This document shows positions 1 to 64,000 of a stretch of DNA of 64,000 nt, one piece after another. Position numbers and translations under genes: made by a program. The notes under the pieces were generated by a model. That model was not told where the DNA came from. It saw only the letters and a program-made list of their open reading frames with translations, and did no database searches. Source of the DNA: an uncultured Gemmatimonadota bacterium (GTDB lineage: Bacteria > GCA-2686955); NCBI GenBank assembly GCA_964490075.1, contig CAZBBK010000013.1:1-64000 (forward strand), read 5' to 3'. Numbering within the stretch: position 1 is the stretch's first letter; every line of letters begins with the position of its first letter.

Positions 1-137
1 ATCCGGATGGCCCGCGCTCCGATATCGGTGCCTACGGGGGGCCGTGCAATGTGGGATGGCTGGGCTTTGGGTGTCAGGTGAGTGTGGATGCGCATCTTCC
101 CGGCCGCTCCGGCCCCTTCGCCCCCTCCATGCGCTGA
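1..137 (+). CDS. 3' end of secreted beta-helix family protein (partial, runs off window start)
   Basis: Frame 3 reads PDGPRSDIGAYGGPCNVGW..., stop TGA 135-137; same C-terminal motif as the 11474, 40738 and 59374 proteins. Confidence 0.75.
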   Translation, partial: PDGPRSDIGAYGGPCNVGWLGFGCQVSVDAHLPGRSGPFAPSMR

Positions 138-138
138 C

Positions 139-365
139 TCAGATCCGCGTCCGCTCGAGGTGCCGGGCGATCAGCACCTTGATCCACGATTGCCTGGGCA
201 CGCCGAGCCGCCCGGCTTCCTTGTCGAGCCGCTGAATCATCCAGACCGGGAAGTCGACATTGACCCGCTTCTGCTCCTGCCCGGGGCGACGCGCCCCTGG
301 CTGGTCGAGGTAGTCGGTGATGTCCTCCCCGATTCAAATCGTCTCTCGAACTCGTCAGCGTTCAT
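139..365 (-). pseudogene. brnA: BrnA-like (CopG/RHH) antitoxin with a 1-nt frameshift, preceded by a few terminal codons of a BrnT-like toxin
   Basis: MNADEFERRFESG/EDITDYLD..ARRPGQEQKRVNVDFPVWMIQRLDKEAGRLGVPRQSWIKVLIA; restoring the frame needs one extra G in the G4 run near 327-330; upstream overlapping EEVRLNER*. Confidence 0.75.
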
Positions 366-441
366 TGAGCCTCACCTCTTCCAGGCCACGAACCAAACAA
401 GCCGCGGGCCGCCGCTCCAACGCGACGACCCGCGGCCACCA

Positions 442-531
442 TGGCGGAGAGGGTGGGATTCGAACCCACGGACCACTTGCATGGTCAACGGTTTTCGAGA
501 CCGCCCCGTTCAACCGCTCCGGCACCTCTCC
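442..531 (-). tRNA. tRNA-Ser(CGA)
   Basis: GGAGAGG acceptor, anticodon loop CTCGAAA, long variable arm, GTTCGAATC, encoded CCA. Confidence 0.97.
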
Positions 532-602
532 GGGCTATTCGACGGGCCGCCGAGGGGTCGGCGAGGCCCTATGTGGGCCCGCGATGAGTCGCGGGGAGAA
601 GA

Positions 603-692
603 TGGCGGAGAGACAGGGATTCGAACCCTGGAGCCGCTTGCACGACTACACGCTTTCCAGGCGTGCTCCTTCAACCACTCGGACATCTCTCC
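603..692 (-). tRNA. tRNA-Ser(GGA)
   Basis: GGAGAGA acceptor, anticodon loop CTGGAAA, long variable arm, GTTCGAATC, encoded CCA. Confidence 0.97.
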
Positions 693-1125
693 GTTGGCGC
701 AGCCGCCGGAAGAACTCCCGAAGCAGCTCGCCGCATTCCTCGCCCATGAAAGGGGCGGTGATCGGGACCTGGTGATTCAGGCGTTCGTCCTGCACGGTAT
801 TTCGCAGGGAGCCGCAGGCTCCCGCCTTGGGATCATAGGCTCCGAAGATCAGCCGTTCCAGTCTGGCGAGCACGATCGCCCCGGCGCACATGTGGCAGGG
901 CTCGAGGGTGCTGTAGATGCGCGCGCCTTCTAGCCGCCACGAACCAAGGGCGTTGGCCGCCGCGCCGATGGCGAGGATCTCGGCGTGGGCGGTGGGATCC
1001 TGCAGGGTCTCGACCTGGTTGTGGCCGCGTCCCAGCACCTGGCCCTCCGCTCCGATGACCACGGCGCCGACCGGAACCTCACCGGCCTCGAAGGCCAGCT
1101 TCGCCTCCTGCAGGGCCATGCGCAT
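646..1125 (-). CDS. tadA: tRNA adenosine(34) deaminase
   Basis: EVPVGAV, HAE and TLEPCHMC zinc motifs, DPKAGACGS; true start may lie about 30 nt further upstream. Confidence 0.93.
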   Translation of the reverse strand: MRMALQEAKLAFEAGEVPVGAVVIGAEGQVLGRGHNQVETLQDPTAHAEILAIGAAANALGSWRLEGARIYSTLEPCHMCAGAIVLARLERLIFGAYDPKAGACGSLRNTVQDERLNHQVPITAPFMGEECGELLREFFRRLRQRRDVRVVEGARLESV

Positions 1126-1178
1126 GAAGCGAGTCTCGGTATCGATGCGACCCTCCAGACTCGGAAACCACTGTGAGG

Positions 1179-1208
1179 AGGTTAGTTCGGGCCCGGGGAC
1201 GATGTCAA
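1179..1208 (-). promoter_or_regulatory. Putative sigma70 promoter for tadA-tRNA-Ser-tRNA-Ser
   Basis: TTGACA-18nt-TAACCT on minus strand. Confidence 0.45.
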
Positions 1209-1251
1209 ATCGGCGCCCGGGACCCTCCCGGCCGTCCCCGGAAGCGATCTC

Positions 1252-1290
1252 AAAAAAAACACGGCCACACCCCGCGGGGATGCGGCCGTG
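1252..1290 (-). terminator. Rho-independent terminator
   Basis: CACGGCCGCATCCC..GGGTGTGGCCGTG hairpin followed by T8, downstream of 1327..1830. Confidence 0.85.
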
Positions 1291-1326
1291 CCGGTCGTCA
1301 AGCGCGGATCGAGATCCGCTCGGGTG

Positions 1327-1830
1327 CTACTCGCAGCCGTTGATGGCGCCGTCGGCGGGGAAGTCGGTGCAGCTGCCCCACCAGCCGTAGTCGGCGTCGG
1401 GGATCAGGTTGCCGACCTTGCAGCCGACCATGCACAGGGTGTCGGCGCAGCTGCCGGAGCCCACATGGTCGAAGTTTACCTGGTAGCAGTTGTTGCCCAG
1501 CGGCGTGATCGCCGTCGGCGCCCAGTAGCCGGAATCGCAGATGGTGCCGGTGATGTTGCCGTCGTAGACGGTCCAGCCCGGAGTCTCGAACTCGAGGCTC
1601 ATGCACCAGTCGATGCCGTAGATGCTGGTCCAGTGGATGGTGATGTCCCAGTACTTCTCATCTTGCGAGAGAGCGGCCTGCTCCAAGACGGCCTGCAGCT
1701 CCTGCGGCATCTGGATGTTCATGGCATCGGGCCGCGCCTCGTCGTACTGGCCCAGAACGCCGTTGGCGTTGACGGCGAGTGCCGGTGTGGCGATGGCGGC
1801 GGCGGCGAGAAGAGCGAAGAGTCTGGTCAC
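1327..1830 (-). CDS. Secreted Cys-rich hypothetical protein
   Basis: Signal peptide (..ATPALA), 8 Cys, coding-like codon usage, own terminator. Confidence 0.8.
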   Translation of the reverse strand: MTRLFALLAAAAIATPALAVNANGVLGQYDEARPDAMNIQMPQELQAVLEQAALSQDEKYWDITIHWTSIYGIDWCMSLEFETPGWTVYDGNITGTICDSGYWAPTAITPLGNNCYQVNFDHVGSGSCADTLCMVGCKVGNLIPDADYGWWGSCTDFPADGAINGCE

Positions 1831-2041
1831 GAAAGACCCCCAGTTCGGAGTTATGGGCTGCCTGGTCCTTTGAGGATCGAGCGCGTCTCGCTCTCACCAG
1901 GCAGGAACGCGTTAACCATAACCCAGATATCTTGGACGGCGATCTCCTATCTCAGGAAGTCCTCCGTCCGGTCTGGCCATCGCCGCCGGCAACGAGCATA
2001 CTCATCCCGCAACCCCGCACCACGAAAGGTGAGAGCGTTCC

Positions 2042-3313
2042 ATGGCACAGGACAAGTCACTGAACATCGGCTTCATTTCCTTCCGCTTCTGCGGCACCGA
2101 CGGCGTCTCCCTGGAGACCGCCAAGTGGGCGGAGGTGCTCGAGGAGCTGGGGCACAAGTGCTTCTATTTCTCGGGCGAGTCGGATCGGCCCGAGGAGGTG
2201 TCGATGGTGGTCGAGGAGGCCCACTTCCAGCATCCCGAGATCGTGGGGCGGCACCGGCACTTCTGGGCGACCACCGAGCGCCGCCACGACGACACGCTGT
2301 GGATCAAGGAGAGGACCGAGTTCTTCTACCGCCACGTCAAGCGCTTCATCGACGAGTTCGCGATCGACGTGCTGATTCCCCAGAACCTCTTCTCCTACCC
2401 GCTCAACATCCCGCTCACCGTGGCACTGACCGAACTGGTCGCCGAGCGCAGCATTCAGACCATCGCCCACCACCACGATTTCTACTGGGAGCGCAAGAGC
2501 TACCTGGTGAACTCGGTGTGGGACTACCTGACGATGGCCTTTCCTCCGACCCTCAGCCCGGTGCAGCACGCGGTGATCAACTCATCGGCCCGGCACCAGC
2601 TGGCGCGGCGACGCGGTCTCTCGTCGACCATCATCCCCAATGTGATGAACTTCGAGATTCCGGCGCCGAAGCCGGATGACTACACCAGCGACATTCGCCA
2701 GACGCTGGGACTGGAGCCCGGCGAGCGGTTGATCTTGCAGCCGACGCGGGTGGTGCAGCGCAAGGGGATCGAGCATGCGGTGGAGCTGCTGAGCCGTCTC
2801 GACACCAAGGCGCGGCTGGTAATCTCGCACGCCACCGGCGACGACGACATGGGCTACGTCGACCGGGTCGTGAGCTACGCCAATCTGCTCGGAGTCGACA
2901 TCCTCTTCGCCGAGGACTACTTCGACGAGACGCGCGGAACCTCGGCCGACGGGCACAAGATCTACAGTCTCTGGGACGTCTACCCCTTCGCCGACCTGGT
3001 GACCTATCCCTCGCTTTTCGAAGGATTCGGCAACGCATTCCTGGAAGCGGTCTACTTCCGCAAGCCGATCGTCGTCAACAACTACACGATCTACGAAACC
3101 GACATCAAGACCAAGGGCTTCGAGGTGGTGATGTTCGACGACTTCATCACCGACAAGACCGTGGCGCAGGCCAGGGAGTTGATGGACGACCCGGACTACG
3201 CGGAGCACGGGGGGGAGCGCAACTACCAGATGGCGCTGGAGCATTTCTCGTATCGAACGCTCCGGAACAAGCTACGGATTTTGCTATACAATGCGCATGG
3301 GGTGGTGGGGTAG
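2042..3313 (+). CDS. GT4 glycosyltransferase, mannosylglucosylglycerate-synthase-like
   Basis: GTDGVSLETAKW N-terminus, HHHDFYWER, RKGIE, EGFGNAFLEA GT-B motif. Confidence 0.85.
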   Translation: MAQDKSLNIGFISFRFCGTDGVSLETAKWAEVLEELGHKCFYFSGESDRPEEVSMVVEEAHFQHPEIVGRHRHFWATTERRHDDTLWIKERTEFFYRHVKRFIDEFAIDVLIPQNLFSYPLNIPLTVALTELVAERSIQTIAHHHDFYWERKSYLVNSVWDYLTMAFPPTLSPVQHAVINSSARHQLARRRGLSSTIIPNVMNFEIPAPKPDDYTSDIRQTLGLEPGERLILQPTRVVQRKGIEHAVELLSRLDTKARLVISHATGDDDMGYVDRVVSYANLLGVDILFAEDYFDETRGTSADGHKIYSLWDVYPFADLVTYPSLFEGFGNAFLEAVYFRKPIVVNNYTIYETDIKTKGFEVVMFDDFITDKTVAQARELMDDPDYAEHGGERNYQMALEHFSYRTLRNKLRILLYNAHGVVG

Positions 3314-3321
3314 GTGGCGCC

Positions 3322-4587
3322 TCACAGGTGAGTAAAGGGCAATCCCACGATGCGGTCGGCGTAGAGCCGGGGCTTGGAATCGTTGTTGACGACGACTCCG
3401 AGGCGGGCGTCTTGCTCGTCGACGAAGCTCTTCAGTGAGCGGAGCTCGCGATGGTGCACGGTCGAGCTGTGCTTGATCTCGATCGCGACCATTCCGAAGC
3501 TCGTCCGCACGATCAGATCGACCTCGGCTCCGCCGCCGGTTCGATAGTAGGAGGCTTCGTAGGACATGCCTTCTCCGTCTAGCTGTCGGAGCAGCTCTTC
3601 CACCACCATCCCCTCCCACGAGCTTCCCATCTGTGGATGGCTGAGCATCGCTCTCTGGTCGGGCACGCGAAGCAGCGCGTGCAGGAGCCCGCTGTCGCGC
3701 AGATAGCCGCGCGGGTGTTTGACGACCCGCTTCTGGGTGTTCTTGGTGTGAGCCGGGATCTGTCGCCAGACGAAGGTGCCGTGGGCGATTTCGAAGTAGT
3801 CGCGAACGGTTGGCTGAGACACATCGAGGGCGCGCGCGACCTCTGCGTAGTTCAGGATACGTCCCGAGAGTCCGCCGAGGAGCTCCAGGAATCGTCGAAA
3901 GCGAATTTCGTCCAGGCGAGGGAAGAGCCTCTTCACGTCGTGTAGTAGATAGGTCTGGATGTACTGGTCGGTCCAGGCCTGGCGAAATCGCGGATCTTCC
4001 TTCAACCACGGCTCGGGGTAGCCGCCGTGAAACCAGAGCTCGTGAGCCAGATCGAGGTCGCCGCGCGGCCGGAGTCCACCCACCAGGTCCCAAGGCTCCG
4101 TTCCCGGATCCCGCAGGCGGCGCACGAAGGAGTCGCGGCCGAGGGTCTCGGTGACCTCTTCCCAGGAGAAGGGTGAGAGCTCGATGATCCCGATGCGGCC
4201 CGCGAGGCTCTCCGATATCGACTTCAGCAGGGAGGGGGAGCTGGAGCCGGTGATCACGAAGCGGCCTGGCACCTGGCGTTGGTCGTCGATCGCGACTCGC
4301 AGCGCGGCAAAGACCTCGGGCAGCAACTGAGCCTCGTCGATGGCCACATGGTCCGGGTTGAGCTTGAAGAACAGGTCGGGATCACGGGAGACGTGCTCGA
4401 AATCGGCGCGTCGTTCCAGATCGAAGGTCGTCCATTCTTGGGACAGGCGGTTCAGAAGCGTGGTCTTGCCGCACTGCCGAACTCCGATGATCGCGACGCA
4501 GGGGAAGAGGTCGAGGTAGGTGCTCAGGAGGGACTCAGCCGCACGTCTCATACCGCGCATAATCAAGCTCTCGCTTTGAAAATGCAA
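3322..4587 (-). CDS. AAA_14/DUF4143 ATP-binding protein
   Basis: GVRQCGKT Walker A, IDEAQ Walker B, TGSS, ESLAGR, GGYPE, EVDL..IEIK C-terminus; start may be one of the downstream Met codons. Confidence 0.9.
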   Translation of the reverse strand: MHFQSESLIMRGMRRAAESLLSTYLDLFPCVAIIGVRQCGKTTLLNRLSQEWTTFDLERRADFEHVSRDPDLFFKLNPDHVAIDEAQLLPEVFAALRVAIDDQRQVPGRFVITGSSSPSLLKSISESLAGRIGIIELSPFSWEEVTETLGRDSFVRRLRDPGTEPWDLVGGLRPRGDLDLAHELWFHGGYPEPWLKEDPRFRQAWTDQYIQTYLLHDVKRLFPRLDEIRFRRFLELLGGLSGRILNYAEVARALDVSQPTVRDYFEIAHGTFVWRQIPAHTKNTQKRVVKHPRGYLRDSGLLHALLRVPDQRAMLSHPQMGSSWEGMVVEELLRQLDGEGMSYEASYYRTGGGAEVDLIVRTSFGMVAIEIKHSSTVHHRELRSLKSFVDEQDARLGVVVNNDSKPRLYADRIVGLPFTHL

Positions 4588-4789
4588 GGATGCTGCGCGC
4601 GAGCAGTTGGCTCAGATGATAGATCCGAGCAAATGCAGGGGACGCCGCGGCTCGCCATGCCTTGAAGGACCTTGCGATGCGCTCGATTCGTCAAGCCATT
4701 TGACGAGATGTATGCCTCTTCGTCGAATCGTCGAACGGATTGCGGCCCCCTGCCCTTGTGCTTGCCCCGAGAGGTCGCCGCCACCCTCC

Positions 4790-5290
4790 GATCGGATCTT
4801 ACTCCCTCTGATCCGCTCGCCGATCCCAGGGCGGCGGACTGAATGGTCTCCCTACCGCGACATCGGCGGGACCGCAGTACTCCCGAGCGCCGCGATCTCC
4901 GCGCCCATCGCAGACCGGGATTCCCGAGGTTTCGCGCCCGCTGCCGGAATCGCGGGCGGGGGAGGCCGGGAGGGACCAGGAGAGTGTCGCCGTCCGCCGT
5001 GGCTTCGAGGGCGCCGCGGAGATCGAAAGGTGGCCGAGTCTCCGTCGCCAAAACTGCGACGGTCAGACACATCCAGGCCGGCGCGGCCACCTCAGCTCCC
5101 CCAATCTTCGAGGTAGCCACCGGGTGGCGGACAAGGAGCTGGATCGTTCGGGTCTTCCGGAGCGTCGGATGCTGCGGCGGTGGCGACCATCTGCTTCTCC
5201 TTGCTCCAGTCGGCATCATTGCCCGTCACTGTAACCGATCATCTCAGGGCGAGACCCTTGGTCGGCCGGTGGGTGCTTGCCCAGCCCAGC
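4790..5290 (-). pseudogene. Internally deleted paralogous copy of the 6462-9200 glycoside-hydrolase/beta-helix cassette
   Basis: 4790-4970 matches 6462-6645, 4966-5135 matches 7763-7935, 5200-5290 matches 9107-9190. Confidence 0.85.
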
Positions 5291-5435
5291 CACGAGCTGG
5301 CAGTCGTCGTTCCACTCGCTGAGCAGCGCGGCAGTTTGCCAGATGTCGCCTTCCACCTGGATCGATTCGAAGACATCGGGGTGGCGCTGGCCGAGATCGA
5401 TGGAACATCTCATCCGGCCCGCGTATCCTTCGGTC

Positions 5436-5738
5436 ATGTCGATGCTGTGCCCCACTCCGCCCGAGCGTCTCCTCGACGCCCGTGGTCGGCCCTACTTCTT
5501 GTGGGATTCAGACATGCCCCTGAAGCGCTTCGAGGAGCTTCTGCGCGACGGCGACGACGTGGTGCGGGCGCATCTGATCGCGAAGCTCATGCGCCAGGCC
5601 AAGCCGGACGATGTCTTCACCTTCGTCTCCCTGAAAGAGATCGGTGAGCTGTGGCCGAACCTGGCCTATCGGTTGGGTCGGACCCGCGACTTCTGGACTT
5701 GGCTGTTGACGCGATGGGGCGTCGTGACCGATGGGTAG
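5436..5738 (+). CDS. Small putative antitoxin partner (YFLWD motif)
   Basis: About 100 aa, RPYFLWD motif, overlaps the start of the downstream nucleotidyltransferase. Confidence 0.7.
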   Translation: MSMLCPTPPERLLDARGRPYFLWDSDMPLKRFEELLRDGDDVVRAHLIAKLMRQAKPDDVFTFVSLKEIGELWPNLAYRLGRTRDFWTWLLTRWGVVTDG

Positions 5739-6405
5739 CAAGCTCAGTCCGCTCCAAGTGCGGGTGATCGAAGCGTTGTCCGACCTGGACCCGCCGTGGA
5801 CCTTGACCGGCGGCGCCGCCCTCGTCGGATTCCATCTACACCACCGCACCACGAGGGATCTCGACCTTTTCCTCCACGGTCGCTCCGCTCTCGGGGGTTA
5901 TGCGGACTTGGTGATCGCTACACTTCGGGAGGCCGGAATCGACGTGGTTTCTCAGCAGACCGGGATAGCGATGCATCGGCTGATCGCGACGGAAAAGGGG
6001 GAATCGACCGTCCTGGATCTGGTCGCCGATCCTGTTTCGACCATCGAAGCTCCCGTCGAGAGAGCTGTGGGCAGTTCCACAATCCGCGTGGATTCCATGC
6101 ACGAGATCTTGGTGAACAAGCTCTGTACACTCGTTCAGCGGTCGGAGCTCAGGGATCTGATCGACGTACGAGAGCTCCTCGCGCAGGGCGGAGATCTGCT
6201 TCGCGCGCTCGGCGACGCGCCGAAGAAGGACGGAGGATTCTCGCCATTGACGCTGGTTTGGCTCCTCGGGCAGCTCTCGATCGAAGCCATCGCCAAGGCC
6301 GAGGGCCTGGCCCCGGAGGAGACCCGAGGGCTGGAGCAGTTTCGAGATCGGCTCGTGGAGACCCTGAGCGAGCTTACCCGCCCAGACGCCGATCGAGGGC
6401 CGTAG
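5731..6405 (+). CDS. AbiEii/AbiGii-family nucleotidyltransferase toxin
   Basis: TGGAALVGFHLHHRTTRDLDLF, NKL...R...RDLID motifs. Confidence 0.88.
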   Translation: MGSKLSPLQVRVIEALSDLDPPWTLTGGAALVGFHLHHRTTRDLDLFLHGRSALGGYADLVIATLREAGIDVVSQQTGIAMHRLIATEKGESTVLDLVADPVSTIEAPVERAVGSSTIRVDSMHEILVNKLCTLVQRSELRDLIDVRELLAQGGDLLRALGDAPKKDGGFSPLTLVWLLGQLSIEAIAKAEGLAPEETRGLEQFRDRLVETLSELTRPDADRGP

Positions 6406-6471
6406 GAGGGGTCTCGTCGATAGGAATTCGCTCCGCCGGGGGGCGATGGCCACTACGTCGTGAATCGGATC

Positions 6472-7887
6472 CTACTCCCACTGATCCGCCCGCCGATCCC
6501 AGGGCGGCGGACTGAATGGCCGCCCGACCTCCACATCGGCCGGACCGCAGTACTCCCGCGCCCCGCGATCGCCGCGCCCATCGCAGACCGGGATTCCCGA
6601 GGTTTCGCGCCCGCTGCCGGAATCGCGGGCGGGGGAGGATGGGAGGGGGGTGCGCCTGGGATCGAGCAGGGGCTCGACGAAAAGATCGTGCTCGGAGGGG
6701 GGCTCGAAGCCGACGATATCGCCCCCCGTGTTGTTCCAGTAGAGATTATGGTCGGCGAGCGCCTCGGCGTAGTAGGCGACGCCGCCGCCGTTCTTGGAGT
6801 TCATCACGATATTGTCGACGAAGCTCCCGCCGCCCATCGCGCACGCCGCGGCGAACCCGGGCTCGACCAGGGAGTCGAAGCAGGTGTTGCCGCCAAAGGT
6901 GTTGCGCTCGACGAGGGCGTCGCCGCGCGGGACGTAGAGGGCGCCGCCGAGGCCGCCCTGGTCGTAGTACATCATGTAGGAGGCGTAGCCGCTGGCGGTG
7001 TTGTCGAGGAAGATGTTGCCGGTGATACGGGCCGGCTCGCTGTTGCTCGAGATGTAGACGGCGCCGCCTTCGGCGGCGGTGCAGCGGATGAAGATGTTGT
7101 TTTCGATGACGAATCCGGCGTAGATGAACTGGAGTAGGCTTAGGGCGCCGCCCTTCGACCACATGTTGAATCTTGTTTTGTCGGCAGCGCAACCGATGAA
7201 AGTGCTATTTGTAATCGTCAGACTATCAGGGCTGGCGCTCACGGCTCCGCCTCCACCTCCCAATGTTGATTCCCCCGCCCAGCTCCCCTCTGCCAAGCAG
7301 TTCTTGAAGACCGAATTGTCAATTGAAACACATTCGCGAGAGGCCGAGTAGATTGCGCCTCCCCATGCGGCTGTGTTCCCATCGAACTCGCATCCCTCGA
7401 CGACGATAGAACCCGCGGGCTGGTAGCCCTTGATGAAGATAGCACCGCCTCGCCCTTCGACAGCGTCATCTTCATCCCACCACCCGACCTTGTTCTCGCT
7501 AAAATGACAGTTTTTGAATATCGCTTTCCCGTGCTCTACGAAAGCAGCCCCACCTTCGTAGTAGTGTGTCCACAGGCGATAGCGGTACTTCCCCGAGCCT
7601 CTCGTGAGAGTGAATCCCTCGATACGAATCTCCCGGTCCCCCCCCGGCGACAGAGTCAGCACCGATCCTTTGCGTCGCCCGTCGATCACCGTGGCCTCCG
7701 GCCCAGCGGTCGACATCACGGTGATCGCCCGCCCGCTCAGATCGAGCGGGCCGGGATAGGTGCCGGGAGGGACGAGGAGAGTGTCGCCGCCCGCCGTGGC
7801 TTCGAGGGCGGCGTGGAGATCGAAAGGTGGCGGAGTCTCCGTCGCCAAAACGGCGACGGTCAGACACATCCAGGCCGGCGCGGCCAC
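6472..7887 (-). CDS. Secreted right-handed parallel beta-helix protein
   Basis: GDTLLVPPGTY, GPEATVIDG, repeated GGA(I/V) and F..N motifs. Confidence 0.85.
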   Translation of the reverse strand: MAAPAWMCLTVAVLATETPPPFDLHAALEATAGGDTLLVPPGTYPGPLDLSGRAITVMSTAGPEATVIDGRRKGSVLTLSPGGDREIRIEGFTLTRGSGKYRYRLWTHYYEGGAAFVEHGKAIFKNCHFSENKVGWWDEDDAVEGRGGAIFIKGYQPAGSIVVEGCEFDGNTAAWGGAIYSASRECVSIDNSVFKNCLAEGSWAGESTLGGGGGAVSASPDSLTITNSTFIGCAADKTRFNMWSKGGALSLLQFIYAGFVIENNIFIRCTAAEGGAVYISSNSEPARITGNIFLDNTASGYASYMMYYDQGGLGGALYVPRGDALVERNTFGGNTCFDSLVEPGFAAACAMGGGSFVDNIVMNSKNGGGVAYYAEALADHNLYWNNTGGDIVGFEPPSEHDLFVEPLLDPRRTPLPSSPARDSGSGRETSGIPVCDGRGDRGAREYCGPADVEVGRPFSPPPWDRRADQWE

Positions 7888-7888
7888 C

Positions 7889-11361
<3,473 letters not shown>

Positions 11362-11473
11362 GGAAAGCGGCCCCGTCCCGGCCGGCGCGGGGCTATCCTG
11401 AAACGAGGTCGCATGCTGACCCGACCGGGGCCGACCCGCTCGCGCTTCGGCGCAGACACGAGAGGAGAACCCG

Positions 11474-13462
11474 ATGTGGCGGAGAAGCGGACTCGGAATC
11501 GTCGCCCTGCTGCTTGCGGTGAGCGCCCCTGGCGCCACCCTTCGTGTACCCGCCGATCATCCCTCCATCCAGGGGGCGATCGATGCGGCGCTGGACGGAG
11601 ATCTGGTGCTGATCTCTCCCGGCACCTACACCGAGTGGGAGATCGACTTCCTCGGCAAGGCGATCACCGTGAGCGGCACCGACCCGAGCGATCCGGCGGT
11701 GGTCGATTCGACGGTGGTGGATGGATCGGAAAACGGCTCGGTGTTCGTGCTGCGCTCGGGTGAGGGGCGCGGGACTCGATTGGCGGGGGTTACCGTGATG
11801 CGAGGCAAGGCCGACTTGGGAAGCGGGATCTCTTGCATCGATGTGTCGCCGACCATTATCGCTTGCGCGATTCGCAACAACGACAGCTGGGGTGCTCTGG
11901 CGCCAATGGGACGATGCGGGGGTGGCGTATATTGCGAGCGCGGGGCGCCGCTCTTCATCGACTGCCGAATCCTGGAAAACTGGACCAGGACCGGCAACGA
12001 CATCTCCAATACCTCAGACGCTCACGGTGGAGGGGTATGCATACGAGACGGAACACCGGTCTTCGTCGGTTGTGAGATCCGTGACAATCACGCTGGCGGC
12101 TTCACTTACCAGCCTGCCCGCGCCGCGGGCGGCGGGGTCTTCTTGGGTGCGGCCGCGGACGCGGTGTTCCTCGACTGTGCCATCGTCGACAATGATGCCG
12201 ATGCAGACTACACCTTCGGGGGCGTGGGGCGCGGGGGCGGCATCTTCGGTTTGAGGAGCTCGCTCGACTTGATTCGGTGCGAGATCTCCGGCAACAGCAT
12301 CGGGAGACGCGGACTCATCGGGGGAGTTGAGTTTTACGGGAAAAGACTTCGACTGATCGGCTGCAACATCTCCGACAATGCCTGCAGCGGAATCGTCGCA
12401 AGGACAAGTACATTGGAAGTGGAGGATACCGTTGTGCGTGGGCATTCGGGCCCGGGATCCGACGACGATCTCGGGGGGGGAATCGACTGGGACGGTGACC
12501 AGGCACGCATTGCCAATAGCGACATCCTCAACAACACAACTCAAAGCTGCGGAGGCGGGCTTCGCCTGCGCGGACCAGCGCTGGTCGACTCATGCACGGT
12601 GAGGGGGAATGTAGGCAACGAATTCGGCGGTGGATTGTGTGTCGAGGGCGTGGTCACGATCCGCTCTTCCTTGATCGACAGCAACCGGGTCGGAGTCTGG
12701 CCGGCGCCTTCCGGCGGTGCGATCTATGTCGCCGCAGGAGGATCGATCGGACTGGAAGACTGCACCCTGAGCTTCAACTGGTCGCCCTACAAGGGGGGCG
12801 GGGTGTACACAGAGGGAATCGGGGCGACCTTGGTCGATTGCCGGCTACGCGGCAACGGCGCTGGACATGGCGGCGCGGCATACCTGGCCGAGGGATCACT
12901 GCTGATGTCCAACTGCGAGACCCGGGCCAACACGTCCGCATCTGGAGGCAGCGTCATTCACGCAGCCGCGGGAACGCTGACCACCGAAGCCACGCTCATC
13001 ACGGAGAACATGGCCCATGGATGGGGACTTGATGGCGCCGCGATCGAGGTCGGTGGATGCCTGGCAACACTCCGCAACTGCACCATCACCACCAACACCG
13101 CCGAAGACGCAATGATCCTGGTCCAGGATAAAGGCGCCGCCACGATAACCAACTGCATCATCTGGAACAACGACGCCCCCGAGACGATCCGCGCCGACTC
13201 CGCCGCGGTGCAGATCCGTTACAGCACCGTCAACGGCGGCTGGCCGGGTATCGGCAACATCGACGCCGACCCGCTATTCCGCGCTCTCGGCCCCTACAAC
13301 TACTTGCTGCGCGCGGGATCTCCCGCCATCGATGCCGGCGATCCGGAGCTCTCTGACGCGATCTTCGACTGGCATCCACGCTGGCCGGCATGGCAGCCTG
13401 ATGGCGAGCGCTCCGACATGGGGGCCTACGGCGGACCGGCAAATCGTGGTTGGTTGCCGTAG
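11474..13462 (+). CDS. Secreted right-handed parallel beta-helix protein
   Basis: Signal peptide, LRVPADHPSIQGAID, GGG(V/I) repeats, C-terminal DWHPRWP..PDGERSDMGAYGGPANRGW. Confidence 0.9.
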   Translation: MWRRSGLGIVALLLAVSAPGATLRVPADHPSIQGAIDAALDGDLVLISPGTYTEWEIDFLGKAITVSGTDPSDPAVVDSTVVDGSENGSVFVLRSGEGRGTRLAGVTVMRGKADLGSGISCIDVSPTIIACAIRNNDSWGALAPMGRCGGGVYCERGAPLFIDCRILENWTRTGNDISNTSDAHGGGVCIRDGTPVFVGCEIRDNHAGGFTYQPARAAGGGVFLGAAADAVFLDCAIVDNDADADYTFGGVGRGGGIFGLRSSLDLIRCEISGNSIGRRGLIGGVEFYGKRLRLIGCNISDNACSGIVARTSTLEVEDTVVRGHSGPGSDDDLGGGIDWDGDQARIANSDILNNTTQSCGGGLRLRGPALVDSCTVRGNVGNEFGGGLCVEGVVTIRSSLIDSNRVGVWPAPSGGAIYVAAGGSIGLEDCTLSFNWSPYKGGGVYTEGIGATLVDCRLRGNGAGHGGAAYLAEGSLLMSNCETRANTSASGGSVIHAAAGTLTTEATLITENMAHGWGLDGAAIEVGGCLATLRNCTITTNTAEDAMILVQDKGAATITNCIIWNNDAPETIRADSAAVQIRYSTVNGGWPGIGNIDADPLFRALGPYNYLLRAGSPAIDAGDPELSDAIFDWHPRWPAWQPDGERSDMGAYGGPANRGWLP

Positions 13463-13474
13463 CGGGGACACTGA

Positions 13475-13700
13475 TCAAGGACCCAACCAACCCTCGACCG
13501 GCGTCCGCAAGAACTCCTCGAGCGGAATGCCGCCCTCGCCCACGAGCAGCGTGCGCGTGACGGCGCGCCGCCACCGCTCGGAGTCGCGAGCCAGCGGTGC
13601 GGCGTCGGGATGACCGCCGAAGAGCAGGTACTGCTCGACGGTGAAGTCGAATGCGGCTCGCATCTCGGTCAGCGACCAGTGGGGCAGCCGCATCATCTCG
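13475..13700 (-). pseudogene. Internally deleted AAA-family ATP-binding protein relic
   Basis: Mid-protein RLPHWSLTEMRAAFDFTVEQYLLFGGHP joined directly to C-terminal LLVGEGGIPLEEFL..PVEGW. Confidence 0.6.
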
Positions 13701-13736
13701 CGGTTCGGGGGGCGGTCTCGACGGCGCTTCTTCGCG

Positions 13737-13760
13737 TGCCCCTGCCCCTGCCCATGCCCT
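13737..13760. repeat. Hexamer tandem repeat (TGCCCN)4
   Basis: tgcccc tgcccc tgccca tgccct; roughly the reverse complement of 14457-14492. Confidence 0.7.
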
Positions 13761-13789
13761 GTACCGTTTCTCTCAACCTAGCTGGAGCC

Positions 13790-14085
13790 CCTGATCAGGG
13801 ATCATCCAGTCAGGCCAGTCCAATCCGCCGGGAGCCACCTTTTTTGCCCAGCGCTTCGAGCGCCAGCACAGGGGTGACCCGACCATCGCGGCGGCCTTGT
13901 ATGTGCGTTTCAGCAAGGAGTTGGCCATGGAAGAGACGAATGTCTCGCGGAGCCGACGGTGATCGAGCTCCGGGGACCCAAGAAGCCGCGGTCGCCCATG
14001 TGGAGCGGCTCGTGGAGCGGCTTCGCGTGGTGAAGCGCCAGATCCGGCGGTGTCACCAACGACTCGACGGGCTCTGCGGCGTTCC
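13790..14085 (+). mobile_element. Probable IS110-family relic (non-coding leader, start codon, internal transposase fragment)
   Basis: AAGGAG 13915-13920 plus ATG 13927; APGTQEAAVAHVERLVERLRVVKRQIRRCHQRLDGLC resembles the IS110 coiled-coil region. Confidence 0.45.
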
Positions 14086-14147
14086 GCGGCATAGTCCTAC
14101 TTTCGTGAAATTGGGCGGGCGCCCGCGGCTTGGGTCGTCGTCCAGGC

Positions 14148-14308
14148 CTGGATTCCGGCTTTCGCCGGAATGACGAATAGGGGGCTGATCGTCGAGAGGT
14201 GGGCGGCGCGTTCGGCGGAGCCGTGTGCTCCATCCGCAAGCAGACGCAGCCATCGATCCACCCGTCGACGCCTCCTTCCCCGTCATTCCGGCGAAAGCCG
14301 GAATCCAG
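14148..14308. repeat. Pair of inverted CGTC-type REP elements
   Basis: 14281-14308 CGTCATTCCGGCGAAAGCCGGAATCCAG is the exact reverse complement of 14148-14175. Confidence 0.9.
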
Positions 14309-14456
14309 TCCGATCCAACACCAAACATCTGTCCAGCCGCTGGTGCGGTCCCACCGCCCGAAGACCATCCCCCTCTAAGAGGCGCCCGGGGTCACGGCCC
14401 CGGAGTTTTTCGTTGCCTAATGGTGAGGAGCCCCGCCCGACTCCGTTGCCCGAATC

Positions 14457-14492
14457 GGGCATGGGCATGGGCATGGGCATGGGCAAGGGCAG
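14457..14492. repeat. Hexamer tandem repeat (GGGCAN)6
   Basis: GGGCAT x4, GGGCAA, GGGCAG. Confidence 0.8.
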
Positions 14493-14669
14493 GTTCTGTC
14501 CCACACCGGCCGCTCCCTGCGTAGAGGCTCGCCATGTCGAAACGCCAGAGACCAGATTCCCGCCCCCTCCCGGGCATCGCGCACGGGTTTCAGTAGCCAG
14601 CGCCAGCGCCGCTCGATACCGTCTCCTGTCCCAGTCCCCAGTCCCTTCCACCCCACCGCGGAGACCCGC

Positions 14670-15467
14670 GTGTACCCGATCCTGCTCTCGCTCGGCCCGC
14701 TGCACATCTACGCCTACGGCTTCATGCTCGCCGTCGCCTTCCTGGTCTGCGGGCACCTGTTTCGCAAGGAGCTGGAGCGAACCGGCGGCGACCCGAGCCT
14801 GGCCGACTCGCTGCTGGTGGCCGCGGTGATCGGTGGCATCGTCGGCGCGCGCATCTGGTCGGTGGCCGAGAAATGGCAGGAGTTCCTGGCCGACCCGCTG
14901 GGCGGACTCTTCTCGGGCAGCGGTCTGGTCTTCTACGGCGGGGCGATCGGCGGCACGCTGACCGTGCTCTGGGTCCTGCGCCGCCGGCGCCAGAATGCCC
15001 TCGAGATCGCCGATATGATCTTCCCGCTCCTGGTGCTCGGCTACGGCTTCGGGCGGGTCGGTTGTGTTCTGGCCGGGGATGGTGACTACGGCGCGCCCTC
15101 CGATCTGCCCTTCCCGCTGGCGGTTTCGATACCGGACGCGTTGGTCCCGCCGCACCGCCACCCGGCGCTGATCGGCCAGGGACTGGCTGCCGATACTCCG
15201 GTCCTGAATACACCGCTCTTCGAGACCGTGGCCAGCTGGAGCCTGTTCGCGCTGATCTGGAGGCGGCGGTGGAGGCGCCCGCCGGCGGGGGAAATGCTGG
15301 GACTGGGGATGTGCGCCATGGCGCTGGAGCGGATCGTGATCGAAGCCTGGCGGCTCAACGAGCCGGCGTTCGGGCCGCTGACCGCGGCGCAGGTGTTCAG
15401 CGTCGGGCTGCTGCTGGTCGGGGGCTACTCTCTGGCCTGGTCACGGTCGAATCGCGCGGTCGAATGA
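14670..15467 (+). CDS. lgt: Prolipoprotein diacylglyceryl transferase
   Basis: MYPILL..GPLHIYAYGFM, GGIVGARI, GLVFYGG, GRVGC..GDGDYG. Confidence 0.92.
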   Translation: MYPILLSLGPLHIYAYGFMLAVAFLVCGHLFRKELERTGGDPSLADSLLVAAVIGGIVGARIWSVAEKWQEFLADPLGGLFSGSGLVFYGGAIGGTLTVLWVLRRRRQNALEIADMIFPLLVLGYGFGRVGCVLAGDGDYGAPSDLPFPLAVSIPDALVPPHRHPALIGQGLAADTPVLNTPLFETVASWSLFALIWRRRWRRPPAGEMLGLGMCAMALERIVIEAWRLNEPAFGPLTAAQVFSVGLLLVGGYSLAWSRSNRAVE

Positions 15468-15622
15468 AACGCTACGTTGCAAACTGGATCGATCCGGTCT
15501 TAGATAGTTGACGGCCTTCGTTTGCTGACCAGCGCGGCCCCCCGGCGCTGCCCGTCCGGGGAAACTCAGCCGCCAGAGAACAACTCGCCCGCTAAACGAG
15601 ACGTTGGCGTGGGGGGAGATCG

Positions 15623-17437
15623 GTGAGTTCGATCGGATTCCCCGTGGCGCCGCCGGATGCCCCGGCGGGATGCGCCACGCTGATAGACGTGCTGCGCTTC
15701 CGCGGCCTGGAGCAGGCCGCCAACGACGCGTTCATCGCGCCCTGCGATGACCCCGACCAGGCACGCGCGATCACCAACGGTGGCCTGGAGCGTTGGGCGC
15801 GCCGCTTCGCCTCCCACCTGCAGAGCCGCGGCGCCCGTGGCCAACGGGTGGTGCTGCTCTGCAACACGGGGCTGGAGTACATCGCCGCCTACTTCGGCGT
15901 GCTGATGGCGGGGGCGGTCGCGGTTCCGACCTATCCCCTGATGCGGCCGAACCGGCGCAAGTTCCTGCTGCGACTGATCCAGGACGCCCGGCCTGTGATC
16001 ATTCTGGCGGAGCGCGAGATCCACGACGCGGGAGTGCAGGCGTTCAAGGACGAGCCCTCGATCGCGAACGTTCGGTGGATCGCGGCGGATGAGCTCGACG
16101 AGGGGTGCGAGGAGCTTTGGACCGACCCCGGCGTGGGACCGGACGACGTCGGCATGCTGCAGTACACCTCCGGATCGACCGGGCATCCCAAAGGGGTGAT
16201 GGTCACCCACGCCAACCTGATCGGCCAGACGGCGTCGATCTACCACTGGCTCGAGCGGCCGCCGACCACGCCCGGCCAGACCTTCCTGCCCCTCTATCAC
16301 GACATGGGGCTGATCGGCGCGATCCTCTACCCCTTCTACGCCGGATTCCCGGTCGGGGTGATGTCGCCGCTCTCGTTCGTGCAGCGGCCGGTGCGCTGGC
16401 TGGAGACGATCAGCGCGTTGCGGGCGACGATCTCGGGGGGCCCCAACTTCGCCTACGACCTGTGCGTCGACAAGGTGAGCGACGCCGAGATCGAGCGCCT
16501 CGACCTGAGCTGCTGGCGCTACGCCTTCATGGGATCGGAGCCGATCCGCGCCGAGACCTTGGATCGATTCTCGGAGCGTTTCGCGCGCTGCGGGTTCCGG
16601 CGCGAGCACCTTTTTCCGGCCTACGGCTGTGCCGAGAGCACCATCATGATCGTCGGCCGGCCGGCGGCGGAGCGCGGCCCCGTGGTGCGGGTGTTCGATG
16701 GACGCGAGCTGCCCAAGGGGCGCGCGGTCGACGCGGCCCCAGATTCCGAGGATGCCCGGACCATGGTCAGCAGCGGCGAGGCGCTGGCAGGCCACGTGCT
16801 GAAGATCGTCGACCCCGAGACGCGCGAGGTGCTGCCGCAGCGGCGCATCGGCGAGATATGGGCCCAGGGCAACGGGGTGGCGAGCGGCTACTTCGACAAG
16901 CCGCAGGCGACCGACGACACCTTCGCCGCAACCACCGCCGACGGCGAGGGCCCCTTCCTGCGCACCGGCGATCTCGGCTTCCTGCTCGGCTCCAAGCTCT
17001 TCATCACCTCGCGCTTGAAAGATCTGATCATCGTCGCCGGCAAGAACCACCATCCGCCCGACATCGAGGAATCGGTGGAGGATGCGCACCCGGCGCTGCA
17101 GTCCTGCGGAGCGATCGTCTTCTCGGCCGACATCGAGGGCGCGGAGCGGGTGGTGGTGGTGGCGGAGGTGCGGCGGCGGCTCAAAGTCAGTCTCGGCGAG
17201 CCGACCGATCCGCCGGTCAACGGAGCGCTGCGTGCCTGGCAGGTGGTGGGGGAGGAGGAGATCGTGACGGCGGTTCGGCGCGTGGTATCGAGAGACCACG
17301 ACCTCGCCCTGCACGAGGTGCTGCTGCTGCGGCCCAACTCGATTCCCAAGACCACCAGCGGCAAGCTGGCCCGCGCCGCCGCCCGCCAGGCCTACCTGGA
17401 CGGCACCCTGCGCCCGGCCCGATCGGAGGCGCCATGA
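15623..17437 (+). CDS. Fatty acyl-AMP ligase (FAAL)
   Basis: LQYTSGSTGHPKGV, LPLYHDMGLIG, GGPNFAY, YGCAEST, LRTGDLG, IPKTTSGK. Confidence 0.93.
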   Translation: MSSIGFPVAPPDAPAGCATLIDVLRFRGLEQAANDAFIAPCDDPDQARAITNGGLERWARRFASHLQSRGARGQRVVLLCNTGLEYIAAYFGVLMAGAVAVPTYPLMRPNRRKFLLRLIQDARPVIILAEREIHDAGVQAFKDEPSIANVRWIAADELDEGCEELWTDPGVGPDDVGMLQYTSGSTGHPKGVMVTHANLIGQTASIYHWLERPPTTPGQTFLPLYHDMGLIGAILYPFYAGFPVGVMSPLSFVQRPVRWLETISALRATISGGPNFAYDLCVDKVSDAEIERLDLSCWRYAFMGSEPIRAETLDRFSERFARCGFRREHLFPAYGCAESTIMIVGRPAAERGPVVRVFDGRELPKGRAVDAAPDSEDARTMVSSGEALAGHVLKIVDPETREVLPQRRIGEIWAQGNGVASGYFDKPQATDDTFAATTADGEGPFLRTGDLGFLLGSKLFITSRLKDLIIVAGKNHHPPDIEESVEDAHPALQSCGAIVFSADIEGAERVVVVAEVRRRLKVSLGEPTDPPVNGALRAWQVVGEEEIVTAVRRVVSRDHDLALHEVLLLRPNSIPKTTSGKLARAAARQAYLDGTLRPARSEAP

Positions 17438-18441
17438 CCGGCCAGCGCGAGGCGCCGCTCCCCGGGCTCGGCAGCAACGCCGATGGCCGGCGCGGCCCGG
17501 ACGACCAGACGCCCGGGGTCGCCACCGCCGGTATCGAGCGAGCCAATCGCTTGCAGCGGCGGCTGGCGGCGCTGGTCGTCGGGTTGCCTCTGGTCGGCTT
17601 CGTGGTCGGAGTGGCGCAGGTGGCGCGCGGGTCGGTCGGCTGGTTGGAGCTGGTTCTTTTCGCCGCGATGTACCTGCCGGCGTCGTTGGGGATCGAGCTC
17701 GGCTTCCACCGCTTCTTCTCTCACCGCGCCTTCGCCGCCGGGCCCGCCCTCACCGCGACCCTGGCGATCCTCGGGTCGATGGCGGCGCAGGGACCGGTGC
17801 TCTTCTGGGCGGCGATCCACCGCCGGCACCACGCCTTCAGTGACCGCCCCGGCGATCCCCATTCGCCCAATCTGGGAGGCGACGGGACCTGGGAGACGCT
17901 GCGCGCCTGGTGGCATTCGCACGCCGGCTGGATGTTCGTGGCCGAGACGACCGGTTTCGCCCGTTATGTGCCCGACATCTTGCGTGACCGGGTGGTGTTC
18001 GCCACCAGCCGCTTCTATCCCCTCTGGGTCGTGCTCGGTCTCGTGCTGCCGGGGCTGGCCGGCGCCCTTCTGGCGCCCCACGCTGCGTCCGGCTTCGTCC
18101 AAGGGGTGCTCTGGGGCGGACTGATTCGGATCTTCGCGACCGATCAGATGACCTGGAGCGTCAACTCCTTCGGCCACCTCTTCGGGCGACGCCTCTTCGA
18201 CGCCAAGGACCGCAGCGGGAACATCGCCTGGCTGGCTCTGCCGAGCCTGGGAGGCTCCTGGCACAACACCCACCACGCCTTTCCCCGGGCCGCGCGCAAC
18301 GATATCTGGCGCCACCAGCTCGATCCTTCCGGTTGGATCGTCGCCCTGCTCGAGCGCGCCGGACTGGCCTGGGATGTCAAGACAGTCACCCCGGAGAAGG
18401 CTCGCGCCCGGCAGCGGGCCCTGGAGGGAGCAACAGAATGA
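17434..18441 (+). CDS. Membrane acyl-ACP desaturase/acetylenase (delta9/JamB-like) 1
   Basis: His boxes HRFFSH, HRRHH, HNTHH; ATGA overlap with FAAL. Confidence 0.9.
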   Translation: MTGQREAPLPGLGSNADGRRGPDDQTPGVATAGIERANRLQRRLAALVVGLPLVGFVVGVAQVARGSVGWLELVLFAAMYLPASLGIELGFHRFFSHRAFAAGPALTATLAILGSMAAQGPVLFWAAIHRRHHAFSDRPGDPHSPNLGGDGTWETLRAWWHSHAGWMFVAETTGFARYVPDILRDRVVFATSRFYPLWVVLGLVLPGLAGALLAPHAASGFVQGVLWGGLIRIFATDQMTWSVNSFGHLFGRRLFDAKDRSGNIAWLALPSLGGSWHNTHHAFPRAARNDIWRHQLDPSGWIVALLERAGLAWDVKTVTPEKARARQRALEGATE

Positions 18442-19409
18442 CCGGCAATACTCCCAAAGGGATTTCGATCGCTCCTCCCGACGCACACCAGGTGCAGTGG
18501 ATAATGGCATTCCTGACCGTGGCGATTCCCAACGCGGCGTTGATCTGGGGGGCTGTTGTAGTGATTCAGGGAAGGGCAGGGTGGATCGAGCTCGCCCTGT
18601 TCGCGACGATGTATTTCGTGACCTTGGCCGGCGCCACGATCGGCATGCATCGGCTTTTCTCGCATCGGGCTTTTCAGACCAGCCGGTGGATGACGACTCT
18701 GCTGGCGATCACCGGCTCAATGGCGGCCCAGGGGCCCTTGATGTTCTGGGCATCGAACCACCGCCGCCACCACGCCTACTCCGATCGTGTGGGAGATCCG
18801 CACTCGCCCAACCTCCATGGCGACGGTTTCCGGCGGCGCGCGCGGGGACTGTGGTTCAGCCACATCGGCTGGATGTTCTCGGACGAGACCAGCAACTGGT
18901 CGGTGTTCATCCGCGACCTGGTGAGGAATCGACTGCTCTTCGACCTGCATCGTAGCTACCTGCTCTGGGTGTTGCTCGGTCTGGCGATCCCGACCCTCGC
19001 CGGCGGGTTGCTACACCGATCGTGGCTGGGGGCATGGTACGGACTGCTCTTCGGGGGGTTGATCCGCATGGCCCTGGTGAACCACGCCGCCTGGGCGGTC
19101 GGATCGCTCTCGCATCGGTGGGGGACGACGCCTTTCCGCACCCGAGATCTGAGCGTCAACAACTACTTCGTCGCCCTGGTCGCATTCGGCGAAGGGCTGC
19201 AGAACAACCACCATGCATTCCCCAGCTCGGCCCGCCACGGACTCACCTGGTGGCAGCCCGATATCAGCGGCTGGATCATCATCGTGCTCGCCAAGCTGGG
19301 TTTGATCTGGAACGTCAAGCACCCCTCCGCGTCCGCGATTCGGCGCGCCCGGGGTGGTGCCGACTGTTCACACATCGGTGTGATCGAAGAAGAAGGAGCT
19401 CTCGCATGA
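18438..19409 (+). CDS. Membrane acyl-ACP desaturase/acetylenase (delta9/JamB-like) 2
   Basis: His boxes HRLFSH, HRRHH, QNNHH; ATGA overlap. Confidence 0.9.
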   Translation: MTGNTPKGISIAPPDAHQVQWIMAFLTVAIPNAALIWGAVVVIQGRAGWIELALFATMYFVTLAGATIGMHRLFSHRAFQTSRWMTTLLAITGSMAAQGPLMFWASNHRRHHAYSDRVGDPHSPNLHGDGFRRRARGLWFSHIGWMFSDETSNWSVFIRDLVRNRLLFDLHRSYLLWVLLGLAIPTLAGGLLHRSWLGAWYGLLFGGLIRMALVNHAAWAVGSLSHRWGTTPFRTRDLSVNNYFVALVAFGEGLQNNHHAFPSSARHGLTWWQPDISGWIIIVLAKLGLIWNVKHPSASAIRRARGGADCSHIGVIEEEGALA

Positions 19410-19774
19410 CGATGGAGACGACGACGAACGGAAGCTCGGGCCTGCTCGGGCTGCTATCGAGCTGGATGGGCGGGCGCAAGGAAGCGGGCGCCGCTCCGGC
19501 CGCCCGCGACCACAGCCACCCGCTCACCGAGGAAGAGGTGCGCGACTGGCTCGCCGTGCTGCTCGCCGAGCGGTTGAAAGTCACCGTGGCGGAGGTCGAC
19601 ACCGCCAAGACCTTCGAGGAGTACGGGCTCGACTCGCGAACCGCGGTGGCGGTGTCCGGCGAGTTGGAGGAGTGGTTGGGACGTCCCATCGAACCGACCT
19701 TGCTCTGGGACTGCCCTTCGATCGACGCGGTGGCGACGCAGTTGAGTGGGGCTGCTCAGTCCGAGATCGGTTGA
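19406..19774 (+). CDS. Acyl carrier protein
   Basis: FEEYGLDSRTAV phosphopantetheine motif; AAGGAG RBS; ATGA overlap. Confidence 0.92.
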   Translation: MTMETTTNGSSGLLGLLSSWMGGRKEAGAAPAARDHSHPLTEEEVRDWLAVLLAERLKVTVAEVDTAKTFEEYGLDSRTAVAVSGELEEWLGRPIEPTLLWDCPSIDAVATQLSGAAQSEIG

Positions 19775-19817
19775 CCGAGAACCCTCCGGCGACATCTCGG
19801 CAACTCCGAGCCCGCCC

Positions 19818-19975
19818 GAACTTGACACTTTCCGCACCGAGCCGGATTGAGTCTTACATTTCCCGCTCATTCGCCCGCGAAAAGGCCCATCGACGAGGAG
19901 TTGAGGCCTGTTTTGGCGCCGATTCGATGCCGGATGTCAAACTGAATCCGCTTCGGTGCGAGAAGTGTCAAGCTC
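19818..19975. repeat. 158-bp palindromic element, copy A
   Basis: 44-bp imperfect inverted arms 19818-19861 and 19932-19975 around a 70-bp core; homologous to 39618-39775. Confidence 0.8.
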
Positions 19976-20037
19976 AGGCGGGTTGGGGGCTGGTGGCCCG
20001 CGTTTCCGAGCGGTCTTTCGCTGGATCCGCCGGGTAG

Positions 20038-20300
20038 GTGGTGGATCCAGGTTCGGTCTTCATCAGGTCCGATCAGGAGCCGGTGGAGGTCAGCTACAGC
20101 GACATCGAGGGCGGCCACGAGGGAGTGGGCAACATCGACGCGGATCCGCTCTTCGTGGAGCGTTTCGGCTGGGAGTACCTACTGCACCCCGACTCCCCCT
20201 GCATCGACGCCGGAGATCCGGATTGCCACGATCACCTCTACGACACCTGGTCACATTGGCACGAGCGTATCAGCAACGGACCCGAGCGCGATGCAGATGG
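20038..20300 (+). pseudogene. Orphan C-terminal fragment of beta-helix family gene
   Basis: VSYSDIEGGHEGVGNIDADPLF..YLLHPDSPCIDAGDP..DHLYD..W..NG without N-terminus or GAYGGP end. Confidence 0.75.
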
Positions 20301-20334
20301 GATGCAAACACGGGAGTTATTTCTTCGCCGACCC

Positions 20335-21375
20335 TTACCCAAAGCTCCGATAGAGCCGCGTCGCGGGATCGTGCAAATGACATTCGCGCACGATGCGGCG
20401 CAGCGTGCGCGGCCGGAAGCGGTCCACCCGGACCAGCTCCGGGTAGGCTTGCATCAGCGCCTGCTGCGCCCGCGGCAGATGGAAGAAGGGGATGGTCGGT
20501 GCGACGTGGTGCGGCGCGTGCACGTTGATATTGTGGACCAGCCGCTCGATCCACCTCGGGTAGCGGTAGTGGATGGTGAGCGCCAGGTTGCTGCCGGCGC
20601 GGCTCCACTCGGCGCCGCTCAGATACGGGAGCTCCGGGTGGGTGTGGTGCATCATGGTGACGGCGCTGAACCAGGCGTGGGTGATCACCCAGGGAACGAC
20701 ATATAGCTTCACCACGCCCCAGGCGCCGACCAGCGAGAAGAGCGGCGGAAAGAAGAGCAGCGCGAAGACGACGACCATGGCGATCGAGAAACGCACCTCC
20801 TTGGCCTGGCGGCGGCCGTGCATCGCGGTCGTGAAGGCGTCCGCGGCCCAGTTGACGGCCGTGGCGGTCCACCAGGCGTGACGGCGTACCGTGTAGTAGA
20901 GGGCGCGGGCCGGGGGCGGCAGGGCGGCGTAGGCCTCGGGCGTGGGCGGCACCCAGTTGTTGTCGCGCTCCAGGCAGTTGGTGTGAGCGTGGTGGATATT
21001 GTGCAGCAGCCGCCAGGAGTGGAAGGGGTAGAGCAGCGGCGTCATCAGGAGGTGGCCCACCAGGTGATTCAGACGCGCGCTCTTCGAAAAGGCGTGATGG
21101 CCGCACTCGTGGGCGATGACCACCATCCCCCAGCCGGCCGTTCCGGCGGCGATCCAGCCGAGGGGCATCAGCCACCAGGGACCGAGCGTCAAGGCGGCGA
21201 TCGCCGCTGCCAGCAAGGCCAGCGAGATCGCGATTGCCCCGAGCTGCCGGACGACGCTTCTCCGGTAGCATTCCCTGGGGATATGCCCGGCCACTTCGCC
21301 GGCATCGAGCTGTGCCATGCGCCGAACCAGCGCGAGTGTCGGATCGTCGCGATCCGTCACCGATGTCGTGGCCAT
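20335..21375 (-). CDS. Delta12/omega-6-type (DesA-like) fatty acid desaturase
   Basis: His boxes HECGH, HNIHH, HAPHH; YPFHSWRL, IPFFHL; AAAGGGAG RBS. Confidence 0.9.
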   Translation of the reverse strand: MATTSVTDRDDPTLALVRRMAQLDAGEVAGHIPRECYRRSVVRQLGAIAISLALLAAAIAALTLGPWWLMPLGWIAAGTAGWGMVVIAHECGHHAFSKSARLNHLVGHLLMTPLLYPFHSWRLLHNIHHAHTNCLERDNNWVPPTPEAYAALPPPARALYYTVRRHAWWTATAVNWAADAFTTAMHGRRQAKEVRFSIAMVVVFALLFFPPLFSLVGAWGVVKLYVVPWVITHAWFSAVTMMHHTHPELPYLSGAEWSRAGSNLALTIHYRYPRWIERLVHNINVHAPHHVAPTIPFFHLPRAQQALMQAYPELVRVDRFRPRTLRRIVRECHLHDPATRLYRSFG

Positions 21376-21453
21376 GTCTTACGCTCCCTTTCGTCTCGAA
21401 AGAGCTTGCGATGAGTTAGGAAGGTACAAGGATAGGTCGAAATGCGACCAGGG

Positions 21454-22623
21454 TCAGAAGAGGTCGGCGTCGCCGATCGACAGGAACCAGCTGCGGGGGT
21501 CGCGGAGCAGATCGCGCAGAGTTTCGTCGGGCTGGCCCGGAGGCGGCTCGGGGTCGCCCGGAACGGGGTTCTCGAGGAAGGTCCGCCGCACGATCAGCTC
21601 GTAGCCTTCGGCCTCGTCGGGGAAGAAGCCGGCCTCCAGCAAGGGGCGGCGCAGGTGGCAGTGGGGGAACATCCAGCACTGGAGCGACGAGGTCTTGCCG
21701 GCGCCCGCCCACTCGATGCAGCGGGCGATCAGCTCGCTCGCGACGAAGGGCTCGGCGTCCTTCGGGGTGACCAGCTCGACGATCTGCGCGCACGCACGCT
21801 CGCCCCCTTCCTCGAGGAGCACGGCGTAGCCCAGCACCTGGTCGCCGCGCTCGATGCAAAGCAGATGGTGCGGGTGGTTCGGGATGTCGACGAAACGCCA
21901 GTTCAGGGTGGATGCGTCGCGCACCGTCATGACCGCGTAGTCGTCGCGGCAGCGGCGCCAGAGTGCGTCAAAGCGTGCGTCAAAACGCTCCAGGCGGGTC
22001 GCCCGAACCCCCTCGGGCAGAGGAGGACGGCGACCGGCGGGCCGCGCCCAGAGGCGGTTCGCGCAGGCCGCCGCCGGGCGCGCCAGCCAGGCGACCGGCA
22101 GCCGGCGCTCGAAGGTCCGGGTGAGGTCGATCCTGCGTCGCATCTGGGGGATCGCCGCGACCCCCTCCGCGTGCGCCAATCCCTTGAACAGCTTGGCGTT
22201 GTCAGCCGGCGCGCAGCCGTAGAGGAAGGCGATCCCGCGACCGGCGTTGATATGAGGCCGGGCCTGCGTGAGCTCGAAGATGCTCTTCATGGAGCGGTGC
22301 CGTGGATCGATGATCAGATCGTGATCGTGGGCGCCCAGCAGCTCCTTGCCGCCAACCATGACGCGCACCGGGAACGATCCGATCTGCCCGACCGCGCTGC
22401 CCTCCACCACGACCACCGAGCCCACCGCCGGCCCGGCCGGGCTCGCATGGAACTTCCAATCCCAAAAACTCCCATTCCCCCACGGACCTTCGCGGCCGCG
22501 AAAGAGCGCCATCAAGCTCGGCTTGTCCGCCTCGCGGTAACGCCGCACCAGGCGCCCTTGGTCGATCCGCTTCGACCACTCCGCCGCCGCCGGCAGCCCA
22601 GTCGTGTCGGGGCTTTCGCTCAG
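21454..22623 (-). CDS. GNAT-family acyltransferase (tandem GNAT folds); start uncertain
   Basis: VRRYREAD, WDWKF...PAG, LIIDPRHR, VRDASTLNWRF..IP, GDADLF; the ORF-track extension to 22986 overlaps tlpA and is unlikely. Confidence 0.75.
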   Translation of the reverse strand: MSESPDTTGLPAAAEWSKRIDQGRLVRRYREADKPSLMALFRGREGPWGNGSFWDWKFHASPAGPAVGSVVVVEGSAVGQIGSFPVRVMVGGKELLGAHDHDLIIDPRHRSMKSIFELTQARPHINAGRGIAFLYGCAPADNAKLFKGLAHAEGVAAIPQMRRRIDLTRTFERRLPVAWLARPAAACANRLWARPAGRRPPLPEGVRATRLERFDARFDALWRRCRDDYAVMTVRDASTLNWRFVDIPNHPHHLLCIERGDQVLGYAVLLEEGGERACAQIVELVTPKDAEPFVASELIARCIEWAGAGKTSSLQCWMFPHCHLRRPLLEAGFFPDEAEGYELIVRRTFLENPVPGDPEPPPGQPDETLRDLLRDPRSWFLSIGDADLF

Positions 22624-23177
22624 CGGCCCGCCCCTGCCTTGAGCGCTCCCCAGCTCGTCGACTGCACGCCGACGCCCAGAAGCTCCTCGATCTTCTGCTT
22701 CCAGATCGACTCGGTGAATCCCTCTTCGGTCCAGGTGATGATGCCGTCCTGGTCGATCAGGAAATTGCGCGGCAGCGCCGACACGCTGTAGTCGGAGAAC
22801 ACGGTCCCGAATTCGTCGTGCCCGAAGGGGAAGGTCATCTCCTCGCCCAGCAGGCCGTGCTTGTAGAGCGCGATGATCGCCAGGGCGTCGAACTGGTTGA
22901 CCGAGATCGCCGTGAAGTCGTCCGGTCCGTAGACCTGTTGGAAGTCGGTCTCGATGACCGGCAGCTCTTCCTTGCAGGGTCCGCACCAGGAGGCCCAGAA
23001 GTTCAGCAGCACCACCTTGCCGAGGTGCTCGGAGAGCGTGACGCGCCCGCCGTCGGCCTCCGGGATGTCGAAGTCGGGCGCGGTGTCGCCGATGCCGATC
23101 GCGGGAGCCGCGGCGGCGCCCAGCGTGGCGGCAAAGAGGATTGTCACATAACGAATTGCGGGGGTTTTGGGGCGCAT
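22620..23177 (-). CDS. TlpA-family thiol:disulfide oxidoreductase with SWGALKA tail
   Basis: APDF, LLNFWASWCGPC, LPRNFLIDQDG; C-terminus VQSTSWGALKA. Confidence 0.9.
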   Translation of the reverse strand: MRPKTPAIRYVTILFAATLGAAAAPAIGIGDTAPDFDIPEADGGRVTLSEHLGKVVLLNFWASWCGPCKEELPVIETDFQQVYGPDDFTAISVNQFDALAIIALYKHGLLGEEMTFPFGHDEFGTVFSDYSVSALPRNFLIDQDGIITWTEEGFTESIWKQKIEELLGVGVQSTSWGALKAGAGR

Positions 23178-23297
23178 TCTCGGCTCCGGGCTCCGGGTCT
23201 GGCGGGACGGTCGAATTGACCCGCTTATGATGCGAAGACTACGCTTACTATCTTATGTAGTCGTCCCGCGCCCGTGGCTTTTTTTCAGGATTCGCCC

Positions 23298-25022
23298 ATG
23301 CAACGTGTTCCATTGCTCCTCCTTGTCGGCTCGATCGTGGCTCTCGCGGCTCCCGCCCAGGCCGCCGAACGCAGCGTCATGGCCGAGCTCATGACCGCCA
23401 CCTGGTGCACCTACTGCCCCTGGGCCGAGTCGGCGCTCCACCAGCTCGAGGACGAGTACGATCGCGACCGCTTCGTGGTGATCGGCTACCACGTCACCGA
23501 CGAGTACTCCAACGTCGAGGGCGACGCCCGGATCGGCTACTACCAGATCACCGGCACCCCCACCACGGCGTTCGACGGCACGAGTCTGATCGTGGGGGGC
23601 TGGGACGGCGTCTACACCTCCTACAAGAACCGGATCGACTCCGATATGACGCAGGAGGCGCAGCTCGAGATGTCGATCACCGGCACCGCGACCGGCAGCC
23701 AGGTCGACTACGCGGTCCACGTCAGCGTCGGCGCCCCGCCGATCTTCACCGAGCCCAAGCTCTACGTGGCGCTCGGCGAGCGCGGGCTGATCGACGACAA
23801 CGAGGAGATGCGGCCGGTGGTGCGGCGCATCGTCTCGCACGAGCTCGGTGGACTGGTTGCGGCCGGAGACGAGGTGGTCGCCACCGGATCGTTCCCGATC
23901 GAAGAGGAATGGGACGGGTCGGCGATGGAGATCGTGGCCTTCGTGCAGGATCTCGGCGATCGCAAGGTCGATCAGTCGACCCGCATGTTCTTCACCGCCT
24001 TCGACTCTCCGACCGACCTGGTCACCGCGACCGAGGATTCGATGCGGGTGATCTCGACGCATCTCAGCAATCCCAACTCCTACCCGATCGACATGCGCAT
24101 GCAGATGGGCGACCTGTCGGAAGACGACTGGATGGCGACCTTCTGCATCCTCGAATGGGGGATCTGTCTTCCCGACTCGCTCGATCTCACGCTGCCCGCC
24201 GACTCCACGGTCACTGTCAAGCTGCAGTGGATCGACATGGGGGCGACCGAGAAGACTCTCACTTCGAACTTCATGATGCGTTACGGCGAGAACTACGACA
24301 TCGTCAAGAGCGTGCCCTACACCGCGCGCTCCGGCCAGGTGACGCTGGAGGTCGCCGAGCTCTTGATCGACGACGACAACGAAGGGGGCAGCTCCGGCAA
24401 CGGCGACGGCGTGCCGCAGCCGGGCGAGGCGATCGAGTTCATTACCCGCGCCCACAACACCGGCGGATTGCTCGCCTATGGCGTCAACTCGGAGCTCACC
24501 ACCTCCGACGCCGGGGTGTTCGTTTTCGAGCCGGAGGAGAGCTACGGAGACATCGACGCCGGCGCCACCGCCGACGGCTCCGGCGGCCGCTTCGTGCTCG
24601 ACGAAGACGTGGTCCCCGAAACTGTGCTGACCTTCGTCCAGACCTTCACCGACGCCGAGCAGAACGTCTTGAGCGACACCATTTACGTGGAGGTCGGCGC
24701 GGTCGGCGTGGCCGGCGACGGTCCCGGGCTGCCCGGACCGAGCAGAACGGCGCTGCACCAGAATCAGCCCAATCCCTTCAATCCGCGCACCAATATCGGC
24801 TTCGACCTGCAGCAAAGCAGCGATCGGGTCGATCTGAGCGTGTACGACCTGAGCGGACGGGAAGTGCGGCGGTTGATCGACGGGCCGCGGCCGGCCGGTC
24901 GCCATTCGGTGGTCTGGGACGGCACCGACTCCCAGCACCGACCACTCCCCAGCGGTGTCTACCTCTATCGCTTGACGACCGGCGACCAGAGCCTGACCCG
25001 CCGGATGCTGCTCATCAAGTAG
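23298..25022 (+). CDS. Omp28-like thioredoxin-fold secreted protein with FlgD-Ig/T9SS-like C-terminal domain
   Basis: Signal peptide, ELMTATWCTYCP, IGYH, GTPTTAFDG, IVAFVQD; QNQPNPFNPRT...SGVYLYRL...RRMLLIK. Confidence 0.88.
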   Translation: MQRVPLLLLVGSIVALAAPAQAAERSVMAELMTATWCTYCPWAESALHQLEDEYDRDRFVVIGYHVTDEYSNVEGDARIGYYQITGTPTTAFDGTSLIVGGWDGVYTSYKNRIDSDMTQEAQLEMSITGTATGSQVDYAVHVSVGAPPIFTEPKLYVALGERGLIDDNEEMRPVVRRIVSHELGGLVAAGDEVVATGSFPIEEEWDGSAMEIVAFVQDLGDRKVDQSTRMFFTAFDSPTDLVTATEDSMRVISTHLSNPNSYPIDMRMQMGDLSEDDWMATFCILEWGICLPDSLDLTLPADSTVTVKLQWIDMGATEKTLTSNFMMRYGENYDIVKSVPYTARSGQVTLEVAELLIDDDNEGGSSGNGDGVPQPGEAIEFITRAHNTGGLLAYGVNSELTTSDAGVFVFEPEESYGDIDAGATADGSGGRFVLDEDVVPETVLTFVQTFTDAEQNVLSDTIYVEVGAVGVAGDGPGLPGPSRTALHQNQPNPFNPRTNIGFDLQQSSDRVDLSVYDLSGREVRRLIDGPRPAGRHSVVWDGTDSQHRPLPSGVYLYRLTTGDQSLTRRMLLIK

Positions 25023-25086
25023 CGCGCAACTTCCGATGCCCCTTGCTCCAGGGCCGGAGCGGGGGCATCTCGCCAAGGAGCCGCCG

Positions 25087-25590
25087 ATGCGATTGATCTC
25101 CGCCCTCGCCCTCAGCCTGACGCTCGCGAGCTTCTGCGCGCCGCCCAGCCACGCCGCCGACAAGATCCCCAACTTCAACCTCGAGAAGATGGATGGGGGG
25201 CGCAGCAAGCTCGCCGACTTCCTCGGCGAAGGCCCGGTGCTGCTGAACTTCTGGGCCACCTGGTGCAAGCCCTGCAAGCAGGAGGCTCCGCACCTGATCG
25301 AGCTCTACGAGGAGTACCGCGAGCGCGGCCTGCAGGTGGTGGCGATCGCCGTCGACGACGTGAGCTCGCAGGCCAAGGTGAAGCCGGCCGCGCGCAAGAT
25401 GGGGCTCACCTATCCCGTGCTGCTCGATCCGAAGGGGCGCTACGCCCAGCGCCTGCAGGCGGCGGCGCTGCCGACCAACGTGCTGCTCGACCGAGACGGC
25501 AACGCGGTGCGCACCTTCACCGGCTACCGCAAAGGCGACGAGCGGGAGATCGCGGCCGAGATCACGAAGCTGCTCACCGCCCAACAGTAG
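25087..25590 (+). CDS. TlpA-family thiol:disulfide oxidoreductase
   Basis: LLNFWATWCKPC; AAGGAG RBS; signal peptide. Confidence 0.92.
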   Translation: MRLISALALSLTLASFCAPPSHAADKIPNFNLEKMDGGRSKLADFLGEGPVLLNFWATWCKPCKQEAPHLIELYEEYRERGLQVVAIAVDDVSSQAKVKPAARKMGLTYPVLLDPKGRYAQRLQAAALPTNVLLDRDGNAVRTFTGYRKGDEREIAAEITKLLTAQQ

Positions 25591-25601
25591 ACGAAGCGCA
25601 C

Positions 25602-27263
25602 ATGAAGATGATCAGGGGTTCCCGCGGCGCGATCGCCACCCTTCTCTGCGCGGGCTTTTCCTGCGCCCGGGCATTCCAGATCTCCGGGATATCGATCAGC
25701 GGTGAGGAGGCGCTGCTGGTGCAGCGCGGCGACGAGACCGTGTTCGACGGCGGCGCGCCCGCCGACCAGAGCAAAGAGGTCCTGGAGAACCGACTCACCG
25801 TGGAGCTGCGCTGGCTGGATTGGACGCTCGGGGGGCGCTTCGATCATCTCGATCCCTCCTTCTTCGGTGCCGGCTACACCGGTCTGCGCAAGCGCTATCT
25901 CGAGTTCGAAGACGGCACCAACCACCTGCGCATCGGCTCTTTCGACACCCTGCTCGGTCAAGGGCTGGCCCTGAACCTGTACGAAGATCCGCTGATCAAC
26001 GTCGACCGGCAGCTCGATGGCTTCCTTCTGGAACGGCGGACGGCGAGCTACAGCGTGCACCTCCTGGGTGGGCTCGGCAGCTTTCTGGCATTCGAGTTCC
26101 CGGAGGAGCACCGGGAGGACCGCGTGGCGGCCGGCTACGGAACCTACCGCTGGCTGGATCGGATCGAGCTCGGCCAGGGCTACGTGGAAACTCGCGACGG
26201 AGTGCCGGGCGACAGCCGCCACATCAACCGCAAGCATCTCGCGACGCTGCGTCTCGATCTCGAACAGGGATCGTTCTACGGCGAGCTGGCGCACAACTGG
26301 GTCAGAGTCCCCGGAGAAGATCCGGCCGAGGAGGCGCCGGGGCGCGGTGGTTACGCCAAGCTCTCCGGCTGGTTCGGCGATTTTTCGCTGACCGGGGAGT
26401 ACAAGAACTACGCCCTCGACGAGCAGGCCTCGTCCAGCGCCTATTCGGGGGTCGGAATCCCCTGGTCGGAACCGCCCTCGCTGCGCCCCTTGGCCAGCCT
26501 GACTACATTGAACCGCAAGCAGTTCCTGGTGGACAAGAACAACGAGGTCGGCTTCGCCGTCGAGGGCGACTACAGTGCCCCCTTCGGTGGGACTTTTTCG
26601 CTCTTCTACCTGAACACGGCCGAGCGCTCCTACTTCGACCCCACTCCGGGGGGCGAGGAGGTGGTGGCGGCGTGGCCGAAGTGGGTCCGATTCGACGGGA
26701 TCTCCGGAAGCCTCACCAGCAACTTCGAGGAGCTGACCTTCGGCGCCGACCTGCCGATCCGGGAGGGCCTCGGCACCTACTGGGTGGCCGATCTGTCGAT
26801 CGACGGCCATATCGGCGCCCCCAAGAAGCAGCGCACCCTGGGCGTCACCACCGAGGCCGAGATCGGCGACGTCCACGGCCTGACCGTCTCGCTCGAGTAC
26901 CAGCACACCGAGGATCGGCGCTTCGAAGAGATCTACGCCGCGGACTTTCCCGAGCTCAGGCCGCCCCGATTCCACGACGGCGTCGCCACCATCACCTACT
27001 CGCGCTCCCCCTGGTTCTCGGTCTTCGTCAACCACGAACGAACCAACGAGGCGAAGCACTGGGAGGCGGTGGGTTATAAAGGAGCAGAGGAGCCCCTGGA
27101 GGATTCCTACTGGATCGCCGGCCTGGATCTCGACATCACCCACAGCACGCGCCTCGGCCTGCAGGCCGGAAGCGAACGCGGCGGCGTGGTTTGCCGGGGC
27201 GGCACCTGCAAGTTCATTCAGCCTTTCAGAGGCTGGAGGATGGACCTGGTCCACCGCTTTTAG
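25602..27263 (+). CDS. Outer-membrane beta-barrel protein, DUF6029-like
   Basis: GSFDTLLGQGLAL, EYKNY, C-terminal GSERGGVVCRGGTCKFIQPFRG...RF. Confidence 0.78.
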   Translation: MKMIRGSRGAIATLLCAGFSCARAFQISGISISGEEALLVQRGDETVFDGGAPADQSKEVLENRLTVELRWLDWTLGGRFDHLDPSFFGAGYTGLRKRYLEFEDGTNHLRIGSFDTLLGQGLALNLYEDPLINVDRQLDGFLLERRTASYSVHLLGGLGSFLAFEFPEEHREDRVAAGYGTYRWLDRIELGQGYVETRDGVPGDSRHINRKHLATLRLDLEQGSFYGELAHNWVRVPGEDPAEEAPGRGGYAKLSGWFGDFSLTGEYKNYALDEQASSSAYSGVGIPWSEPPSLRPLASLTTLNRKQFLVDKNNEVGFAVEGDYSAPFGGTFSLFYLNTAERSYFDPTPGGEEVVAAWPKWVRFDGISGSLTSNFEELTFGADLPIREGLGTYWVADLSIDGHIGAPKKQRTLGVTTEAEIGDVHGLTVSLEYQHTEDRRFEEIYAADFPELRPPRFHDGVATITYSRSPWFSVFVNHERTNEAKHWEAVGYKGAEEPLEDSYWIAGLDLDITHSTRLGLQAGSERGGVVCRGGTCKFIQPFRGWRMDLVHRF

Positions 27264-27283
27264 AAGATCTTGGAGACCCACGA

Positions 27284-28321
27284 ATGATCAAGCATGTCTA
27301 CCTGGCTCTGGCCGCGACGGCGAGCATCGCACTGAGCGCCCAGGCCGCCAACGACATTATTCCCCGCTGCGTGGCGATGGAGCTGTTCACGGCTTCCTGG
27401 TGCGGCTACTGCCCCAACGCCGACGCCGGAGCCGAGCAGCTTCGCGAGGAGGAGGGCCGTGCCGGCACGGTCTTCATCGAGTACCACGTCAGCGACGGAT
27501 TGTCGTCGCCGGACGGCAACGCTCGCCAGAGCTACTACGGCGTCACCGGCACCCCGACCATGATCTTCGATGGCATCACCAAGGTGATCGGAGCCGGCGG
27601 TCCGATGTACAACACCTACCGGCAGCGCTTCGACGGCCGTCGCAACTACGATCCGATGGTCGACATCCGCATGACCGGCGACATGACCGGCAACAACACC
27701 TGGAACGTACAGGGTTCCGTCGAGGTCACCCAGCGCATCTGGCAGCAAGGCACGCCCGAGCTGCGCGTTGCCCTGACCGAGAACGACCTGTGGACCGGCG
27801 GCCGGCACTACAACGGTGTGCTGCGCGATCATGTCGCCAACATCGATTTGAACGGCAAGAGCGTCGGTGACGTCACCTACTTCAGCGAGTCGATTCCGAT
27901 CGACGGCTCGTGGAAGAAGGACGATTTGAACATCGTGGTCTACGTGCAGGAGCCGCAGTACCAGGAGATCATCGGCGCCAAGCGGCTCTCCGAAGTGTCG
28001 ATGGACGTGGTCGGCGACAGCTTTACGGTGGCGCGCGGCGACCACCTGATCGTTCCGATCGATCTCGAGAACATCAGCCGCTCGACGCAGAATCTGACCA
28101 TCTGGATGATCGCCTACCGGATGAACGGATCCCAGGTCGGTCCCAATCCGATCTACCTCGACACTTATTCGATCACGTCGGGAGACGCCGACACCTACAC
28201 CCTCGACTACCGAATCCCCGGCGCCGCACCGCTCGGCGACTACCAGGTCGCGGCCTGGATCGGCACCGGCTTGGACGACACCCTGGAGTGGGACAAGTAC
28301 CAGGTGACGATTCAGCCATAG
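27284..28321 (+). CDS. Omp28-like thioredoxin-fold secreted protein
   Basis: ELFTASWCGYCP, IEYH, YYGVTGTPTMIFDG, IVVYVQ. Confidence 0.88.
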   Translation: MIKHVYLALAATASIALSAQAANDIIPRCVAMELFTASWCGYCPNADAGAEQLREEEGRAGTVFIEYHVSDGLSSPDGNARQSYYGVTGTPTMIFDGITKVIGAGGPMYNTYRQRFDGRRNYDPMVDIRMTGDMTGNNTWNVQGSVEVTQRIWQQGTPELRVALTENDLWTGGRHYNGVLRDHVANIDLNGKSVGDVTYFSESIPIDGSWKKDDLNIVVYVQEPQYQEIIGAKRLSEVSMDVVGDSFTVARGDHLIVPIDLENISRSTQNLTIWMIAYRMNGSQVGPNPIYLDTYSITSGDADTYTLDYRIPGAAPLGDYQVAAWIGTGLDDTLEWDKYQVTIQP

Positions 28322-28341
28322 CGCCTCTTTCCCTCGCGCCG

Positions 28342-28384
28342 GCGCCTCCCGTACCCTCGTCGGTGCGGGGGGCGCTCTGTTTTG
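28342..28384 (+). terminator. Probable rho-independent terminator
   Basis: GCGCCTCCCGTACC/GGTGCGGGGGGCGC stem followed by TCTGTTTTG. Confidence 0.55.
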
Positions 28385-28398
28385 CTCCGTAGCCTTCC

Positions 28399-31300
28399 GT
28401 GCGCAAGAGCAGGCCCGAATTGCCAGACCAGACACCGACGACCGACAAGAGCGCCGGCGAGAACCCGGCGCCCCCAGGCGTCGACGAGTCGGCCCGGGAG
28501 CCGATTCGCGCCGCGCTGCGCGCGGAGCAGGGAACCCGGGCGTTGGAGCTGCTCGAGGCGATCGATCCGGCGACGCGGGCCGCCGATGGCGAGCTGCTGG
28601 TGCTGGAGGCGCGGGCGCGGGTCGAGTTGGGGAGCGCGGACGAGGCGGTGGCGCTTTATCGCAAGGCGGCGGGGCTGCGGCCGGACGACGCCGGCCTCGC
28701 GCTGGAGCTGGCCCGTCTGCACCTGGTGCTGGAAAAGCGCAAGGCGGCCCTGGGCTGGGCGAGGCGCGCGCGCGACCTCGCCCCCGAAGCGGTCTCGGTG
28801 TCGCTCGCGACCCTGGAGATCTTCGAGCTGCTCGGCGCCCGTTCCGAGGCGCGGGCCGAGGCCGCGCGGGCTCTCGGCAACCACAAGGGCGACGCCAACC
28901 TGCAGGCGCGCCTCGGCATGCTGGCCCAGGTTCACGGCGACCTCGATCTGGCCACCAACGCCCTGGCGCTGGCGGCCGTCGACCGCAACCCCGCGGCCGA
29001 CGCCTTTCTGCCGCTCGGCCTGATCTTCTGGGATCACCTGCGCCGCGCCGAGTTCGCGCGCTCGGTCCATCTGACCAAGCTCTTGCGGCACGGCTCCGAT
29101 CCGCAGAATCTGCGCGAGCTGGGATGGATCGAGCTGCTGGCGGGTGACCGGGCGACCGGGTCGGCGCTGCTGCTGGGCGGACTCGACGCCTTCGAGCAGC
29201 AGCCCGCGGCGCTGATCGTGGAGCAATGGGCGGCGGAAGCCGACAGCCGGCCGATCGACGAGCTGCTCGCCTCGATAGAGCCTCCGCCTCCCGGCATCAT
29301 CCACCGCGGAGCGGCGCTCTTCTTCGCCAACCGCGGCAACCCCGGCCTGGCGGAGCGCTGGCTGCGCGAGGCCGCCACGGTCTTCCCCGACCAGCCGCCG
29401 ATTCGCTACGAGCTGGCGCAGCTCCTCTTCGAGCAGCTCGGCGCGGAGGACGAGGCGATCGAGCAGCTCGACGCGATCGACGCCGAGGGCGACGCCGATC
29501 TGGCCTCCGCGGTCGAGGCGCTGCGCAAGCGCGTGCTCTCCGGCGACAGCGAGGCCGTGGCCGACACCCTGGCGAGCCCGGCGAGTGAGGGGGAGCTGGG
29601 AGTGCTCGGGGTTCACGCCCATGCCCTGGCGGGAGATCCCGCGCGCGGGCTGCACTGGCGTGGCCCCGACGACCTGGTGCTGCGGGTGATGCGGATCCTG
29701 TCGCGTCCGACCCACCGCTCGGTGCTGCTGGCCGGCGAGCCGGGGGTCGGCAAGACCGCCCTTATCATCGAGGTGGCGCGGCGGCTGGCCGACGGCGAGT
29801 GCCCCGAGTCGCTGCGCGGCAACCGGGTCCTGGAGCTTTCGCCGACCGCGTTGCAGACCGACATCAAGTACCTGGGCGAGTGGCAGACCAAGATCACCCG
29901 CCTGGTCGAGGAGGTGCGCCGGGCGCCCGGCACCATCCTCTACATCCCCCGCTTCCATCACCTTCTCGGGGCGGGAGCGACGCGCGCCCACGAGGAGGAC
30001 ATGGCCGGGGCGCTGGCGCCGCTCCTGGCCACCGACCAGCTCACGGTGGTCGCCGGCGGCAACCCCGAGCCGCTCCGGCGTATGCTGCGCAGCCGTCCGG
30101 AGCTCGATCGGGCGTTGACCATGGTCGACGTGCCGGAGCCGACGCGCGGACAGGTGCGGGCGATTCTGCTGGCGGCACGGGGGTGGATCCGCGGCAACGA
30201 AGGGCCGCGCATCGAGTCGGCGGCGGTCGATCGCGCCATCGATCTGTGCGCGACCTTCCTGCGCCACGAACGTTTTCCGGCCAAGGGGATCGACCTGCTG
30301 CGGGCCGCCTACGAGTCGGTGCGTGAGCGGCAGGGCAGCCTGTTGACTCCCGAGGACGTGGCGCGCGAGCTGAGCGCCAAGACCGGCCTGCCGAACTTCC
30401 TGGTGCTCGATTCCGAGATCCTCGACCTGGACCAGACCCGGGCCTTCTTCCGGGAGCGGATTCTGGGACAAGACGAGGCGCTCAGGACCATGCAGGACAC
30501 TGTGGCCCGGATCAAGGCGGGGCTGCAGGATCCGCAGCGGCCGCTGGCTACCTACCTCTTCACCGGACCGACCGGCGTCGGCAAGACCGAGACCGCCAAG
30601 GTCCTCGCGGCCTACCTCTTCGGTGACGAGAAGCGGATTCTGCGCTTCGACATGAGCGAATACTCCGATCCTCTGGCCGTCGATCGCCTGATCGAGTCGC
30701 GCGAGGGGGCGAGCGGCGCGCGCGGGCACCTCACCGGAGCGGTCCGCGAGCACCCGCTCTCGGTCATTTTGCTCGACGAGATCGAGAAGGCTCATCCGCG
30801 GGTCTTCGACCTGCTGCTCCAGGTGCTCGGCGAGGGCCGGCTGACCGACGCCCGCGGCGAGACGGTCGGCTTCCACGAGAGCGTGATCATCATGACCTCG
30901 AACCTGGGCTCCGACCGGGGCGCCGACGGCGGTCTGGGGTTCACGCGCGACCGGGCCGCCGCCGAGGCCGCGGCGATTCGCGAAGAGGTGCAGCGCTTCT
31001 TCCGGCCCGAGTTCATGAACCGGATCGACGACGTGGTGGCCTTCCGCCGCCTCTCGCAGGACGACCTGCGCACGGTCGCGCTGCGCGAGATCGGTCGCTG
31101 CGTGGCGCGCGAGGGGGTGGTGCGCCGGGCGCTGGTGGTCGAGACCGACCCCAGCGTGGCCGACCTGGTGCTCGATCGAGGCCAGAGCGGCCGCTACGGG
31201 GCGCGCGAGCTCAAGCGGGCCGTCGAGCAGCTGGTGGCGGTCCCGCTGGCGCGGCTGCTCTCCGGAAGGGCGATTCCGCCGGACAACACGGTGCGCCTGG

Positions 31301-32433
31301 TGACCCGGGAGGGCTCGGTGGTCGCCGAGATCGTGCCCGACATCGGCGCCGCGCCCAGCCTGGCCGCCAAGGTCGCGGCGCCTGGAGAGCAGCGCTCGTT
31401 GGAGCTGGTCCGGGCCGGAATCGACGACACCACCACGCGCATCGGCCGGCTCGCGGCGACCCTCGGCGTGCCCTCGGCCCAGCGCCGCGCCGAGGAGCTG
31501 CGACGCGAGATGGAGCGCCCTGGCTTCTGGGACGATGCCCGCTCGTCGACCACGACTCTGCGCGCCCTGGCGGAGCAGAATCGGCTGCTGGATCGCGACA
31601 AGGCGATCCGCGTCGAGCTGGAAGAGGTGGGGATGTTGGCCGACCTGGTCGCCGAGGGGCACCGTGAGCTGCTGCCGGAAGCCGGCCAAAAGCTGCGCGA
31701 GATCGAGCTGAAGGTCGAGCAGATGGAGTTGGAGACCCTGCTCTCGGCCCCGGGCGACGCGCGCAGCGCCTACCTGGTCATCACCGCGGGCGACCAGACC
31801 CCCGATGATGTAGCCTGGGTGCGCGAGCTTGCCCGACTCTACGAGCGCTGGGGGACCCGCCGCGGCATGCAGGTGGAGATCGTCGGCGAGCGCAATTTTC
31901 GCGGTTCGACGCGGGGGAGCGCGGTGCTCCAGATCGACGGCGCATTCGCCTTTGGGCTGCTGAGGAGCGAGACCGGAACCCACCGCCGGGTCCAGACGCG
32001 GCCCGACGGTGAGCGCAAGGTGGTGGTGGCCCGGATACAGGTGGTGCCCGAAGCGCAGGACGACCCGCCGCGGCCGCGCGATCTGGCCTTCCGCGCCAGT
32101 CGCTCGTCGAAGACCAAGTTCCTGGCCGCGCCGCGCGGCGTGGTGTCGTTTCGGGCGGCGGATCGCCGCTGGTCGCTGCGCACGCCGCTCGACAGCAGTG
32201 CCGCGGAGCAGTTCGCGTCCAGCTTCGTCGCCGGGCTCTCCGAGTCGCCGGTTCATGACGACGAGCTGGCGACCATCGCCCGCAATCTGTTGCTACAGAA
32301 GCGCCCGAGCGTGCAAGACCCGCGCACCGGACACGAGTCGACCGATGTGCGCGCGGTGCTCGACGGCGAGATCGACGACTTCATCCTCGCCGCGCTCGCG
32401 GCCGAACCTCCCGCGTCGAACCCTGCGTCATGA
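28399..32433 (+). CDS. TPR - ClpA/B-like double AAA+ - release-factor-2-like fusion protein
   Basis: TPR-like N-third; GEPGVGKT and GPTGVGKT, RFDMSEY, LLDEIEKAH, FRPEFMNRID, GARELKR; RF2-like PGFWDD, AFGLLRSETGTHR, DPRTGHES..VLDGEIDDFI. Confidence 0.9.
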   Translation: MRKSRPELPDQTPTTDKSAGENPAPPGVDESAREPIRAALRAEQGTRALELLEAIDPATRAADGELLVLEARARVELGSADEAVALYRKAAGLRPDDAGLALELARLHLVLEKRKAALGWARRARDLAPEAVSVSLATLEIFELLGARSEARAEAARALGNHKGDANLQARLGMLAQVHGDLDLATNALALAAVDRNPAADAFLPLGLIFWDHLRRAEFARSVHLTKLLRHGSDPQNLRELGWIELLAGDRATGSALLLGGLDAFEQQPAALIVEQWAAEADSRPIDELLASIEPPPPGIIHRGAALFFANRGNPGLAERWLREAATVFPDQPPIRYELAQLLFEQLGAEDEAIEQLDAIDAEGDADLASAVEALRKRVLSGDSEAVADTLASPASEGELGVLGVHAHALAGDPARGLHWRGPDDLVLRVMRILSRPTHRSVLLAGEPGVGKTALIIEVARRLADGECPESLRGNRVLELSPTALQTDIKYLGEWQTKITRLVEEVRRAPGTILYIPRFHHLLGAGATRAHEEDMAGALAPLLATDQLTVVAGGNPEPLRRMLRSRPELDRALTMVDVPEPTRGQVRAILLAARGWIRGNEGPRIESAAVDRAIDLCATFLRHERFPAKGIDLLRAAYESVRERQGSLLTPEDVARELSAKTGLPNFLVLDSEILDLDQTRAFFRERILGQDEALRTMQDTVARIKAGLQDPQRPLATYLFTGPTGVGKTETAKVLAAYLFGDEKRILRFDMSEYSDPLAVDRLIESREGASGARGHLTGAVREHPLSVILLDEIEKAHPRVFDLLLQVLGEGRLTDARGETVGFHESVIIMTSNLGSDRGADGGLGFTRDRAAAEAAAIREEVQRFFRPEFMNRIDDVVAFRRLSQDDLRTVALREIGRCVAREGVVRRALVVETDPSVADLVLDRGQSGRYGARELKRAVEQLVAVPLARLLSGRAIPPDNTVRLVTREGSVVAEIVPDIGAAPSLAAKVAAPGEQRSLELVRAGIDDTTTRIGRLAATLGVPSAQRRAEELRREMERPGFWDDARSSTTTLRALAEQNRLLDRDKAIRVELEEVGMLADLVAEGHRELLPEAGQKLREIELKVEQMELETLLSAPGDARSAYLVITAGDQTPDDVAWVRELARLYERWGTRRGMQVEIVGERNFRGSTRGSAVLQIDGAFAFGLLRSETGTHRRVQTRPDGERKVVVARIQVVPEAQDDPPRPRDLAFRASRSSKTKFLAAPRGVVSFRAADRRWSLRTPLDSSAAEQFASSFVAGLSESPVHDDELATIARNLLLQKRPSVQDPRTGHESTDVRAVLDGEIDDFILAALAAEPPASNPAS

Positions 32434-34235
32434 AGCCTCGCACCCGCCCCTTGCCCGCCCGGCCCAGGGCACCTCTCGCTCTGGCCGCCGCGGCGCTCGT
32501 CTGCGGCGGCTGCGGAGGGCCCCAGCCAGAGGATCGGCAGGCGCAGGTGCTGCGCTTCATGGCCAAGGACTTCCTGGCGACCCCGGCCGACGAGCGCGAC
32601 CCGCAGCGCACCGGCAACCTCTTCATCTACGTCGCCGACCGCGGCTCCGGCCCCGCGATCTACTCGGTGGAAGATGGCTCGGAGCGTCCGGAGCAGCTTT
32701 CTCAAGCCGGAATCCGCGCCGCGTCGCCGCAGGTGTCACCGGACGGCCAGCAGGTGCTCTTCGTCGCCGCCGAGAGCGATGACCGCGGTGAAGGGGCTCG
32801 GGACTGCCGCGACACCCGCCGCTTGCGCCTCGCTTCGGCGCCCCCACCCGAATCGGTGGCCACCCGTATCTGGATCGTGCCCGCGACCGGCGGCGATCCC
32901 AACCCGCTGACGGCCGAGGGAGAGCAGGCCATCGATCCGATGTGGCTGCCTGGTGGCGACAGTTTTCTATACGCGTGCCGGAGCTCCGAAAGCGAAGGCT
33001 TCGACATCGTGCGCGCCGACCTGGTGGCCGGCCGGCCGGTGCCGCTCTACGGCGGCCCAGGCGATCAGCTCCAGCCCGCGCTGCGTCCCGGCAGCGACCA
33101 TCTGCTCTTTCGCAGCGTCGTGGGCGGCACAGGAATGCTGATGCTGGGCGATCTGAAGGGCGGTGCGCCGGCGCCGGTGGCCGAGGACGTGAACGATCCG
33201 AGCCACCCCGCCTGGTCCCCGGGCGGGCGCTGGGTGGCGCTCGACGCGGCGTCGCCGCGTGGGCGCGTGGTGCGGATTCTGGAGGCCCGGGGAGCTCGTC
33301 TGCGCGCCATGGAGGGCGACCCGCCGCTGGGGCGTGCGCCCATCTGGTTGAACGAGCGGGCCCTGCTGGTCACGCAATACCGCCCCGCGGCGCTGGAGTG
33401 GATCTGGCTGAACCAGGACGATCGACCGCCGCACGCGGTTCTGGCGGATCCGGTCTACGATCTGGGGCAGCCCTCGATTTCGCCGCAGCGCACCCTGGTG
33501 CTCTACCGCTGCAACGGCGATCTGGAGGTGGCCGACATCCGTCCCGAAAGGCCGGAGCGCCGCCGGGTCACCGACGACCTCTGGGAGGACTCCCACCCAG
33601 CCTGGTCGCCGGACGGTCTGTCGTTTGTATTCGAATCGCGGCGTGAAGGCAACAGCGACATCTTTTTGCGCACCTTTCCGGCACTGCGCGAGCGCCGGCT
33701 GACCAGCGATCCGGCCGACGACCGCACGCCACGCTTCACGCCCGATGGGCGCGCGGTGCTCTTCGCGTCGAATCGCGACGGCACCACCGCTCTCTACCGC
33801 ATCGACCTCGAGGATCACGAGAGCAGGCCGGTCCAGCTCGAGGCGGGGCGCGGCGGGCGGCCGCTGCACCCCGACCTGTCGCCGGTCGGCGAGTGGATCG
33901 TCTACAGCGTCGAATGGGGCGAGGGCCGGCGCGTCGAGGTCTTCAACCTCGAGACCGGGGAGCAGCGGCCGCTCACCGAAGGCTCCGACCCCTGGGTGGC
34001 CGACATCGAGCCGGCGTTCTCCCCCGACGGCGTCTACGTCTCCTTCCACCGCAACGCGCTGGCGGAGTCCGATATCTACATCGTGCCGTCCAAGCGAAAG
34101 GGCGCGCGCCTGATCGAGTCCCGAGTCTCCAAGGCCCGGCGCAGCCCCGACTGGATGATCGACGGCCAGTCGCTCATCTACTCCACCGGCGGCTCTTTCG
34201 ATATCGCCTTGATCGAGCTCGGTGGACTCTGGTGA
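32430..34235 (+). CDS. TolB-like PD40 beta-propeller protein, probable lipoprotein
   Basis: Repeated P.(W/F)SPDG motifs; hydrophobic N-terminus with lipobox-like LVCGGC. Confidence 0.88.
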   Translation: MKPRTRPLPARPRAPLALAAAALVCGGCGGPQPEDRQAQVLRFMAKDFLATPADERDPQRTGNLFIYVADRGSGPAIYSVEDGSERPEQLSQAGIRAASPQVSPDGQQVLFVAAESDDRGEGARDCRDTRRLRLASAPPPESVATRIWIVPATGGDPNPLTAEGEQAIDPMWLPGGDSFLYACRSSESEGFDIVRADLVAGRPVPLYGGPGDQLQPALRPGSDHLLFRSVVGGTGMLMLGDLKGGAPAPVAEDVNDPSHPAWSPGGRWVALDAASPRGRVVRILEARGARLRAMEGDPPLGRAPIWLNERALLVTQYRPAALEWIWLNQDDRPPHAVLADPVYDLGQPSISPQRTLVLYRCNGDLEVADIRPERPERRRVTDDLWEDSHPAWSPDGLSFVFESRREGNSDIFLRTFPALRERRLTSDPADDRTPRFTPDGRAVLFASNRDGTTALYRIDLEDHESRPVQLEAGRGGRPLHPDLSPVGEWIVYSVEWGEGRRVEVFNLETGEQRPLTEGSDPWVADIEPAFSPDGVYVSFHRNALAESDIYIVPSKRKGARLIESRVSKARRSPDWMIDGQSLIYSTGGSFDIALIELGGLW

Positions 34236-34245
34236 AAGTGTCTTG

Positions 34246-34917
34246 ATGGCGACCAACAATCTCAGAGAGCAGCTTCTGAAAGCCGGTCTGGTGACCGAGG
34301 ATCAGGTGCAGCAGGCGGAGCGCGACGCGCAGCCCAAGGCGAAACCTCGGGGCAAGTCCCCGCGGGGCGAACGCGGCGCCCAGCCGAAGAACGGCCGTGG
34401 CGAGGATCCCGGAAAGCGAGATCCGGCCAAGAAGAGGAGGAAGAAGAAGAGTCGACGCGGCGAGGACCAATCGCCGCCGCCCGATCCGCGGGCCCTGCTG
34501 CTCGAGCTCTTCCGGTTGGAGCTGGTGGCGATCCGCGAGGGCACGGCGACGCTCAACTACACGGTGGACGGCGACGGCCGAGTGCGCCGCGTGACGCTCG
34601 ATGTCGAGCAGCACCGTACGCTGATCGAGGGCGAGGCCGCCCTGGTGGCGATCGATGCCGAGGTGCGCGGCCTCCTGGCGCTGGAGAACAGCCCGCGCAC
34701 CTTCGGCCGCCGGTCGCGGCGGGTCTACTCGGGAGGGCCGGCCACGTCGACCCAGGCGCCGGAGCAGGCGGAGCTCGGTCTGCTGCCGCGGACGGCGGCG
34801 GAGCGGCTGCTCGAGATCGACCGCGCGCGGATCCTCTTCTTCAACCGCGAGCGGCGGGCGTCCGAGACGCAGAGCGACGCCGCGGAGGGGGACGGCGCCG
34901 AGGAACGCGCCGGCTGA
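34246..34917 (+). CDS. Hypothetical protein, DUF2058-like
   Basis: NLREQLLKAGLV N-terminus, basic low-complexity linker. Confidence 0.6.
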   Translation: MATNNLREQLLKAGLVTEDQVQQAERDAQPKAKPRGKSPRGERGAQPKNGRGEDPGKRDPAKKRRKKKSRRGEDQSPPPDPRALLLELFRLELVAIREGTATLNYTVDGDGRVRRVTLDVEQHRTLIEGEAALVAIDAEVRGLLALENSPRTFGRRSRRVYSGGPATSTQAPEQAELGLLPRTAAERLLEIDRARILFFNRERRASETQSDAAEGDGAEERAG

Positions 34918-34936
34918 ACGGCGCCGCCCGCGGCCG

Positions 34937-35791
34937 ATGTCCACCACATCTCCTTCGCTCGCTACCCGCCTGGTGCTGCTCGGCACCGGCACGCCGAATG
35001 CCGAGGCCGACCGCTCGGGACCCGCGTCGGCGATCGTGTCGGGCGGGCGCGCCTACCTGGTCGACTTCGGACCCGGCGTAGTGCGACGGGCGCGGGCCGC
35101 GCAGCGCCTCGGCATCGACGAGCTCGCTCCGCCGCGCATCGACCACGCCTTCGTCACCCACCTGCACTCCGATCACACGGCCGGCTACCCGGACCTGATC
35201 CTCACGCCCTGGGTGCTGGGGCGGCGCGAGCCGTTGCAGGTCTACGGTCCTCCCGGCATCCGCGCCATGACAGATCATCTGCTCGCCGCCTTCGCCGAGG
35301 ACATCCGGGTGCGGACCGAAGGGGACGAGCACGCCAACCGTGGGGGGTGCCGGGTCGACGCGCACGAGATCGAGCCCGGCGTGGTGCTCGACGACGGCTG
35401 CGTCAAGGTCACCGCCTTCGCGGTCGAGCACGGCTCCTGGCCGCACGCCTTCGGCTACCGATTCGACGCACCCGATCGCAGCATCGTCGTCTCGGGAGAC
35501 ACCACCCCTTGCGAGAACCTGGTGCGTCATGCGCAGGGCTGCGACCTGCTGGTGCACGAGGTCTACAGCGCCGCGGCACACGCCGAGCAGCCGGCTTCGT
35601 GGCGGCGCTACCACGAGCGCTCCCACACCTCCACGCAGGAGCTCGGCCGGCTCGCCGACCGGGTGCGCCCGGGGCGGCTGATTCTCTATCATCAACTCGG
35701 CTGGGGACGCAGCCCACGGGAGCTGGCCGACGAAGTCGCGGCACATTTCGACGGTGAGATCGTGTTTGGGCGCGATCTTGGTGTCTTCTAG
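34937..35791 (+). CDS. MBL-fold metallohydrolase, RNase Z/AtsA-like
   Basis: LLGTGTP, THLHSDH, SGDT, LLVHE, SHTS. Confidence 0.9.
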   Translation: MSTTSPSLATRLVLLGTGTPNAEADRSGPASAIVSGGRAYLVDFGPGVVRRARAAQRLGIDELAPPRIDHAFVTHLHSDHTAGYPDLILTPWVLGRREPLQVYGPPGIRAMTDHLLAAFAEDIRVRTEGDEHANRGGCRVDAHEIEPGVVLDDGCVKVTAFAVEHGSWPHAFGYRFDAPDRSIVVSGDTTPCENLVRHAQGCDLLVHEVYSAAAHAEQPASWRRYHERSHTSTQELGRLADRVRPGRLILYHQLGWGRSPRELADEVAAHFDGEIVFGRDLGVF

Positions 35792-35801
35792 CTCTTCTCC
35801 G

Positions 35802-36611
35802 ATGATCGACTGCCACGCCCACCTGAGCGACGCCGCCTTCGAGGAGGATCTGGACACCGTCCTGGAGCAGGCCCGCTCGGCCGGGGTGCGGCACGTGATC
35901 TGCGTCTCGGAAGGGCCTGGGGACGCCGCGGAAGTGCTGGCGCTGGCGGAGAGCTACCCGATGCTCCACGCTTGCCTCGGCCTGCATCCCGACCGCGCCG
36001 ATCCGGCCGCCGCCCGGCGGGTCGCCGACCTGGTGCGGCGCCACGCCGCGGACCTGGTCGGCATCGGCGAGGTGGGGCTCGACTACTGGGTGGCCAAGGA
36101 GGAGGCCGAGCGCGAGCGCCAGCGGCGGGTGCTCGAGAGCTTCGTCCAATTGTCGCTGGAAACCGATCTGCCGCTGAACGTGCACTCGCGCTCGGCCGGC
36201 CGCCACGTGATCGCCCTGCTGCGCGAGTTGGGCGCCGAGCGAGTGTTGCTGCACGCCTTCGACGGCAAGGCCCGCTACGCCCTCGAGGCGGTGGAGCTGG
36301 GCTACTTCCTCTCCATCCCGCCCTCGATTCTACGCTCGCCCCAGAAGCAAAAACTGGTGCGACGGCTGCCCCTCGACGCACTCTTGCTGGAATCCGATTC
36401 CCCGGTCCTCGGCCCCGAGCCGGGGCGGCGCAACGAGCCCGGCAACGTGGCTCTGGCGGCGCAGGCGATTGCCGAGATCCAGGGTTGCCCCCTGGAGCGG
36501 GTGGTCGAGGTGACGAGGGCCAATGCTCGGCGGCTTTTTGGGATCGATGGTTCGTGTGCGGGGGGCGGGGGGCGCGACGCTCACGGAACCCCCAACACGC
36601 CCGAGACGTAG
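35802..36611 (+). CDS. tatD: TatD-family hydrolase
   Basis: IDCHAH, GLHP, IGEVGLDY, VHSR, LLESDSP. Confidence 0.92.
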   Translation: MIDCHAHLSDAAFEEDLDTVLEQARSAGVRHVICVSEGPGDAAEVLALAESYPMLHACLGLHPDRADPAAARRVADLVRRHAADLVGIGEVGLDYWVAKEEAERERQRRVLESFVQLSLETDLPLNVHSRSAGRHVIALLRELGAERVLLHAFDGKARYALEAVELGYFLSIPPSILRSPQKQKLVRRLPLDALLLESDSPVLGPEPGRRNEPGNVALAAQAIAEIQGCPLERVVEVTRANARRLFGIDGSCAGGGGRDAHGTPNTPET

Positions 36612-38183
36612 CCCCAGCGTGACCGGCAAGCTCGTTGGCTCGATGAGCGCGGTGCTGCTGATCTGCCTCGCCACCTTCGCGCTCTTGATGAGGCAGTCGG
36701 AAGGCCGGGTGAAGAAGGAGCTCGCCGATACGGTTTCGACGGTCGGTCGGGCCACGCTCGGAGCGATCCAGCGCGAGGCGGCGCTGCGGGGCTCCGGCCA
36801 GCCGCGAGCCCCCGCTGAGGGCACGAGCCAGCGCCCGCGGCGCGAGATCCTCGAGCTGCGCGAGCGCTCGGCGGGCGACGCCGTCCATGCCGAGCTGTTG
36901 GTGATTCGCGAGAGCGAGGAGGGCACCGAGGTGGTGCGCCGCAGCCTGCAGGGCCAGGCGGCCCTCGACTCGGTTCGCGACTTGACGATCGTCCGGCGCC
37001 GCGCCGCCGCCTCGATCGCGGCCGCCGGAGAGCCCTCCGCGCTGTCGATCTTCGTGCATCGCATCGTCACCGAGACCGACTCCGGATCCGGGGCGCTGGT
37101 GATGAAGATCCCGGCGCTCGAGGCCGCGGCCGCGGCGGCGGCCGATTCCGCGCCTTCGCCCGCGGCGGCCGGGCTGGAAGAGATCAGCGTCGCCGTCTCG
37201 ACCGCCGACTACGACGCCCTTTTCGCGGCGATGCGCCGGCGCGTGGCGCTGGTCTTCTGCGCCGTGCTGGCCGCCGGGATCGCCCTCTCGGTGTGGCTCG
37301 CGCGCCGCATCACCCGCCCGATCCGCGCCATGGACCGGGCCCTCGACGCGCTCGGTCGCGGCGACCTGGACGCCCGGGTGGCGGCGCGGGGCAACGACGA
37401 GCTGGCGCGTCTGGGGACCGCCTTCAACCGGATGGCCGACTCGCTGCGCAGCTCGCGTGAGCGCGAGCGGCGCCTGGTGCGGCGCGAAAAGCTCACCGCC
37501 CTGGGGCGCCTGGCTGCCGGGGTGGCGCACGACGTTCGCAACCCGATCCACTCGGTCGGTTTGACCCTGCAGCACGTCGAGGATTCCTGCCGTCCCGCCG
37601 ATCCAGCTCCGGCCGCCGAGCTCGATCGCTCGCTGGCCCTGATCCGTGACGAGCTGCGCCGTGTCGATCGCCTGGTCGGGTCGTTCCTGCGCTTTGCCCA
37701 GAACGAGCCGCTGGAGCGCGAGTCGGTCGCGCTCGACGCGCTGGTCCACGATGTCGTCGCATTGATCGAAGCGCGCGCGCGCCGGGCATCGATCGCCGTC
37801 GTCGTCGACGCCGAGGCGGGTCCGGCGCGAGAGATCTCGGTCGACGCCGAGGCGATCCGCACCTCGATCCTCAATCTGGCCCTGAACGCCATCGACGCCA
37901 TGCCCCAAGGCGGCGAGCTGCGCTTCGAGCTGAGCCGCTCGGACGCGGAAGCGACACTGGTGGTGGCCGACAGCGGACGCGGCATCGCGCCCGAGCATCT
38001 GCAACATATTTTCGACTTCGGCTGGACGTCGCGCGACGAGGGTCACGGGCTGGGCCTGGCCGTGGTGCACCAGATCGTCGTCGAGCGCCACGGCGGGCGC
38101 GTCGACGTCCGGAGCGACCTCGGCGCCGGCAGCCGCTTCACTCTCGCCCTTCCCTTCTCCGCGCCGCAGCCGGAGGCGGCATC

Positions 38184-38187
<4 letters not shown>
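36547..38187 (+). CDS. HAMP-domain sensor histidine kinase (start uncertain)
   Basis: Two TM segments, HAMP, AHDVRNP H-box, NLALNAIDA, DSGRG, GHGLGL. Confidence 0.9.
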
Positions 38188-39569
<1,382 letters not shown>

Positions 39570-39617
39570 CTCGCGTTCCCATCGGACCTGTTGGTGCCGC
39601 CGGCACCGAGAGGTGTT

Positions 39618-39775
39618 GAGTTTGACAGTCCGTGCACGGAGAGGGACTCGGTTTGACACTTTGGCGGCCCAGGGATCCCAAATGCCCGAGAAAGGCCGGT
39701 TTCGAGGGCTTTGCGCGTCAAATTGAACGGGCTTTGACAAACCGAGCCTCTCTCCGTGCGGCGAGTGTCAAGTTG
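39618..39775. repeat. 158-bp palindromic element, copy B
   Basis: 44-bp arms 39618-39661 and 39732-39775 with a 70-bp core; arms align without gaps to copy A. Confidence 0.8.
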
Positions 39776-39883
39776 AACGCCTCTCCGCGCACCGTGGTGC
39801 GGTTCGCCCCCAAACCCCAAATCGGGCCGCAGCGCCCCATATGAGGTAGAATCGACTGCTGCCCGGGCGCAAGACCTATTGCC

Positions 39884-39928
39884 AATCAACGACTTAGGTG
39901 GCAACCGCCCCTTGGCACGCAGACTGCA
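39884..39928 (+). promoter_or_regulatory. IHF site plus sigma54 (-24/-12) promoter
   Basis: AATCAACGACTTA (WATCAAN4TTR) 39884-39896; TGGCACGCAGACTGCA (GG-N10-GC) 39913-39928. Confidence 0.75.
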
Positions 39929-39988
39929 AAGCACCCCCTCAGCCACCGGCTGGGGTGGCGCAGAGTCGATTCACGAAAGGCGGAAGCC

Positions 39989-40630
39989 ATGACCAACCCG
40001 TTCAGAGCAACGATCGCCATCCTCACCCTATCCCTTCTGCCGACCTTCGCTCCGGCAATCGAAGGGGCCAACGAAGAGCTGCACCTTTCCGAACTGTCCG
40101 ACGGCGAAACACGCGTATTCGGCGAGGGTGACCACGCCATCACGGCGGTGCGCGAGGGCGACATCGTCACGGTGACGCTGCCGGGGGTCGAGGGCGACGA
40201 GGACCACGAAATTGTCGTCGATCTGGCCGAGGACGACGGCCATGTGGTGGTGATGGGGGGCGACGATCACAGCGCGGTCTGGGTCAAGGCCGGAGGCGAC
40301 CTGGACGACGACGAGGTCGAGATAGAGATCGATGCGCTCGACGATTCCGAGCTCGAAGGCGCCAACATCGTGATTCGCAAGATGATCGACATCGAGGAGG
40401 ACGAGGGCGAGGAGAGCAACACTTCGGTGATGCGGGTCATTCGTGTCGCCGGCGACGGCGAAGCGGGCGAGGGCGAGCAGCTCGAGGTCGACGTCGAGGC
40501 GTTGGTCGATCAGCTCGGGGAACACGCCGAGGTGCGGGTGATGAAGATCCACACCGAAGAGGGCGACGAAGGGACCAAGGTGATGGTGCGGATCGAGGCC
40601 GAGGCCGAGGCGGAGGTGGAGGAGGAGTAG
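39989..40630 (+). CDS. Very acidic secreted hypothetical protein
   Basis: Signal peptide, strongly Asp/Glu-rich, coding-like codon usage. Confidence 0.82.
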   Translation: MTNPFRATIAILTLSLLPTFAPAIEGANEELHLSELSDGETRVFGEGDHAITAVREGDIVTVTLPGVEGDEDHEIVVDLAEDDGHVVVMGGDDHSAVWVKAGGDLDDDEVEIEIDALDDSELEGANIVIRKMIDIEEDEGEESNTSVMRVIRVAGDGEAGEGEQLEVDVEALVDQLGEHAEVRVMKIHTEEGDEGTKVMVRIEAEAEAEVEEE

Positions 40631-40737
40631 TCGCGCACCCCGCGCGGTCGCGCCCGAAGGGGTGTATCCTTGTGCACGCGGATCGTCGGTGAGCGGCGAT
40701 CCGGCCGCCTCGATTCGCATGCGGAAGGAGACCATCG

Positions 40738-42162
40738 ATGGACAGGACGATCGACTGGGGTTCGATACGCTGCGCGCGATCGGTCCCGCTGATGGTAGGG
40801 GCGTTGCTCCTGGGACTTCCGGCATTTTCCTCGGGCGCCGCGACGAACTCCGCGTCGCCGCGTCTGCGCCGGGTTCCCCAGGACTATCAGACGATTCAAT
40901 CGGCGGTCACCGCGGCATCGGCGGGCGACGTGGTCGCCATCCTGCCGGGGACCTATGTGGAGGATGTCGCCGGCATCGACCTTCCTCTGACCTTGCTCCC
41001 GCAGCCCGGTCCCGGTGCCGAGACCGGCCGGCCCGTCACCATCCGAGGCACCGGCAGCTGCACCGTCCTGACCATCGACCCGGTCGACGAGGGCGAAGTG
41101 GCGCTGATCGGGCTGCGAATCACCGGGGGGCATTCCAAGTGGTCCGCCGGTGGCATCGATTGCCGGGGCGCCGCCCTGACTTTGCGGCGCTGCTCGGTCG
41201 ATGCCAACCGGTCTTCTCTCGGCGGCGGAGGCATCAAGGTGGTCGATGCCGCCTTGGAGATCGAGGACTGCGAGATCACCAACAACGAGCTGCGCGGGCT
41301 GTGGGACAGCAGTGCTCGAGGTGCTGGTGTGTACGCATCGAGCTCGATCGTTCGCATAAGGCGATCGTCGGTCGACGGCAACTCGATCGAAATCCGTCAA
41401 GTCGCCGATGGGGTCGAGACGCTTGGCGCCGGCCTGTGCGCCGTCGATTGCGAGCTGGACGTCCGCGAAAGCAGCTTCAGCCACAACGTGGGCCGCACCG
41501 ACGTCGTGCGCGGAGCTGGAGTGCACGTCGACGGCGGCAGCGCGTCGTTCCATGACGTGCGGATCGACTGGAACATCGCCCGCGCAACCAACACGGCAGA
41601 GAACACCGCCCCGGACGGCAGCGTGTTGCGCTTCTGGTCGCCCTGCCGGGCGGAGCTGGCTCATTGCACGGTGGTGGGCAATCGCGCCAGCTCGCCCACG
41701 GGGAGTTGGGTGGCGGCGACGGATCGGTCGGCCGGCCAGTTGCTCGACGGAGACACTTCGTTGCGCCTGGTGGGCACGATCGTCTGGAACAACGGACCGA
41801 AGATGGTGCAGGGGCCCGACGACGCGATCATCGGCTGGTCGCTGCTCCCGGGGGTCCACGTCGGACCTGGCAACATCACCGGCGATCCACGCCTGGCGAG
41901 CGGCGCCCGGGCGCTGCCCTACCTGTTGCTCCCCGGCTCGCCCTGCATCGACGCCGGCCCCCCGGCGCGGCAGGACGCGATATTCGACTCCCATCCGCGC
42001 TGGCCCGAGGACATCCCCAACGGTGCCAGGGCCGATATGGGCGCCTATGGAGGACCAGGAAACGACATTTGGCGCGCCCTGATCGGCGAATCAGGCGGTG
42101 TCCCCCCCATCTTCCTCCTCGAGCCACTTCCGTTTCAGATGGTAGACGTCGAAAATATGTAG
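40738..42162 (+). CDS. Secreted right-handed parallel beta-helix protein
   Basis: RRVPQDYQTIQSAV, GDVVAILPGTY, C-terminal DSHPRWP..PNGARADMGAYGGPGN. Confidence 0.87.
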   Translation: MDRTIDWGSIRCARSVPLMVGALLLGLPAFSSGAATNSASPRLRRVPQDYQTIQSAVTAASAGDVVAILPGTYVEDVAGIDLPLTLLPQPGPGAETGRPVTIRGTGSCTVLTIDPVDEGEVALIGLRITGGHSKWSAGGIDCRGAALTLRRCSVDANRSSLGGGGIKVVDAALEIEDCEITNNELRGLWDSSARGAGVYASSSIVRIRRSSVDGNSIEIRQVADGVETLGAGLCAVDCELDVRESSFSHNVGRTDVVRGAGVHVDGGSASFHDVRIDWNIARATNTAENTAPDGSVLRFWSPCRAELAHCTVVGNRASSPTGSWVAATDRSAGQLLDGDTSLRLVGTIVWNNGPKMVQGPDDAIIGWSLLPGVHVGPGNITGDPRLASGARALPYLLLPGSPCIDAGPPARQDAIFDSHPRWPEDIPNGARADMGAYGGPGNDIWRALIGESGGVPPIFLLEPLPFQMVDVENM

Positions 42163-42885
42163 CAGCGTGTGCAGCACCGCCAGCTGCTTCGATTCCCAGG
42201 GCAGGCGGGTGAGCACCTCGGCCAGGTCGCGCTCGATGCGCACCCGCCGCCCTTCGGGGCAGCGCAGCAGCCGCATGGTGCGGTCGAGGTGTTCGAGAAC
42301 ATCGCCGAGCTCGTCGCGCGCGGCCGGGGGCGAAGGGTGCTTGCGTCCCGCCAGGAGCGGCGGGTCGAGCGCCGAGTAGATCTCGTGTCCGACCAGCAGC
42401 ACGCTCTGGGCCAGGTTCAGCACCGGATACTGGTCGGCGCAGGGGATCGCCACGTGATGCGAGGCCAGGCTCAGCTCCTCGGCACTGAGCCCGTTGTCCT
42501 CGCGCCCGAAGAGGATGGCCGCGGTGGCGGGGGGGCGAGCGGCCTCGATCATCAGCGGCGCCGCCTCGCGGATCGGCACCAGGCCGTAAGAGCGGGTCGG
42601 CCGCCGCGGCACCGTCGCCATCACCGTGCCCCGGTCGGCGAGGGCCTCCTCCAGCGTGTCGAAGACCGCCGCCGTCCCCAGAATCGCCTCGGTTCCCACC
42701 GCCACCGCTCGCGCCGAGCGCCCCAGGTGGTTGCAGCGCGGCGTCACCAGGCGCAGATCGGAGAGCCCGCAGTTCATCATCGCCCGCGACACCGCCCCGA
42801 CGTTCTCCGGCACCCGCGGTTCCACCAACACGATCGCCAGTCCGGGCAGCAGCGGTGTGGGCAGCTTGCGCGGGTCGCGCGTCAT
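42091..42885 (-). CDS. trmJ: TrmJ/LasT-family SPOUT RNA methyltransferase
   Basis: IVLVEPRVPENVGAVSRAMMNCG, LFGREDNGL, VLNLAQSV. Confidence 0.85.
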   Translation of the reverse strand: MTRDPRKLPTPLLPGLAIVLVEPRVPENVGAVSRAMMNCGLSDLRLVTPRCNHLGRSARAVAVGTEAILGTAAVFDTLEEALADRGTVMATVPRRPTRSYGLVPIREAAPLMIEAARPPATAAILFGREDNGLSAEELSLASHHVAIPCADQYPVLNLAQSVLLVGHEIYSALDPPLLAGRKHPSPPAARDELGDVLEHLDRTMRLLRCPEGRRVRIERDLAEVLTRLPWESKQLAVLHTLLHIFDVYHLKRKWLEEEDGGDTA

Positions 42886-42946
42886 CGGCCGGCCCCCGAA
42901 CAGACCAGGGGCCCCGGCGGACCGCGCCGAAGCCCCTGGAACGAGA

Positions 42947-43023
42947 TGGCACACCCGCAGGGATTCGAACCCCGAACCTCCTGATCCGTAGTCAGGTGCT
43001 CTATCCAATTGAGCCACGGGTGC
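42947..43023 (-). tRNA. tRNA-Arg(ACG)
   Basis: GCACCCG acceptor, anticodon loop CTACGGA, GTTCGAATC, encoded CCA. Confidence 0.97.
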
Positions 43024-43109
43024 ATGCGATAGCCCTCAAGGCTACGCACGGGCCGGCGGAGAAGTCAAGAATCGGCTGATTCGGGCCCCCTCTTCGCCCG
43101 CCACACCGA

Positions 43110-43138
43110 TTGACAGCGAACCCCCAAACGCCTATAAT
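43110..43138 (+). promoter_or_regulatory. Consensus sigma70 promoter
   Basis: TTGACA-17nt-TATAAT, perfect match. Confidence 0.9.
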
Positions 43139-43190
43139 ATCGTGCGCTTGTAGAGAATTGAGCCCCCACTCCTGGATTGAGAGTACCAGC

Positions 43191-45173
43191 ATGAAAAGCC
43201 TCTGGCTCCCGCTGCCCATCGCCCTTTCGCTCATCACGCCGGCCCAGTCGGTGGAGCGAATCGTGCTGGCGGAGATGTTCACCAACAACAGCTGACCCTC
43301 CTGCCCCGAAGCCAACCGTGAGTTGGACGATCTGATCGAAGCCCATCCCGATCGCCTGAAGGTGATCCGTTACCACATGTCGTGGCCTGGTCCCTTCGAC
43401 CCCTTCTACCTGGCCAACACCGAAGAGAATGACGCCCGCAGGTCGTACTACGGCCTGAACTTCGTGCCCAATCTGTGGTACGACGGCGTCGCGAACCCCG
43501 GCGCCCAGGTCGCCATGTATGAATCATGGCTGCTGACGCGTCTCGCCAACGAGAGCTCGATGATCGTCGACACGGCCATCGACAACGCCTACCTGTCGGT
43601 CGACCTGGAAGCGGTCGACGCGGTTGCGGGCGATCTGAAACTGATGGCGGTGATCGTCGAGAACCAGGCCCAGGACGGAGCCAAGCTCTACGACCAGGTC
43701 ATGCGTCGCTTCATCGGCGGCACCAGCGGCCTCGGTTTCACGATCAGCGAGGGGGAGAGCCAGTCGTATCTGTTCGACTTCGACGTCGATCCGAGCTGGA
43801 ACCCCGACAATCTCGAAATCGTCGTCTTCGTGCAGAGTGTTGCGACCAAAGAGGTGATCCAGGCCGACGCCACGGCGATCGGCTTCGCCATGCCCAAGCT
43901 GGCCCTGCTGGGCGCGGAGGTGGACGACGGCGCCGGCGGTGACGGCGACGGCCGTCTGGAGGCGGGCGAGAGCGCCGACCTGATCGTCACCCTGGAAAAT
44001 ATGACTCCATGGGCCGACGCCAGCGACATCGAGATCGTGCTCGACAGCGACGATCCCGACCTGACCATCACCGATGCGAGCGCCACGATCCCGGCGATCG
44101 TTTCCGGCGGCAGCGAATCGAGCACGGTCGATCCGATCGGCGTCGAGCTCGCGTCGGGGGCGAGCCCGCATAATGCGCTGCTCGATTTCACCATCACCGC
44201 CAATGGCGGCACTTTCCAGCGCACGGCGCAGCTCTCGATGCTGATGGGACATCCGGAGCTGCTCCTGGTCGACGACGACGGCGGCGGCGATACGCAGGCA
44301 GCCTACACCGCGACCCTGGACAGTCTGGAGAAGGTCTACGAGCACTGGGACCTCAGCGTCGCGGGGCTGCCGGCGGGCGATTTCTACCAGTCCGCGAAGA
44401 ACGTGATCTGGTTCACCGGCGAGGTCGAGGAGGGCGGCTTCACGGCCGACGAGCTCACCTTCTTGCAACAGATTTTCGACTCGAAGCGCGGCCTCTATTT
44501 GTCGGGATTGGCAAACGCTGAAGGCCTGAGCCAGACCCAGCTGCTCGCGGAGCTCTTCGGGGCCGAAGCGCTTGCCGCGGGTGGTGGGCCCGTCATCGAA
44601 GGCGAGCCTGGTGATGCCATCGGTGATTCGCTGCTCATACTGCTGGATCACGATCCCGTGATCGCCGAGGTGGTGGTGCCGACCGGATCGGGTGTCGCGA
44701 TGATGCACTATCTGCCGGGCGGAGAAGGCGCGGGCGTCCACAATCAGAGCGGCGGCAAACGATCGGTCTTCACCGCCTTCGATTTCTCCGTGGTCGGCGC
44801 GGAACATCGTCCGCTCTTGATGAGCAGGATCCTGGACTGGTTCGAGCAGACGACGGGCGTCGCCGAGGGCGAAGACGCGCCGCCGGCTCCGCTGGCGGGT
44901 GTCACTCTGCGCAACACGCCCAATCCCTTCAACCCCACGACCAAGATCGCCTTCACCTTGCCGCGGGCGGCGCCGGTCGAGCTCTCGATCTACGATCTCC
45001 GCGGACAGCGGGTGATCACGCTGCTCGACGAGGAGCGGCCCGCCGGCGCGCACGCCGTGGCCTGGACGGGAGAGAACAGCCGGGGTGTCGGCGTGGCCAG
45101 CGGTGTGTATGTGCTGCGCATGGAGGCCGAAGGGTTCGGCTCGACGGACCGGAGGATGGTGCTGTTGAAGTAG
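43191..45173 (+). CDS. Probable selenoprotein: Omp28-like thioredoxin fold (UxxC) with Ig-like and FlgD-Ig C-terminal domains, 660 aa
   Basis: Signal peptide, then LAEMFTNNS-TGA(43293-43295)-PSCPEA in frame with ORF 43323..45173; TGA aligns to the first Cys of the paralogs' CxxC. Confidence 0.8.
43312..43326 (+). promoter_or_regulatory. Candidate bacterial SECIS apical hairpin
   Basis: CCAAC-CGTGA-GTTGG starting 16 nt after the UGA, G early in the loop. Confidence 0.55.
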
Positions 45174-45595
45174 AGGGGGGGCCGGCTCGGCGGGCGGCGT
45201 GTTCGTGGGCGGGCGACCAGTCGCGTCGCTCGCGACGCTGGAGCGCGCTCGTCGGGTCCCCTCGCGCTGCTCTTCTCCGAAATCCGTCGTCCCCTGCCGT
45301 CCGATACGGACGCTCGGCAGCTCCAGAGACAGACGGACTTCGACGTCGAGCGGGCTGCTCGCCAAAGCTCGTGCGCGCCCGGCGCCCCGCTGCGAAGGGC
45401 ATCAGCGTGAATGACGCCGCCAACAGGGCGTGGCGCTGCGCCTCCGGAGGGATTACCCTGAGCCGCAGGATGCCGAGGAGGCGGAGATGACCTTCCCTCT
45501 TTGGCAAGCCCTCGAGATAGAGTGAATCGGCCGGAGCGCCTTCGCGGATAGGACAGGCCTCTGAGCGCGATGGGAACCGAGAACGGAGAGGTAGG

Positions 45596-46408
45596 ATGAG
45601 GAAGTCCGCCAGCATTGCTGTCGCCGTGGCTATCGCGGGAACGAGCGGAGCACAGGAGATCGTTCTCAACTTCGATGAGCTGGGCCTTCCGCACGGCACC
45701 GAGCTCACGGATCAGTACTCCGACTTGGGTGTGATCTTCTCGCCCCTGTACGGCGTGATCGAGATCAGGGACGCGTCCTGGCCGCTTTTCCCGGCCGAGC
45801 CCCAGGGGGCCGCCGAGATCCCGTACTTCACTTCCGTGATCATCGTGGACTTCGAGGCACCCGCGGGTCGCGCCGGAGCGTGGATCGACTTCGGGGAAGT
45901 CGGTCAAGGCGTGCAACTCGAGGCCTTCGACGGTCCGATGGGGAGCGGAGAGCTGCTGGCCATCGCCACCACACGCAGCCAAGAGCTCCTCGCCGTCGAG
46001 GTCGAGGGCATTCGAAGTGTGGTGTTCAGCAATGTGTCTGACTGGGATGACACGGCCTATCTGATCGACAACTTCACCTTTGAGCCCGAAGCGACGCTGG
46101 AGCTGTACGGACCGATACCGGGAGTCGCGGGCGCCTTGAATCGATTCGAGATTCACGGTGCAACCCCCGGCTCCTACTCCTTCCTGGCGTGGGCTCTGCG
46201 CGCGGGAACGACCGAAGTCCCCACTTGTCCAAATCTGGCCCTGGATCTCCAGAGCCCGACAGCGGTCGCAGGCCAGGCTGATTCCGAAGGGGTGGTCAAC
46301 ATCATCTGCTATGTACGCCCCGAGGCGGCCGAATGGCGGGTTCTGTTCCAGGCTATCGATCCCAGGGCCTGCTTGAAGAGCCCAAGGCACGAACACCGTT
46401 TCGAATAG
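45596..46408 (+). CDS. Secreted hypothetical protein
   Basis: Signal peptide; LNFDEL..GTELTDQYSDLGVIF..IDNFTF domain plus GATPG...FQAID..C C-terminal module. Confidence 0.78.
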   Translation: MRKSASIAVAVAIAGTSGAQEIVLNFDELGLPHGTELTDQYSDLGVIFSPLYGVIEIRDASWPLFPAEPQGAAEIPYFTSVIIVDFEAPAGRAGAWIDFGEVGQGVQLEAFDGPMGSGELLAIATTRSQELLAVEVEGIRSVVFSNVSDWDDTAYLIDNFTFEPEATLELYGPIPGVAGALNRFEIHGATPGSYSFLAWALRAGTTEVPTCPNLALDLQSPTAVAGQADSEGVVNIICYVRPEAAEWRVLFQAIDPRACLKSPRHEHRFE

Positions 46409-46450
46409 CGCGAAGGGCCGCTCGCTCGCCCGCTATTTTTGGTGTCCGGT

Positions 46451-46619
46451 GCCTGGCTGCCCGAGGCGCCGAAGCTGATCGAGCACGGCGCCGACTGCGG
46501 CCTGAGCCGCCTCAGGCGCGCGAATTGACCGAAAAGCGGTCAGGAAAGCCGCCTGAGCCGCCTCAGGCTCCCAGATCGACCGCCCAGAGCCCCAAATGCC
46601 CTCCTGAGGCATGTCAGGT
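46451..46619. repeat. 18-bp palindromic repeats with a 51-bp period
   Basis: GCCTGAGCCGCCTCAGGC at 46500 and 46551; degenerate copies at 46602 and about 46451. Confidence 0.7.
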
Positions 46620-46730
46620 GCCCGAAATGACCGTTTTGCAGATTCCCCCGCCTCGGGCGCGGGGTCGGGGCCGGGATTGGACCCGGGATCGCGGACGCTA
46701 TGTCGGAACCTCAGCGCGGGCGGAGCCCCT

Positions 46731-46759
46731 TTGACAACCTCGAAAAGCACTGCTATATG
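46731..46759 (+). promoter_or_regulatory. Putative sigma70 promoter of phoH operon
   Basis: TTGACA-17nt-TATATG with extended -10 TG. Confidence 0.55.
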
Positions 46760-46849
46760 TAGAACATAGGGTATCTGTGACCTGCCCTGGCGTTGGAGAA
46801 ACGAACAACGCTCAGGGCACCATAGAGTTACGCACGACCCCGAGGAGAG

Positions 46850-47911
46850 TTGATTCTGTCGAACGACCCGTCTACCGATGAGCGCCCCGGCTCACCCGAA
46901 GCCGCCCTGTCCGCTCCGCGGATCGCCATAATCCCACTGCGCTCGGTGCCGCCCCTCGAAGTCCTCGGCAGCCGCGACATCTACCTCAAACAGATCAATT
47001 CCGAGTTCGGCGCTCGGGTCTCGGCGCGCGGCGACGAGATCCTGGTGCAGGGGGCCGAGCAGGACGTGTCGGAGGTGGAGAGCGTCGTCGAGCATCTGAT
47101 CGAGCTGGTGTCGACGGGCACGCCCCTTTCGCGCCAGCGCGTGCGCTACGCGATCGAGATGGTCCGCGACCAGCGGGCCCCCGAGCTCTCGCAGCTGGTG
47201 ACTCCCTCGGAGCCGCTGCGACCCACCTCGGGCGCCGGTACGGTGGTGCCGAAGACCGTCAACCAGCAGGCCTATGTCGATGCGATCCGTGCCCACGACA
47301 TCGCCCTCGGAATCGGTCCGGCGGGAACCGGAAAGACTTACTTGGCGGTCGCTTGCGCCGTCGAAGCCCTGACTCGCAAAGAGGTCGATCGGATCATCCT
47401 CACGCGGCCCGCGGTAGAGGCCGGCGAGTCGCTCGGCTACCTGCCCGGCGACCTGCGCGACAAGGTCGATCCCTATCTGCGACCGCTCTATGATGCGCTC
47501 GGCGTGATGATGCCGATGGAGCGGGTCAATCGTTTGATGGAAAATGGCACCATCGAGGTCGTGCCGCTGGCCTACATGCGCGGCCGCACCCTGAACCGCT
47601 GCTTCATCATCCTCGACGAAGGCCAGAACGCGACTCGACTGCAGGTCAAGATGTTCCTCACGCGGCTCGGAAGCGCCGCCAAGGCGGTGATCACCGGTGA
47701 TATCACTCAGGTCGACCTGGCCGACCGCAGCAAGTCAGGACTGATTCATGCCCGCACCATCCTGGCCGACATTCCCGGCATCGCGATCGTGGAGTTCGCC
47801 GACGGCGACGTGGTCAGGCATGCGCTGGTGCGGCGCATTCTGGGCGCCTACGAGCGTGACGAGCAGGGTGAGGACAGCCAGCTCTCTGGGCTCACGGAGT
47901 TCGATGACTGA
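46850..47911 (+). CDS. phoH: PhoH-family protein (YbeZ-like)
   Basis: GPAGTGKTYLA, LTRPAVEAGE, PLAYMRGRT, TGDITQVDL. Confidence 0.95.
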   Translation: MILSNDPSTDERPGSPEAALSAPRIAIIPLRSVPPLEVLGSRDIYLKQINSEFGARVSARGDEILVQGAEQDVSEVESVVEHLIELVSTGTPLSRQRVRYAIEMVRDQRAPELSQLVTPSEPLRPTSGAGTVVPKTVNQQAYVDAIRAHDIALGIGPAGTGKTYLAVACAVEALTRKEVDRIILTRPAVEAGESLGYLPGDLRDKVDPYLRPLYDALGVMMPMERVNRLMENGTIEVVPLAYMRGRTLNRCFIILDEGQNATRLQVKMFLTRLGSAAKAVITGDITQVDLADRSKSGLIHARTILADIPGIAIVEFADGDVVRHALVRRILGAYERDEQGEDSQLSGLTEFDD

Positions 47912-47947
47912 CCGGGCCGCTCGTCCGGCCGGTCCGGAACCCCCCTT

Positions 47948-50215
47948 ATGACAAGCCGATCCAAACCGCCAAAACCGGTGCGGCGGACGGCGGGTGCACG
48001 ACGCGCCGGCCAGCCCGCCGCGCCCCGGACTATCTGGGCCTCCCTGGGAATCGCCGTGGCGGTGGTCGCCCTGCTGGTATCGGTGCACCCCCATGCGGGC
48101 AACCTCAAGGTGCAGCCGGTCTTCGCCGCCGGCGAGGTGGCCGACCGCGAGGTGATCGCCAGCGCCGACTTCGCGGTCGAGCGCGACGCTCACGCCCTGG
48201 CAGCGGAGCGCGAAGCGGCCCGCTCGGCGGCGCCGGTGGTGCTCATCCACCGCGAAAGCGTCGAGATCGAGCGGCGCGCGGTCCTCGACGCCTTCTACGA
48301 CGACATCGGCGGGGGCGAGACCGAGCCCGACGAGCTCGCCCAGCGCTGGAGCTTCGGCCTCTCCGGCGCGCAGCTGACCCGCTTCGCCGGGGACGACCAG
48401 CGGGCGCGACGGCTACGGCGGCAGGTCGATCGCCTGGTTCAGCGGCTCTTCGAGCTGGGCGTCGCCAGCGAGGGCTTCGATCCGACCGAGCGACCGGTGG
48501 CCATCCGTCGCTCCGGACGCGAAACGATGGTGGATCGCGAGAGCGTGCTGCGCGCGGATCGGCTGATCGACGACGTCGCCCTCCGCGCCGAGCAGCTCAG
48601 CCCCGACCCGGCGGAGCAGCACCTGGTCGCCACCCTGGTCAGCGCGGTCGTGGAGCCGAACCTGATCATGGACGGCGAGGAGTCGGAGCGGCGCGCGCGG
48701 GTGGCCGAGGCGGCGGTCACGCCGACCATCGCCCAGGTGCGAGCCGGCGAGCGCATCGTGCGCGCCCACGAGGTCGTGACACCTTTGCAGGCGAGCAAGC
48801 TGCTGGCCTATCGTCGAGCCACGACCGGGCCCTCGTCGTCGGCGACACTGCTGGAGCGCCTGCACGCGATTCTGATCAACGCCGGGGTCTTCGCGCTGCT
48901 GGTGGCGTGCGTCGGAGCCTATGTGTGGCGTTATCGCCCCGATCTGGCCGGCGATCTGCGCAAGGAGCTGTTGCTGGGGATATTGATCCTGCTCGCTGCA
49001 CTCCCTTCCTCGTTGGTCGTCGTCGCCGACTTCCTCGAAGACGTATCGGCTCCGGTGATGATCGGGGCCGTGCTCGCCACGATTTTGGTGGACGCACAGG
49101 TCGCCATCGTGGTCGCGGTGATCACCGTGTTCATCGTTGCTTCCTACGGCGGCAGCTCGGCGCATTTCTCGCTGATCGCGCTGATCGTGTCGCTGGCGAC
49201 GGTGTTCGCGCTCAACACGATTCGCAAACGGTCCGCCTACTACCGGTCAATACTGGCGGTGATCGGGGTGGGCATCGTCGCGGTGCTCTTCGCCGACCAG
49301 GTGCACGGTGTTGCGTTGCAGAGGACCGCCGAGCGCATCGCCACGCAGAGCGGCGCCGTGGTGATTTCGTTCATGGTGGCACTCTTCCTGCTGCCGGCTT
49401 TCGAGCGTTTCTCCGGCCTGACCACCGATCTGACTCTGAACGAGTACTCCGATCTCAATCATCCCCTGCTGCGCCAGCTCGCGGTGCGGGCACCGGGCAC
49501 TTTTCATCATTCGATGATGATGGCCAACCTGGCCGAGGCCGCCGCCACAGCCATCGCCGCCAACCCACTGCTGGCCCGGGTCGGCGCTTACTATCACGAC
49601 ATCGGCAAGATGGCGAAGCCCGAGTACTTCATCGAGAATCAGTTCGGAACGGTCAACAAGCATGACGGTCTGGCTCCTTCGATGTCGGTGCTGGTGATTC
49701 AAAACCACGTCAAGGAGGGGATCGAGATGGCGCGCCAGCACCGCATTCCCCAGGCCATCATCGACTTCGTCCCGGAGCACCACGGCACCAGCGTCATCTC
49801 CTACTTCTACAACAAGGCGGCGGCGTCGGATTCGCGCAACGAAGTGCGCATGGATGACTATCGCTACCCCGGTCCCAAGCCACACAGTCGCGAAACGGCG
49901 ATCGTGATGATCGCCGACACGGTCGAGGCGGCGTCGCGATCGCTCGACGATCCCACTTCGTTGCGCTTGGAGAAAATGGTTCAGAAGGCGATCCGCGACA
50001 AGTTTACCAGCGGGCAGCTCGACAACTCCGGTCTCACGCTCGACGATCTACGGCGCATCGGCCAGGCCTTCCTGCCGATTCTGATGGGCGCCTTCCACCA
50101 GCGCATCAGCTATCCCGAGCCGGTCGACCCCGGTGCCGAACCCGACGAGACCGAGCAGGATATCGGTGCCCCGGGACCGGGCGGCGGCGCGAGCGCCGGT
50201 GAAGGGGCGTCGTGA
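47948..50215 (+). CDS. 7TM-HD phosphohydrolase (PgpH/YqfF-like)
   Basis: Extracytoplasmic domain, 7 TM, APGTFHHS, YYHDIGK, EHHGT, IADTVEAA. Confidence 0.92.
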   Translation: MTSRSKPPKPVRRTAGARRAGQPAAPRTIWASLGIAVAVVALLVSVHPHAGNLKVQPVFAAGEVADREVIASADFAVERDAHALAAEREAARSAAPVVLIHRESVEIERRAVLDAFYDDIGGGETEPDELAQRWSFGLSGAQLTRFAGDDQRARRLRRQVDRLVQRLFELGVASEGFDPTERPVAIRRSGRETMVDRESVLRADRLIDDVALRAEQLSPDPAEQHLVATLVSAVVEPNLIMDGEESERRARVAEAAVTPTIAQVRAGERIVRAHEVVTPLQASKLLAYRRATTGPSSSATLLERLHAILINAGVFALLVACVGAYVWRYRPDLAGDLRKELLLGILILLAALPSSLVVVADFLEDVSAPVMIGAVLATILVDAQVAIVVAVITVFIVASYGGSSAHFSLIALIVSLATVFALNTIRKRSAYYRSILAVIGVGIVAVLFADQVHGVALQRTAERIATQSGAVVISFMVALFLLPAFERFSGLTTDLTLNEYSDLNHPLLRQLAVRAPGTFHHSMMMANLAEAAATAIAANPLLARVGAYYHDIGKMAKPEYFIENQFGTVNKHDGLAPSMSVLVIQNHVKEGIEMARQHRIPQAIIDFVPEHHGTSVISYFYNKAAASDSRNEVRMDDYRYPGPKPHSRETAIVMIADTVEAASRSLDDPTSLRLEKMVQKAIRDKFTSGQLDNSGLTLDDLRRIGQAFLPILMGAFHQRISYPEPVDPGAEPDETEQDIGAPGPGGGASAGEGAS

Positions 50216-50667
50216 TGACGATCCACCTGGCCGACGACGCACCCGACTGCGTCGCCGCCCTCGATCAGGAACGGATCGGCAGCGCGCTGCGCCTGGTGCT
50301 GGAGAGCGAGCAAAGCGATCCGCGGCATACGATCGACGCGATACTGGCGGGCGACCCCCTGGTGGCCGAGCTCAACCAGCGATTCCGCGGCAAGGAGGGG
50401 CCGACCGACGTGCTTTCGTTCGCGCTGCCGGAGAGCCCGGTTGGCGCGCCGGCGGAGATCTTGCTGGGGGAGATCTACGTGTCGCTCGAGACCGCGGAGC
50501 GACAGGCGGATGCCCGCGGGATCGCGCTCGGCGACGAGGTGGCGCGGCTGGTGATTCACGGCGCGTTGCACCTGCTCGGTTACGATCACCGAAACGACGC
50601 CGAGGCCGAGGTGATGGAGCCCTTGGAAGATCGTTACTGGAACGACTGGAGAGGGGCGGTCGATTGA
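50212..50667 (+). CDS. ybeY: Endoribonuclease YbeY
   Basis: LNQRFRGKEGPTDVLSF, HGALHLLGYDH. Confidence 0.95.
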   Translation: MMTIHLADDAPDCVAALDQERIGSALRLVLESEQSDPRHTIDAILAGDPLVAELNQRFRGKEGPTDVLSFALPESPVGAPAEILLGEIYVSLETAERQADARGIALGDEVARLVIHGALHLLGYDHRNDAEAEVMEPLEDRYWNDWRGAVD

Positions 50668-52001
50668 CCGAGCTGACACCATTTCTGATCGGCGGCGGCG
50701 CGGTGCTGGTGCTGCTCTTTCTCAGTGCGGTGTTCAGCGGCTCGGAGACTGCGATCATCTCGCTGCCGGCATCGGAGGTGGACGACCTTCCCGATCAGGA
50801 GGGGGCGCGCGGCATCGCGATCGCCGAGCTGCACGACGATCCGACCCGCTTCCTGGTCGGTGTGTTGCTCGGCAACACTTTGGTCAACGTGGCGGCGGTG
50901 TCGGCGGCGGTCGGTCTGGCGTTGTCGATGTGCGAGATCGCTCACCTGCCCCCCTGGGTGGCGGTGCTGGCGACCGTCGTGATCATGCCGCTCGCGCTCC
51001 TGGTATTCGGAGAGGTCACGCCCAAGTCGATGGCCTTCTCCACCCCGCGGCGTTTCGCGCTGGCGGGCGCGCCCCTGATACGCGCCTTCTTCCGCCTTTG
51101 CTCGCCGGTGATCACCATGCTGCACCGGCTGACCCGGCTCGGCCGCTTCTCCGGCGGCCCTTCGCCCCTGAAATCCCCCGAGGAGATCCGCGCGCTGCTC
51201 AAAGTGAGCGACGAGGAAGGACTGATCGACTCCGACGAGCGCGAGCTGATCGGCTCTGCGGTCGAGCTGGCGGAGACCTGCGCTCGCGAGATCATGGTGC
51301 CGCGCCCGGATATGACGGCGATCGAGGTCTCCAGCTCGCACGCCGAGGCTCTCGATCTGATCGAGTCGGCCGGTCTCTCCAGGCTGCCGGTGTACCGCGA
51401 GACCGTTGACCAGATCATCGGCGTGCTGCACGCCAAGGACCTCTTGCAGTTCATCCATCGCGAAGATCAGTTCGTGCTGGAGCGGGTCCTGCGCCAGGCC
51501 TTCTTCGTGCCCGAGGCGATGAACACCATCGATCTGTTGCAGGCCATGAAGGGGTGGCATACGCAGATGGCCGTGGTGGTCGACGAGTACGGTGGCACCT
51601 CGGGGCTGATTGCGCTGGAGGACATTCTCGAGGAGCTGGTCGGCGAGATCTGGGACGAGCACGACGAGGAGGAGGTGCTGCACGAGAGGATCGACGAGCA
51701 TACGCTGGTGGTCGACGGCCGGATGAGCGTGGCCGATCTCTCCGAGCTGATCGAGGTCGATCTCGAGGGCGAGACCTATGAGACGGTGGGGGGGCTGATC
51801 CTCGATCGCATCGGCGATATTCCGAAGGCGGGCCGGGTGCTGCGCGACCGTGGCATCGTCTTTGCCGTGGAAAAGGTCGTACGCAACAGAATCAGGACGG
51901 TGCGCGTGACCTTGCCGCGCCCGGCCGAGGCCCGGGCGACCGATGGTGCGCCCGAGCACGAACGATCTTCCGGCGAAGCCGCCACCGAGGAGGCATCGTG
52001 A
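50664..52001 (+). CDS. CNNM/CorC (hemolysin-family) CBS protein 1
   Basis: FSGSETA, LLGNTLVN, FGEVTPK, CBS pair, VDEYGGTSG; TTG start overlapping ybeY stop. Confidence 0.92.
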   Translation: MTELTPFLIGGGAVLVLLFLSAVFSGSETAIISLPASEVDDLPDQEGARGIAIAELHDDPTRFLVGVLLGNTLVNVAAVSAAVGLALSMCEIAHLPPWVAVLATVVIMPLALLVFGEVTPKSMAFSTPRRFALAGAPLIRAFFRLCSPVITMLHRLTRLGRFSGGPSPLKSPEEIRALLKVSDEEGLIDSDERELIGSAVELAETCAREIMVPRPDMTAIEVSSSHAEALDLIESAGLSRLPVYRETVDQIIGVLHAKDLLQFIHREDQFVLERVLRQAFFVPEAMNTIDLLQAMKGWHTQMAVVVDEYGGTSGLIALEDILEELVGEIWDEHDEEEVLHERIDEHTLVVDGRMSVADLSELIEVDLEGETYETVGGLILDRIGDIPKAGRVLRDRGIVFAVEKVVRNRIRTVRVTLPRPAEARATDGAPEHERSSGEAATEEAS

Positions 52002-53251
52002 TCGTGCTGATGCTGATCGCCGTGGCCTTCGCCGCCTCGTTCTTCTTCGCCGGAACCGAAACCGCGTTTACCACTTTGAACCGGCTGCGCATCCGCACCT
52101 GGTCGGAGGGACAGGGGAGCCGGGCTCGGGCCGCGCGCTCGGTGCAGGAGTTCACCGCGGAGCCCGACCGCTTTCTCACCACCACCCTGGTGGGCAACAA
52201 CATCGCGATCGTGGCAGTGACCGCTCTGGTCGGCTTCCTGCTCGAGCGCAAGCTTGCCGGCGGCGAGTTCGAAGCGTTGATCGACCTGGTCGGTGTGCTG
52301 CTGGTCACGCCGGCGCTCCTGGTGTTCGCGGAGATCATCCCCAAGTCGCTGGCGCGGCGCTACCCCAACCGCACCGCGCTGATCGCCATCAAGCCGCTGC
52401 GCGCCCTCCACTGGGTGTTGCGGCCGGTGGCCTGGATCCTCGGGGCGATCGTCGCCCGTTTGCAGAGTGCCTTCCGCCTGCCTGCCGGCGCCGGTCGCTT
52501 CGCCCTGCGGCGCGAAGACGTGCTCGATCTGCTGCGCGGCACCGACGATGGCGAAGCGCCCGATGAGGAAGACAAGATCATCTCCGGGATCCTCGATTTC
52601 GGCAGCACCACCGTTCGCGAGGCGCTGACCCCGCGCACCCGCCTGGTCTGTCTCGACGTCGACGCCGGCGAGGAGGAAGTTCTGGAGGTGATCTCCAGCG
52701 GTCGTTTCTCGCGCCTGCCGGTCTTCAAGGAAGACCTGGACCACATCGTCGGCACGGTGCACGCGCGCGATCTACTGCTCGCCTCGCGCTCCGGCCCGAT
52801 TCGTCTCGAATCGCACCTGCGCAAGGTCCACTTCGTGCCGGAGCAGAAGAAGGCCGACGAGTTGCTCGAGGAGCTGAAGGCGCGCAAGGAGCACCTGGCC
52901 GTGGTGCTCGACGAGCACGGCGGCACCGAGGGGATCGTCACGCTCGAAGATCTGCTCGAGCTGCTGGTGGGTGACATTCGCGACGAGCACGACGCGCCCG
53001 ACGAAGTGTTGCGACCGATCGACGAGCGCGCCTGGACCGCCAAGGGCTATATCGAGCTCGACGATCTCGAGGAGCGCATCGGCCTGGAGCTGCCCGAGGG
53101 GCTGTACGAGACCCTCGGCGGCTACGTGATCGACACGCTCGGGAGGATCCCGCGCAAGGGCGAGGTGGTGCTGGCGCCGGGGGCGCGTATCACGGTGCTC
53201 AAGGCGTCGGATCGTGCGGTGGAGCTGTTGCGGCTGGACTTGTTGGACTGA
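51998..53251 (+). CDS. CNNM/CorC (hemolysin-family) CBS protein 2
   Basis: FAGTETA, LVGNNIA, FAEIIPK, LDEHGGTEG. Confidence 0.92.
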   Translation: MIVLMLIAVAFAASFFFAGTETAFTTLNRLRIRTWSEGQGSRARAARSVQEFTAEPDRFLTTTLVGNNIAIVAVTALVGFLLERKLAGGEFEALIDLVGVLLVTPALLVFAEIIPKSLARRYPNRTALIAIKPLRALHWVLRPVAWILGAIVARLQSAFRLPAGAGRFALRREDVLDLLRGTDDGEAPDEEDKIISGILDFGSTTVREALTPRTRLVCLDVDAGEEEVLEVISSGRFSRLPVFKEDLDHIVGTVHARDLLLASRSGPIRLESHLRKVHFVPEQKKADELLEELKARKEHLAVVLDEHGGTEGIVTLEDLLELLVGDIRDEHDAPDEVLRPIDERAWTAKGYIELDDLEERIGLELPEGLYETLGGYVIDTLGRIPRKGEVVLAPGARITVLKASDRAVELLRLDLLD

Positions 53252-53277
53252 TTTCGGCGGAAGCCGAAAGGCTCTCG

Positions 53278-53306
53278 TTGACAGTGCGACAGCACAACCT
53301 TACATT
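53278..53306 (+). promoter_or_regulatory. Promoter/operator of vapBC
   Basis: TTGACA-17nt-TACATT with GTGC-N4-GCAC palindrome in the spacer. Confidence 0.65.
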
Positions 53307-53315
53307 CTAGATGTC

Positions 53316-53564
53316 ATGGCTTCGATCAAGCAGATCACCATTCGCAACCCATCCGCCGAGCTGGTGGCGGCCCTCAGGGCCGTTGCGCAGGAGCGAGGCG
53401 AGAGCCTCAACGCGACCATCCTGAGACTTCTCGAGGACGTGCTCGGGGTAGACGAGCGCCGTCGTCGCCTCGAGCGATATGCGAGCTGGACATCCGCGGA
53501 CTTCGACGAGTTCCGCGATGCCCTGCGCGCCCAGCGTGTGATCGATCCGGATCTCTGGGCGTAG
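53316..53564 (+). CDS. vapB: RHH (FitA/VapB-like) antitoxin
   Basis: KQITIRN..ELVAALRAVAQERGESLN; directly upstream of PIN gene. Confidence 0.8.
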   Translation: MASIKQITIRNPSAELVAALRAVAQERGESLNATILRLLEDVLGVDERRRRLERYASWTSADFDEFRDALRAQRVIDPDLWA

Positions 53565-53567
53565 TCC

Positions 53568-53972
53568 GTGGCGCCGTCGAAGCTGGCACTCGATACCTCT
53601 GCCTACTCGCACTTGCGTGTCGGTCACGAAGAGGTCATGGAGTTGGTCGCGCGAGCGGCGATCGTCTCGTTGCCGGCGACGGTGTTGGGAGAGCTCGAGG
53701 CGGGCTTTCTACTGGGCAGCCGCTACCGAGAGAACAGCATTGCTTTGGCGGAGTTCCTCGCCGAGCCCTTCGTCCGCGTACTGCCGGTCACACCGTCCGT
53801 CGCGACGCGATACGGCAGAGCTTTCTCACAGCTTCGTCGGGCCGGAACACCGATTCCGGTGAACGACATCTGGATCGCCGCGGCGACCCTCGATGCCGGC
53901 GCTCACCTCATCACCTTCGATGCCGATTTCGGCCGAGTGCCGGGATTGGAGCACACGCTGCTGAAGGGCTGA
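53568..53972 (+). CDS. vapC: PIN-domain toxin
   Basis: LDTSAY, GELEAG, PIPVNDIWIAA, LITFDADF. Confidence 0.93.
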   Translation: MAPSKLALDTSAYSHLRVGHEEVMELVARAAIVSLPATVLGELEAGFLLGSRYRENSIALAEFLAEPFVRVLPVTPSVATRYGRAFSQLRRAGTPIPVNDIWIAAATLDAGAHLITFDADFGRVPGLEHTLLKG

Positions 53973-54319
53973 GCAGCGCCGCGGCCCCGGTGAGGCCGCC
54001 AGCGCGGTCGCTGTCGGTCCGCGGCCTGGCATCACTGGCTTCATGCCGCCGGTCACGCTTGTCCCCATCCTCTCGCTGAGCCATGCTCATGCCAGAGAGG
54101 GCGCCCGCGCCCCGGCGGAGTTCGAGCGATGATGCGCAACCCGTTGACACAGTGTGATATGGCTGGGCCTAACAGGCCCCCGGACCCACCCGCGCGCCCA
54201 CGCCGCTGACGCGGCGAGGCTGCCCCTGTAGCCGATCCAACGAGCGGTCTTCAGGCCCCGCGAGCCCCATTACGTGGAGCGCGGGTCTTGTTTGCGCAGC
54301 GAATAAAGGAGATCCACCC

Positions 54320-55104
54320 ATGACTCGCCAGCTTCTCATCCCCCGATCCCGCGGCATCGCCGCGGCGCTTCCCCTCGCCGCGACCATCGCACTGCGCCAG
54401 AGCTCTCCGGCCCGGGCCGGCGGGATCGACCGGGTCTTGCGCTCAGAGGAGGGCCGAGAGGCGACCCTGATCGACAGCGAAGGCGAAGCGCGCGGGCTCT
54501 ACGGCTGGTACTCCTCACCGACGTTCGTGGGCTGCACGATCTCTAGCAACACTTGCGGGGACGAGTGGGGCGGCGGGATCGCTTGTGTGGGTGGAGTCGT
54601 GACGCTGCGTGATTGTGAGATCTCGGACAATCTGGCGGGGGATGCCGGCGGAGGTCTGTACGCGGAGCAGGGCCAGGTGACATTGGACGGCTGCACGGTA
54701 AAGAGGAACGCGACGGCAGGTAGCTTTGATTGGCATCGAGGCGGCGGGGATCGAGGAGCGGCAGAGGATTGTGCTGATCCGATGAGATCGAGCGTGAGCA
54801 CGGGTCTTGTCACCGGCCGCTTCGCGCTGATCCTCCTCCCTCAAGGGTTCGCGCAGAAGTAGCTTTCGGGTCTTCTGCGCAGTCGCCGACAGCAGCGGGG
54901 ATGCTGACCACGCGATCTTTGTGCGATTCCGCGAAGACGCCACCCTCAGCAACTGCATATTTTGCCACTGGCAACGACTGGAGAAGAGCGGACATGGGAG
55001 CCTTCGGCGGGCCTGGGAATCGCGGGTGGGTGCCGGGTGATTGTGAGAAGAGTGTCTTCGTTCCGGAAACGGCGGGAACGGTGGCGGAAGACGGCAGTCG
55101 ATAG
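54320..55104 (+). pseudogene. Fragmented beta-helix family gene
   Basis: AAAGGAG RBS plus signal peptide, LRSEEGREATLID, GGGI repeats, then frame-shifted ATLSNCIF and RADMGAFGGPGNRGW pieces. Confidence 0.72.
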
Positions 55105-55186
55105 CGCTCGCGCAGAGATTTCCGGCCGAGATCATCAGAGTCGACGACCTCGTCGGAAGCCCCGGCCCAGAGGGTAAGCTCCCCAA

Positions 55187-56551
55187 ATGCCGGACGCCTC
55201 CCCCTCCCTGCCCTCGCGCGACGATGTGATCGCCCTCTTGCAGCGCGATGCCGCGGCGGAGCTGCGCGCGCTGATCGCTCCGTTGCACGCCGAGGACTTG
55301 GCGGAGCTGGTGGAGTCGCTGGCGCCCGAGCAGGGCTCGCGGCTGCTGGCGACGCTGGAGAGCCAGGCGGCGGGCGAGGCGCTGGCCGAGATGCCCGACC
55401 ATGCGCGCGAGGACGTGCTCGAGGGGATGAGCCCGGAGACCATCGCCGACGCCGTCGAGACCCTGGCGGCCGACGACGCGGCCGACGTCATCGGCGACCT
55501 GGACCGCGCCCAGCGGCGCCTGGTCCTCGACGACCTGGAGCTGATCGAGAAGCAGACGGTCGCCGAGCTGCTCGCCTATCCGGAGGACTCGGCCGGCGGC
55601 ATCATGACCCCCGAGGTGGTGGCGATGCCGATCGGTAGCACCGCCGCCGACGTGATCGAGCGGCTGCGCGGCCAGCCCACCTCGCACGACGACGTCTTCA
55701 CCGTCTACGTGGTCGACGACAGCCGCCGTCTGGTCGGCCGCCTGCCGCTGCAATCGCTGGTGACCGCCGCGGCGTCGACGCCGATCTCCCTGCTGGTCGA
55801 GGAGGAGCTGATCTCCTGCAACGTGGCGGAAGACCAGGAAGAAGTCGCCAACGTCATGGCCAAGTTCAACCTGGTCACCTTGCCGATCGTCGACGATTCG
55901 AATCGCCTGGTCGGTCGCGTCACGTTCGACGACGTGATCGACGTGATCGCCGAAGAGGCGACCGAGGACATCCTGCGCATGGCCGGATCCGACGAGCGCG
56001 AAGTCGCCGAACGCTCCGCCATGCGCGTCGCCCGCGTGCGCCTGCCCTGGGTGGTGGTGGGCCTGATGGGCGGCCTGCTCTCCGGGGTGCTGATGTCGCG
56101 CTTCGAGCTGGTGCTGCAGCAGGTGCTCGGGCTCGCTTTCTTCGTGCCGGCGGTCGCGGCGCTCGGCGGCAACGTCGGCATTCAGTCCTCGACCATCGTG
56201 ATCCGTGGCATGACCACCGGGGATTACTCCTTTACCGGCGCCTGGCAGCCGATCTTCCGCGAGATCCGGATCGGCATCGTGGTCGGCCTGGTCTGCGGTC
56301 TGCTGGCGGCGCTCTTCTCGCATCTCTGGCTGGGCGATCCCGGGATCGGGCTGATCGTGGGGTTGGCGATGTGGGGGACCGCCGTGTGCGCCGCGATCGT
56401 CGGCGCCGGCCTGCCTTTTCTGCTCGACCGTCTCTCGGTCGACCCGGCGGTCGCCACCGGCCCCTTCATCACCACCGCCAACGACGTGCTCGGCGTGCTG
56501 CTCTACTTCCTGCTGGCGGCCACGCTCTTCGGGCTGATCGGAATCCCGTGA
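55187..56551 (+). CDS. mgtE: Magnesium transporter
   Basis: YPEDSAGGIMT, EEATEDI, RLPW, GGNVGIQS, DPAVATGPFITTAND. Confidence 0.96.
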   Translation: MPDASPSLPSRDDVIALLQRDAAAELRALIAPLHAEDLAELVESLAPEQGSRLLATLESQAAGEALAEMPDHAREDVLEGMSPETIADAVETLAADDAADVIGDLDRAQRRLVLDDLELIEKQTVAELLAYPEDSAGGIMTPEVVAMPIGSTAADVIERLRGQPTSHDDVFTVYVVDDSRRLVGRLPLQSLVTAAASTPISLLVEEELISCNVAEDQEEVANVMAKFNLVTLPIVDDSNRLVGRVTFDDVIDVIAEEATEDILRMAGSDEREVAERSAMRVARVRLPWVVVGLMGGLLSGVLMSRFELVLQQVLGLAFFVPAVAALGGNVGIQSSTIVIRGMTTGDYSFTGAWQPIFREIRIGIVVGLVCGLLAALFSHLWLGDPGIGLIVGLAMWGTAVCAAIVGAGLPFLLDRLSVDPAVATGPFITTANDVLGVLLYFLLAATLFGLIGIP

Positions 56552-57306
56552 GCGGCGCGTTGCTGGAGCTGGAAGGGATCGTCTGCGGCCGGCGCCCGAT
56601 CGGCGAGACCAGCCTGCTGGTGACCGTGCTGAGCGAGCGCAGGGGCAAGCTCACCCTCTATGCCCGCGGCGCGCTGCGCGACTACCGGCGCATCGGCGGG
56701 GCGCTCGATACCGGCGCGCGCAGCGCCTGGTGTCTGCTGCAGCGCCCCGGCGGCGATCGGCTCCCCATGGTCCAGCAGGTCGACCTGGTCGACGCCCACC
56801 CCGCGCTGCGCCGCGACCTGGGCCGGCTGCTGCGCGCTCTCTTCCTGATCGAGGTGGTGCGGCTCCACTACGGCGCCGGGGGGGCGCTCTACGAGCACCT
56901 GGCCGCCGGCCTGGCGGCGGTCGATCGACGGCCCCGTACCGGACGCGGCTTTCTGTGGTGGTTCGTGACCCGGATGCTGGAGCTTTCGGGGCATGCGCCG
57001 CTGCTCGACCATTGCGTCGGCTGCGAGCGCGACGCCGACCTGGTCGGGCTCGATCCCAACGCCGGTGGCGTGATCTGCCGCCGCTGCGCCGCGCCCTCCG
57101 CGCCCCCTCTGCCCCTCGGCGTCGAGGCGCTGCGGGTGCTGCGCGCCCTCTCCGCGGTGGATGGTGTCGATCCCCGGGCCGCCCAGCGCGTCGGCAAGAT
57201 CGGCGCCCGCCAGGTCGCCGCCGCGCTCCGGGCCTGCATCACCTGGCCGGTCGGTGGCGACGTCGCGCTGCCGGCGCTCGACACCCTGCAACGCTACGGG
57301 GCCTGA
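56548..57306 (+). CDS. recO: DNA repair protein RecO
   Basis: GETSLLVTVLSERRGKL..ARGA OB-fold; CxxC...GGVICxxC zinc motif. Confidence 0.85.
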   Translation: MSGALLELEGIVCGRRPIGETSLLVTVLSERRGKLTLYARGALRDYRRIGGALDTGARSAWCLLQRPGGDRLPMVQQVDLVDAHPALRRDLGRLLRALFLIEVVRLHYGAGGALYEHLAAGLAAVDRRPRTGRGFLWWFVTRMLELSGHAPLLDHCVGCERDADLVGLDPNAGGVICRRCAAPSAPPLPLGVEALRVLRALSAVDGVDPRAAQRVGKIGARQVAAALRACITWPVGGDVALPALDTLQRYGA

Positions 57307-57307
57307 G

Positions 57308-59377
57308 ATGTTGACGGCTCTGATCCTCTCCGCCGCGCTCTGCGCCGCGCCCCCGCTGGTGTCGATCCACGCCGGCGGCGCGCGCCCCCGGACGGTCGAT
57401 TGCGAACCCTGCCTGGCGCGCTGGGATCTCGACGATCTGGGAACCACGCTGCTGGCCGGTCCGGTCCCGGGCGATGCCCCGGTCGACAGCGCGCAGTGGC
57501 GGCTCGATCCCCTGCACGACGACGCCGTGGTGCGCGGCCTGGCGCTCGGCTTCCCCTTCCCCTTCTACTACGACCGCTACGACAGCGTCGCGGTCGGCGT
57601 GAACGGCTTTCTGAGCTTCCTCGGCAACGACCTGCCCTCGATCGCCGGGGATCGACCGGCGCCCCTGCCCTGCCCGATCCAACCGCACGCCATCGTCGCC
57701 CCCTTCTGGTCCGACCTGGTGCTGGGCGGCGAGGGGACGCTCTACTTCAAGGCCGGGGCCGATTCGGCGGTGGTCGAGTGGCATCGCCTGCGGGATGTCT
57801 CTGGGGACGGGCCCTACACCTTCCAGGTGCGGCTGCTGCCGAGCGGCGCGATCCGGCTGATCTGGATCGAGCTGCCGGCGACCCTCGCCGAGCACGTGGT
57901 CGGTCTGGGCGATGCCCGAGGCATAGACGGGATGAGCATCTCGGAAACGCCGGGCGCCGGAGCCGCCCTCACCCTGACCCGCCCGGTCCAGCTCGAGGGG
58001 CTGGCGGCGCTCGAGATCTCCTCGCCGGTGCATGGCCTGACCCTCGGCGAGGAGCTGGCGCCCGAGATAGTGGTGGCGAATCCCGGCACCACTTCGATCG
58101 CCGCGGACGCGGCGCTGGTCGTCACCCGCCTCGCCGACTCGGTGGTGGTGGCTGGCCTCGAGCCGGCGCTCGCCGTCGACGTGGCGGCCGGCGGGCAGGC
58201 GACGTTTGCGATGGAGGAGTGGACTCCGTCTCGGACCGGGCGCTACCGACTCGAAGCGACCATTCGCCCCGCCCTGGCCCTCGACCGGCTCGAGGCGGAG
58301 GTGCTGGCGAGCGGCCCGCGCGACACGGTTGCCGCCCTGGGCGGCTTCAAGGCGACCGAGCCGGCCGACGCCTTCGCGCTGCTCGACCCGGGCGAGTGGG
58401 CGATCCGTTTCCTGCCGGACACGTTGGCGGAGACCGAGGCGGCGCTGGTCCGGGTGTCGTTCTGGGAGGGATGGCCCGATACCGAGGGCCAGGTGTTCGA
58501 GGTGGAGCTCTTCGCTACCGGTTCGGGCGGCGGTCCCGCCGAGAGCGGGCTCCATGCACCGGTGACCGCTACCGGTGCGGCTGGTTTCGTGGCGGTGCCT
58601 CTGCCCGAGGGGATCGTCGTCGGCGACACCATTTTCGTGGTGCTGCGCCAGCTTCTGCCCTTTCCCGACTGCGACGGAATAGTGTCCGACGCAGACCAGA
58701 AGATCACGCTCTATCCGCGCCACTGGGCGCGGTCGTGCGCCCAGAGCACCTGGCAGAAGCTCGAGGCATCCGACCTGCTCGGCGATCTCTTCGTCGAGCT
58801 CTACCTGGCCAGTCCGGTGGGAGTGGCCGCGGGGGCGCCGGGGGCTCCGCGAGTGCGATCGGTAGCTGGGGGCAAGGTCGAGATCTCGTGGGAGCGCGTG
58901 ATGGACGCGCGGGGCTATTCCGTGCTGCGCTCGGCGCCCGCCGCTGGCCCGTGGAGGGTGGTGGCCGAGCTCGCGGCCACCGAGACGCGCCACTTCGACG
59001 AGCCGCCCCCCACCGCCCAGACGCTGCGCTACGCCGTGGCCGCGATCGACGCCGCGGGATTGGCGCGCATCTCACCGGGCGTCGAGATGCGCTTCGGCGG
59101 CCCGCGTCTGCTTCCCCCGTCCCCCGTCCCAGCCAATCCGCGCGTCACCATTCGTGCTGATCTGCCCGCCGGCGCCGACCAGGCATCACTCGCGGTCTAC
59201 GACCTCGGCGGGCGCGTGGTTCGCATCTTGCAGCGCGGGAATCTGTCCCCCGGCGTACATCGTTTCGCGTGGAATGGCGAGCACGATGGCGGCCGCCCCG
59301 TCCCCTCTGGCGTCTACCTGGTGCGGCTCGAAGCCGACGGCGTGGTCGATACGCGAAGGGTTATCATTTTGAGATGA
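57308..59377 (+). CDS. Secreted multidomain protein (nidogen-like, FN3-like, FlgD-Ig C-terminus)
   Basis: LGFPFPFY..NGFLSF, IVAPFWSDL; YDLGGRVVR..WNG..SGVYLVRL. Confidence 0.8.
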   Translation: MLTALILSAALCAAPPLVSIHAGGARPRTVDCEPCLARWDLDDLGTTLLAGPVPGDAPVDSAQWRLDPLHDDAVVRGLALGFPFPFYYDRYDSVAVGVNGFLSFLGNDLPSIAGDRPAPLPCPIQPHAIVAPFWSDLVLGGEGTLYFKAGADSAVVEWHRLRDVSGDGPYTFQVRLLPSGAIRLIWIELPATLAEHVVGLGDARGIDGMSISETPGAGAALTLTRPVQLEGLAALEISSPVHGLTLGEELAPEIVVANPGTTSIAADAALVVTRLADSVVVAGLEPALAVDVAAGGQATFAMEEWTPSRTGRYRLEATIRPALALDRLEAEVLASGPRDTVAALGGFKATEPADAFALLDPGEWAIRFLPDTLAETEAALVRVSFWEGWPDTEGQVFEVELFATGSGGGPAESGLHAPVTATGAAGFVAVPLPEGIVVGDTIFVVLRQLLPFPDCDGIVSDADQKITLYPRHWARSCAQSTWQKLEASDLLGDLFVELYLASPVGVAAGAPGAPRVRSVAGGKVEISWERVMDARGYSVLRSAPAAGPWRVVAELAATETRHFDEPPPTAQTLRYAVAAIDAAGLARISPGVEMRFGGPRLLPPSPVPANPRVTIRADLPAGADQASLAVYDLGGRVVRILQRGNLSPGVHRFAWNGEHDGGRPVPSGVYLVRLEADGVVDTRRVIILR

Positions 59378-60474
59378 GATCATTCACGCTTCCATTCGCT
59401 CTCGTTTCCGCGGCCGGTGCCGCGACCCTCCGCGTGCCGGCGGATTTCCCGACCCTCCAGGCGGCCATCGACGCCGCCGCGGACGGCGACATCGTGCAGG
59501 TCGCCCCCGGCACCTACTCGGGCGCCGGCAACAGAGATATCGACTTTCTCGGCAAGGCGATCTCTCTGCGCTCCGAAGAGGGCGCGGAAGCGACCGTGGT
59601 CGACTGCGAGGGCGCCCCGGACGATCCCCATCGCGGCGTGCTCTTCGTCACCGGCGAGGGCCCCGCGGCGTCGCTGCGCGGCTTCACCATTCGCGGCGGC
59701 TACGTGCGCGGCGACTGGCCGGCGGGGGACGGCGGCGGGATCTTCTGCGACGGGGCATCGCCGACCATCGAGCACTGTGTCGTGAGCGACAACTCCGCCT
59801 CGTTCGGCGGAGGGATCAGCTGCACCAATGAGTCCTCCCCCGAGATCCATCGCTGCACCATCACCCGCAACGAGGCGGCCGACTCTGGCGGCGGCACCTA
59901 CAACTGGTACCTGTCGAATCCGCTGCTGAGCCACTGTGTCATCAGCGAAAACCGCGCCGGATTCGGCGCGGGGCTCTACCTGCGACAGCGCATGAGCGTG
60001 GTCAACTGCGTGATCGCGGACAACCACGCCGACTACTACGGCGGAGGCGTCCGCTGCGCGGACCTCGCTTCTCCGACGCTTCATAACTGCACCATCACCG
60101 GCAACAGCGCCTTCGAGGGCGGGGGCATCTACGCCAGCTCCTATGGCCATCCGTCGGTCACGAACACCATTCTCTGGGGCGACCAGCCCGACGAGATCTA
60201 CAACTACGCCGGTAACTGTCTCTTCAGCCATTGCGACATCGAAGGAGGCTGGCCGGGGGTCGGCAACATCGACGCCGAGCCCATGTTCCTCTCCTACCGC
60301 GGCCACGACCATCTGCTCGGAGCCGCCTCGCCCTGCGTCGATGCGGGCGATCCCGCGTTCGAGGACCAGCTCTACGACTGGCATCCACGCTGGCCAGCCG
60401 GCTTCCCCAACGGCGTTCGTTGCGACATCGGCGCCTACGGCGGGCGCCGGAACGCAGCCTGGGTTGGGTTCTAG
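59374..60474 (+). CDS. Secreted right-handed parallel beta-helix protein
   Basis: LRVPADFPTLQAAID, DFLGKAI, C-terminal DWHPRWP..PNGVRCDIGAYGG..N..W. Confidence 0.9.
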   Translation: MRSFTLPFALVSAAGAATLRVPADFPTLQAAIDAAADGDIVQVAPGTYSGAGNRDIDFLGKAISLRSEEGAEATVVDCEGAPDDPHRGVLFVTGEGPAASLRGFTIRGGYVRGDWPAGDGGGIFCDGASPTIEHCVVSDNSASFGGGISCTNESSPEIHRCTITRNEAADSGGGTYNWYLSNPLLSHCVISENRAGFGAGLYLRQRMSVVNCVIADNHADYYGGGVRCADLASPTLHNCTITGNSAFEGGGIYASSYGHPSVTNTILWGDQPDEIYNYAGNCLFSHCDIEGGWPGVGNIDAEPMFLSYRGHDHLLGAASPCVDAGDPAFEDQLYDWHPRWPAGFPNGVRCDIGAYGGRRNAAWVGF

Positions 60475-60598
60475 CGCAGCCCACACGGGACCGGCCCCGG
60501 TCAATTGCGACTCCGCGGCACCGATTTGGTTGCGATCGACGGATATCGAGGCTACCTTGCCGCACCCGCAGCCCCTCACCCCCAGATGAGAGGATCAC

Positions 60599-61429
60599 AT
60601 GGAAGAGCAGCTGAACGGCCTCGGCCTCGAGCTCGCCCGCCAGTACCTGCCCAGTGCTCTGGGCGTCATCGTACTGCTCATCCTCGCCAACGTGGTCTCG
60701 AAATGGACCGGCAGGATGGTGGTCCGGAGCCTGACCCGGTCCGACTTCGACGCAACGCTGACGCGTTTTTTCGGCAACAGTGCGCGCCACATGGTGCTGA
60801 TCATCGCGATCATCGCCTGCCTTGGGATCTTCGGCGTGGAGACCGCCAGCTTCGCCGCGCTGATCGCCGCGGCCGGCTTCGCCATCGGTCTCGCCTTCCA
60901 GGGCAGCCTGTCCAATTTCGCGGCCGGCGTCATGCTGCTGGTCTTCCGACCCTTCAAGGTCGACGATGTCGTCAACGTCGCCGGAGTGGTCGGCAAGGTG
61001 GTCGAGATCGGGCTCTTCACCACCAGCGTGAACACGCCCGACAACCGCCGCATCATTCTGCCGAACGGCTCGATCTTCGGCAGCACCATCGAAAACATCA
61101 CTTTTCACGGGCAGCGCCGAGTCGATGTGGCGGTCGGAGTCGACTACACGGCCGACATCGATCACACCCGTGAGGTGCTACAAGGTGCGCTCGCCAAGAT
61201 CGAGGGCATGCTCGACGACCCGGAGCCGGCGGTCGCGCTGGTCGCGCTCGGTGCGTCGTCGGTCGACTGGGTGGTTCGGGTCTGGGCCGAGACGCCCGAC
61301 TTCTTCGCGGTCAAGGAGTCGGCGACCAGGGCCGTGAAGTACGCTCTGGACGAAGCGGGGATCGGCATTCCCTTCCCGCAGATGGATGTTCACCTGGACG
61401 GCGCGCTCCAAGAGCCGTCTCAGAACTAG
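60599..61429 (+). CDS. mscS: Small-conductance mechanosensitive channel
   Basis: AIGLAFQGSLSNFAAG, RPFKVDD, IPFPQ. Confidence 0.94.
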   Translation: MEEQLNGLGLELARQYLPSALGVIVLLILANVVSKWTGRMVVRSLTRSDFDATLTRFFGNSARHMVLIIAIIACLGIFGVETASFAALIAAAGFAIGLAFQGSLSNFAAGVMLLVFRPFKVDDVVNVAGVVGKVVEIGLFTTSVNTPDNRRIILPNGSIFGSTIENITFHGQRRVDVAVGVDYTADIDHTREVLQGALAKIEGMLDDPEPAVALVALGASSVDWVVRVWAETPDFFAVKESATRAVKYALDEAGIGIPFPQMDVHLDGALQEPSQN

Positions 61430-61440
61430 GAAACGACAAG

Positions 61441-62460
61441 ATGCAGCTCCATCGATTCGCGACCGGCGGAATGGTCTCCACCGGCTTGGCGTTGTTCGCA
61501 ACACTTCCCGCGGCGGCGCAGGGCGTCGTCGATGATGCTCTGGTGGCCAAGGCCAAGGCGACCGAGGAGAGGACCGAGGGCTGGAGCCGTGGTCTCGAGC
61601 TGGGCTTCACCGGGTCCTTCAGTCATTCCGACCACGTGGTCGGCGCGCCCGACGGATCGACCATGCAGATCGGGATCGTCTTGTCGGGCGACGCCGCGCT
61701 GGTGAGCGGCGCCCACGAGTGGGAGAACGAGCTGAATCTCCAACACACCCAGAGCAAGAGCCCGGCTCTGGACCGATTCGTCAAGTCGATCGACCAGCTC
61801 GACATCCAGGCCACCTATCTCTACCACATCGCCTCGCCGGACTGGTTCGGACCCTTCGCCCGCGCCGGCCTGAGCAGCTCGGCCTTGAAGGGCTACGAGG
61901 TGCGCGCGACCGATACCAGCGTGCAGCGCATCGATCGCGATGGTGCCACCAGCACCGAGCTGATCCCGGCGGAAGAGGATATCGATCTGACCAGCGCCTT
62001 CGAGCCGATGCTGCTGAAGCAGACCCTGGGCGTCTTCGCCGATCCGATTCGTGAAGACGATTTCGCGCTCAGCTCCAAGGCCGGCCTGGGACTGCAACAG
62101 GTGGTGGTCGGAGATGGTTACGCCGTCACCGGCGAAGACGGCGGTGTGCTCACTCTGACGCAGCTCGACGGTGCCAACGAGATCGGTGCCGAGATCGAGC
62201 TCGACCTGAGCGGCAAATCGGGCGAGAGCATGACCTACGAGGCGACCCTCAACCTCTTCTACCCGGTCAGCTCATCGGCCGAGACCGATTTCAGCGGCAT
62301 CGACGCGCTCAACACCGATCTCTCGGGCAAGGTGTCGTTCAAGCTCAGCGGCTGGGCCTCGCTCGACTACGTGCTGGGCGTCAGGCGGCTGCCGGTGATA
62401 CTGGACGACTGGCAGATCACCAACGGGTTGATTCTGACCGCGGGATTCTCGCTGCTCTAG
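61441..62460 (+). CDS. Outer-membrane beta-barrel protein (DUF3078/DUF481-like)
   Basis: Signal peptide, amphipathic beta strands, FVKSIDQL, C-terminal GFSLL. Confidence 0.7.
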   Translation: MQLHRFATGGMVSTGLALFATLPAAAQGVVDDALVAKAKATEERTEGWSRGLELGFTGSFSHSDHVVGAPDGSTMQIGIVLSGDAALVSGAHEWENELNLQHTQSKSPALDRFVKSIDQLDIQATYLYHIASPDWFGPFARAGLSSSALKGYEVRATDTSVQRIDRDGATSTELIPAEEDIDLTSAFEPMLLKQTLGVFADPIREDDFALSSKAGLGLQQVVVGDGYAVTGEDGGVLTLTQLDGANEIGAEIELDLSGKSGESMTYEATLNLFYPVSSSAETDFSGIDALNTDLSGKVSFKLSGWASLDYVLGVRRLPVILDDWQITNGLILTAGFSLL

Positions 62461-62464
62461 CCGT

Positions 62465-63241
62465 TCAATCTTCGCCCAGGAGTTGCTCGATCAGCTCGAT
62501 CGCCTCCACCGCCTGCCCCTGGAAGTGGTTGTTGGCGTAGACGAATACGTTCTGCGCTTCCTCGAGCATGGTGCGGATGCGCGGCACCCACTCGCGCAGC
62601 TCGTCGGCCCGGTAGCGATAGTCGTAGCGTTGCCAGGCGTGCTCGTGCTCCCACCAGCGCTGAGTGTTGCGACCGTGAAGACGCAGATAGCCCGGCTCGG
62701 CGGTGACGATCGCGCTGCGCGGAGGCAGGCCGCGCAGCGCCGGCAGATCGACGCAGGCCAGGGCCGTGCCGCGACGCCGCAATCCCTCGGCGACCGAGGG
62801 ACGGACCCAGGAATCGTGCCGCAACTCGACCACCGCCGGATGGGCGTCGAAGGGCTCCAGGATCCGCGCCAGGTAGCGTCGGTTTTCCGCCGTGTAATGG
62901 AAGGAGAAGGGGAACTGCAGCAGCACTGGGCCCGGCCCCAGCGGTGAGATCGCGTCGAAGAACTCGCTCAGGATCGGCAGCGGATCCTGGCGTCGCACAT
63001 GGGTCACCTCGCCCGGCGCCTTGACGCTGAACACGAAATCGTCGCCGACCTTGGCGCGCATCGTTCCGTATGACACCTTCGATCCGACCCGGTAATAGGT
63101 CGAGTTGATCTCCACGGTGTCGAAGCGCTCGGCGTAGTAGCAGAGCCAGTCCGCGCGCGGCAGCTCGCGCGGGTAGATCGGGCCGACCCAATCGTCGTAG
63201 GCGTAGCCCGAGGTTCCGAGGCGCAGGCGGGCTCGTTCCAT
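62465..63241 (-). CDS. DUF72 (YecE-like) protein
   Basis: LGTSGYAY..W, VEINSTYY, LLQFP, YLRLHGRN, YANNH. Confidence 0.92.
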   Translation of the reverse strand: MERARLRLGTSGYAYDDWVGPIYPRELPRADWLCYYAERFDTVEINSTYYRVGSKVSYGTMRAKVGDDFVFSVKAPGEVTHVRRQDPLPILSEFFDAISPLGPGPVLLQFPFSFHYTAENRRYLARILEPFDAHPAVVELRHDSWVRPSVAEGLRRRGTALACVDLPALRGLPPRSAIVTAEPGYLRLHGRNTQRWWEHEHAWQRYDYRYRADELREWVPRIRTMLEEAQNVFVYANNHFQGQAVEAIELIEQLLGED

Positions 63242-63257
63242 GCAAGGAAGGATAGCC

Positions 63258-64000
63258 CTACGATGCGCCCTCGTGACCCCGTCCCAGACCTTCGGACCGG
63301 TAGGCGGCCAGGGTGCGCGCGGTGGCGGCGCGACCGCATTCGATGGCCTGCCGCGCCTTGTGCAGGTCGAAGGTCCCCACCGCGGCGAGGCGCGGGGCGA
63401 TCAGCACGTCGGGCGGATCGCCGGCCAGGCGGCTTCTGCCGATACGGTACTGAACGATGTCGAGGCTGCGGCTGATCACCTCCTGGAGGGAGGGGGCCAC
63501 CTCGGGAGGCGGGTCGGCGGTGGAGCGCTCGGAGAGCTCGCGCCGGAGCTGCGTGGCGCGCAGCCTCAGCTCCTTCCAGAAGCCCGTGCCTTCCTGCGCG
63601 GCGGCCGGTTCCTCCGGCGGATCCTCTTCGCCGCATTCCTCTGGGCCTTCGCTCTGCTCTTCGCCGAACACCACCGGATGCAGCAGCGTGGTCTGCAGGT
63701 CGACCGCGATCACCAGCTCCGCCCCGAGCACGCGGCAGAGCGAGACCGGGATCGAGTTCACCAGGCCGCCGTCGACCAACCACGCGCCGTCGATCTGGAT
63801 CGGGGCGACCAGGCCGGGCAGGGTCGCCGACGCCCGGATCGCCCGCAACAACGAGCCACTGCGCAGCCACACCTCGCGCCCGGTCTCGAGCTCGCAGGCG
63901 ACCGCGGCGAAGGGGATCGGCAACGACTCGATGGGACGATCGCGGACGTGGGTACGCAGGGCATGGAAGATCCGCTCGCCGCGGATCAGGCCGCCGCTGG
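63258..64000 (-). CDS. Patatin-like phospholipase (RssA-like), 5' part outside window
   Basis: IPFAAVA, AIRAS..PG, LVDGG, VIAVDL. Confidence 0.88.
   Translation of the reverse strand, partial: SGGLIRGERIFHALRTHVRDRPIESLPIPFAAVACELETGREVWLRSGSLLRAIRASATLPGLVAPIQIDGAWLVDGGLVNSIPVSLCRVLGAELVIAVDLQTTLLHPVVFGEEQSEGPEECGEEDPPEEPAAAQEGTGFWKELRLRATQLRRELSERSTADPPPEVAPSLQEVISRSLDIVQYRIGRSRLAGDPPDVLIAPRLAAVGTFDLHKARQAIECGRAATARTLAAYRSEGLGRGHEGAS

Follow-up and report, generated by a model that had tools for sequence, protein, structure and literature searches.

A putative early-branching polyyne-type locus in a Gemmatimonadota bacterium, with a tandem-GNAT candidate for chain release

A four-gene operon from an uncultured Gemmatimonadota bacterium raises the question of what its fatty acyl-AMP ligase (FAAL), two membrane desaturases and acyl carrier protein (ACP) make together, and how the finished chain leaves its carrier. 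In two publications (PMC8406139, PMC9828172), the polyyne core comprises a FAAL, two desaturases, an ACP and a third desaturase. An earlier note on this DNA reported only the first four of these genes and proposed an alkyne-like or polyyne-like pathway with a different off-loading route. The operon is considered here within the whole stretch of DNA analysed, which is 64 kb long and is called the window, and is compared with 88 related loci (80 from a scan and 8 from plasmids). The operon contains the following genes.

15623-17437, plus strand: fatty acyl-AMP ligase (FAAL), 604 aa, GTG start, assigned with Pfam and NCBIfam
17434-18441, plus strand: Des1, membrane desaturase in the first cassette position (that of CayB/PgnE), 335 aa, Pfam FA_desaturase 3e-15
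18438-19409, plus strand: Des2, membrane desaturase in the second cassette position (that of CayC/PgnF), 323 aa, Pfam FA_desaturase 2e-20
19406-19774, plus strand: dedicated ACP, 122 aa, Pfam PP-binding 2e-13

The four co-directional ORFs are coupled by three ATGA stop/start overlaps, at 17434, 18438 and 19406, and a GGAG-type Shine-Dalgarno-like stretch lies a few bases 5' of each. ORF coordinates, overlaps and Pfam domains all agree with the four linked genes of the earlier note. The FAAL has an AMP-binding domain (Pfam, 9e-64) followed by a C-terminal AMP-dom_DIP2-like domain (5e-10), and its top NCBIfam matches are FAAL models (PRK05850, 1e-116; FadD32, 7e-111), all below the curated cut-offs. 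In tblastn maps, 77 related loci have FAALs with 35-44% identity to it. In the FAAL tree it lies outside the canonical FAAL clade (99), on the side of relatives that lack a third desaturase and are linked to polyketide synthase (PKS) genes. The ACP is 27-55% identical to cassette ACPs, and the serine of its GLDS motif is the likely phosphopantetheine site. Its top NCBIfam match is the N-terminal ACP of Pks13 (1.8e-11), which agrees with a remark in PMC9828172 that the closest relatives of polyyne ACPs are ACP domains of mycobacterial PKSs.

Des1 and Des2 are 45% identical to each other. The histidine boxes of both are intact, those of Des1 reading HRFFSH, HRRHH and HNTHH and those of Des2 HRLFSH, HRRHH and QNNHH. 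The Q-for-H change in the third box is common to the second desaturase in Pseudomonas, Burkholderia, Collimonas and Streptomyces loci, and the same HxxHH (Des1)/QxxHH (Des2) split is described for polyyne desaturases in PMC9828172. Des2 shares 66% identity with its counterpart in L001, a locus of a Gemmatimonadetes MAG. With the second desaturases of the other 79 loci, among them polyyne clusters of Burkholderia, Collimonas, Pseudomonas asturiensis, Gynuella and Streptomyces, identity is 44-55%.

The desaturase trees comprise cassette desaturases and stand-alone outgroups, JamB and TtuB themselves not being included. Des1 and its L001 counterpart form the sister group of the first-position desaturases of triad cassettes (99/95 in the careful tree, 97 in another). 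The Des2 window clade is sister to the canonical triad clade with support of 95 in one tree and only 64/88 in the careful tree, and its sister position is unresolved in a quick 40-row tree. The sister placement is strongly supported for Des1 and moderately so for Des2 and for the third desaturase, Des3. A 99/98 branch separates Des1 and Des2 from the stand-alone desaturases of Acinetobacter (30% identity) and Gloeothece (37%). The earlier note had suggested a phylogeny against ordinary desaturases. Des1 and Des2 stand apart from such enzymes and beside the canonical polyyne clade, and this split and the Des2 identities bear out the proposed link to alkynes or polyynes.

The desaturase that usually follows such an operon, which the earlier note held to be absent, is found on the opposite strand.

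20335-21375, minus strand: Des3, delta-12-like membrane desaturase (the CayE/PgnH position), 346 aa, Pfam FA_desaturase 6e-32

Des3 lies 560 bp downstream of the ACP gene and is convergent with the FAAL operon. Its boxes are intact (HECGH, HNIHH and HAPHH), and at 346 aa it is not fused to a thioesterase. Its identity to the third desaturase is 36-44% in 61 loci, including the caryoynencin, protegencin and collimonin clusters, and 60% in L001, where Des3 likewise lies on the opposite strand. L001 is the only one of 62 other Des3-bearing loci in which the gene is inverted; in the remaining 61 its orientation is unlike that in the window. In a plasmid collection, Streptomyces polyyne loci provide the best seven matches to Des3, at 39%, before identity falls to 25% for the match that follows. 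The Des3 tree pairs the window clade (99) with the canonical Des3 clade (100) as its sister group (SH-aLRT 94), and a long stem leads to the window Des3. Because this homologue is present, the polyyne desaturase triad is, judged by homology, complete in the window. The plus-strand genes do match the opening order of polyyne clusters, as the earlier note had said, but with the minus-strand Des3 the locus is not a truncated FAAL-Des-Des-ACP unit.

The published core is confirmed in 61 of the 80 scan loci by tblastn maps and in the RefSeq-annotated Streptomyces goshikiensis locus. The seven-gene polyyne cassettes (caryoynencin cay, protegencin pgn, collimonin, cepacin and ergoyne) share with the window the FAAL, the tandem JamB-like desaturases, the ACP and the delta-12-like Des3, at 35-55% identity per protein and with the first four genes in the same order. 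The window differs in its inverted Des3 and in a tandem-GNAT acyltransferase gene upstream of Des3, and it lies outside the canonical polyyne clades in the Des1, Des2, Des3 and FAAL trees. Canonical hosts are Pseudomonadota or Actinomycetota, and the window host is outside both. The seven-gene cassettes also encode an alpha/beta-hydrolase thioesterase (CayF, or the C-terminal half of PgnH) and a rubredoxin, both of which the window lacks. Four thioesterase and four rubredoxin queries from canonical loci detected no homologue in the 64 kb (tblastn, E<=1e-3), and Pfam scans of 53 selected window ORFs (21 + 32) detected no thioesterase/hydrolase or rubredoxin domain, in keeping with the earlier note. 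One ferritin-like query likewise had no tblastn match in the 64 kb, and the spacer that separates the ACP gene from Des3 showed no recognisable small CxxC ORF. The missing thioesterase supports the suggestion of a different off-loading route, although such an enzyme could sit elsewhere in the genome.

Other kinds of cassette lack a thioesterase too. Among 62 Des3-bearing loci, 52 have one (free-acid-type cassettes) and nine actinobacterial loci do not. These nine have the complete triad, FAAL and ACP, as the window does, without a rubredoxin; according to PMC8406139, a P450 replaces thioesterase and rubredoxin in actinobacterial triad cassettes. A P450 gene follows Des3 on the same strand in three of the four checked (L035, L047 and L071), whereas the window has no P450 and instead has the GNAT gene. 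The actinobacterial cassettes also fall inside the canonical clade and the window outside it.

21454-22548, minus strand: tandem-GNAT acyltransferase, proposed chain-release N-acyltransferase, about 352-364 aa, assigned with Pfam, AF2 and Foldseek

The GNAT gene shares the strand of Des3 and lies 78 bp upstream of it, just beyond the coordinates given in the earlier note; its start is either GTG 22548 or ATG 22512. The protein matches Pfam Acetyltransf_1 at 1.4e-4 (22.5 bits; cut-off 20.7); only Acetyltransf_1 and Acetyltransf_9 match it, and the N-myristoyltransferase (NMT) Pfam families do not. PF13527 is found in 47 of 55 family members. Profile matches to NMT (E 7.5e-4) and Eis (0.014) are marginal. 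When the AF2 model (pLDDT 92.3, pTM 0.91) was compared with the PDB by Foldseek, N-myristoyltransferases ranked top (E ~1e-12, TM 0.51-0.58, 11-16% identity), and a first model agreed. N-myristoyltransferases and Eis-type enzymes likewise combine two GNAT domains in a single chain of about 360 aa; the window protein differs from them in sequence and in its bacterial context, with ACP rather than CoA logic. The fold match does not prove a long-chain donor, because the TM scores are moderate, identity is low and Eis-like acetyltransferases share the fold.

The place of the GNAT gene beside Des3 is conserved in L001 (44% identity over 190 aa, up to the contig end). A profile of the family matches 5 of the 88 loci (L001, L072, L077, L074 and L078), all five without a thioesterase, and none of the 52 thioesterase-bearing loci. 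These five represent only about three independent lineages. In L074 and L078 the GNAT is a C-terminal domain directly after the ACP of a ketosynthase (KS)-ACP protein. Release domains usually occupy such a position behind an ACP. In a protein collection, the nearest homologues of Des2, Des3 and the GNAT report the same longest contigs, of 80729 and 41486 bases, which suggests that the three genes are co-located in two more relatives. The family is large: 4596 representatives match at E<=1e-3, and 'GNAT' is the only name that any of them bears. Distant full-length members (profile E ~1e-51) occur in Azospirillum polysaccharide loci, and one of these has a carrier protein (ACP) and an adenylating (AMP-binding) enzyme beside it. 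Those loci have no desaturases and contain sugar-polymer genes, including a polysaccharide deacetylase, and their GNATs are 25-29% identical to that of the window.

The reading that we favour, though tentatively, is that the locus encodes a divergent, early-branching polyyne fatty-acid pathway in which GNAT-mediated N-acyl release takes the place of hydrolysis. It is unlikely, yet a serious alternative, that the triad cassette is of polyyne type while the GNAT serves in tailoring or resistance or is an unrelated acetyltransferase, the free polyyne acid being released by a hydrolase encoded elsewhere or spontaneously. The minimal gene set given in PMC9828172 needs a thioesterase for product release, GNATs are common bystanders, this family is large and generic, and the nine actinobacterial loci, which have no GNAT of the window family, establish that thioesterase-less triads exist without one. 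However, the GNAT is kept beside Des3 in L001 and, within cassettes, recurs only in thioesterase-less ones; its fusion after the ACP in L074 and L078 is hard to square with a resistance role, and a polyyne fatty acid offers an acetyltransferase no amine.

More improbable is a locus that makes ordinary polyunsaturated, alkene-only acyl chains for membrane lipids, with Des3 a conventional delta-12 acyl-lipid desaturase that just happens to be a neighbour. Source annotations do name relatives of Des1 and Des2 'stearoyl-CoA delta-9 desaturase' and relatives of Des3 'omega-6/delta-12 desaturase'; cyanobacterial desaturases, at 39-42% identity, are about as near to Des3 as its canonical polyyne counterparts; and Des3 belongs to a separate convergent unit, with Lgt, a lipid-handling enzyme, adjoining the locus. 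Nevertheless, Des3 groups in the tree with the polyyne Des3 clade and not with the cyanobacterial one, in an arrangement kept in L001, and the branch that splits off the Acinetobacter and Gloeothece enzymes also speaks against this account. Ordinary delta-9 acyl-CoA or acyl-lipid desaturases stand alone, whereas Des1 and Des2 are translationally coupled to FAAL and ACP genes in a thiotemplated layout. A further account, which we regard as highly improbable, is that the cassette supplies an unsaturated or alkynyl starter to a PKS or nonribosomal peptide synthetase (NRPS) outside the window, as in jamaicamide. The PKS-linked FAAL-Des-Des-ACP cassettes, with JamABC-like logic, have the same four genes and no thioesterase, the window FAAL is on the same side of its tree as theirs, and two of them (L074 and L078) use the window's GNAT family. 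Des3-less relatives lead directly into KS-containing PKS genes (L008, L009, L063, L074, L078 and the Burkholderia gladioli plasmid locus L082), as JamABC/TtuABC terminal-alkyne cassettes hand their chain to a PKS or NRPS. The window, in contrast, has Des3, which is found in none of five annotated PKS-linked scan loci, and the thioesterase-bearing and actinobacterial make-up of the Des3-bearing set also tells against a starter role. In PKS-linked loci a KS gene is adjacent; no KS/PKS, P450, FatA-type thioesterase, second adenylating enzyme or second ACP was found in the 64 kb, nor any NRPS condensation or further adenylation or carrier domain, so the earlier note was right that PKS and NRPS genes are missing from the window.

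Three neighbouring features may lie outside the pathway.

20038-20337, plus strand: remnant (C-terminal part) of a beta-helix surface-protein family, about 100 codons in the ACP-Des3 spacer, recognised by tblastn
14670-15467, plus strand: prolipoprotein diacylglyceryl transferase (Lgt), Pfam LGT 3e-42, 155 bp upstream of the FAAL gene
22620-23177, minus strand: TlpA/AhpC-like thioredoxin-fold protein, Pfam Redoxin 6.5e-21 and AhpC-TSA 7e-20, with an N-terminal signal-like segment

The remnant is 49%, 47% and 43% identical to window positions 13187-13381, 60226-60450 and 41830-42036 (tblastn) and is unlikely to belong to the pathway; the ACP-Des3 spacer of L001 is only about 30 bp long. The separate convergent transcription unit of Des3 and GNAT, and the gene remnant in the spacer, speak against the favoured reading. 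The TlpA/AhpC-like gene shares its strand with the GNAT gene and immediately precedes it. Neither it nor Lgt has a homologue in the 80 related loci, and the membership of both in the cluster is doubtful.

On the favoured reading of N-acyl release, the locus would be split between two units that converge: a plus-strand FAAL-Des1-Des2-ACP and a minus-strand GNAT-Des3, the latter perhaps with the redoxin gene. By homology to PgnD/PgnG, for which the reaction has been shown in vitro, the FAAL would adenylate a free long-chain fatty acid and load it onto the dedicated ACP. The two JamB-like desaturases and the delta-12-like Des3, as orthologues of an essential triad, would jointly introduce conjugated unsaturation, including triple bonds, into the ACP-bound chain, with electrons presumably delivered by a redox partner encoded elsewhere in the genome. 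Because there is no thioesterase, the finished chain would not be hydrolysed. The position and fold of the GNAT, and the recurrence of its family in thioesterase-less cassettes, suggest that it may move the chain from the ACP thioester to an amine acceptor, perhaps an amino sugar, amino acid or amino lipid, to give an N-acyl (amide) conjugate. Since an acyltransferase would replace the usual release enzyme, the pathway probably yields an amide-linked lipid of a type that has not been described before. The product may be ene-yne or polyunsaturated, as the earlier note envisaged, and it could differ from a polyyne, because every tree places the window beyond the canonical clade, with support of 99 for the FAAL, and Des3 has a long stem.

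A broader proposal is possible but doubtful: that a sister branch of the polyyne pathways, in phyla without described polyynes, ends in NMT-like N-acyl transfer and yields N-polyynoyl conjugates, the GNAT family being a general acyl-ACP release enzyme. If true, these conjugates would form a new class, with the polyynoyl chain attached to an amino sugar, amino lipid, amino acid or even a protein N-terminus. The GNAT family, whether stand-alone or fused after KS-ACP, would then represent a general means of acyl-ACP-dependent chain release for FAAL/ACP-templated lipids.

The window contains a complete and intact set of genes encoding one fatty acyl-AMP ligase (FAAL), one acyl carrier protein (ACP) plus three membrane desaturases, and a conserved tandem-GNAT acyltransferase gene adjoins the third desaturase gene. 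The locus is very probably a homologue of the polyyne triad cassette, in which desaturases occupy a first (Des1; CayB/PgnE), a second (Des2; CayC/PgnF) and a third (Des3; CayE/PgnH) position. The features of the locus are as follows:

15623-17437, plus strand: FAAL, GTG start, 604 amino acids; Pfam AMP-binding and DIP2-like C-terminal domains
17434-18441, plus strand: Des1, 335 amino acids; Pfam FA_desaturase
18438-19409, plus strand: Des2, 323 amino acids; Pfam FA_desaturase
19406-19774, plus strand: ACP, 122 amino acids; Pfam PP-binding
20038-20337, plus strand: remnant (about 100 codons) in the ACP-Des3 spacer, from the C-terminal portion of a family of beta-helix surface proteins
20335-21375, minus strand: Des3, Pfam FA_desaturase (6e-32); transcribed towards the operon, 560 bp past the ACP gene
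21454-22548, minus strand: tandem-GNAT gene, on the strand of Des3 and 78 bp upstream of it

The first four genes had been described as an operon in the earlier note, and the ORF map and Pfam confirm its coordinates and gene identities. The ATGA overlaps that it reported are present at 17434, 18438 and 19406, each with a GGAG-type stretch on its 5' side. Third-position GC in all four genes is 0.80-0.90, matching that of neighbouring genes. None of the five core proteins reaches the curated cut-off of an NCBIfam model; below it, the FAAL matches fatty-acyl-AMP-ligase models best, and the ACP best matches the N-terminal ACP of Pks13. A promoter and terminator scan gave no promoter-like sites and six terminator-like sites, where 4.3 would be expected. 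Des1 and Des2 are paralogues with 45% identity, and their third histidine boxes are HNTHH and QNNHH, respectively.

The same note gave the usual following desaturase as absent, a claim overturned by Des3, which is encoded on the minus strand. Des3 has no sequence relation to Des1 or Des2; it is of the delta-12/delta-5 type, and its histidine boxes are HECGH, HNIHH and HAPHH. In PMC9828172, CayB and CayC are described as JamB-like with HxxHH/QxxHH boxes, and CayE as delta-12-like. The HxxHH/QxxHH pattern of Des1 and Des2 and the delta-12-like character of Des3 agree with this description.

An alignment of Des2 relatives was scanned against one genome per species, yielding 80 loci. The closest, L001, is found at 66% on a 4.2-kb contig of a Gemmatimonadetes MAG, and its DNA is 67-76% identical to that of the cluster across the aligned pieces. 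The remaining loci match at 44-55% and include Burkholderia, Collimonas, Pseudomonas asturiensis LMG 26898, Gynuella, Xenorhabdus and many Streptomyces. Published polyyne clusters come from these groups, according to PMC8406139. According to tblastn maps, 62 of the 80 loci have a Des3 homologue, which lies on the same strand after the ACP gene in 61 of them; L001 alone resembles the window in having it on the opposite strand. Des3 of the window is 60% identical to that of L001, versus 36-44% for the 61 same-strand homologues. In the plasmid collection, it matches well only in seven Streptomyces polyyne loci (39%), after which the best match stands at 25%.

The spacer between the ACP gene and Des3 is 560 bp in the window versus roughly 30 bp in L001. 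The remnant within it shares 43-49% identity with the C-terminal regions at 13187-13381, 60226-60450 and 41830-42036, and the family has three fuller copies elsewhere in the window. The remnant may mark a rearrangement at the point of the Des3 inversion. Two longer ORFs, 19956-20528 and 20038-20706, were rejected as genes because their matches in the related loci are antisense to Des3; the real remnant is confined to 20038-20337.

One scan locus, L018, is a complete polyyne cassette that is nearly identical to a Collimonas cassette, on a contig labelled Candidatus Saccharimonadales. Its thioesterase and rubredoxin are 80% and 95% identical to those of locus L019, with very short tree branches. 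The contig seems likely to be mis-binned, because such a cluster is unexpected in the reduced Saccharimonadales lineage.

In a quick-search tree with SH-aLRT support, made from 67 rows of Des1/Des2-type proteins, Des1 of the window and of L001 falls within a 19-row clade (support 97), and Des2 of both falls within a 21-row clade (support 95). These two clades consist of triad-type cassettes, and two-desaturase cassettes that lack Des3 fall outside them. A careful 40-row tree (ultrafast bootstrap/SH-aLRT) retains the Des1 result at 99/95; the sister position of Des2 reaches only 64/88 there and is not resolved in a quick tree of those rows. In the careful tree, a 99/98 branch divides all cassette desaturases from stand-alone desaturases on Acinetobacter and Gloeothece plasmids, which have no FAAL or ACP gene nearby. 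The Des3 tree comprises 57 rows rooted with three eukaryotic FAD2-like proteins, and it supersedes a tree whose Paracoccus outgroup, on a branch of 10, was unfit for rooting. Des3 of the window clusters with that of L001 and those of two metagenomic relatives (99), and the sister group (94) of this clade comprises 16 Des3 proteins (100) of canonical cassettes, the group that includes cay, pgn and collimonin. A Planctomycetota-type clade and a cyanobacterial clade fall outside. The FAAL of the window lies outside the canonical FAAL clade (99), in a tree that gives it no exact place among non-canonical FAALs. Taken together, the desaturase and FAAL trees imply that the lineage of the window has the triad but splits off before the canonical seven-gene clade.

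A further eight loci are on plasmids. One of these, L082 (4226-12857 on the conjugative Burkholderia gladioli plasmid p1), is annotated with genes for a FAAL, two desaturases, an ACP, a methyltransferase, a KS, an ACP and a P450, and its desaturases form long branches outside both cassette clades.

Thioesterase and rubredoxin queries were drawn from four canonical loci, and Pfam confirmed what they encode. These queries detect a thioesterase in 52 and a rubredoxin in 49 of the 62 Des3-bearing loci, and they detect neither anywhere in the 64-kb window. The textbook order is independently evident in the RefSeq annotation of a Streptomyces goshikiensis plasmid locus: FAAL, two acyl-CoA desaturases, ACP, fatty acid desaturase, alpha/beta hydrolase, rubredoxin and P450. 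Some actinobacterial triad cassettes have a P450 instead of the thioesterase and rubredoxin, as PMC8406139 reports. A P450 gene immediately follows Des3 in three of our loci (L035, L047 and L071), and the ORF checked in L017 has no family match.

The tandem-GNAT protein belongs to an uncharacterised family with 4596 representatives at E<=1e-3 in a full HMMER search, and roughly 950 members at E<=1e-10. Its sole Pfam match is a marginal one to GNAT (22.5 bits versus a cut-off of 20.7), NCBIfam gives no match at all, and ESM Atlas matches are to generic GNAT clusters only; Acetyltransf_9 is found in 47 of 55 scanned family members. GTG at 22548 is the likely, if uncertain, start, because relatives align from upstream of the first ATG. 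An AlphaFold2 model built from 55 aligned sequences has a pLDDT of 92.3 and a pTM of 0.91. Foldseek searches of the PDB with this model rank N-myristoyltransferase (NMT) first (E ~1e-12, TM 0.51-0.58, 11-16% identity), a ranking unchanged from that of a shallower first model. The sequence profile also matches NMT (7.5e-4) and Eis (0.014) marginally. Close relatives end in GD(A/T)D(L/I)F. An NMT-like conserved C-terminal carboxylate was rejected as a family feature, since Azospirillum and Fibrobacteria members carry extra residues.

L001 encodes the same GNAT protein in the same place, with 44% identity across 190 residues up to the contig end. The closest database homologues are 55% and 44-47% identical. 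The closest GNAT, Des2 and Des3 homologues all list the same longest source contigs, of 80729 and 41486 bases, which suggests co-location of the three genes in two relatives but is not proof of adjacency. When the family profile was run against the ORFs of all 88 loci (80 from the scan and eight from plasmids), it matched only five. Besides L001, these are two Fibrobacteria MAG loci (L072, 6145-15624; L077, 8917-14242) and two loci of Candidatus Sulfotelmatobacter MAGs in the Acidobacteriota (L074 and L078). The Fibrobacteria loci have the order Des-Des-ACP-GNAT-FAAL, with the GNAT gene between the ACP and FAAL genes. Polysaccharide deacetylase, glycosyltransferase and polysaccharide flippase genes surround the cassette in L072, a setting that hints that a sugar polymer or glycolipid is acylated. 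Distant full-length family members (profile E ~1e-51) occur in Azospirillum polysaccharide loci, and one of them is adjoined by an ACP, an AMP-binding enzyme and a polysaccharide deacetylase. In the Acidobacteriota loci, the GNAT is a C-terminal domain of 300-350 residues in a KS-ACP protein (L074, 10991-14425, E 4e-20; L078, 10940-14404, E 5e-19), directly after the carrier domain, the usual site of a release domain. A thioesterase is lacking in all five GNAT-bearing loci, and a GNAT of this family is lacking in all 52 loci with a thioesterase.

These observations are consistent with a route in which the FAAL would load a long-chain acid onto the ACP, the triad would add conjugated unsaturation, triple bonds included, and the GNAT protein would pass the chain to an amine. 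Acyl-ACP donors are used by GNAT-fold enzymes such as N-acyl amino acid synthases, OlsB and AHL synthases. Triple bonds in the product are mildly favoured, and the whole chain of steps, with release by GNAT, is put forward tentatively.

PMC9828172 states that polyyne formation requires all three desaturases and the thioesterase, and that the rubredoxin only raises the yield. The window has the three desaturases. It is without thioesterase, rubredoxin, PKS and NRPS, absences that the earlier note had also reported. Perhaps the chain is released by hydrolysis, through an enzyme unlinked to the cluster; this is rather unlikely, with a GNAT gene in the same place in L001. A lipid with alkenes only is improbable for a locus whose Des1 and Des3 group with those of triad cassettes. 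The product might also be a starter unit for a PKS or NRPS encoded far away; for the window this is the least probable reading. We retain acyl transfer by the GNAT protein as the candidate release step.

The FAAL gene is preceded by an Lgt gene at a distance of 155 bp, and a TlpA-like redoxin with a signal segment is encoded just upstream of the GNAT gene. Both were rejected as cluster members because neither has a homologue in any related locus (80 loci for Lgt). The remaining genes in the window are housekeeping, regulatory and surface-protein genes, several with FlgD-Ig or Por-secretion-tail C-termini. The region 22620-28321 encodes two TlpA/AhpC-like redoxins, a DUF6029 protein and two Omp28-like proteins, one of which has a FlgD-Ig and Por-secretion-tail C-terminus; proteins encoded at 43323-45173 and 57161-59377 likewise have FlgD-Ig C-termini. 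These proteins are suggestive of type IX-like secretion cargo. A 1344-residue protein (28399-32433, plus strand) has TPR repeats and two AAA+ modules (ClpB-like AAA_2 with a D2-small domain) and ends in a PCRF (peptide-chain-release-factor) domain (Pfam 1.7e-22), an unusual fusion. An AbiEii-type nucleotidyltransferase toxin gene (5277-6405, plus strand; Pfam 6e-16) with a small ORF upstream and a separate PIN-domain gene (53568-53972, plus strand) are probable toxin-antitoxin modules. Rfam matches in the window are limited to three tRNAs:

442-531 and 603-692: two tRNA-Ser genes
42947-43023, minus strand: tRNA-Arg(ACG)

Because the longest ORF for a SpoU methylase (42091-43017) overlaps at its 5' end with the tRNA-Arg gene, the true start of the methylase gene must be further downstream.

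Polyynes from bacteria are metabolites with potent antifungal and algicidal activity, and a terminal alkyne is a useful handle for bio-orthogonal chemistry. To our knowledge, all characterised polyyne clusters are from Pseudomonadota or Actinomycetota, and their product is a free acid released by a thioesterase. According to PMC8406139, some actinobacteria already provide examples of triads that lack thioesterase and rubredoxin. In the open-access literature, we found no triad cassette that combines a host outside Pseudomonadota and Actinomycetota, an inverted Des3 and a tandem-GNAT gene in place of the thioesterase. The known range of the pathway would be widened by a complete triad in a Gemmatimonadota-like lineage that is sister to the characterised clusters, and this lineage would serve as an outgroup for the study of how the three desaturases cooperate. 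If acyl transfer does replace hydrolysis, the products would be amide-linked polyyne lipids, and the GNAT proteins would constitute a new family of release enzymes usable in engineering.

Follow-up and report, generated by a model that had tools for sequence, protein, structure and literature searches.

Within the window, by which we mean the whole stretch of 64,000 nucleotides that was analyzed, positions 28399 to 32433 of the forward strand form a single open reading frame with a GTG start that encodes a protein of 1344 amino acids (P0001). Its parts follow in the order TPR repeats, first AAA+ module (D1), second AAA+ module (D2), D2-small domain, linker and RF2-like module, and all features given below lie on the same strand. 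The first-pass annotation had described a TPR-Clp protein fused to a catalytically dead RF2; the fusion proved real and conserved by Pfam, phmmer and a family survey, and every peptide quoted was found in P0001 at its given position. Two genes lie downstream. The start of the first (32430 to 34235), which encodes a PD40 beta-propeller protein (Pfam PD40) whose N-terminus resembles that of a lipoprotein, overlaps the stop of P0001 by 4 nt (ATGA); the second (34222 to 34917) encodes a DUF2058 protein (Pfam E-value 2.8e-12).

That the gene is a product of chimeric assembly or a pseudogene in decay is suggested by its unusual architecture and nothing further, and we assign this a vanishingly small probability. 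Against it, the frame is intact and the codon-position GC content of the ORF (0.76/0.49/0.90) matches the coding pattern of this genome, third position included; a long antisense ORF (28312 to 32256) has the mirror-image pattern. The junction is spanned with 0 differences by a 6,670-nt contig from run X1, possibly the source sample itself, and identical short contigs from other samples of the same study cover positions 31267 to 31417 (X4) and 31392 to 31539 (X3). Other MAGs carry the same fusion too, as do a paralog and Planctomycetota, and its motifs are strongly conserved. A chimera, raised as a concern at first pass, is effectively refuted by the junction-crossing contigs together with the fusion in other genomes, and the Clp-RF2 fusion is an observation far beyond chance.

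To place P0001 in a family, we used full-length proteins clustered at 50% identity, at least 43 clusters of which have the Clp-RF2 architecture. These 43 deeply diverged clusters group together in the tree with an SH-aLRT support of 100 and retain the collinear four-domain RF2 layout, domain 1 included; at the N-terminus, members have TPR repeats, HEAT repeats or no domain at all. The fusion was found in all 4 genomes of the family-level lineage, 3 of which also carry the paralog, and in 6 verified genomes of Planctomycetota, a phylum with cultured strains. Family members carry automatic names only. A search of a collection of papers found no description of the Clp-RF2 fusion family, in agreement with the earlier statement that no characterized member was known; the family is conserved and widespread in bacteria and seems to be uncharacterized.

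The TPR region (28510 to 29538, residues ~38-380; Pfam TPR_19, TPR_14, TPR_16, TPR_11, TPR_8 and TPR_Slam) stands in place of Clp_N, which is not among the best 25 of 46 Pfam families and has no match in residues 1-420 at E<=10. D1 (29662 to 30348, Pfam AAA at residues 442-566) has a Walker A motif GEPGVGKT (29734-29757) and a pore loop KYLGEW (29866-29883), and its Walker B position reads LYIPRF, without DE (29938-29955); in the alignment, ILYIPRFHHLLGAG pairs with ILFIDELHTVVGAG of Thermus thermophilus ClpB. D2 (30538 to 31032, Pfam AAA_2 at residues 714-878, E-value 6e-47) carries Walker A (30565-30588), Walker B ILLDEIEK (30766-30789), sensor 1 (30895-30903), an LGF loop (30934-30945, LGF at residues 846-848) and the arginine-finger motif PEFMNR (31006-31023), and its pore-loop region RLIESREGASGARGHLTGA (30685-30741) is without GYVG. 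It is followed by ClpB_D2-small (31051 to 31296, residues 885-966, Pfam E-value 2.1e-8) and an Ala/Pro-rich linker without family match (31297 to 31410, residues 967-1004). In the multiple alignment of the 43 family members, neither the D1 Walker B DE pair nor the D2 GYVG pore loop occurs in any member, D2 Walker A is present in all and D2 Walker B in 42. The GF of the xGF loop is likewise kept in 42 of the 43; the loop aligns with FGF of this genome's own ClpC and is missing from its own ClpB, which suggests a putative ClpC-type ClpP-docking loop, [LIV]-G-[FL] after D2 sensor 1.

Assignment of the ATPase part was based on NCBIfam models and PDB chains. ClpB scored 397.9 bits (PDB 1qvr, E-value 1.3e-99), and ClpA scored 359.3, far under its cut-off of 993.15. 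ClpA residues 195-726 align with P0001 in one stretch, so a ClpB-type M-domain is missing, and the ClpB alignment breaks between ~403 and 480 of 1qvr. A ClpB/Hsp104 identity was rejected on the alignment to 1qvr, in which the coiled-coil M-domain between D1 and D2 is missing. By its motifs, the ATPase part is a ClpC/ClpA-derived double-ring AAA+ protein and not a canonical ClpA/B unfoldase. Extraction and unfolding of the usual Clp kind, invoked at first pass, was not supported in that form: canonical threading is doubtful because the D1 Walker B DE pair and the D2 GYVG loop are gone from 43/43 members.

The RF2-like module (31411 to 32403) is collinear with RF2 over domains 1-4. Within it we located EMERPGFWDD (residues 1037-1046, GFWDD at 31522-31536), AWVRELARLYERW (residues 1139-1151), AFGLLRSETGTHR (residues 1185-1197), ETGTHR (31969-31986), DPRTGHESTDVRAVLDGEIDDFI (residues 1307-1329) and the VLDG tail motif (32356-32367); the SPF-equivalent position reads HRRVQTRPDG (residues 1196-1205, 31984-32013) and the GGQ-equivalent RASRSSKTK (residues 1232-1240, 32092-32118). 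Of the domains expected from the first-pass annotation, TPR, AAA_2, ClpB_D2-small and PCRF (residues 1028-1203, E-value 1.7e-22) were matched, but the RF-1/GGQ domain was not, even at E<=10, nor was RF-1 found at E<=1e-5 in any of 8 diverse family members. Using phmmer against PDB chains, residues 1000-1344 matched Escherichia coli RF2 with an E-value of 3.2e-28, covering its residues 8-245 and 331-363, compared with 1.1e-10 for the best RF1 match. The NCBIfam prfB model (TIGR00020, cut-off 370) gave 142.4 bits for P0001 and 498 bits for a separate, intact prfB in the same genome, the presence of which the first-pass annotation had proposed to confirm.

With this true prfB as the reference and 6 family members aligned, all 6 have a 2-4-residue deletion in the SPF loop and no SPF (3 residues in P0001, which reads TRP), a 9-residue deletion in the GGQ loop, confirming that homologs share its loss, and a 5-residue deletion of the switch-loop WGNQI. 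None of the 43 full-length members has SPF in its RF2-like region; protein P0096 has a chance SPF, but in its N-terminal part. No consensus emerges across the family at GGTE (helix-5 tip), SPF and R.TSF; the helix-5 GGxE tip, the His/Thr pocket after SPF and the switch-loop Trp are also gone. Core motifs are kept family-wide: PxFWDD in domain 1, MY..W, AYGLL..E.G.HR and the tail VRD.RTG...VL.G.ID.F. With a median net charge of -1, compared with -16 for true RF2, the RF2-like domains are the less acidic of the two. As far as these residues tell, the RF2 part is a full-length homolog that is dead for decoding and catalysis, and in this the earlier reading stands.

An AlphaFold2 model of the RF2 part (pLDDT 93.4, pTM 0.85) was searched with Foldseek, and all top matches were RF2, as proposed at first pass. 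The best was ribosome-bound, pre-accommodated compact RF2 (5mdw_7, TM 0.68, rmsd 5.5 A; 6ost_7, TM 0.68, rmsd 5.7 A), and accommodated RF2 differed by an rmsd of 13-15 A. The model predicts a well-folded RF2 part in RF2's compact conformation. The M-domain mediates the resting oligomer in ClpC, and Clp_N and the M-domain regulate Clp relatives. For the family, in which both are missing, an improbable alternative is that the RF2-like module would be an intramolecular regulatory or assembly domain without external ligand, gating the D2/ClpP face or mediating a resting oligomer. Its attachment to D2-small through a flexible linker of ~38 residues, on the outer edge of the D2 ring and close to the xGF loops, and its predicted rigid, compact fold would suit such a part, for which 345 residues of conserved four-domain RF2 are a costly solution.

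The genome also encodes the fusion paralog, prfA, an arfB-like gene, tmRNA and an RqcH-like gene, and has 3 matches to ClpP, the best at 282.7 bits, under the cut-off of 308.6. Around the fusion we compared 8 loci and found no conserved operon partner or neighborhood, no translation gene or clpP as conserved neighbor and no defence-island or mobile context. The PD40 gene is conserved in close relatives L009 and L010 only, with no tblastn match in L092, and is lineage-specific and probably not a partner of P0001. In L092, a DUF2058 homolog starts ~50 nt beyond the point where the fusion match stops, and this neighbor is conserved within the lineage only, being absent beside the paralog and in Planctomycetota loci. 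The first-pass annotation had also offered a conflict or defence sensor. We consider a sensor-effector monitoring translation very improbable, even though the TPR/HEAT and NTPase layout recalls sensor NTPases, weak Pfam P-loop matches to nSTAND3 and NACHT occur, and PADLOC-DB 2.0 returned partial AAA matches (PDC-M37B, 2e-26; DolB, 5e-21). The latter are generic and confined to the D2 ATPase core (residues 676-844), and neither downstream neighbor has a PADLOC-DB 2.0 match. P0001 has no effector domain, the gene is held vertically in the lineage genomes listed above, and the 80 loci kept from a scan of viral_contigs are only 27-36% identical over D1.

The reading we tentatively put forward, as possible but short of probable, is that of an atypical AAA+ remodeler, linked to ClpP, which is docked on ribosomes by an RF2 mimic that does not depend on stop codons. 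The RF2-derived module would serve as a shape mimic that brings the hexamer to the ribosomal A-site or factor-binding region. D1 would bind ATP without hydrolyzing it; with the help of the conserved KYxGEW pore loop, this ring would serve for assembly and for holding the substrate, leaving D2 as the sole motor; because D2 has no aromatic pore loop, remodeling or extraction steps would be likelier than processive threading, and the conserved xGF loop would allow delivery to ClpP, in keeping with the routing of nascent chains to proteolysis suggested at first pass. In sum, ribosomal complexes that are stalled, damaged or idle would be remodeled or cleared at the expense of ATP, with no peptidyl-tRNA hydrolysis by the factor itself. 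Rather unlikely, in our estimate, is a bacterial-built counterpart of the Pelota-ABCE1/Vms1-Cdc48 logic, in which an RF2 mimic blind to stop codons would bring a ClpP-linked AAA+ ring to stalled, damaged or hibernating ribosomes, and the ring would strip or split them with ATP and pass protein to ClpP.

Docking on the ribosome is consistent with the joining of a Clp architecture to RF2 homology, the family-wide loss of RF2 functional motifs with core motifs kept, the model being nearest to ribosome-bound RF2, the retained D2 Walker motifs and xGF in a genome with ClpP homologs, and the less acidic RF2-like domains. It also fits the domain 1 retained in 43 clusters, as we know of no role for RF2 domain 1 off the ribosome. 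Against it, the known RF2 contacts with the decoding center, the switch region and the peptidyl-transferase center are all deleted or unconserved, so that ribosome affinity may be gone; the conserved neighbors include no translation gene or clpP; the losses in D1 and D2 argue against classical unfolding into ClpP; and tmRNA, the ArfB-like and the RqcH-like genes leave no rescue gap to fill.

In the main rival, which we hold to be somewhat unlikely, exaptation off the ribosome would have turned the RF2 fold into a substrate-, RNA- or adaptor-binding domain, and with the same limited likelihood P0001 would be a ClpC-like ClpP partner or a stand-alone remodeler with clients unrelated to translation. 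It has a precedent that also weighs against docking: plant plastid PrfB3 is described as an RF2 homolog without SPF and GGQ, which therefore cannot terminate translation, and works off the ribosome as a chloroplast RNA-binding protein that stabilizes petB transcripts (PMC5897788). The loss of all ribosome-functional loops, variable neighbors unrelated to translation, variable TPR/HEAT N-termini typical for client or adaptor binding, and the reduced acidity point the same way. Partial use of the fold, on the other hand, predicts domain loss or reshuffling, and all four domains, PxFWDD included, are collinear in the 43 clusters.

Few bacterial proteins have been studied as well as release factors and Clp ATPases, yet for a conserved fusion of the two we found only automatic names and no paper. 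The release factor is systematically stripped of decoding and catalysis, and the ATPase is rewired just as systematically: D1 is apparently dead, D2 is without its pore loop and the putative ClpP loop is retained. Should the RF2 module still reach the ribosome, the family would be a new ATP-driven route of ribosome surveillance in bacteria and a natural experiment on RF2 shape alone; were the Pelota/Vms1-like reading true, Planctomycetota, the lineage of the window and further phyla would have a new pathway of ribosome quality control. If the module acts off the ribosome, it would be a second independent recruitment of a release factor to another job, after plant PrfB3, and a new way to target a Clp machine. 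Either way, P0001 is a concrete, testable protein.

Compared with known systems, P0001 is homologous to RF2 (prfB) over domains 1, 2, 3 and 4 and keeps PxFWDD, E.G.HR and VLDG.ID.F, but lacks SPF, GGQ, the helix-5 GGxE tip and the switch-loop Trp, and its RF2 part sits behind an AAA+ ATPase, whereas the true prfB is a separate gene. With ClpC and ClpA it shares two AAA+ modules and D2-small, and an xGF loop occupies the FGF position of ClpC; it differs by the absence of Clp_N, the D1 Walker B DE and the D2 GYVG pore loop and by the extra C-terminal RF2-like module. For D2, the highest-scoring NCBIfam and PDB matches are ClpB/Hsp104 disaggregases, but P0001 has no M-domain and no D2 pore loop, has xGF, and appears hydrolysis-dead in D1. 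PrfB3 resembles P0001 in the loss of SPF and GGQ, a likeness known from its description, and the part of the source concerned mentions no ATPase fusion for it (PMC5897788). Pelota/Dom34-ABCE1 and Vms1-Cdc48 of archaea and eukaryotes offer an analogy only: a release-factor-shaped protein works with an ATPase on stalled ribosomes, Dom34 being without the catalytic glutamine and Vms1, a release-factor peptidyl hydrolase of eukaryotic RQC, binding the AAA+ protein Cdc48 (PMC6514570). Unlike in P0001, the fold of Pelota/Dom34 and Vms1 is the unrelated one of eRF1, and these proteins are polypeptides separate from their ATPases.

The fusion gene (window 28399-32433, + strand) forms one ORF that starts at GTG and encodes 1344 aa, and its translation contains all the peptides quoted in the first-pass annotation, each at its assigned position. 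Its codon-position GC (0.76/0.49/0.90) resembles that of the neighbouring + strand genes, and the long ORF antisense to it has the mirrored pattern. A Pfam search returned four of the proposed domain types (TPR, AAA_2, ClpB_D2-small and PCRF), with TPR families over the first ~380 residues, AAA at residues 442-566, AAA_2 at 714-878 (E 6e-47), ClpB_D2-small at 885-966 and PCRF at 1028-1203 (E 1.7e-22). None of the curated NCBIfam models (best 25 of 60) reached its cut-off or matched the fusion architecture: the protein scored 397.9 bits with ClpB (cut-off 1232), 359.3 with ClpA (cut-off 993), 142.4 with prfB (cut-off 370), and 49 and 41 with the two prfA models. As for an assembly chimera, the D2-small/RF2-like junction is spanned with 0 differences by a 6670-nt contig from sequencing run X1 (possibly the source sample) and crossed by identical short contigs from two further samples belonging to the same sequencing study; we consider the chance that the fusion is an artefact negligible.

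The C-terminal 345 residues, searched alone, had PCRF as their sole Pfam match; the last 140 residues gave no Pfam match at E<=10, so that the Pfam RF-1/GGQ domain is not recognisable. Against PDB sequences, the same 345 residues matched 42 distinct chains, the best being E. coli RF2 (E 3.2e-28, spanning RF2 8-245 and 331-363), with RF1 at E 1.1e-10 at best. Taking as reference for the RF2 loops the true prfB of the same genome, which carries SPF and GGQ, we found in the window protein and five relatives a recognition loop shortened by 2-4 residues (3 in the window protein) and devoid of SPF, a 9-residue deletion removing the GGQ loop and a 5-residue deletion removing the WGNQI segment of the switch loop. 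We compared motifs between 51 true RF2s and 43 full-length members of the family (proteins sharing the AAA+/AAA+/RF2-like layout). The 43 members kept P.FWDD in domain 1, MY..W, G..AYGLL..E.G.HR, RV.VLP and the C-terminal VRD.RTG...VL.G.ID.F, and they showed no conservation at the helix-5 tip (AGaGGTeaqDW), AGiKS, LVRiSPF, rR.TSFA, RssGaGGQhVNkt.sAVR.tH.PTG, cQ.eRSQ.qN and wG.qi. From RF2 structures, we take the lost motifs to be those of stop-codon reading, the switch loop and catalysis. The RF2 part is an intact fold that has been stripped as a factor, and its earlier description as a dead RF2 homolog held in each respect: PCRF and collinearity with RF2 are present, SPF and the GGQ loop are lost, the GGQ region is unconserved across the 43 full-length members, and the genome carries a separate, intact prfB. 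The RF2-like domains are also less acidic than true RF2, with a median net charge of -1 (range -17 to +16) vs -16.

The true prfB lies at C7:99478-100503 on the - strand (locus L001). Its frame has no start, the HMM match sets in at position 11 of the model and an ATG is located upstream in a different frame; this resembles the programmed +1 frameshift usual for prfB. On contig C7, the ClpC gene of this genome (C7:91661-94219) is about 5 kb from the true prfB.

We predicted the structure of the RF2-like module using AlphaFold2 on a 28-row family alignment (mean pLDDT 93.4, pTM 0.85). The best Foldseek matches of the model were all RF2, and it superposed best on the compact form of ribosome-bound RF2 that precedes accommodation: 5mdw_7 (TM 0.68, rmsd 5.5 A), 6ost_7 (TM 0.68, rmsd 5.7 A) and 5mdy_7 (TM 0.62, rmsd 5.9 A), vs an rmsd of 13-15 A for accommodated, open RF2. 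Because of these superpositions, we consider the module a complete RF2 body with a predicted closed shape, which would fit the shortened switch region.

A word-indexed search with the RF2-like region yielded 4 relatives of similar length, three of them TPR forms 47-77% identical in this region and the fourth a 1111-aa protein with HEAT repeats. The window's own genome encodes a TPR-AAA-AAA-RF2-like paralog of 1357 aa (contig C39:16276-20346, - strand; L008:8277-12347), 46% identical to the fusion over almost the full length (tblastn); its neighbours are wholly unlike those of the window fusion. The GTDB phylum of the window comprises 5 species genomes only: the fusion was found in 4/4 genomes of the window's GTDB family and a second copy, partly as fragments, in 3/4, including the own genome, and the single genome of the other GTDB family has only a 361-aa prfB. 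We then searched 1.84 billion representatives exhaustively with HMMER and an RF2-like profile, which yielded 9646 matches at E<=1e-3 and 248 at E<=1e-30. Two HMMs (family and true RF2) were scored on 162 proteins (query, first relatives, listed matches and eight cluster members) and set apart 81 family-like proteins, all with score differences of at least 30 bits; this test is circular for the rows used in training (43 family, 51 RF2), and non-circular for the 31 shorter family-like proteins (<900 aa), which were outside HMM training. Most of the 30 short proteins inspected begin inside D2 motifs or without Met, and look like gene fragments starting within D2. P0013, P0049 and P0126 are approximately of module length, with an FW[DNE] motif close to the N-terminus; these three proteins and P0034, P0060, P0102, P0114, P0133 and P0153 could be stand-alone proteins or truncated calls.

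Among eight diverse long members, Pfam detected AAA, AAA_2 and PCRF in all eight and D2-small in seven, with an N-terminus of TPR in two, HEAT in two and none in four. A quick ML tree with 96 rows placed all 43 family domains together on one side of a branch (SH-aLRT 100); the tree is unrooted, and we claim no rooting because its single RF1 outgroup lands inside RF2 on a long branch. From a sample of 401 Planctomycetota genomes, we fetched 7 long-frame matches among those listed (333 further matches lay outside the list) and identified at least 6 fusions (6/7 fetched; 1124-1226 aa). These six have two Walker A motifs and the xGF loop, and lack SPF and GGQ in the RF2-like part; protein L211_07 has a chance GGQ upstream of that part. 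The seventh match, locus L217, was rejected: its long frame is spurious and encloses an ordinary prfB that has both SPF and GGQ. Open-frame length is an unsafe marker of the fusion. In a contig scan by the PGFWDD motif, which is shared with true prfB, family members accounted for 2 of the 80 kept loci. A scan of viral contigs (D1 alignment plus Walker A pattern) returned 80 loci with 27-36% identity over D1, which we took to be ordinary Clp-type D1 modules. The ESM Atlas contributed leads only, in the form of Myxococcota and Planctomycetota clusters of AAA ATPases (scores <=0.87).

For the ATPase part, residues 400-985 align with ClpA 195-726 in a single stretch; with ClpB and ClpC the alignment splits in two and leaves out the M-domain. 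Motifs were read from an alignment of 43 full-length family representatives that also contained the ClpC (contig C7) and ClpB (contig C51) of this genome. In D1, Walker A is mostly kept, an aromatic residue occupies the Tyr position of the pore loop in about 38/43 (usually [KR][YFW]xGxW), and the DE of Walker B is found in 0/43 (IPRF in the window protein; PN, PD, RD, ED, TD, DA or DQ in others). The window clade has no acidic residue whatever at this position, and P0069 and P0040 (reading DQ and DA) resemble natural 'E-to-Q/A trap' variants. In D2, Walker A is present in 43/43 and Walker B in 42/43, sensor 1, the Arg finger and sensor 2 are kept, and the GYVG pore loop is replaced in all 43 by unconserved loops of variable length. 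Because of this motif pattern, D1 looks like a nucleotide-binding ring without hydrolysis, and D2 like an ATPase that is active but lacks the usual paddle for polypeptides. The first-pass annotation had called the protein an unfoldase; the Clp-derived double AAA+ core is there, but with D1 Walker B DE and D2 GYVG both at 0/43 the label, judged on motifs, calls for correction. At the FGF loop of the own ClpC, 42/43 have a GF dipeptide (mostly [LVI]GF), and the own ClpB has no equivalent loop; this putative loop of the ClpP-docking type is under selection. The genome has three ClpP-like genes (282.7, 214 and 101 bits), none above the cut-off of 308.6 bits.

On the + strand, the fusion is preceded by genes for a T9SS-tail/Omp28-like protein, a DUF6029 protein and an Omp28-like protein, and followed by genes for a PD40 protein, DUF2058, a metallo-beta-lactamase-fold protein, TatD, a histidine kinase and a sigma-54 response regulator. 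By domain content, the upstream run of three (window 23274-28321, +) is of exported/outer-membrane type: the first has FlgD_ig, Omp28 and the type IX secretion sorting domain Por_Secre_tail, and it is followed by DUF6029 and then by an Omp28/DUF1223-like protein, the two Omp28-like proteins being paralogous (30-34% identity). The PD40 start overlaps the fusion stop, and the PD40 protein is probably exported since its N-terminus is lipoprotein-like. The HAMP/HisKA kinase and sigma-54-dependent regulator (window 36523-39569, +) share the strand of the fusion and lie ~4 kb downstream of it, the regulator start overlapping the kinase stop. GC is 0.70-0.72 at window 28000-38000 vs 0.65-0.67 in the preceding 10 kb (2-kb windows). 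Gene order is kept in close relatives, and in a more distant one a DUF2058 homolog starts about 50 nt past the fusion. We compared the neighbourhoods of 8 loci (window, paralog and 6 Planctomycetota loci) and found no neighbour family in more than 2, and no linked clpP, translation gene or defence gene. In a Planctomycetota locus, L215 (G117:C2; fusion at 8526-11975 of the locus), a 1748-aa ORF directly precedes the fusion and the true prfB lies ~12 kb downstream on the same contig (G117:C2:37168-38211). The fusion had also been suggested to be a conflict or defence sensor; given the lack of a linked defence gene in the 8 loci, and PADLOC matches to the fusion that are partial and limited to the AAA core, we regard this role as very improbable.

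To our knowledge, the ribosomal A site is the only setting where the whole RF2 shape matters, and since the four RF2 domains, domain 1 among them, stay collinear over deep divergence, we ranked ribosome docking first. In this leading but unproven hypothesis, the RF2-like module would dock the ATPase on ribosomes independently of a stop codon, D2 would drive remodelling there and a hand-off to ClpP might follow, a proposal we hold tentatively, at somewhat less than an even chance. Against it, all loops that would contact the functional centres are gone from the aligned members. The RF2 fold may instead have been exapted to a non-ribosomal ligand, by analogy with plant PrfB3, which we consider possible if rather doubtful; an internal regulatory or assembly role of the module seems improbable. 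Besides the fusion, the genome carries tmRNA (tag ADNQLAMAA) as well as genes of ArfB-like and NFACT_N (RqcH-like) type.

In full-text literature searches we came across no account of RF2 fused to a Clp or AAA+ protein. In the part of a release-factor evolution survey available to us (PMC6514570), 'Clp' is absent and AAA+ appears only for Cdc48 with Vms1, and its supplementary lists, which cover families and architectures of release factors, could bear on novelty and might include this fusion; the accessible part of a 2021 review of bacterial ribosome rescue (PMC8012679) mentions Clp only as the protease of tagged chains. The names that source records give are purely automatic: 'ClpA/protein subunit release factor A' and 'AAA family ATPase [Planctomycetota bacterium]'. 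The initial observation of an AAA+/dead-RF2 fusion stands: the family is real and conserved, apparently undescribed, and constitutes a new variant of Clp/Hsp100 proteins carrying a dead RF2.

Follow-up and report, generated by a model that had tools for sequence, protein, structure and literature searches.

A probable selenocysteine codon in a gene for a putative exported Omp28-related redox protein, shortened by gene prediction

The gene described here lies on the forward strand of a 64-kb stretch of DNA (referred to below as the window) from an uncultured Gemmatimonadota bacterium (Table 1). Between its ATG start and its TAG stop codon (positions 45171 to 45173), the frame comprises 660 codons and is broken only once, by a TGA at codon 35; this TGA is flanked by EMFTNNS and PSCP and is followed by 625 open codons. 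A first-pass annotation of the window had proposed a secreted selenoprotein split by the ORF caller, and the start codon, the motif around the TGA, and the length of the downstream frame were all found as it had given them. The same was true of the perfect promoter that it placed upstream: the element is unique in the window, even when ≤1 mismatch to TTGACA-17-TATAAT is allowed, with a chance expectation of 0.01 (100 shuffles).

Coding signal continues across the TGA. In a scan of the TGAs of the window, GC3 around this codon was 0.93 before and 0.77 after, and the 625 downstream codons as a whole, with their frame intact, had a GC3 of 0.85. No second TGA in the window scan had coding signal on both flanks, and the one at 43293 had a strong signal on either side, which places the open frame beyond chance. 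A candidate TGA at position 60587 was rejected, being the end of one gene followed by the start of the next. Since TGA serves as an ordinary stop codon in 21 of the 41 Pfam-supported ORFs of the window, a change in the genetic code is ruled out. Two paralogues in the window, the ORF at positions 23274 to 25022 (ATG at 23298) and that at positions 27284 to 28321, read ELMTATWCTYCP and ELFTASWCGYCP, respectively, as the first-pass annotation had reported.

Gene finders very probably do shorten the gene, as had been suspected. A public prediction (P0002) is 100% identical to the truncated ORF and was made on two contigs; 11 of the 157 homologues collected here start at a TTG, GTG, or ATG shortly past the motif; and a 61% identical homologue (P0003) loses its N terminus at the same residue as the window prediction. 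Another (P0009), labeled "Omp28-related outer membrane protein," has an in-frame TGA upstream of its predicted start in the DNA. The public protein records of this gene and of its relatives are devoid of signal peptide and active site.

Table 1. Features of the locus, with positions in the window
Feature	Position	Strand	Basis
Putative sigma-70-type promoter (TTGACA, 43110 to 43115; 17-nt spacer; TATAAT, 43133 to 43138)	43110..43138	+	12/12 consensus matches
Full CDS with one proposed Sec-UGA, then TAG stop	43191..45173	+	Translation with TGA as U; Cys homologues unbroken here
Signal-peptide-like N-terminus, residues 1 to 20, MKSLWLPLPIALSLITPAQS	43191..43250	+	Judged by eye; cleavage site presumed
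Thioredoxin-like plus Omp28-like domain, residues about 21 to 235	43251..43895	+	NF045500, Pfam Omp28, profile matches
Proposed selenocysteine, in-frame TGA, codon 35	43293..43295	+	Cys column invariant (alignment A4); TGA in relatives
Cys38 (TGC), second residue of U-x-x-C	43302..43304	+	C38 column invariant
SECIS-like hairpin (CCAAC, 43312 to 43316; loop CGUGA, 43317 to 43321; GUUGG, 43322 to 43326)	43312..43326	+	Fold energy of -5.1 kcal/mol; relatives
Truncated ORF of gene finders, 616 aa, TTG start within 3' arm of hairpin	43323..45173	+	Table 11; P0002
Middle region, residues about 236 to 572, no recognized family	43896..44906	+	Pfam and PDB searches blank
C-terminal FlgD-Ig / T9SS type A sorting-like domain	44919..45170	+	PF13860, TIGR04183

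The first-pass annotation had assigned a signal peptide to the protein; of this claim, the hydrophobic N-terminus stands, and its cleavage site is a presumption. A hydrophobic leader also opens all nine of the relatives that carry the proposed selenocysteine (Sec). Behind it, the top NCBIfam match was NF045500 ("Omp28-related selenoprotein"), which aligned with residues 18 to 230 at 63.3 bits (E = 2.6e-17) and did not reach the cut-off of 200. Pfam Omp28 (PF11551; residues 84 to 230) passed marginally, with 35.4 bits versus a gathering cut-off of 34.9, and Pfam DUF1223 stayed below its cut-off (19.7 versus 30.7). When a profile of 43 homologues was compared with the PDB, it matched 2axo (DUF1223; E = 1.6e-8), 5y1a (HBP35; E = 6.8e-7), and 2r2c (Omp28; E = 2.1e-6), as well as thioredoxin 1fo5 and further thioredoxins. 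Invariant in the 43-sequence alignment A4 were E28, C35, C38, P93, and G99, of which P93 could be the cis-Pro of a thioredoxin fold. The middle region gave no Pfam match even at E ≤ 10, and a PDB sequence search was also empty; it is common to P0003 to P0007, P0009, and the homologous loci L001 and L002 (see below), the last of which alone returned a DUF4159 row, at an E value of 0.16, in the middle-region Pfam search. At the C terminus, FlgD_ig (PF13860) scored 38.3 bits (cut-off, 27) and TIGR04183 scored 23.5 bits (cut-off, 23), with PF18962 falling short (16.4 bits; cut-off, 27). Por components were absent from the Pfam matches of the window.

The TGA occupies the first Cys position of the motif E-x-F-T-N-x-x-C-x-x-C. 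Of the homologues, 146 span the codon-35 column, and 142 of these have Cys at both 35 and 38, in agreement with the earlier proposal that the UGA stands at the nucleophilic Cys. Homologues retaining the TGA, which the first-pass annotation had suggested looking for, were found among 32 loci from species-representative genomes (a set to which the source genome does not belong), retrieved with the pattern DPFYLANx[EA], which was derived from a 6-sequence alignment and samples only part of the family. Nine of the 32 have an in-frame TGA at the motif, with an open upstream frame and a signal peptide, and the other 23 have TGC or TGT. One of the nine (L011) comes from an unclassified bacterium (a MAG), and the other eight span four named phylum-level groups: Gemmatimonadota (L001, L005, and L007, the last with an additional Sec paralogue in tandem), TA06 (L002 and L006), Eisenbacteria (L018), and Neomarinimicrobiota (L030 and L031). 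The closest, L001, is 54% identical to the window protein, with an identical U-P-S-C and an open leader. PhoH, used as a marker, did not settle the taxonomy, its named relatives being no more than 51 to 56% identical and scattered over several phyla. In a quick FastTree phylogeny, the window gene groups with L001 and the N-truncated P0003 in a single clade, and the Sec forms occupy at least six places; within the family, it seems, Cys and Sec have repeatedly replaced each other.

These loci bear directly on whether the TGA is merely a nonsense mutation, the mark of a recent pseudogene, or a TGC or TGT misread during sequencing or assembly. A single base change would suffice for either, the SECIS-like hairpin of the window gene is weak (see below), and Sec machinery was unseen in the source genome, of which the 64-kb window was scanned. 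Yet TGA stands at this codon in L001, at 54% identity, and in eight further loci, P0003 is cut short at the same residue, P0002 was predicted on two contigs, and the frame beyond the TGA is intact over its full length. We consider mutation or error very unlikely.

The hairpin that the first-pass annotation described is present and, as it stated, begins 16 nt past the TGA. It has 5 bp, its loop starts 21 nt past the UGA, and G-U occupies loop positions 2 and 3. Its calculated energy is -5.1 kcal/mol, or -5.4 kcal/mol with a 2-bp lower stem, and its pairing probability is 0.35. Taken alone, the hairpin is not beyond chance, with 162 of 2,000 shuffles of the same 67 nt giving such a structure and with MFE z-scores of the region (+0.84, +0.87, and -0.17) that are no better than those of shuffles. 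The bSECIS model, as given in PMC13188914, specifies a loop of 3 to 9 nt, an upper stem of 4 to 16 bp, a G in loop position 1 or 2, a spacing of 16 to 37 nt from the UGA, and an MFE of ≤-7.5 kcal/mol. The window hairpin fits the geometry (5-nt loop, 5-bp stem, G as the second loop nucleotide, 21-nt spacing) but fails the energy limit, at -5.1 to -5.4 versus -7.5 kcal/mol. In our own implementation, this model was passed by 9 of 11 Sec genes and also by 7 of 26 Cys genes; 57-nt MFE z-scores separated Sec from Cys genes weakly (P = 0.14; raw MFE, P = 0.03). A positional definition (stem of ≥5 bp, loop onset 20 to 26 nt past the U of the UGA, G in loop position 1 or 2), chosen post hoc with the sequences already seen, was satisfied by 9 of 10 TGA genes, by none of the 23 Cys genes, and by 885 of 6,600 shuffles (13%). 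An energy threshold such as that of bSECIS would discard a gene that is strongly backed by the Cys/Sec comparison.

The hairpin is identical in L001, and L002 and L006 have longer stems in register. Pair counts over the helix in the window gene, L001, L002, and L006 revealed no compensatory change; the helix is conserved, which could stem from the protein motif A-N-x-x-L-D. No stretch of identical codons shared by the window gene and L001 is longer than the one that holds the six hairpin codons (ANRELD); elsewhere, the two genes share the codon for only 53% of identical residues. Two of the six, CGU (8.8%) and UUG (9.2%), are minor codons. We count this codon identity in favor of a constraint that would act on the hairpin at the RNA level. 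A search of the whole window against Rfam returned three tRNAs only and no SECIS match, and a permissive scan of positions 43150 to 43450 gave only chance snoRNA-like rows. The earlier view that a UxxC motif plus a downstream hairpin is a signature of Sec insertion is borne out here for the Cys/Sec pairing and overstated for the hairpin, which taken by itself is weak.

Neither selA, selB, selD, nor a tRNA-Sec gene was found within the 64-kb window. In the TA06 bacterium carrying L006, a tRNA-Sec gene (called by ARAGORN; Rfam RF01852, 77.7 bits) and selD (TIGR00476, 355 bits), the latter with an in-frame TGA of its own, lie directly upstream of the homologue, an adjacency of selC and selD that supports Sec insertion at the TGA. 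The alternative to be weighed at this point is selenium-free read-through of the UGA, by a near-cognate Trp or Cys tRNA or by Sec machinery charging Cys. Under selenium shortage, Cys can be inserted at Sec-UGA codons, and the weak hairpin could indicate inefficient or unconventional recoding. Against this, the UGA has been retained across long evolutionary distances, precisely at the catalytic Cys column and along with a positioned hairpin, and in one genome the gene adjoins selC and selD; since this is the pattern of Sec rather than of leaky termination, selenium-free read-through seems to us highly improbable. The least credible reading is that the gene finders are correct and translation starts at TTG 43323, the 34 codons before the TGA being a separate leader or untranslated: table 11 gives exactly this ORF and P0002 is likewise 616 aa long, but the product would have an export-type C-terminal domain without a signal peptide and would lack both active-site residues that are invariant in the family, whereas the 34 codons have the high GC3 noted above, hold a conserved R-x-V-L-x-E-x-F-T-N block that runs unbroken into the remainder in 146 homologues, and correspond to a region that is open in 9/9 Sec loci.

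The locus, then, very probably holds a genuine gene, shortened by gene finders, whose product is an exported redox protein with Sec in place of a Cys. Judging from the sequence comparisons, we think it highly likely that positions 43191 to 45173 encode one 660-residue exported protein with the UGA of codon 35 read as selenocysteine. The analysis itself established the open frame and the alignment of Cys with Sec in one column, together with the TGA and the positioned hairpin found among relatives and the Sec genes that adjoin one of them. Beyond these, transcription would proceed from the consensus promoter and translation from the ATG, and the stem-loop would, in this organism too, recruit a SelB-type factor with Sec-tRNA(Sec) at the UGA. 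The leader would route the chain via the Sec translocon, presumably with cleavage of the signal peptide, and U35-P-S-C38 would form a redox center in the N-terminal thioredoxin-like/Omp28-like domain, suiting the protein to an extracytoplasmic role as a selenol/thiol-disulfide oxidoreductase. The FlgD-Ig/T9SS-type tail would send the protein to the cell surface or anchor it there, as happens with HBP35 of Porphyromonas gingivalis.

Selenoproteins of this family were already described in 2008, which makes the gene an annotation catch rather than a new kind of selenoprotein. NF045500 corresponds to the "hypothetical protein GOS_C" of Zhang and Gladyshev, for which the text of PMC2398784 tallies 74 Sec and 312 Cys sequences, and the family also appears in Table 1 of PMC13188914. 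Its near-members L030 and L031, which score 175 and 171 bits on NF045500 with C standing in for U (also under 200), have U in the column of U35, and L031 likewise has a T9SS-type tail; the earlier remark that an exported multidomain selenoprotein is unusual was therefore not upheld. The window protein resembles NF045500/GOS_C in having a thioredoxin-like N terminus with U-x-x-C followed by an Omp28-like region. It differs in its length of about 660 aa, of which about 340 residues form an additional region outside any recognized family, in its position in the quick tree, apart from L030 and L031, and in its hairpin of 5 bp, compared with 8 bp in those two. Scoring 63 bits where the cut-off asks for 200, it counts as a divergent relative, multidomain and uncurated.

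Among characterized proteins, HBP35 (PDB 5y1a) shares the thioredoxin-like CxxC after E-x-F-T, an Omp28-like part, and a C-terminal domain serving Por/T9SS secretion and surface attachment; according to the text of PMC2907840, its thioredoxin activity requires its two Cys residues. HBP35 has Cys instead of Sec, is 344 aa long, and binds hemin. The best solved-structure relatives by profile, DUF1223 (2axo, Atu2684, with a matching E-L-F-T-S-x-x-C-x-x-C-P motif) and Omp28 (2r2c), each consist of a single domain with Cys and have neither the middle region nor the C-terminal sorting domain. Other extracytoplasmic UxxC selenoproteins with a thioredoxin fold, namely, the DsbA-like, TlpA/thiol:disulfide interchange-like, and DsbG-like proteins listed in Table 1 of PMC13188914, similarly have Sec for the first Cys of CxxC in an exported thiol-disulfide oxidoreductase-like domain but belong to families distinct from that of the window protein. 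Literature searches found no paper pairing Omp28 with a selenoprotein ("Omp28-related" gave unrelated work only), and selenoprotein combined with type IX secretion likewise gave unrelated work only.

A bolder and distinctly tentative suggestion is that the window gene might represent a deep-branching, uncurated multidomain clade of cell-surface selenoproteins, the comparison with GOS_C having drawn on the NCBIfam model and the article text of PMC2398784. Such proteins may combine a thioredoxin/Omp28-like UxxC domain and a FlgD-Ig sorting tail with some 340 residues between them that have no assigned fold, and a minimal 5-bp SECIS with a stability below the bSECIS requirement may work in this lineage; if true, either the SelB would have to be less demanding or the SECIS would belong to an unrecognized class. 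A large, probably surface-exposed redox protein would be added to the selenoproteins of little-sampled phyla of the Gemmatimonadota/TA06/Eisenbacteria type. Additionally, the uncharacterized GOS_C family is linked to HBP35 as a characterized analogue and to a set of genes that recurs, made up of a TlpA-like redoxin, DUF6029, and an Omp28-like protein. In the window, the TlpA-like proteins are Cys forms only and adjoin the Cys paralogues of the Omp28-like gene.

A promoter matching the consensus at 12 of 12 positions (TTGACA, a 17-nt spacer and TATAAT), with no second site in the window even when one mismatch is allowed (0.01 expected from 100 shuffles), precedes an ATG from which the frame reads MKSLWLPLPIALSLITPAQSVERIVLAEMFTNNS, meets TGA at codon 35 and continues as PSCPEANRELDD for a total of 625 further codons up to a TAG. 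These are the features that the first-pass annotation had described as a hidden, secreted UxxC selenoprotein, and its observation as a whole was confirmed. Under translation table 11, the ORF instead has 616 codons and starts at a TTG; its product is exactly P0002, an entry in a public protein set. In a scan of all TGA triplets in the window, strong coding signal on both sides was found at this one only (GC3 of 0.93 before and 0.77 after), the other rows being places where one gene ends and another begins, or stretches of off-frame composition. A changed genetic code was ruled out, since TGA closes 21 of the 41 Pfam-supported ORFs in the window and is thus an ordinary stop there. The gene is solitary, with a tRNA-Arg/SpoU methylase gene pair (other strand) on one side and an unassigned ORF on the other. 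This tRNA-Arg(ACG) lies 87 nt upstream of the promoter; in L031, a Neomarinimicrobiota locus, a tRNA-Arg(ACG) (4871-4945, in a Gln-Arg-Glu tRNA group) is found just downstream of the Sec gene, which may be a coincidence.

Coordinates of the probable selenoprotein gene, its product and the Cys paralogues with their neighbors
Feature	Position	Strand	Remark
TlpA/ResA-like redoxin	22620-23177	minus	redox cluster with Cys paralogues
Omp28-like protein with FlgD-Ig tail, Cys form	23274-25022		WCTYCP
TlpA/ResA-like redoxin, second	25036-25590		redox cluster
DUF6029 protein	within 25263-27263		redox cluster
Omp28-like protein, Cys form	27284-28321		WCGYCP
tRNA-Arg(ACG)	42947-43023	minus	
Promoter	43110-43138		TTGACA 43110-43115, TATAAT 43133-43138
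Probable selenoprotein gene	43191-45173		ATG 43191, TAG 45171-45173
TGA, codon 35	43293-43295		
Hairpin CCAAC-CGUGA-GUUGG	43312-43326		16 nt past TGA
TTG start of table 11 ORF	43323		
Omp28 (Pfam)	residues 84-230		35.4 bits, cut-off 34.9
FlgD_ig (Pfam)	residues 582-647		38.3 bits, cut-off 27

We consider it very likely that UGA at codon 35 specifies Sec, mainly on the basis of the Cys/Sec comparison and the relatives rather than of the window hairpin. A full HMMER scan with residues 1 to 240 against 1.84 billion representatives returned 4774 relatives at E values up to 0.001; the best 150 of these, together with those of another search and with duplicates counted once, formed a set of 157 homologues. 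Column 35 is covered by 146 of them, and in 142 of these positions 35 and 38 are both Cys, as part of a conserved E-x-F-T-N-x-x-C-x-x-C block (the remaining four have D/C, S/C, S/D and D/C). Another 11 of the 157 start within ~20 residues past the motif, as expected of gene-finder output where TGA stands there, and the public predictions P0003, P0007 and P0058 all start at the residue aligned to L45, like the TTG start in the window. The proposal that UGA occupies the position of the nucleophilic Cys also agrees with the two window paralogues, which carry Cys there.

One pass over species-representative genomes with the pattern DPFYLANx[EA], by which only part of the family is sampled, yielded 32 loci; as none was a 100% match, the window's own genome is taken to lie outside the representatives scanned. 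The first Cys of the motif is encoded by TGC or TGT in 23 loci and replaced by an in-frame TGA in 9, so that TGA is indeed kept at this codon in some relatives. In all nine, the upstream frame is open to a start codon and encodes a hydrophobic leader; their full products span 356 to 690 residues, most of them ending in a FlgD-Ig/T9SS-type tail. The closest, from a Gemmatimonadetes MAG (L001), reads EIFTNSG-U-PSCP and is 54% identical over 660 aligned codons. In L011, from an unclassified bacterium, U is placed two residues later (C-G-U-A-A-C). A Gemmatimonadota chromosome (L007; CP070758.1) contains two tandem Sec paralogues (L007:1045 and L007:3055), the first of which is represented at NCBI by an N-truncated call, P0009 ("Omp28-related outer membrane protein"). 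In a tree of N-terminal domains built quickly with FastTree, the support values of which were not inspected, the window gene, L001 and the truncated P0003 group together, and Sec forms are scattered among Cys forms in at least six separate places.

The hairpin downstream of the TGA, present as claimed, had been taken as a signature of Sec insertion, a reading that held for geometry and loop G but not for stability. The bacterial SECIS model, as outlined in one published account (PMC13188914), has a loop of 3 to 9 nt, an upper stem of 4 to 16 bp, G in the first two loop positions, a UGA-to-loop distance of 16 to 37 nt and a minimum free energy of at most -7.5 kcal/mol. Loop size, stem length and loop G of the window hairpin agree with this model, but its energy is only -5.1 kcal/mol (a 2-bp lower stem brings it to -5.4), with a pairing probability of 0.35. 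Since fold energies of the region were no better than those of shuffles, and shuffling the sequence 2000 times gave a comparable hairpin in 162 cases, the hairpin alone is not evidence. It gains weight once relatives are considered: a criterion fixed after seeing the sequences (stem of ≥5 bp, loop start 20 to 26 nt after U, G in the first two loop positions) selected 9 of 10 TGA genes and none of the 23 Cys genes; of 6600 shuffles, 885 passed. Our own implementation of the looser published model passed 9 of 11 TGA genes (window and L007 being the failures) and 7 of 26 Cys genes. Both L007 Sec paralogues share GGACCCCCGTGTGGCGGTCC after the TGA, which the hairpin criterion missed in the copy tested. 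The window stem aligns in register with stems of equal or greater length in L001 and in the TA06 loci L002 and L006 (92% of cells paired), and no compensatory change was found in the stem shared by these four. The window gene and L001 agree in all six hairpin codons (GCC AAC CGT GAG TTG GAC), which form the longest run of codon identity between them; of the 343 residues that are identical and have degenerate codons, only 182 are encoded alike. CGT and TTG belong to the minor codons, accounting for 8.8% of Arg and 9.2% of Leu codons, respectively, in 32 window genes, and this TTG doubles as the start chosen by gene finders.

Three tRNAs (two Ser, one Arg) were identified in the window, and no tRNA-Sec, selA, selB or selD was found within its 64 kb. 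In L006 (TA06 bacterium SM23_40), tRNA-Sec (183-278; identified by ARAGORN and by Rfam RF01852, with 77.7 bits for a gathering score of 47) and selD (TIGR00476, 355 bits, cut-off 125), the latter with an in-frame TGA of its own (TCAG-U-ASK), are directly followed by the homologous Sec gene (start at ~1766). With tRNA-Sec and selD at L006:183-1470, this forms a small selC-selD-selenoprotein cluster.

Among NCBIfam models, the window protein best matched NF045500, "Omp28-related selenoprotein" (63.3 bits, E 2.6e-17), followed by the Omp28 lipoprotein family; TIGR04183, the T9SS type A sorting domain, was barely reached (23.5 against a cut-off of 23). NF045500 corresponds to GOS_C, in the published description a family without known function that comprises 74 Sec and 312 Cys sequences and is marked by a thioredoxin-like fold, a UxxC motif and SECIS-like elements (PMC2398784). 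An Omp28-like UxxC selenoprotein is therefore of a kind known since 2008; what the first-pass annotation had called unusual was a large, exported, multidomain selenoprotein with a FlgD-Ig/T9SS-like tail. However, given its score of 63 against the 200-bit cut-off, its larger, different architecture and its weaker hairpin, we class the window protein as a new, divergent member outside NF045500 itself. In the literature, supplements aside, nothing was found that joins "Omp28" with "selenoprotein" or concerns selenoproteins with T9SS tails. We regard the result as a sound re-annotation within a known family, one that also provides SECIS models with a useful borderline case.

In a comparison with solved structures, a profile built from 43 homologues matched the DUF1223 protein Atu2684 (2axo; E 1.6e-8), which shares an E-L-F-T-S-x-x-C-x-x-C-P motif with the family, HBP35 of P. 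gingivalis (5y1a; E 6.8e-7), Omp28 (2r2c; E 2.1e-6) and thioredoxins (e.g., 1fo5; E 1.3e-4). Judging from these sequence profiles, the N-terminal part probably adopts a thioredoxin fold. Residues ~236 to 572 matched no Pfam family (E up to 10) and, by sequence, no solved structure. The mechanism that we infer for the window protein, including its redox activity, substrate and location, would begin with transcription from the consensus promoter and SelB-dependent Sec insertion at codon 35, with the hairpin located 21 nt further on as its guide. The leader would direct export via the Sec translocon, placing a U35-x-x-C38 redox center of the thioredoxin-like/Omp28-like domain outside the cytoplasm, and the C-terminal sorting domain would allow surface display. 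Among tested proteins, HBP35, the secretion of which is reportedly Por dependent, is the nearest analogue. According to the published account (PMC2907840), thioredoxin activity of recombinant HBP35 depends on its two Cys residues, and the protein binds hemin, with a modified form on the cell surface.

The order redoxin, DUF6029, Omp28-like seen around the Cys paralogues recurs in the Neomarinimicrobiota loci L030 and L031, there with a Sec form as the Omp28-like member, and a DUF6029 gene precedes the Sec pair in L007. This recurring gene order suggests, but does not show, that Omp28-like proteins partner a periplasmic thiol-disulfide oxidoreductase and the DUF6029 protein, which we guess to be an outer-membrane protein. 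Other neighbors of Sec forms are a persulfide-dioxygenase-like protein with metallo-beta-lactamase-fold and rhodanese domains (L011:5224-6309) and, at L002:1-2136 and 5045-6691, CcmA/B/C cytochrome c maturation genes and a heavy-metal P-type ATPase.

Elsewhere in the window, the best named relatives of PhoH (46850-47911) are 51 to 56% identical (Omnitrophica, Gemmatimonadetes, Latescibacteria and Firmicutes) and a few unnamed ones 63 to 81%, from which the host lineage appears to be poorly sampled. Many proteins are of the right-handed beta-helix/Chlamydia-PMP-repeat type (6472-7887 [minus strand], 11474-13462, 40738-42162, 54320-54862 and 59269-60474); another protein, at 57161-59377, has a FlgD-Ig/T9SS-type tail, and the organism seems rich in exported proteins so equipped. 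Toxin-antitoxin-like genes encode an AbiEii nucleotidyltransferase (5731-6405) and a FitA-like ribbon-helix-helix protein followed by a PIN-domain protein (53214-53972). Finally, 28399-32433 (plus strand) encodes a 1344-residue protein that has TPR at its N-terminus, two AAA+ modules resembling those of ClpA/ClpB and, at its C-terminus, the PCRF domain of release factors (residues 1009-1222; 142 bits to the prfB model, over the first 219 of 353 model positions only). By these predicted domains, it is an odd fusion in which a Clp-type ATPase is joined to the N-terminal portion of an RF2-like protein.
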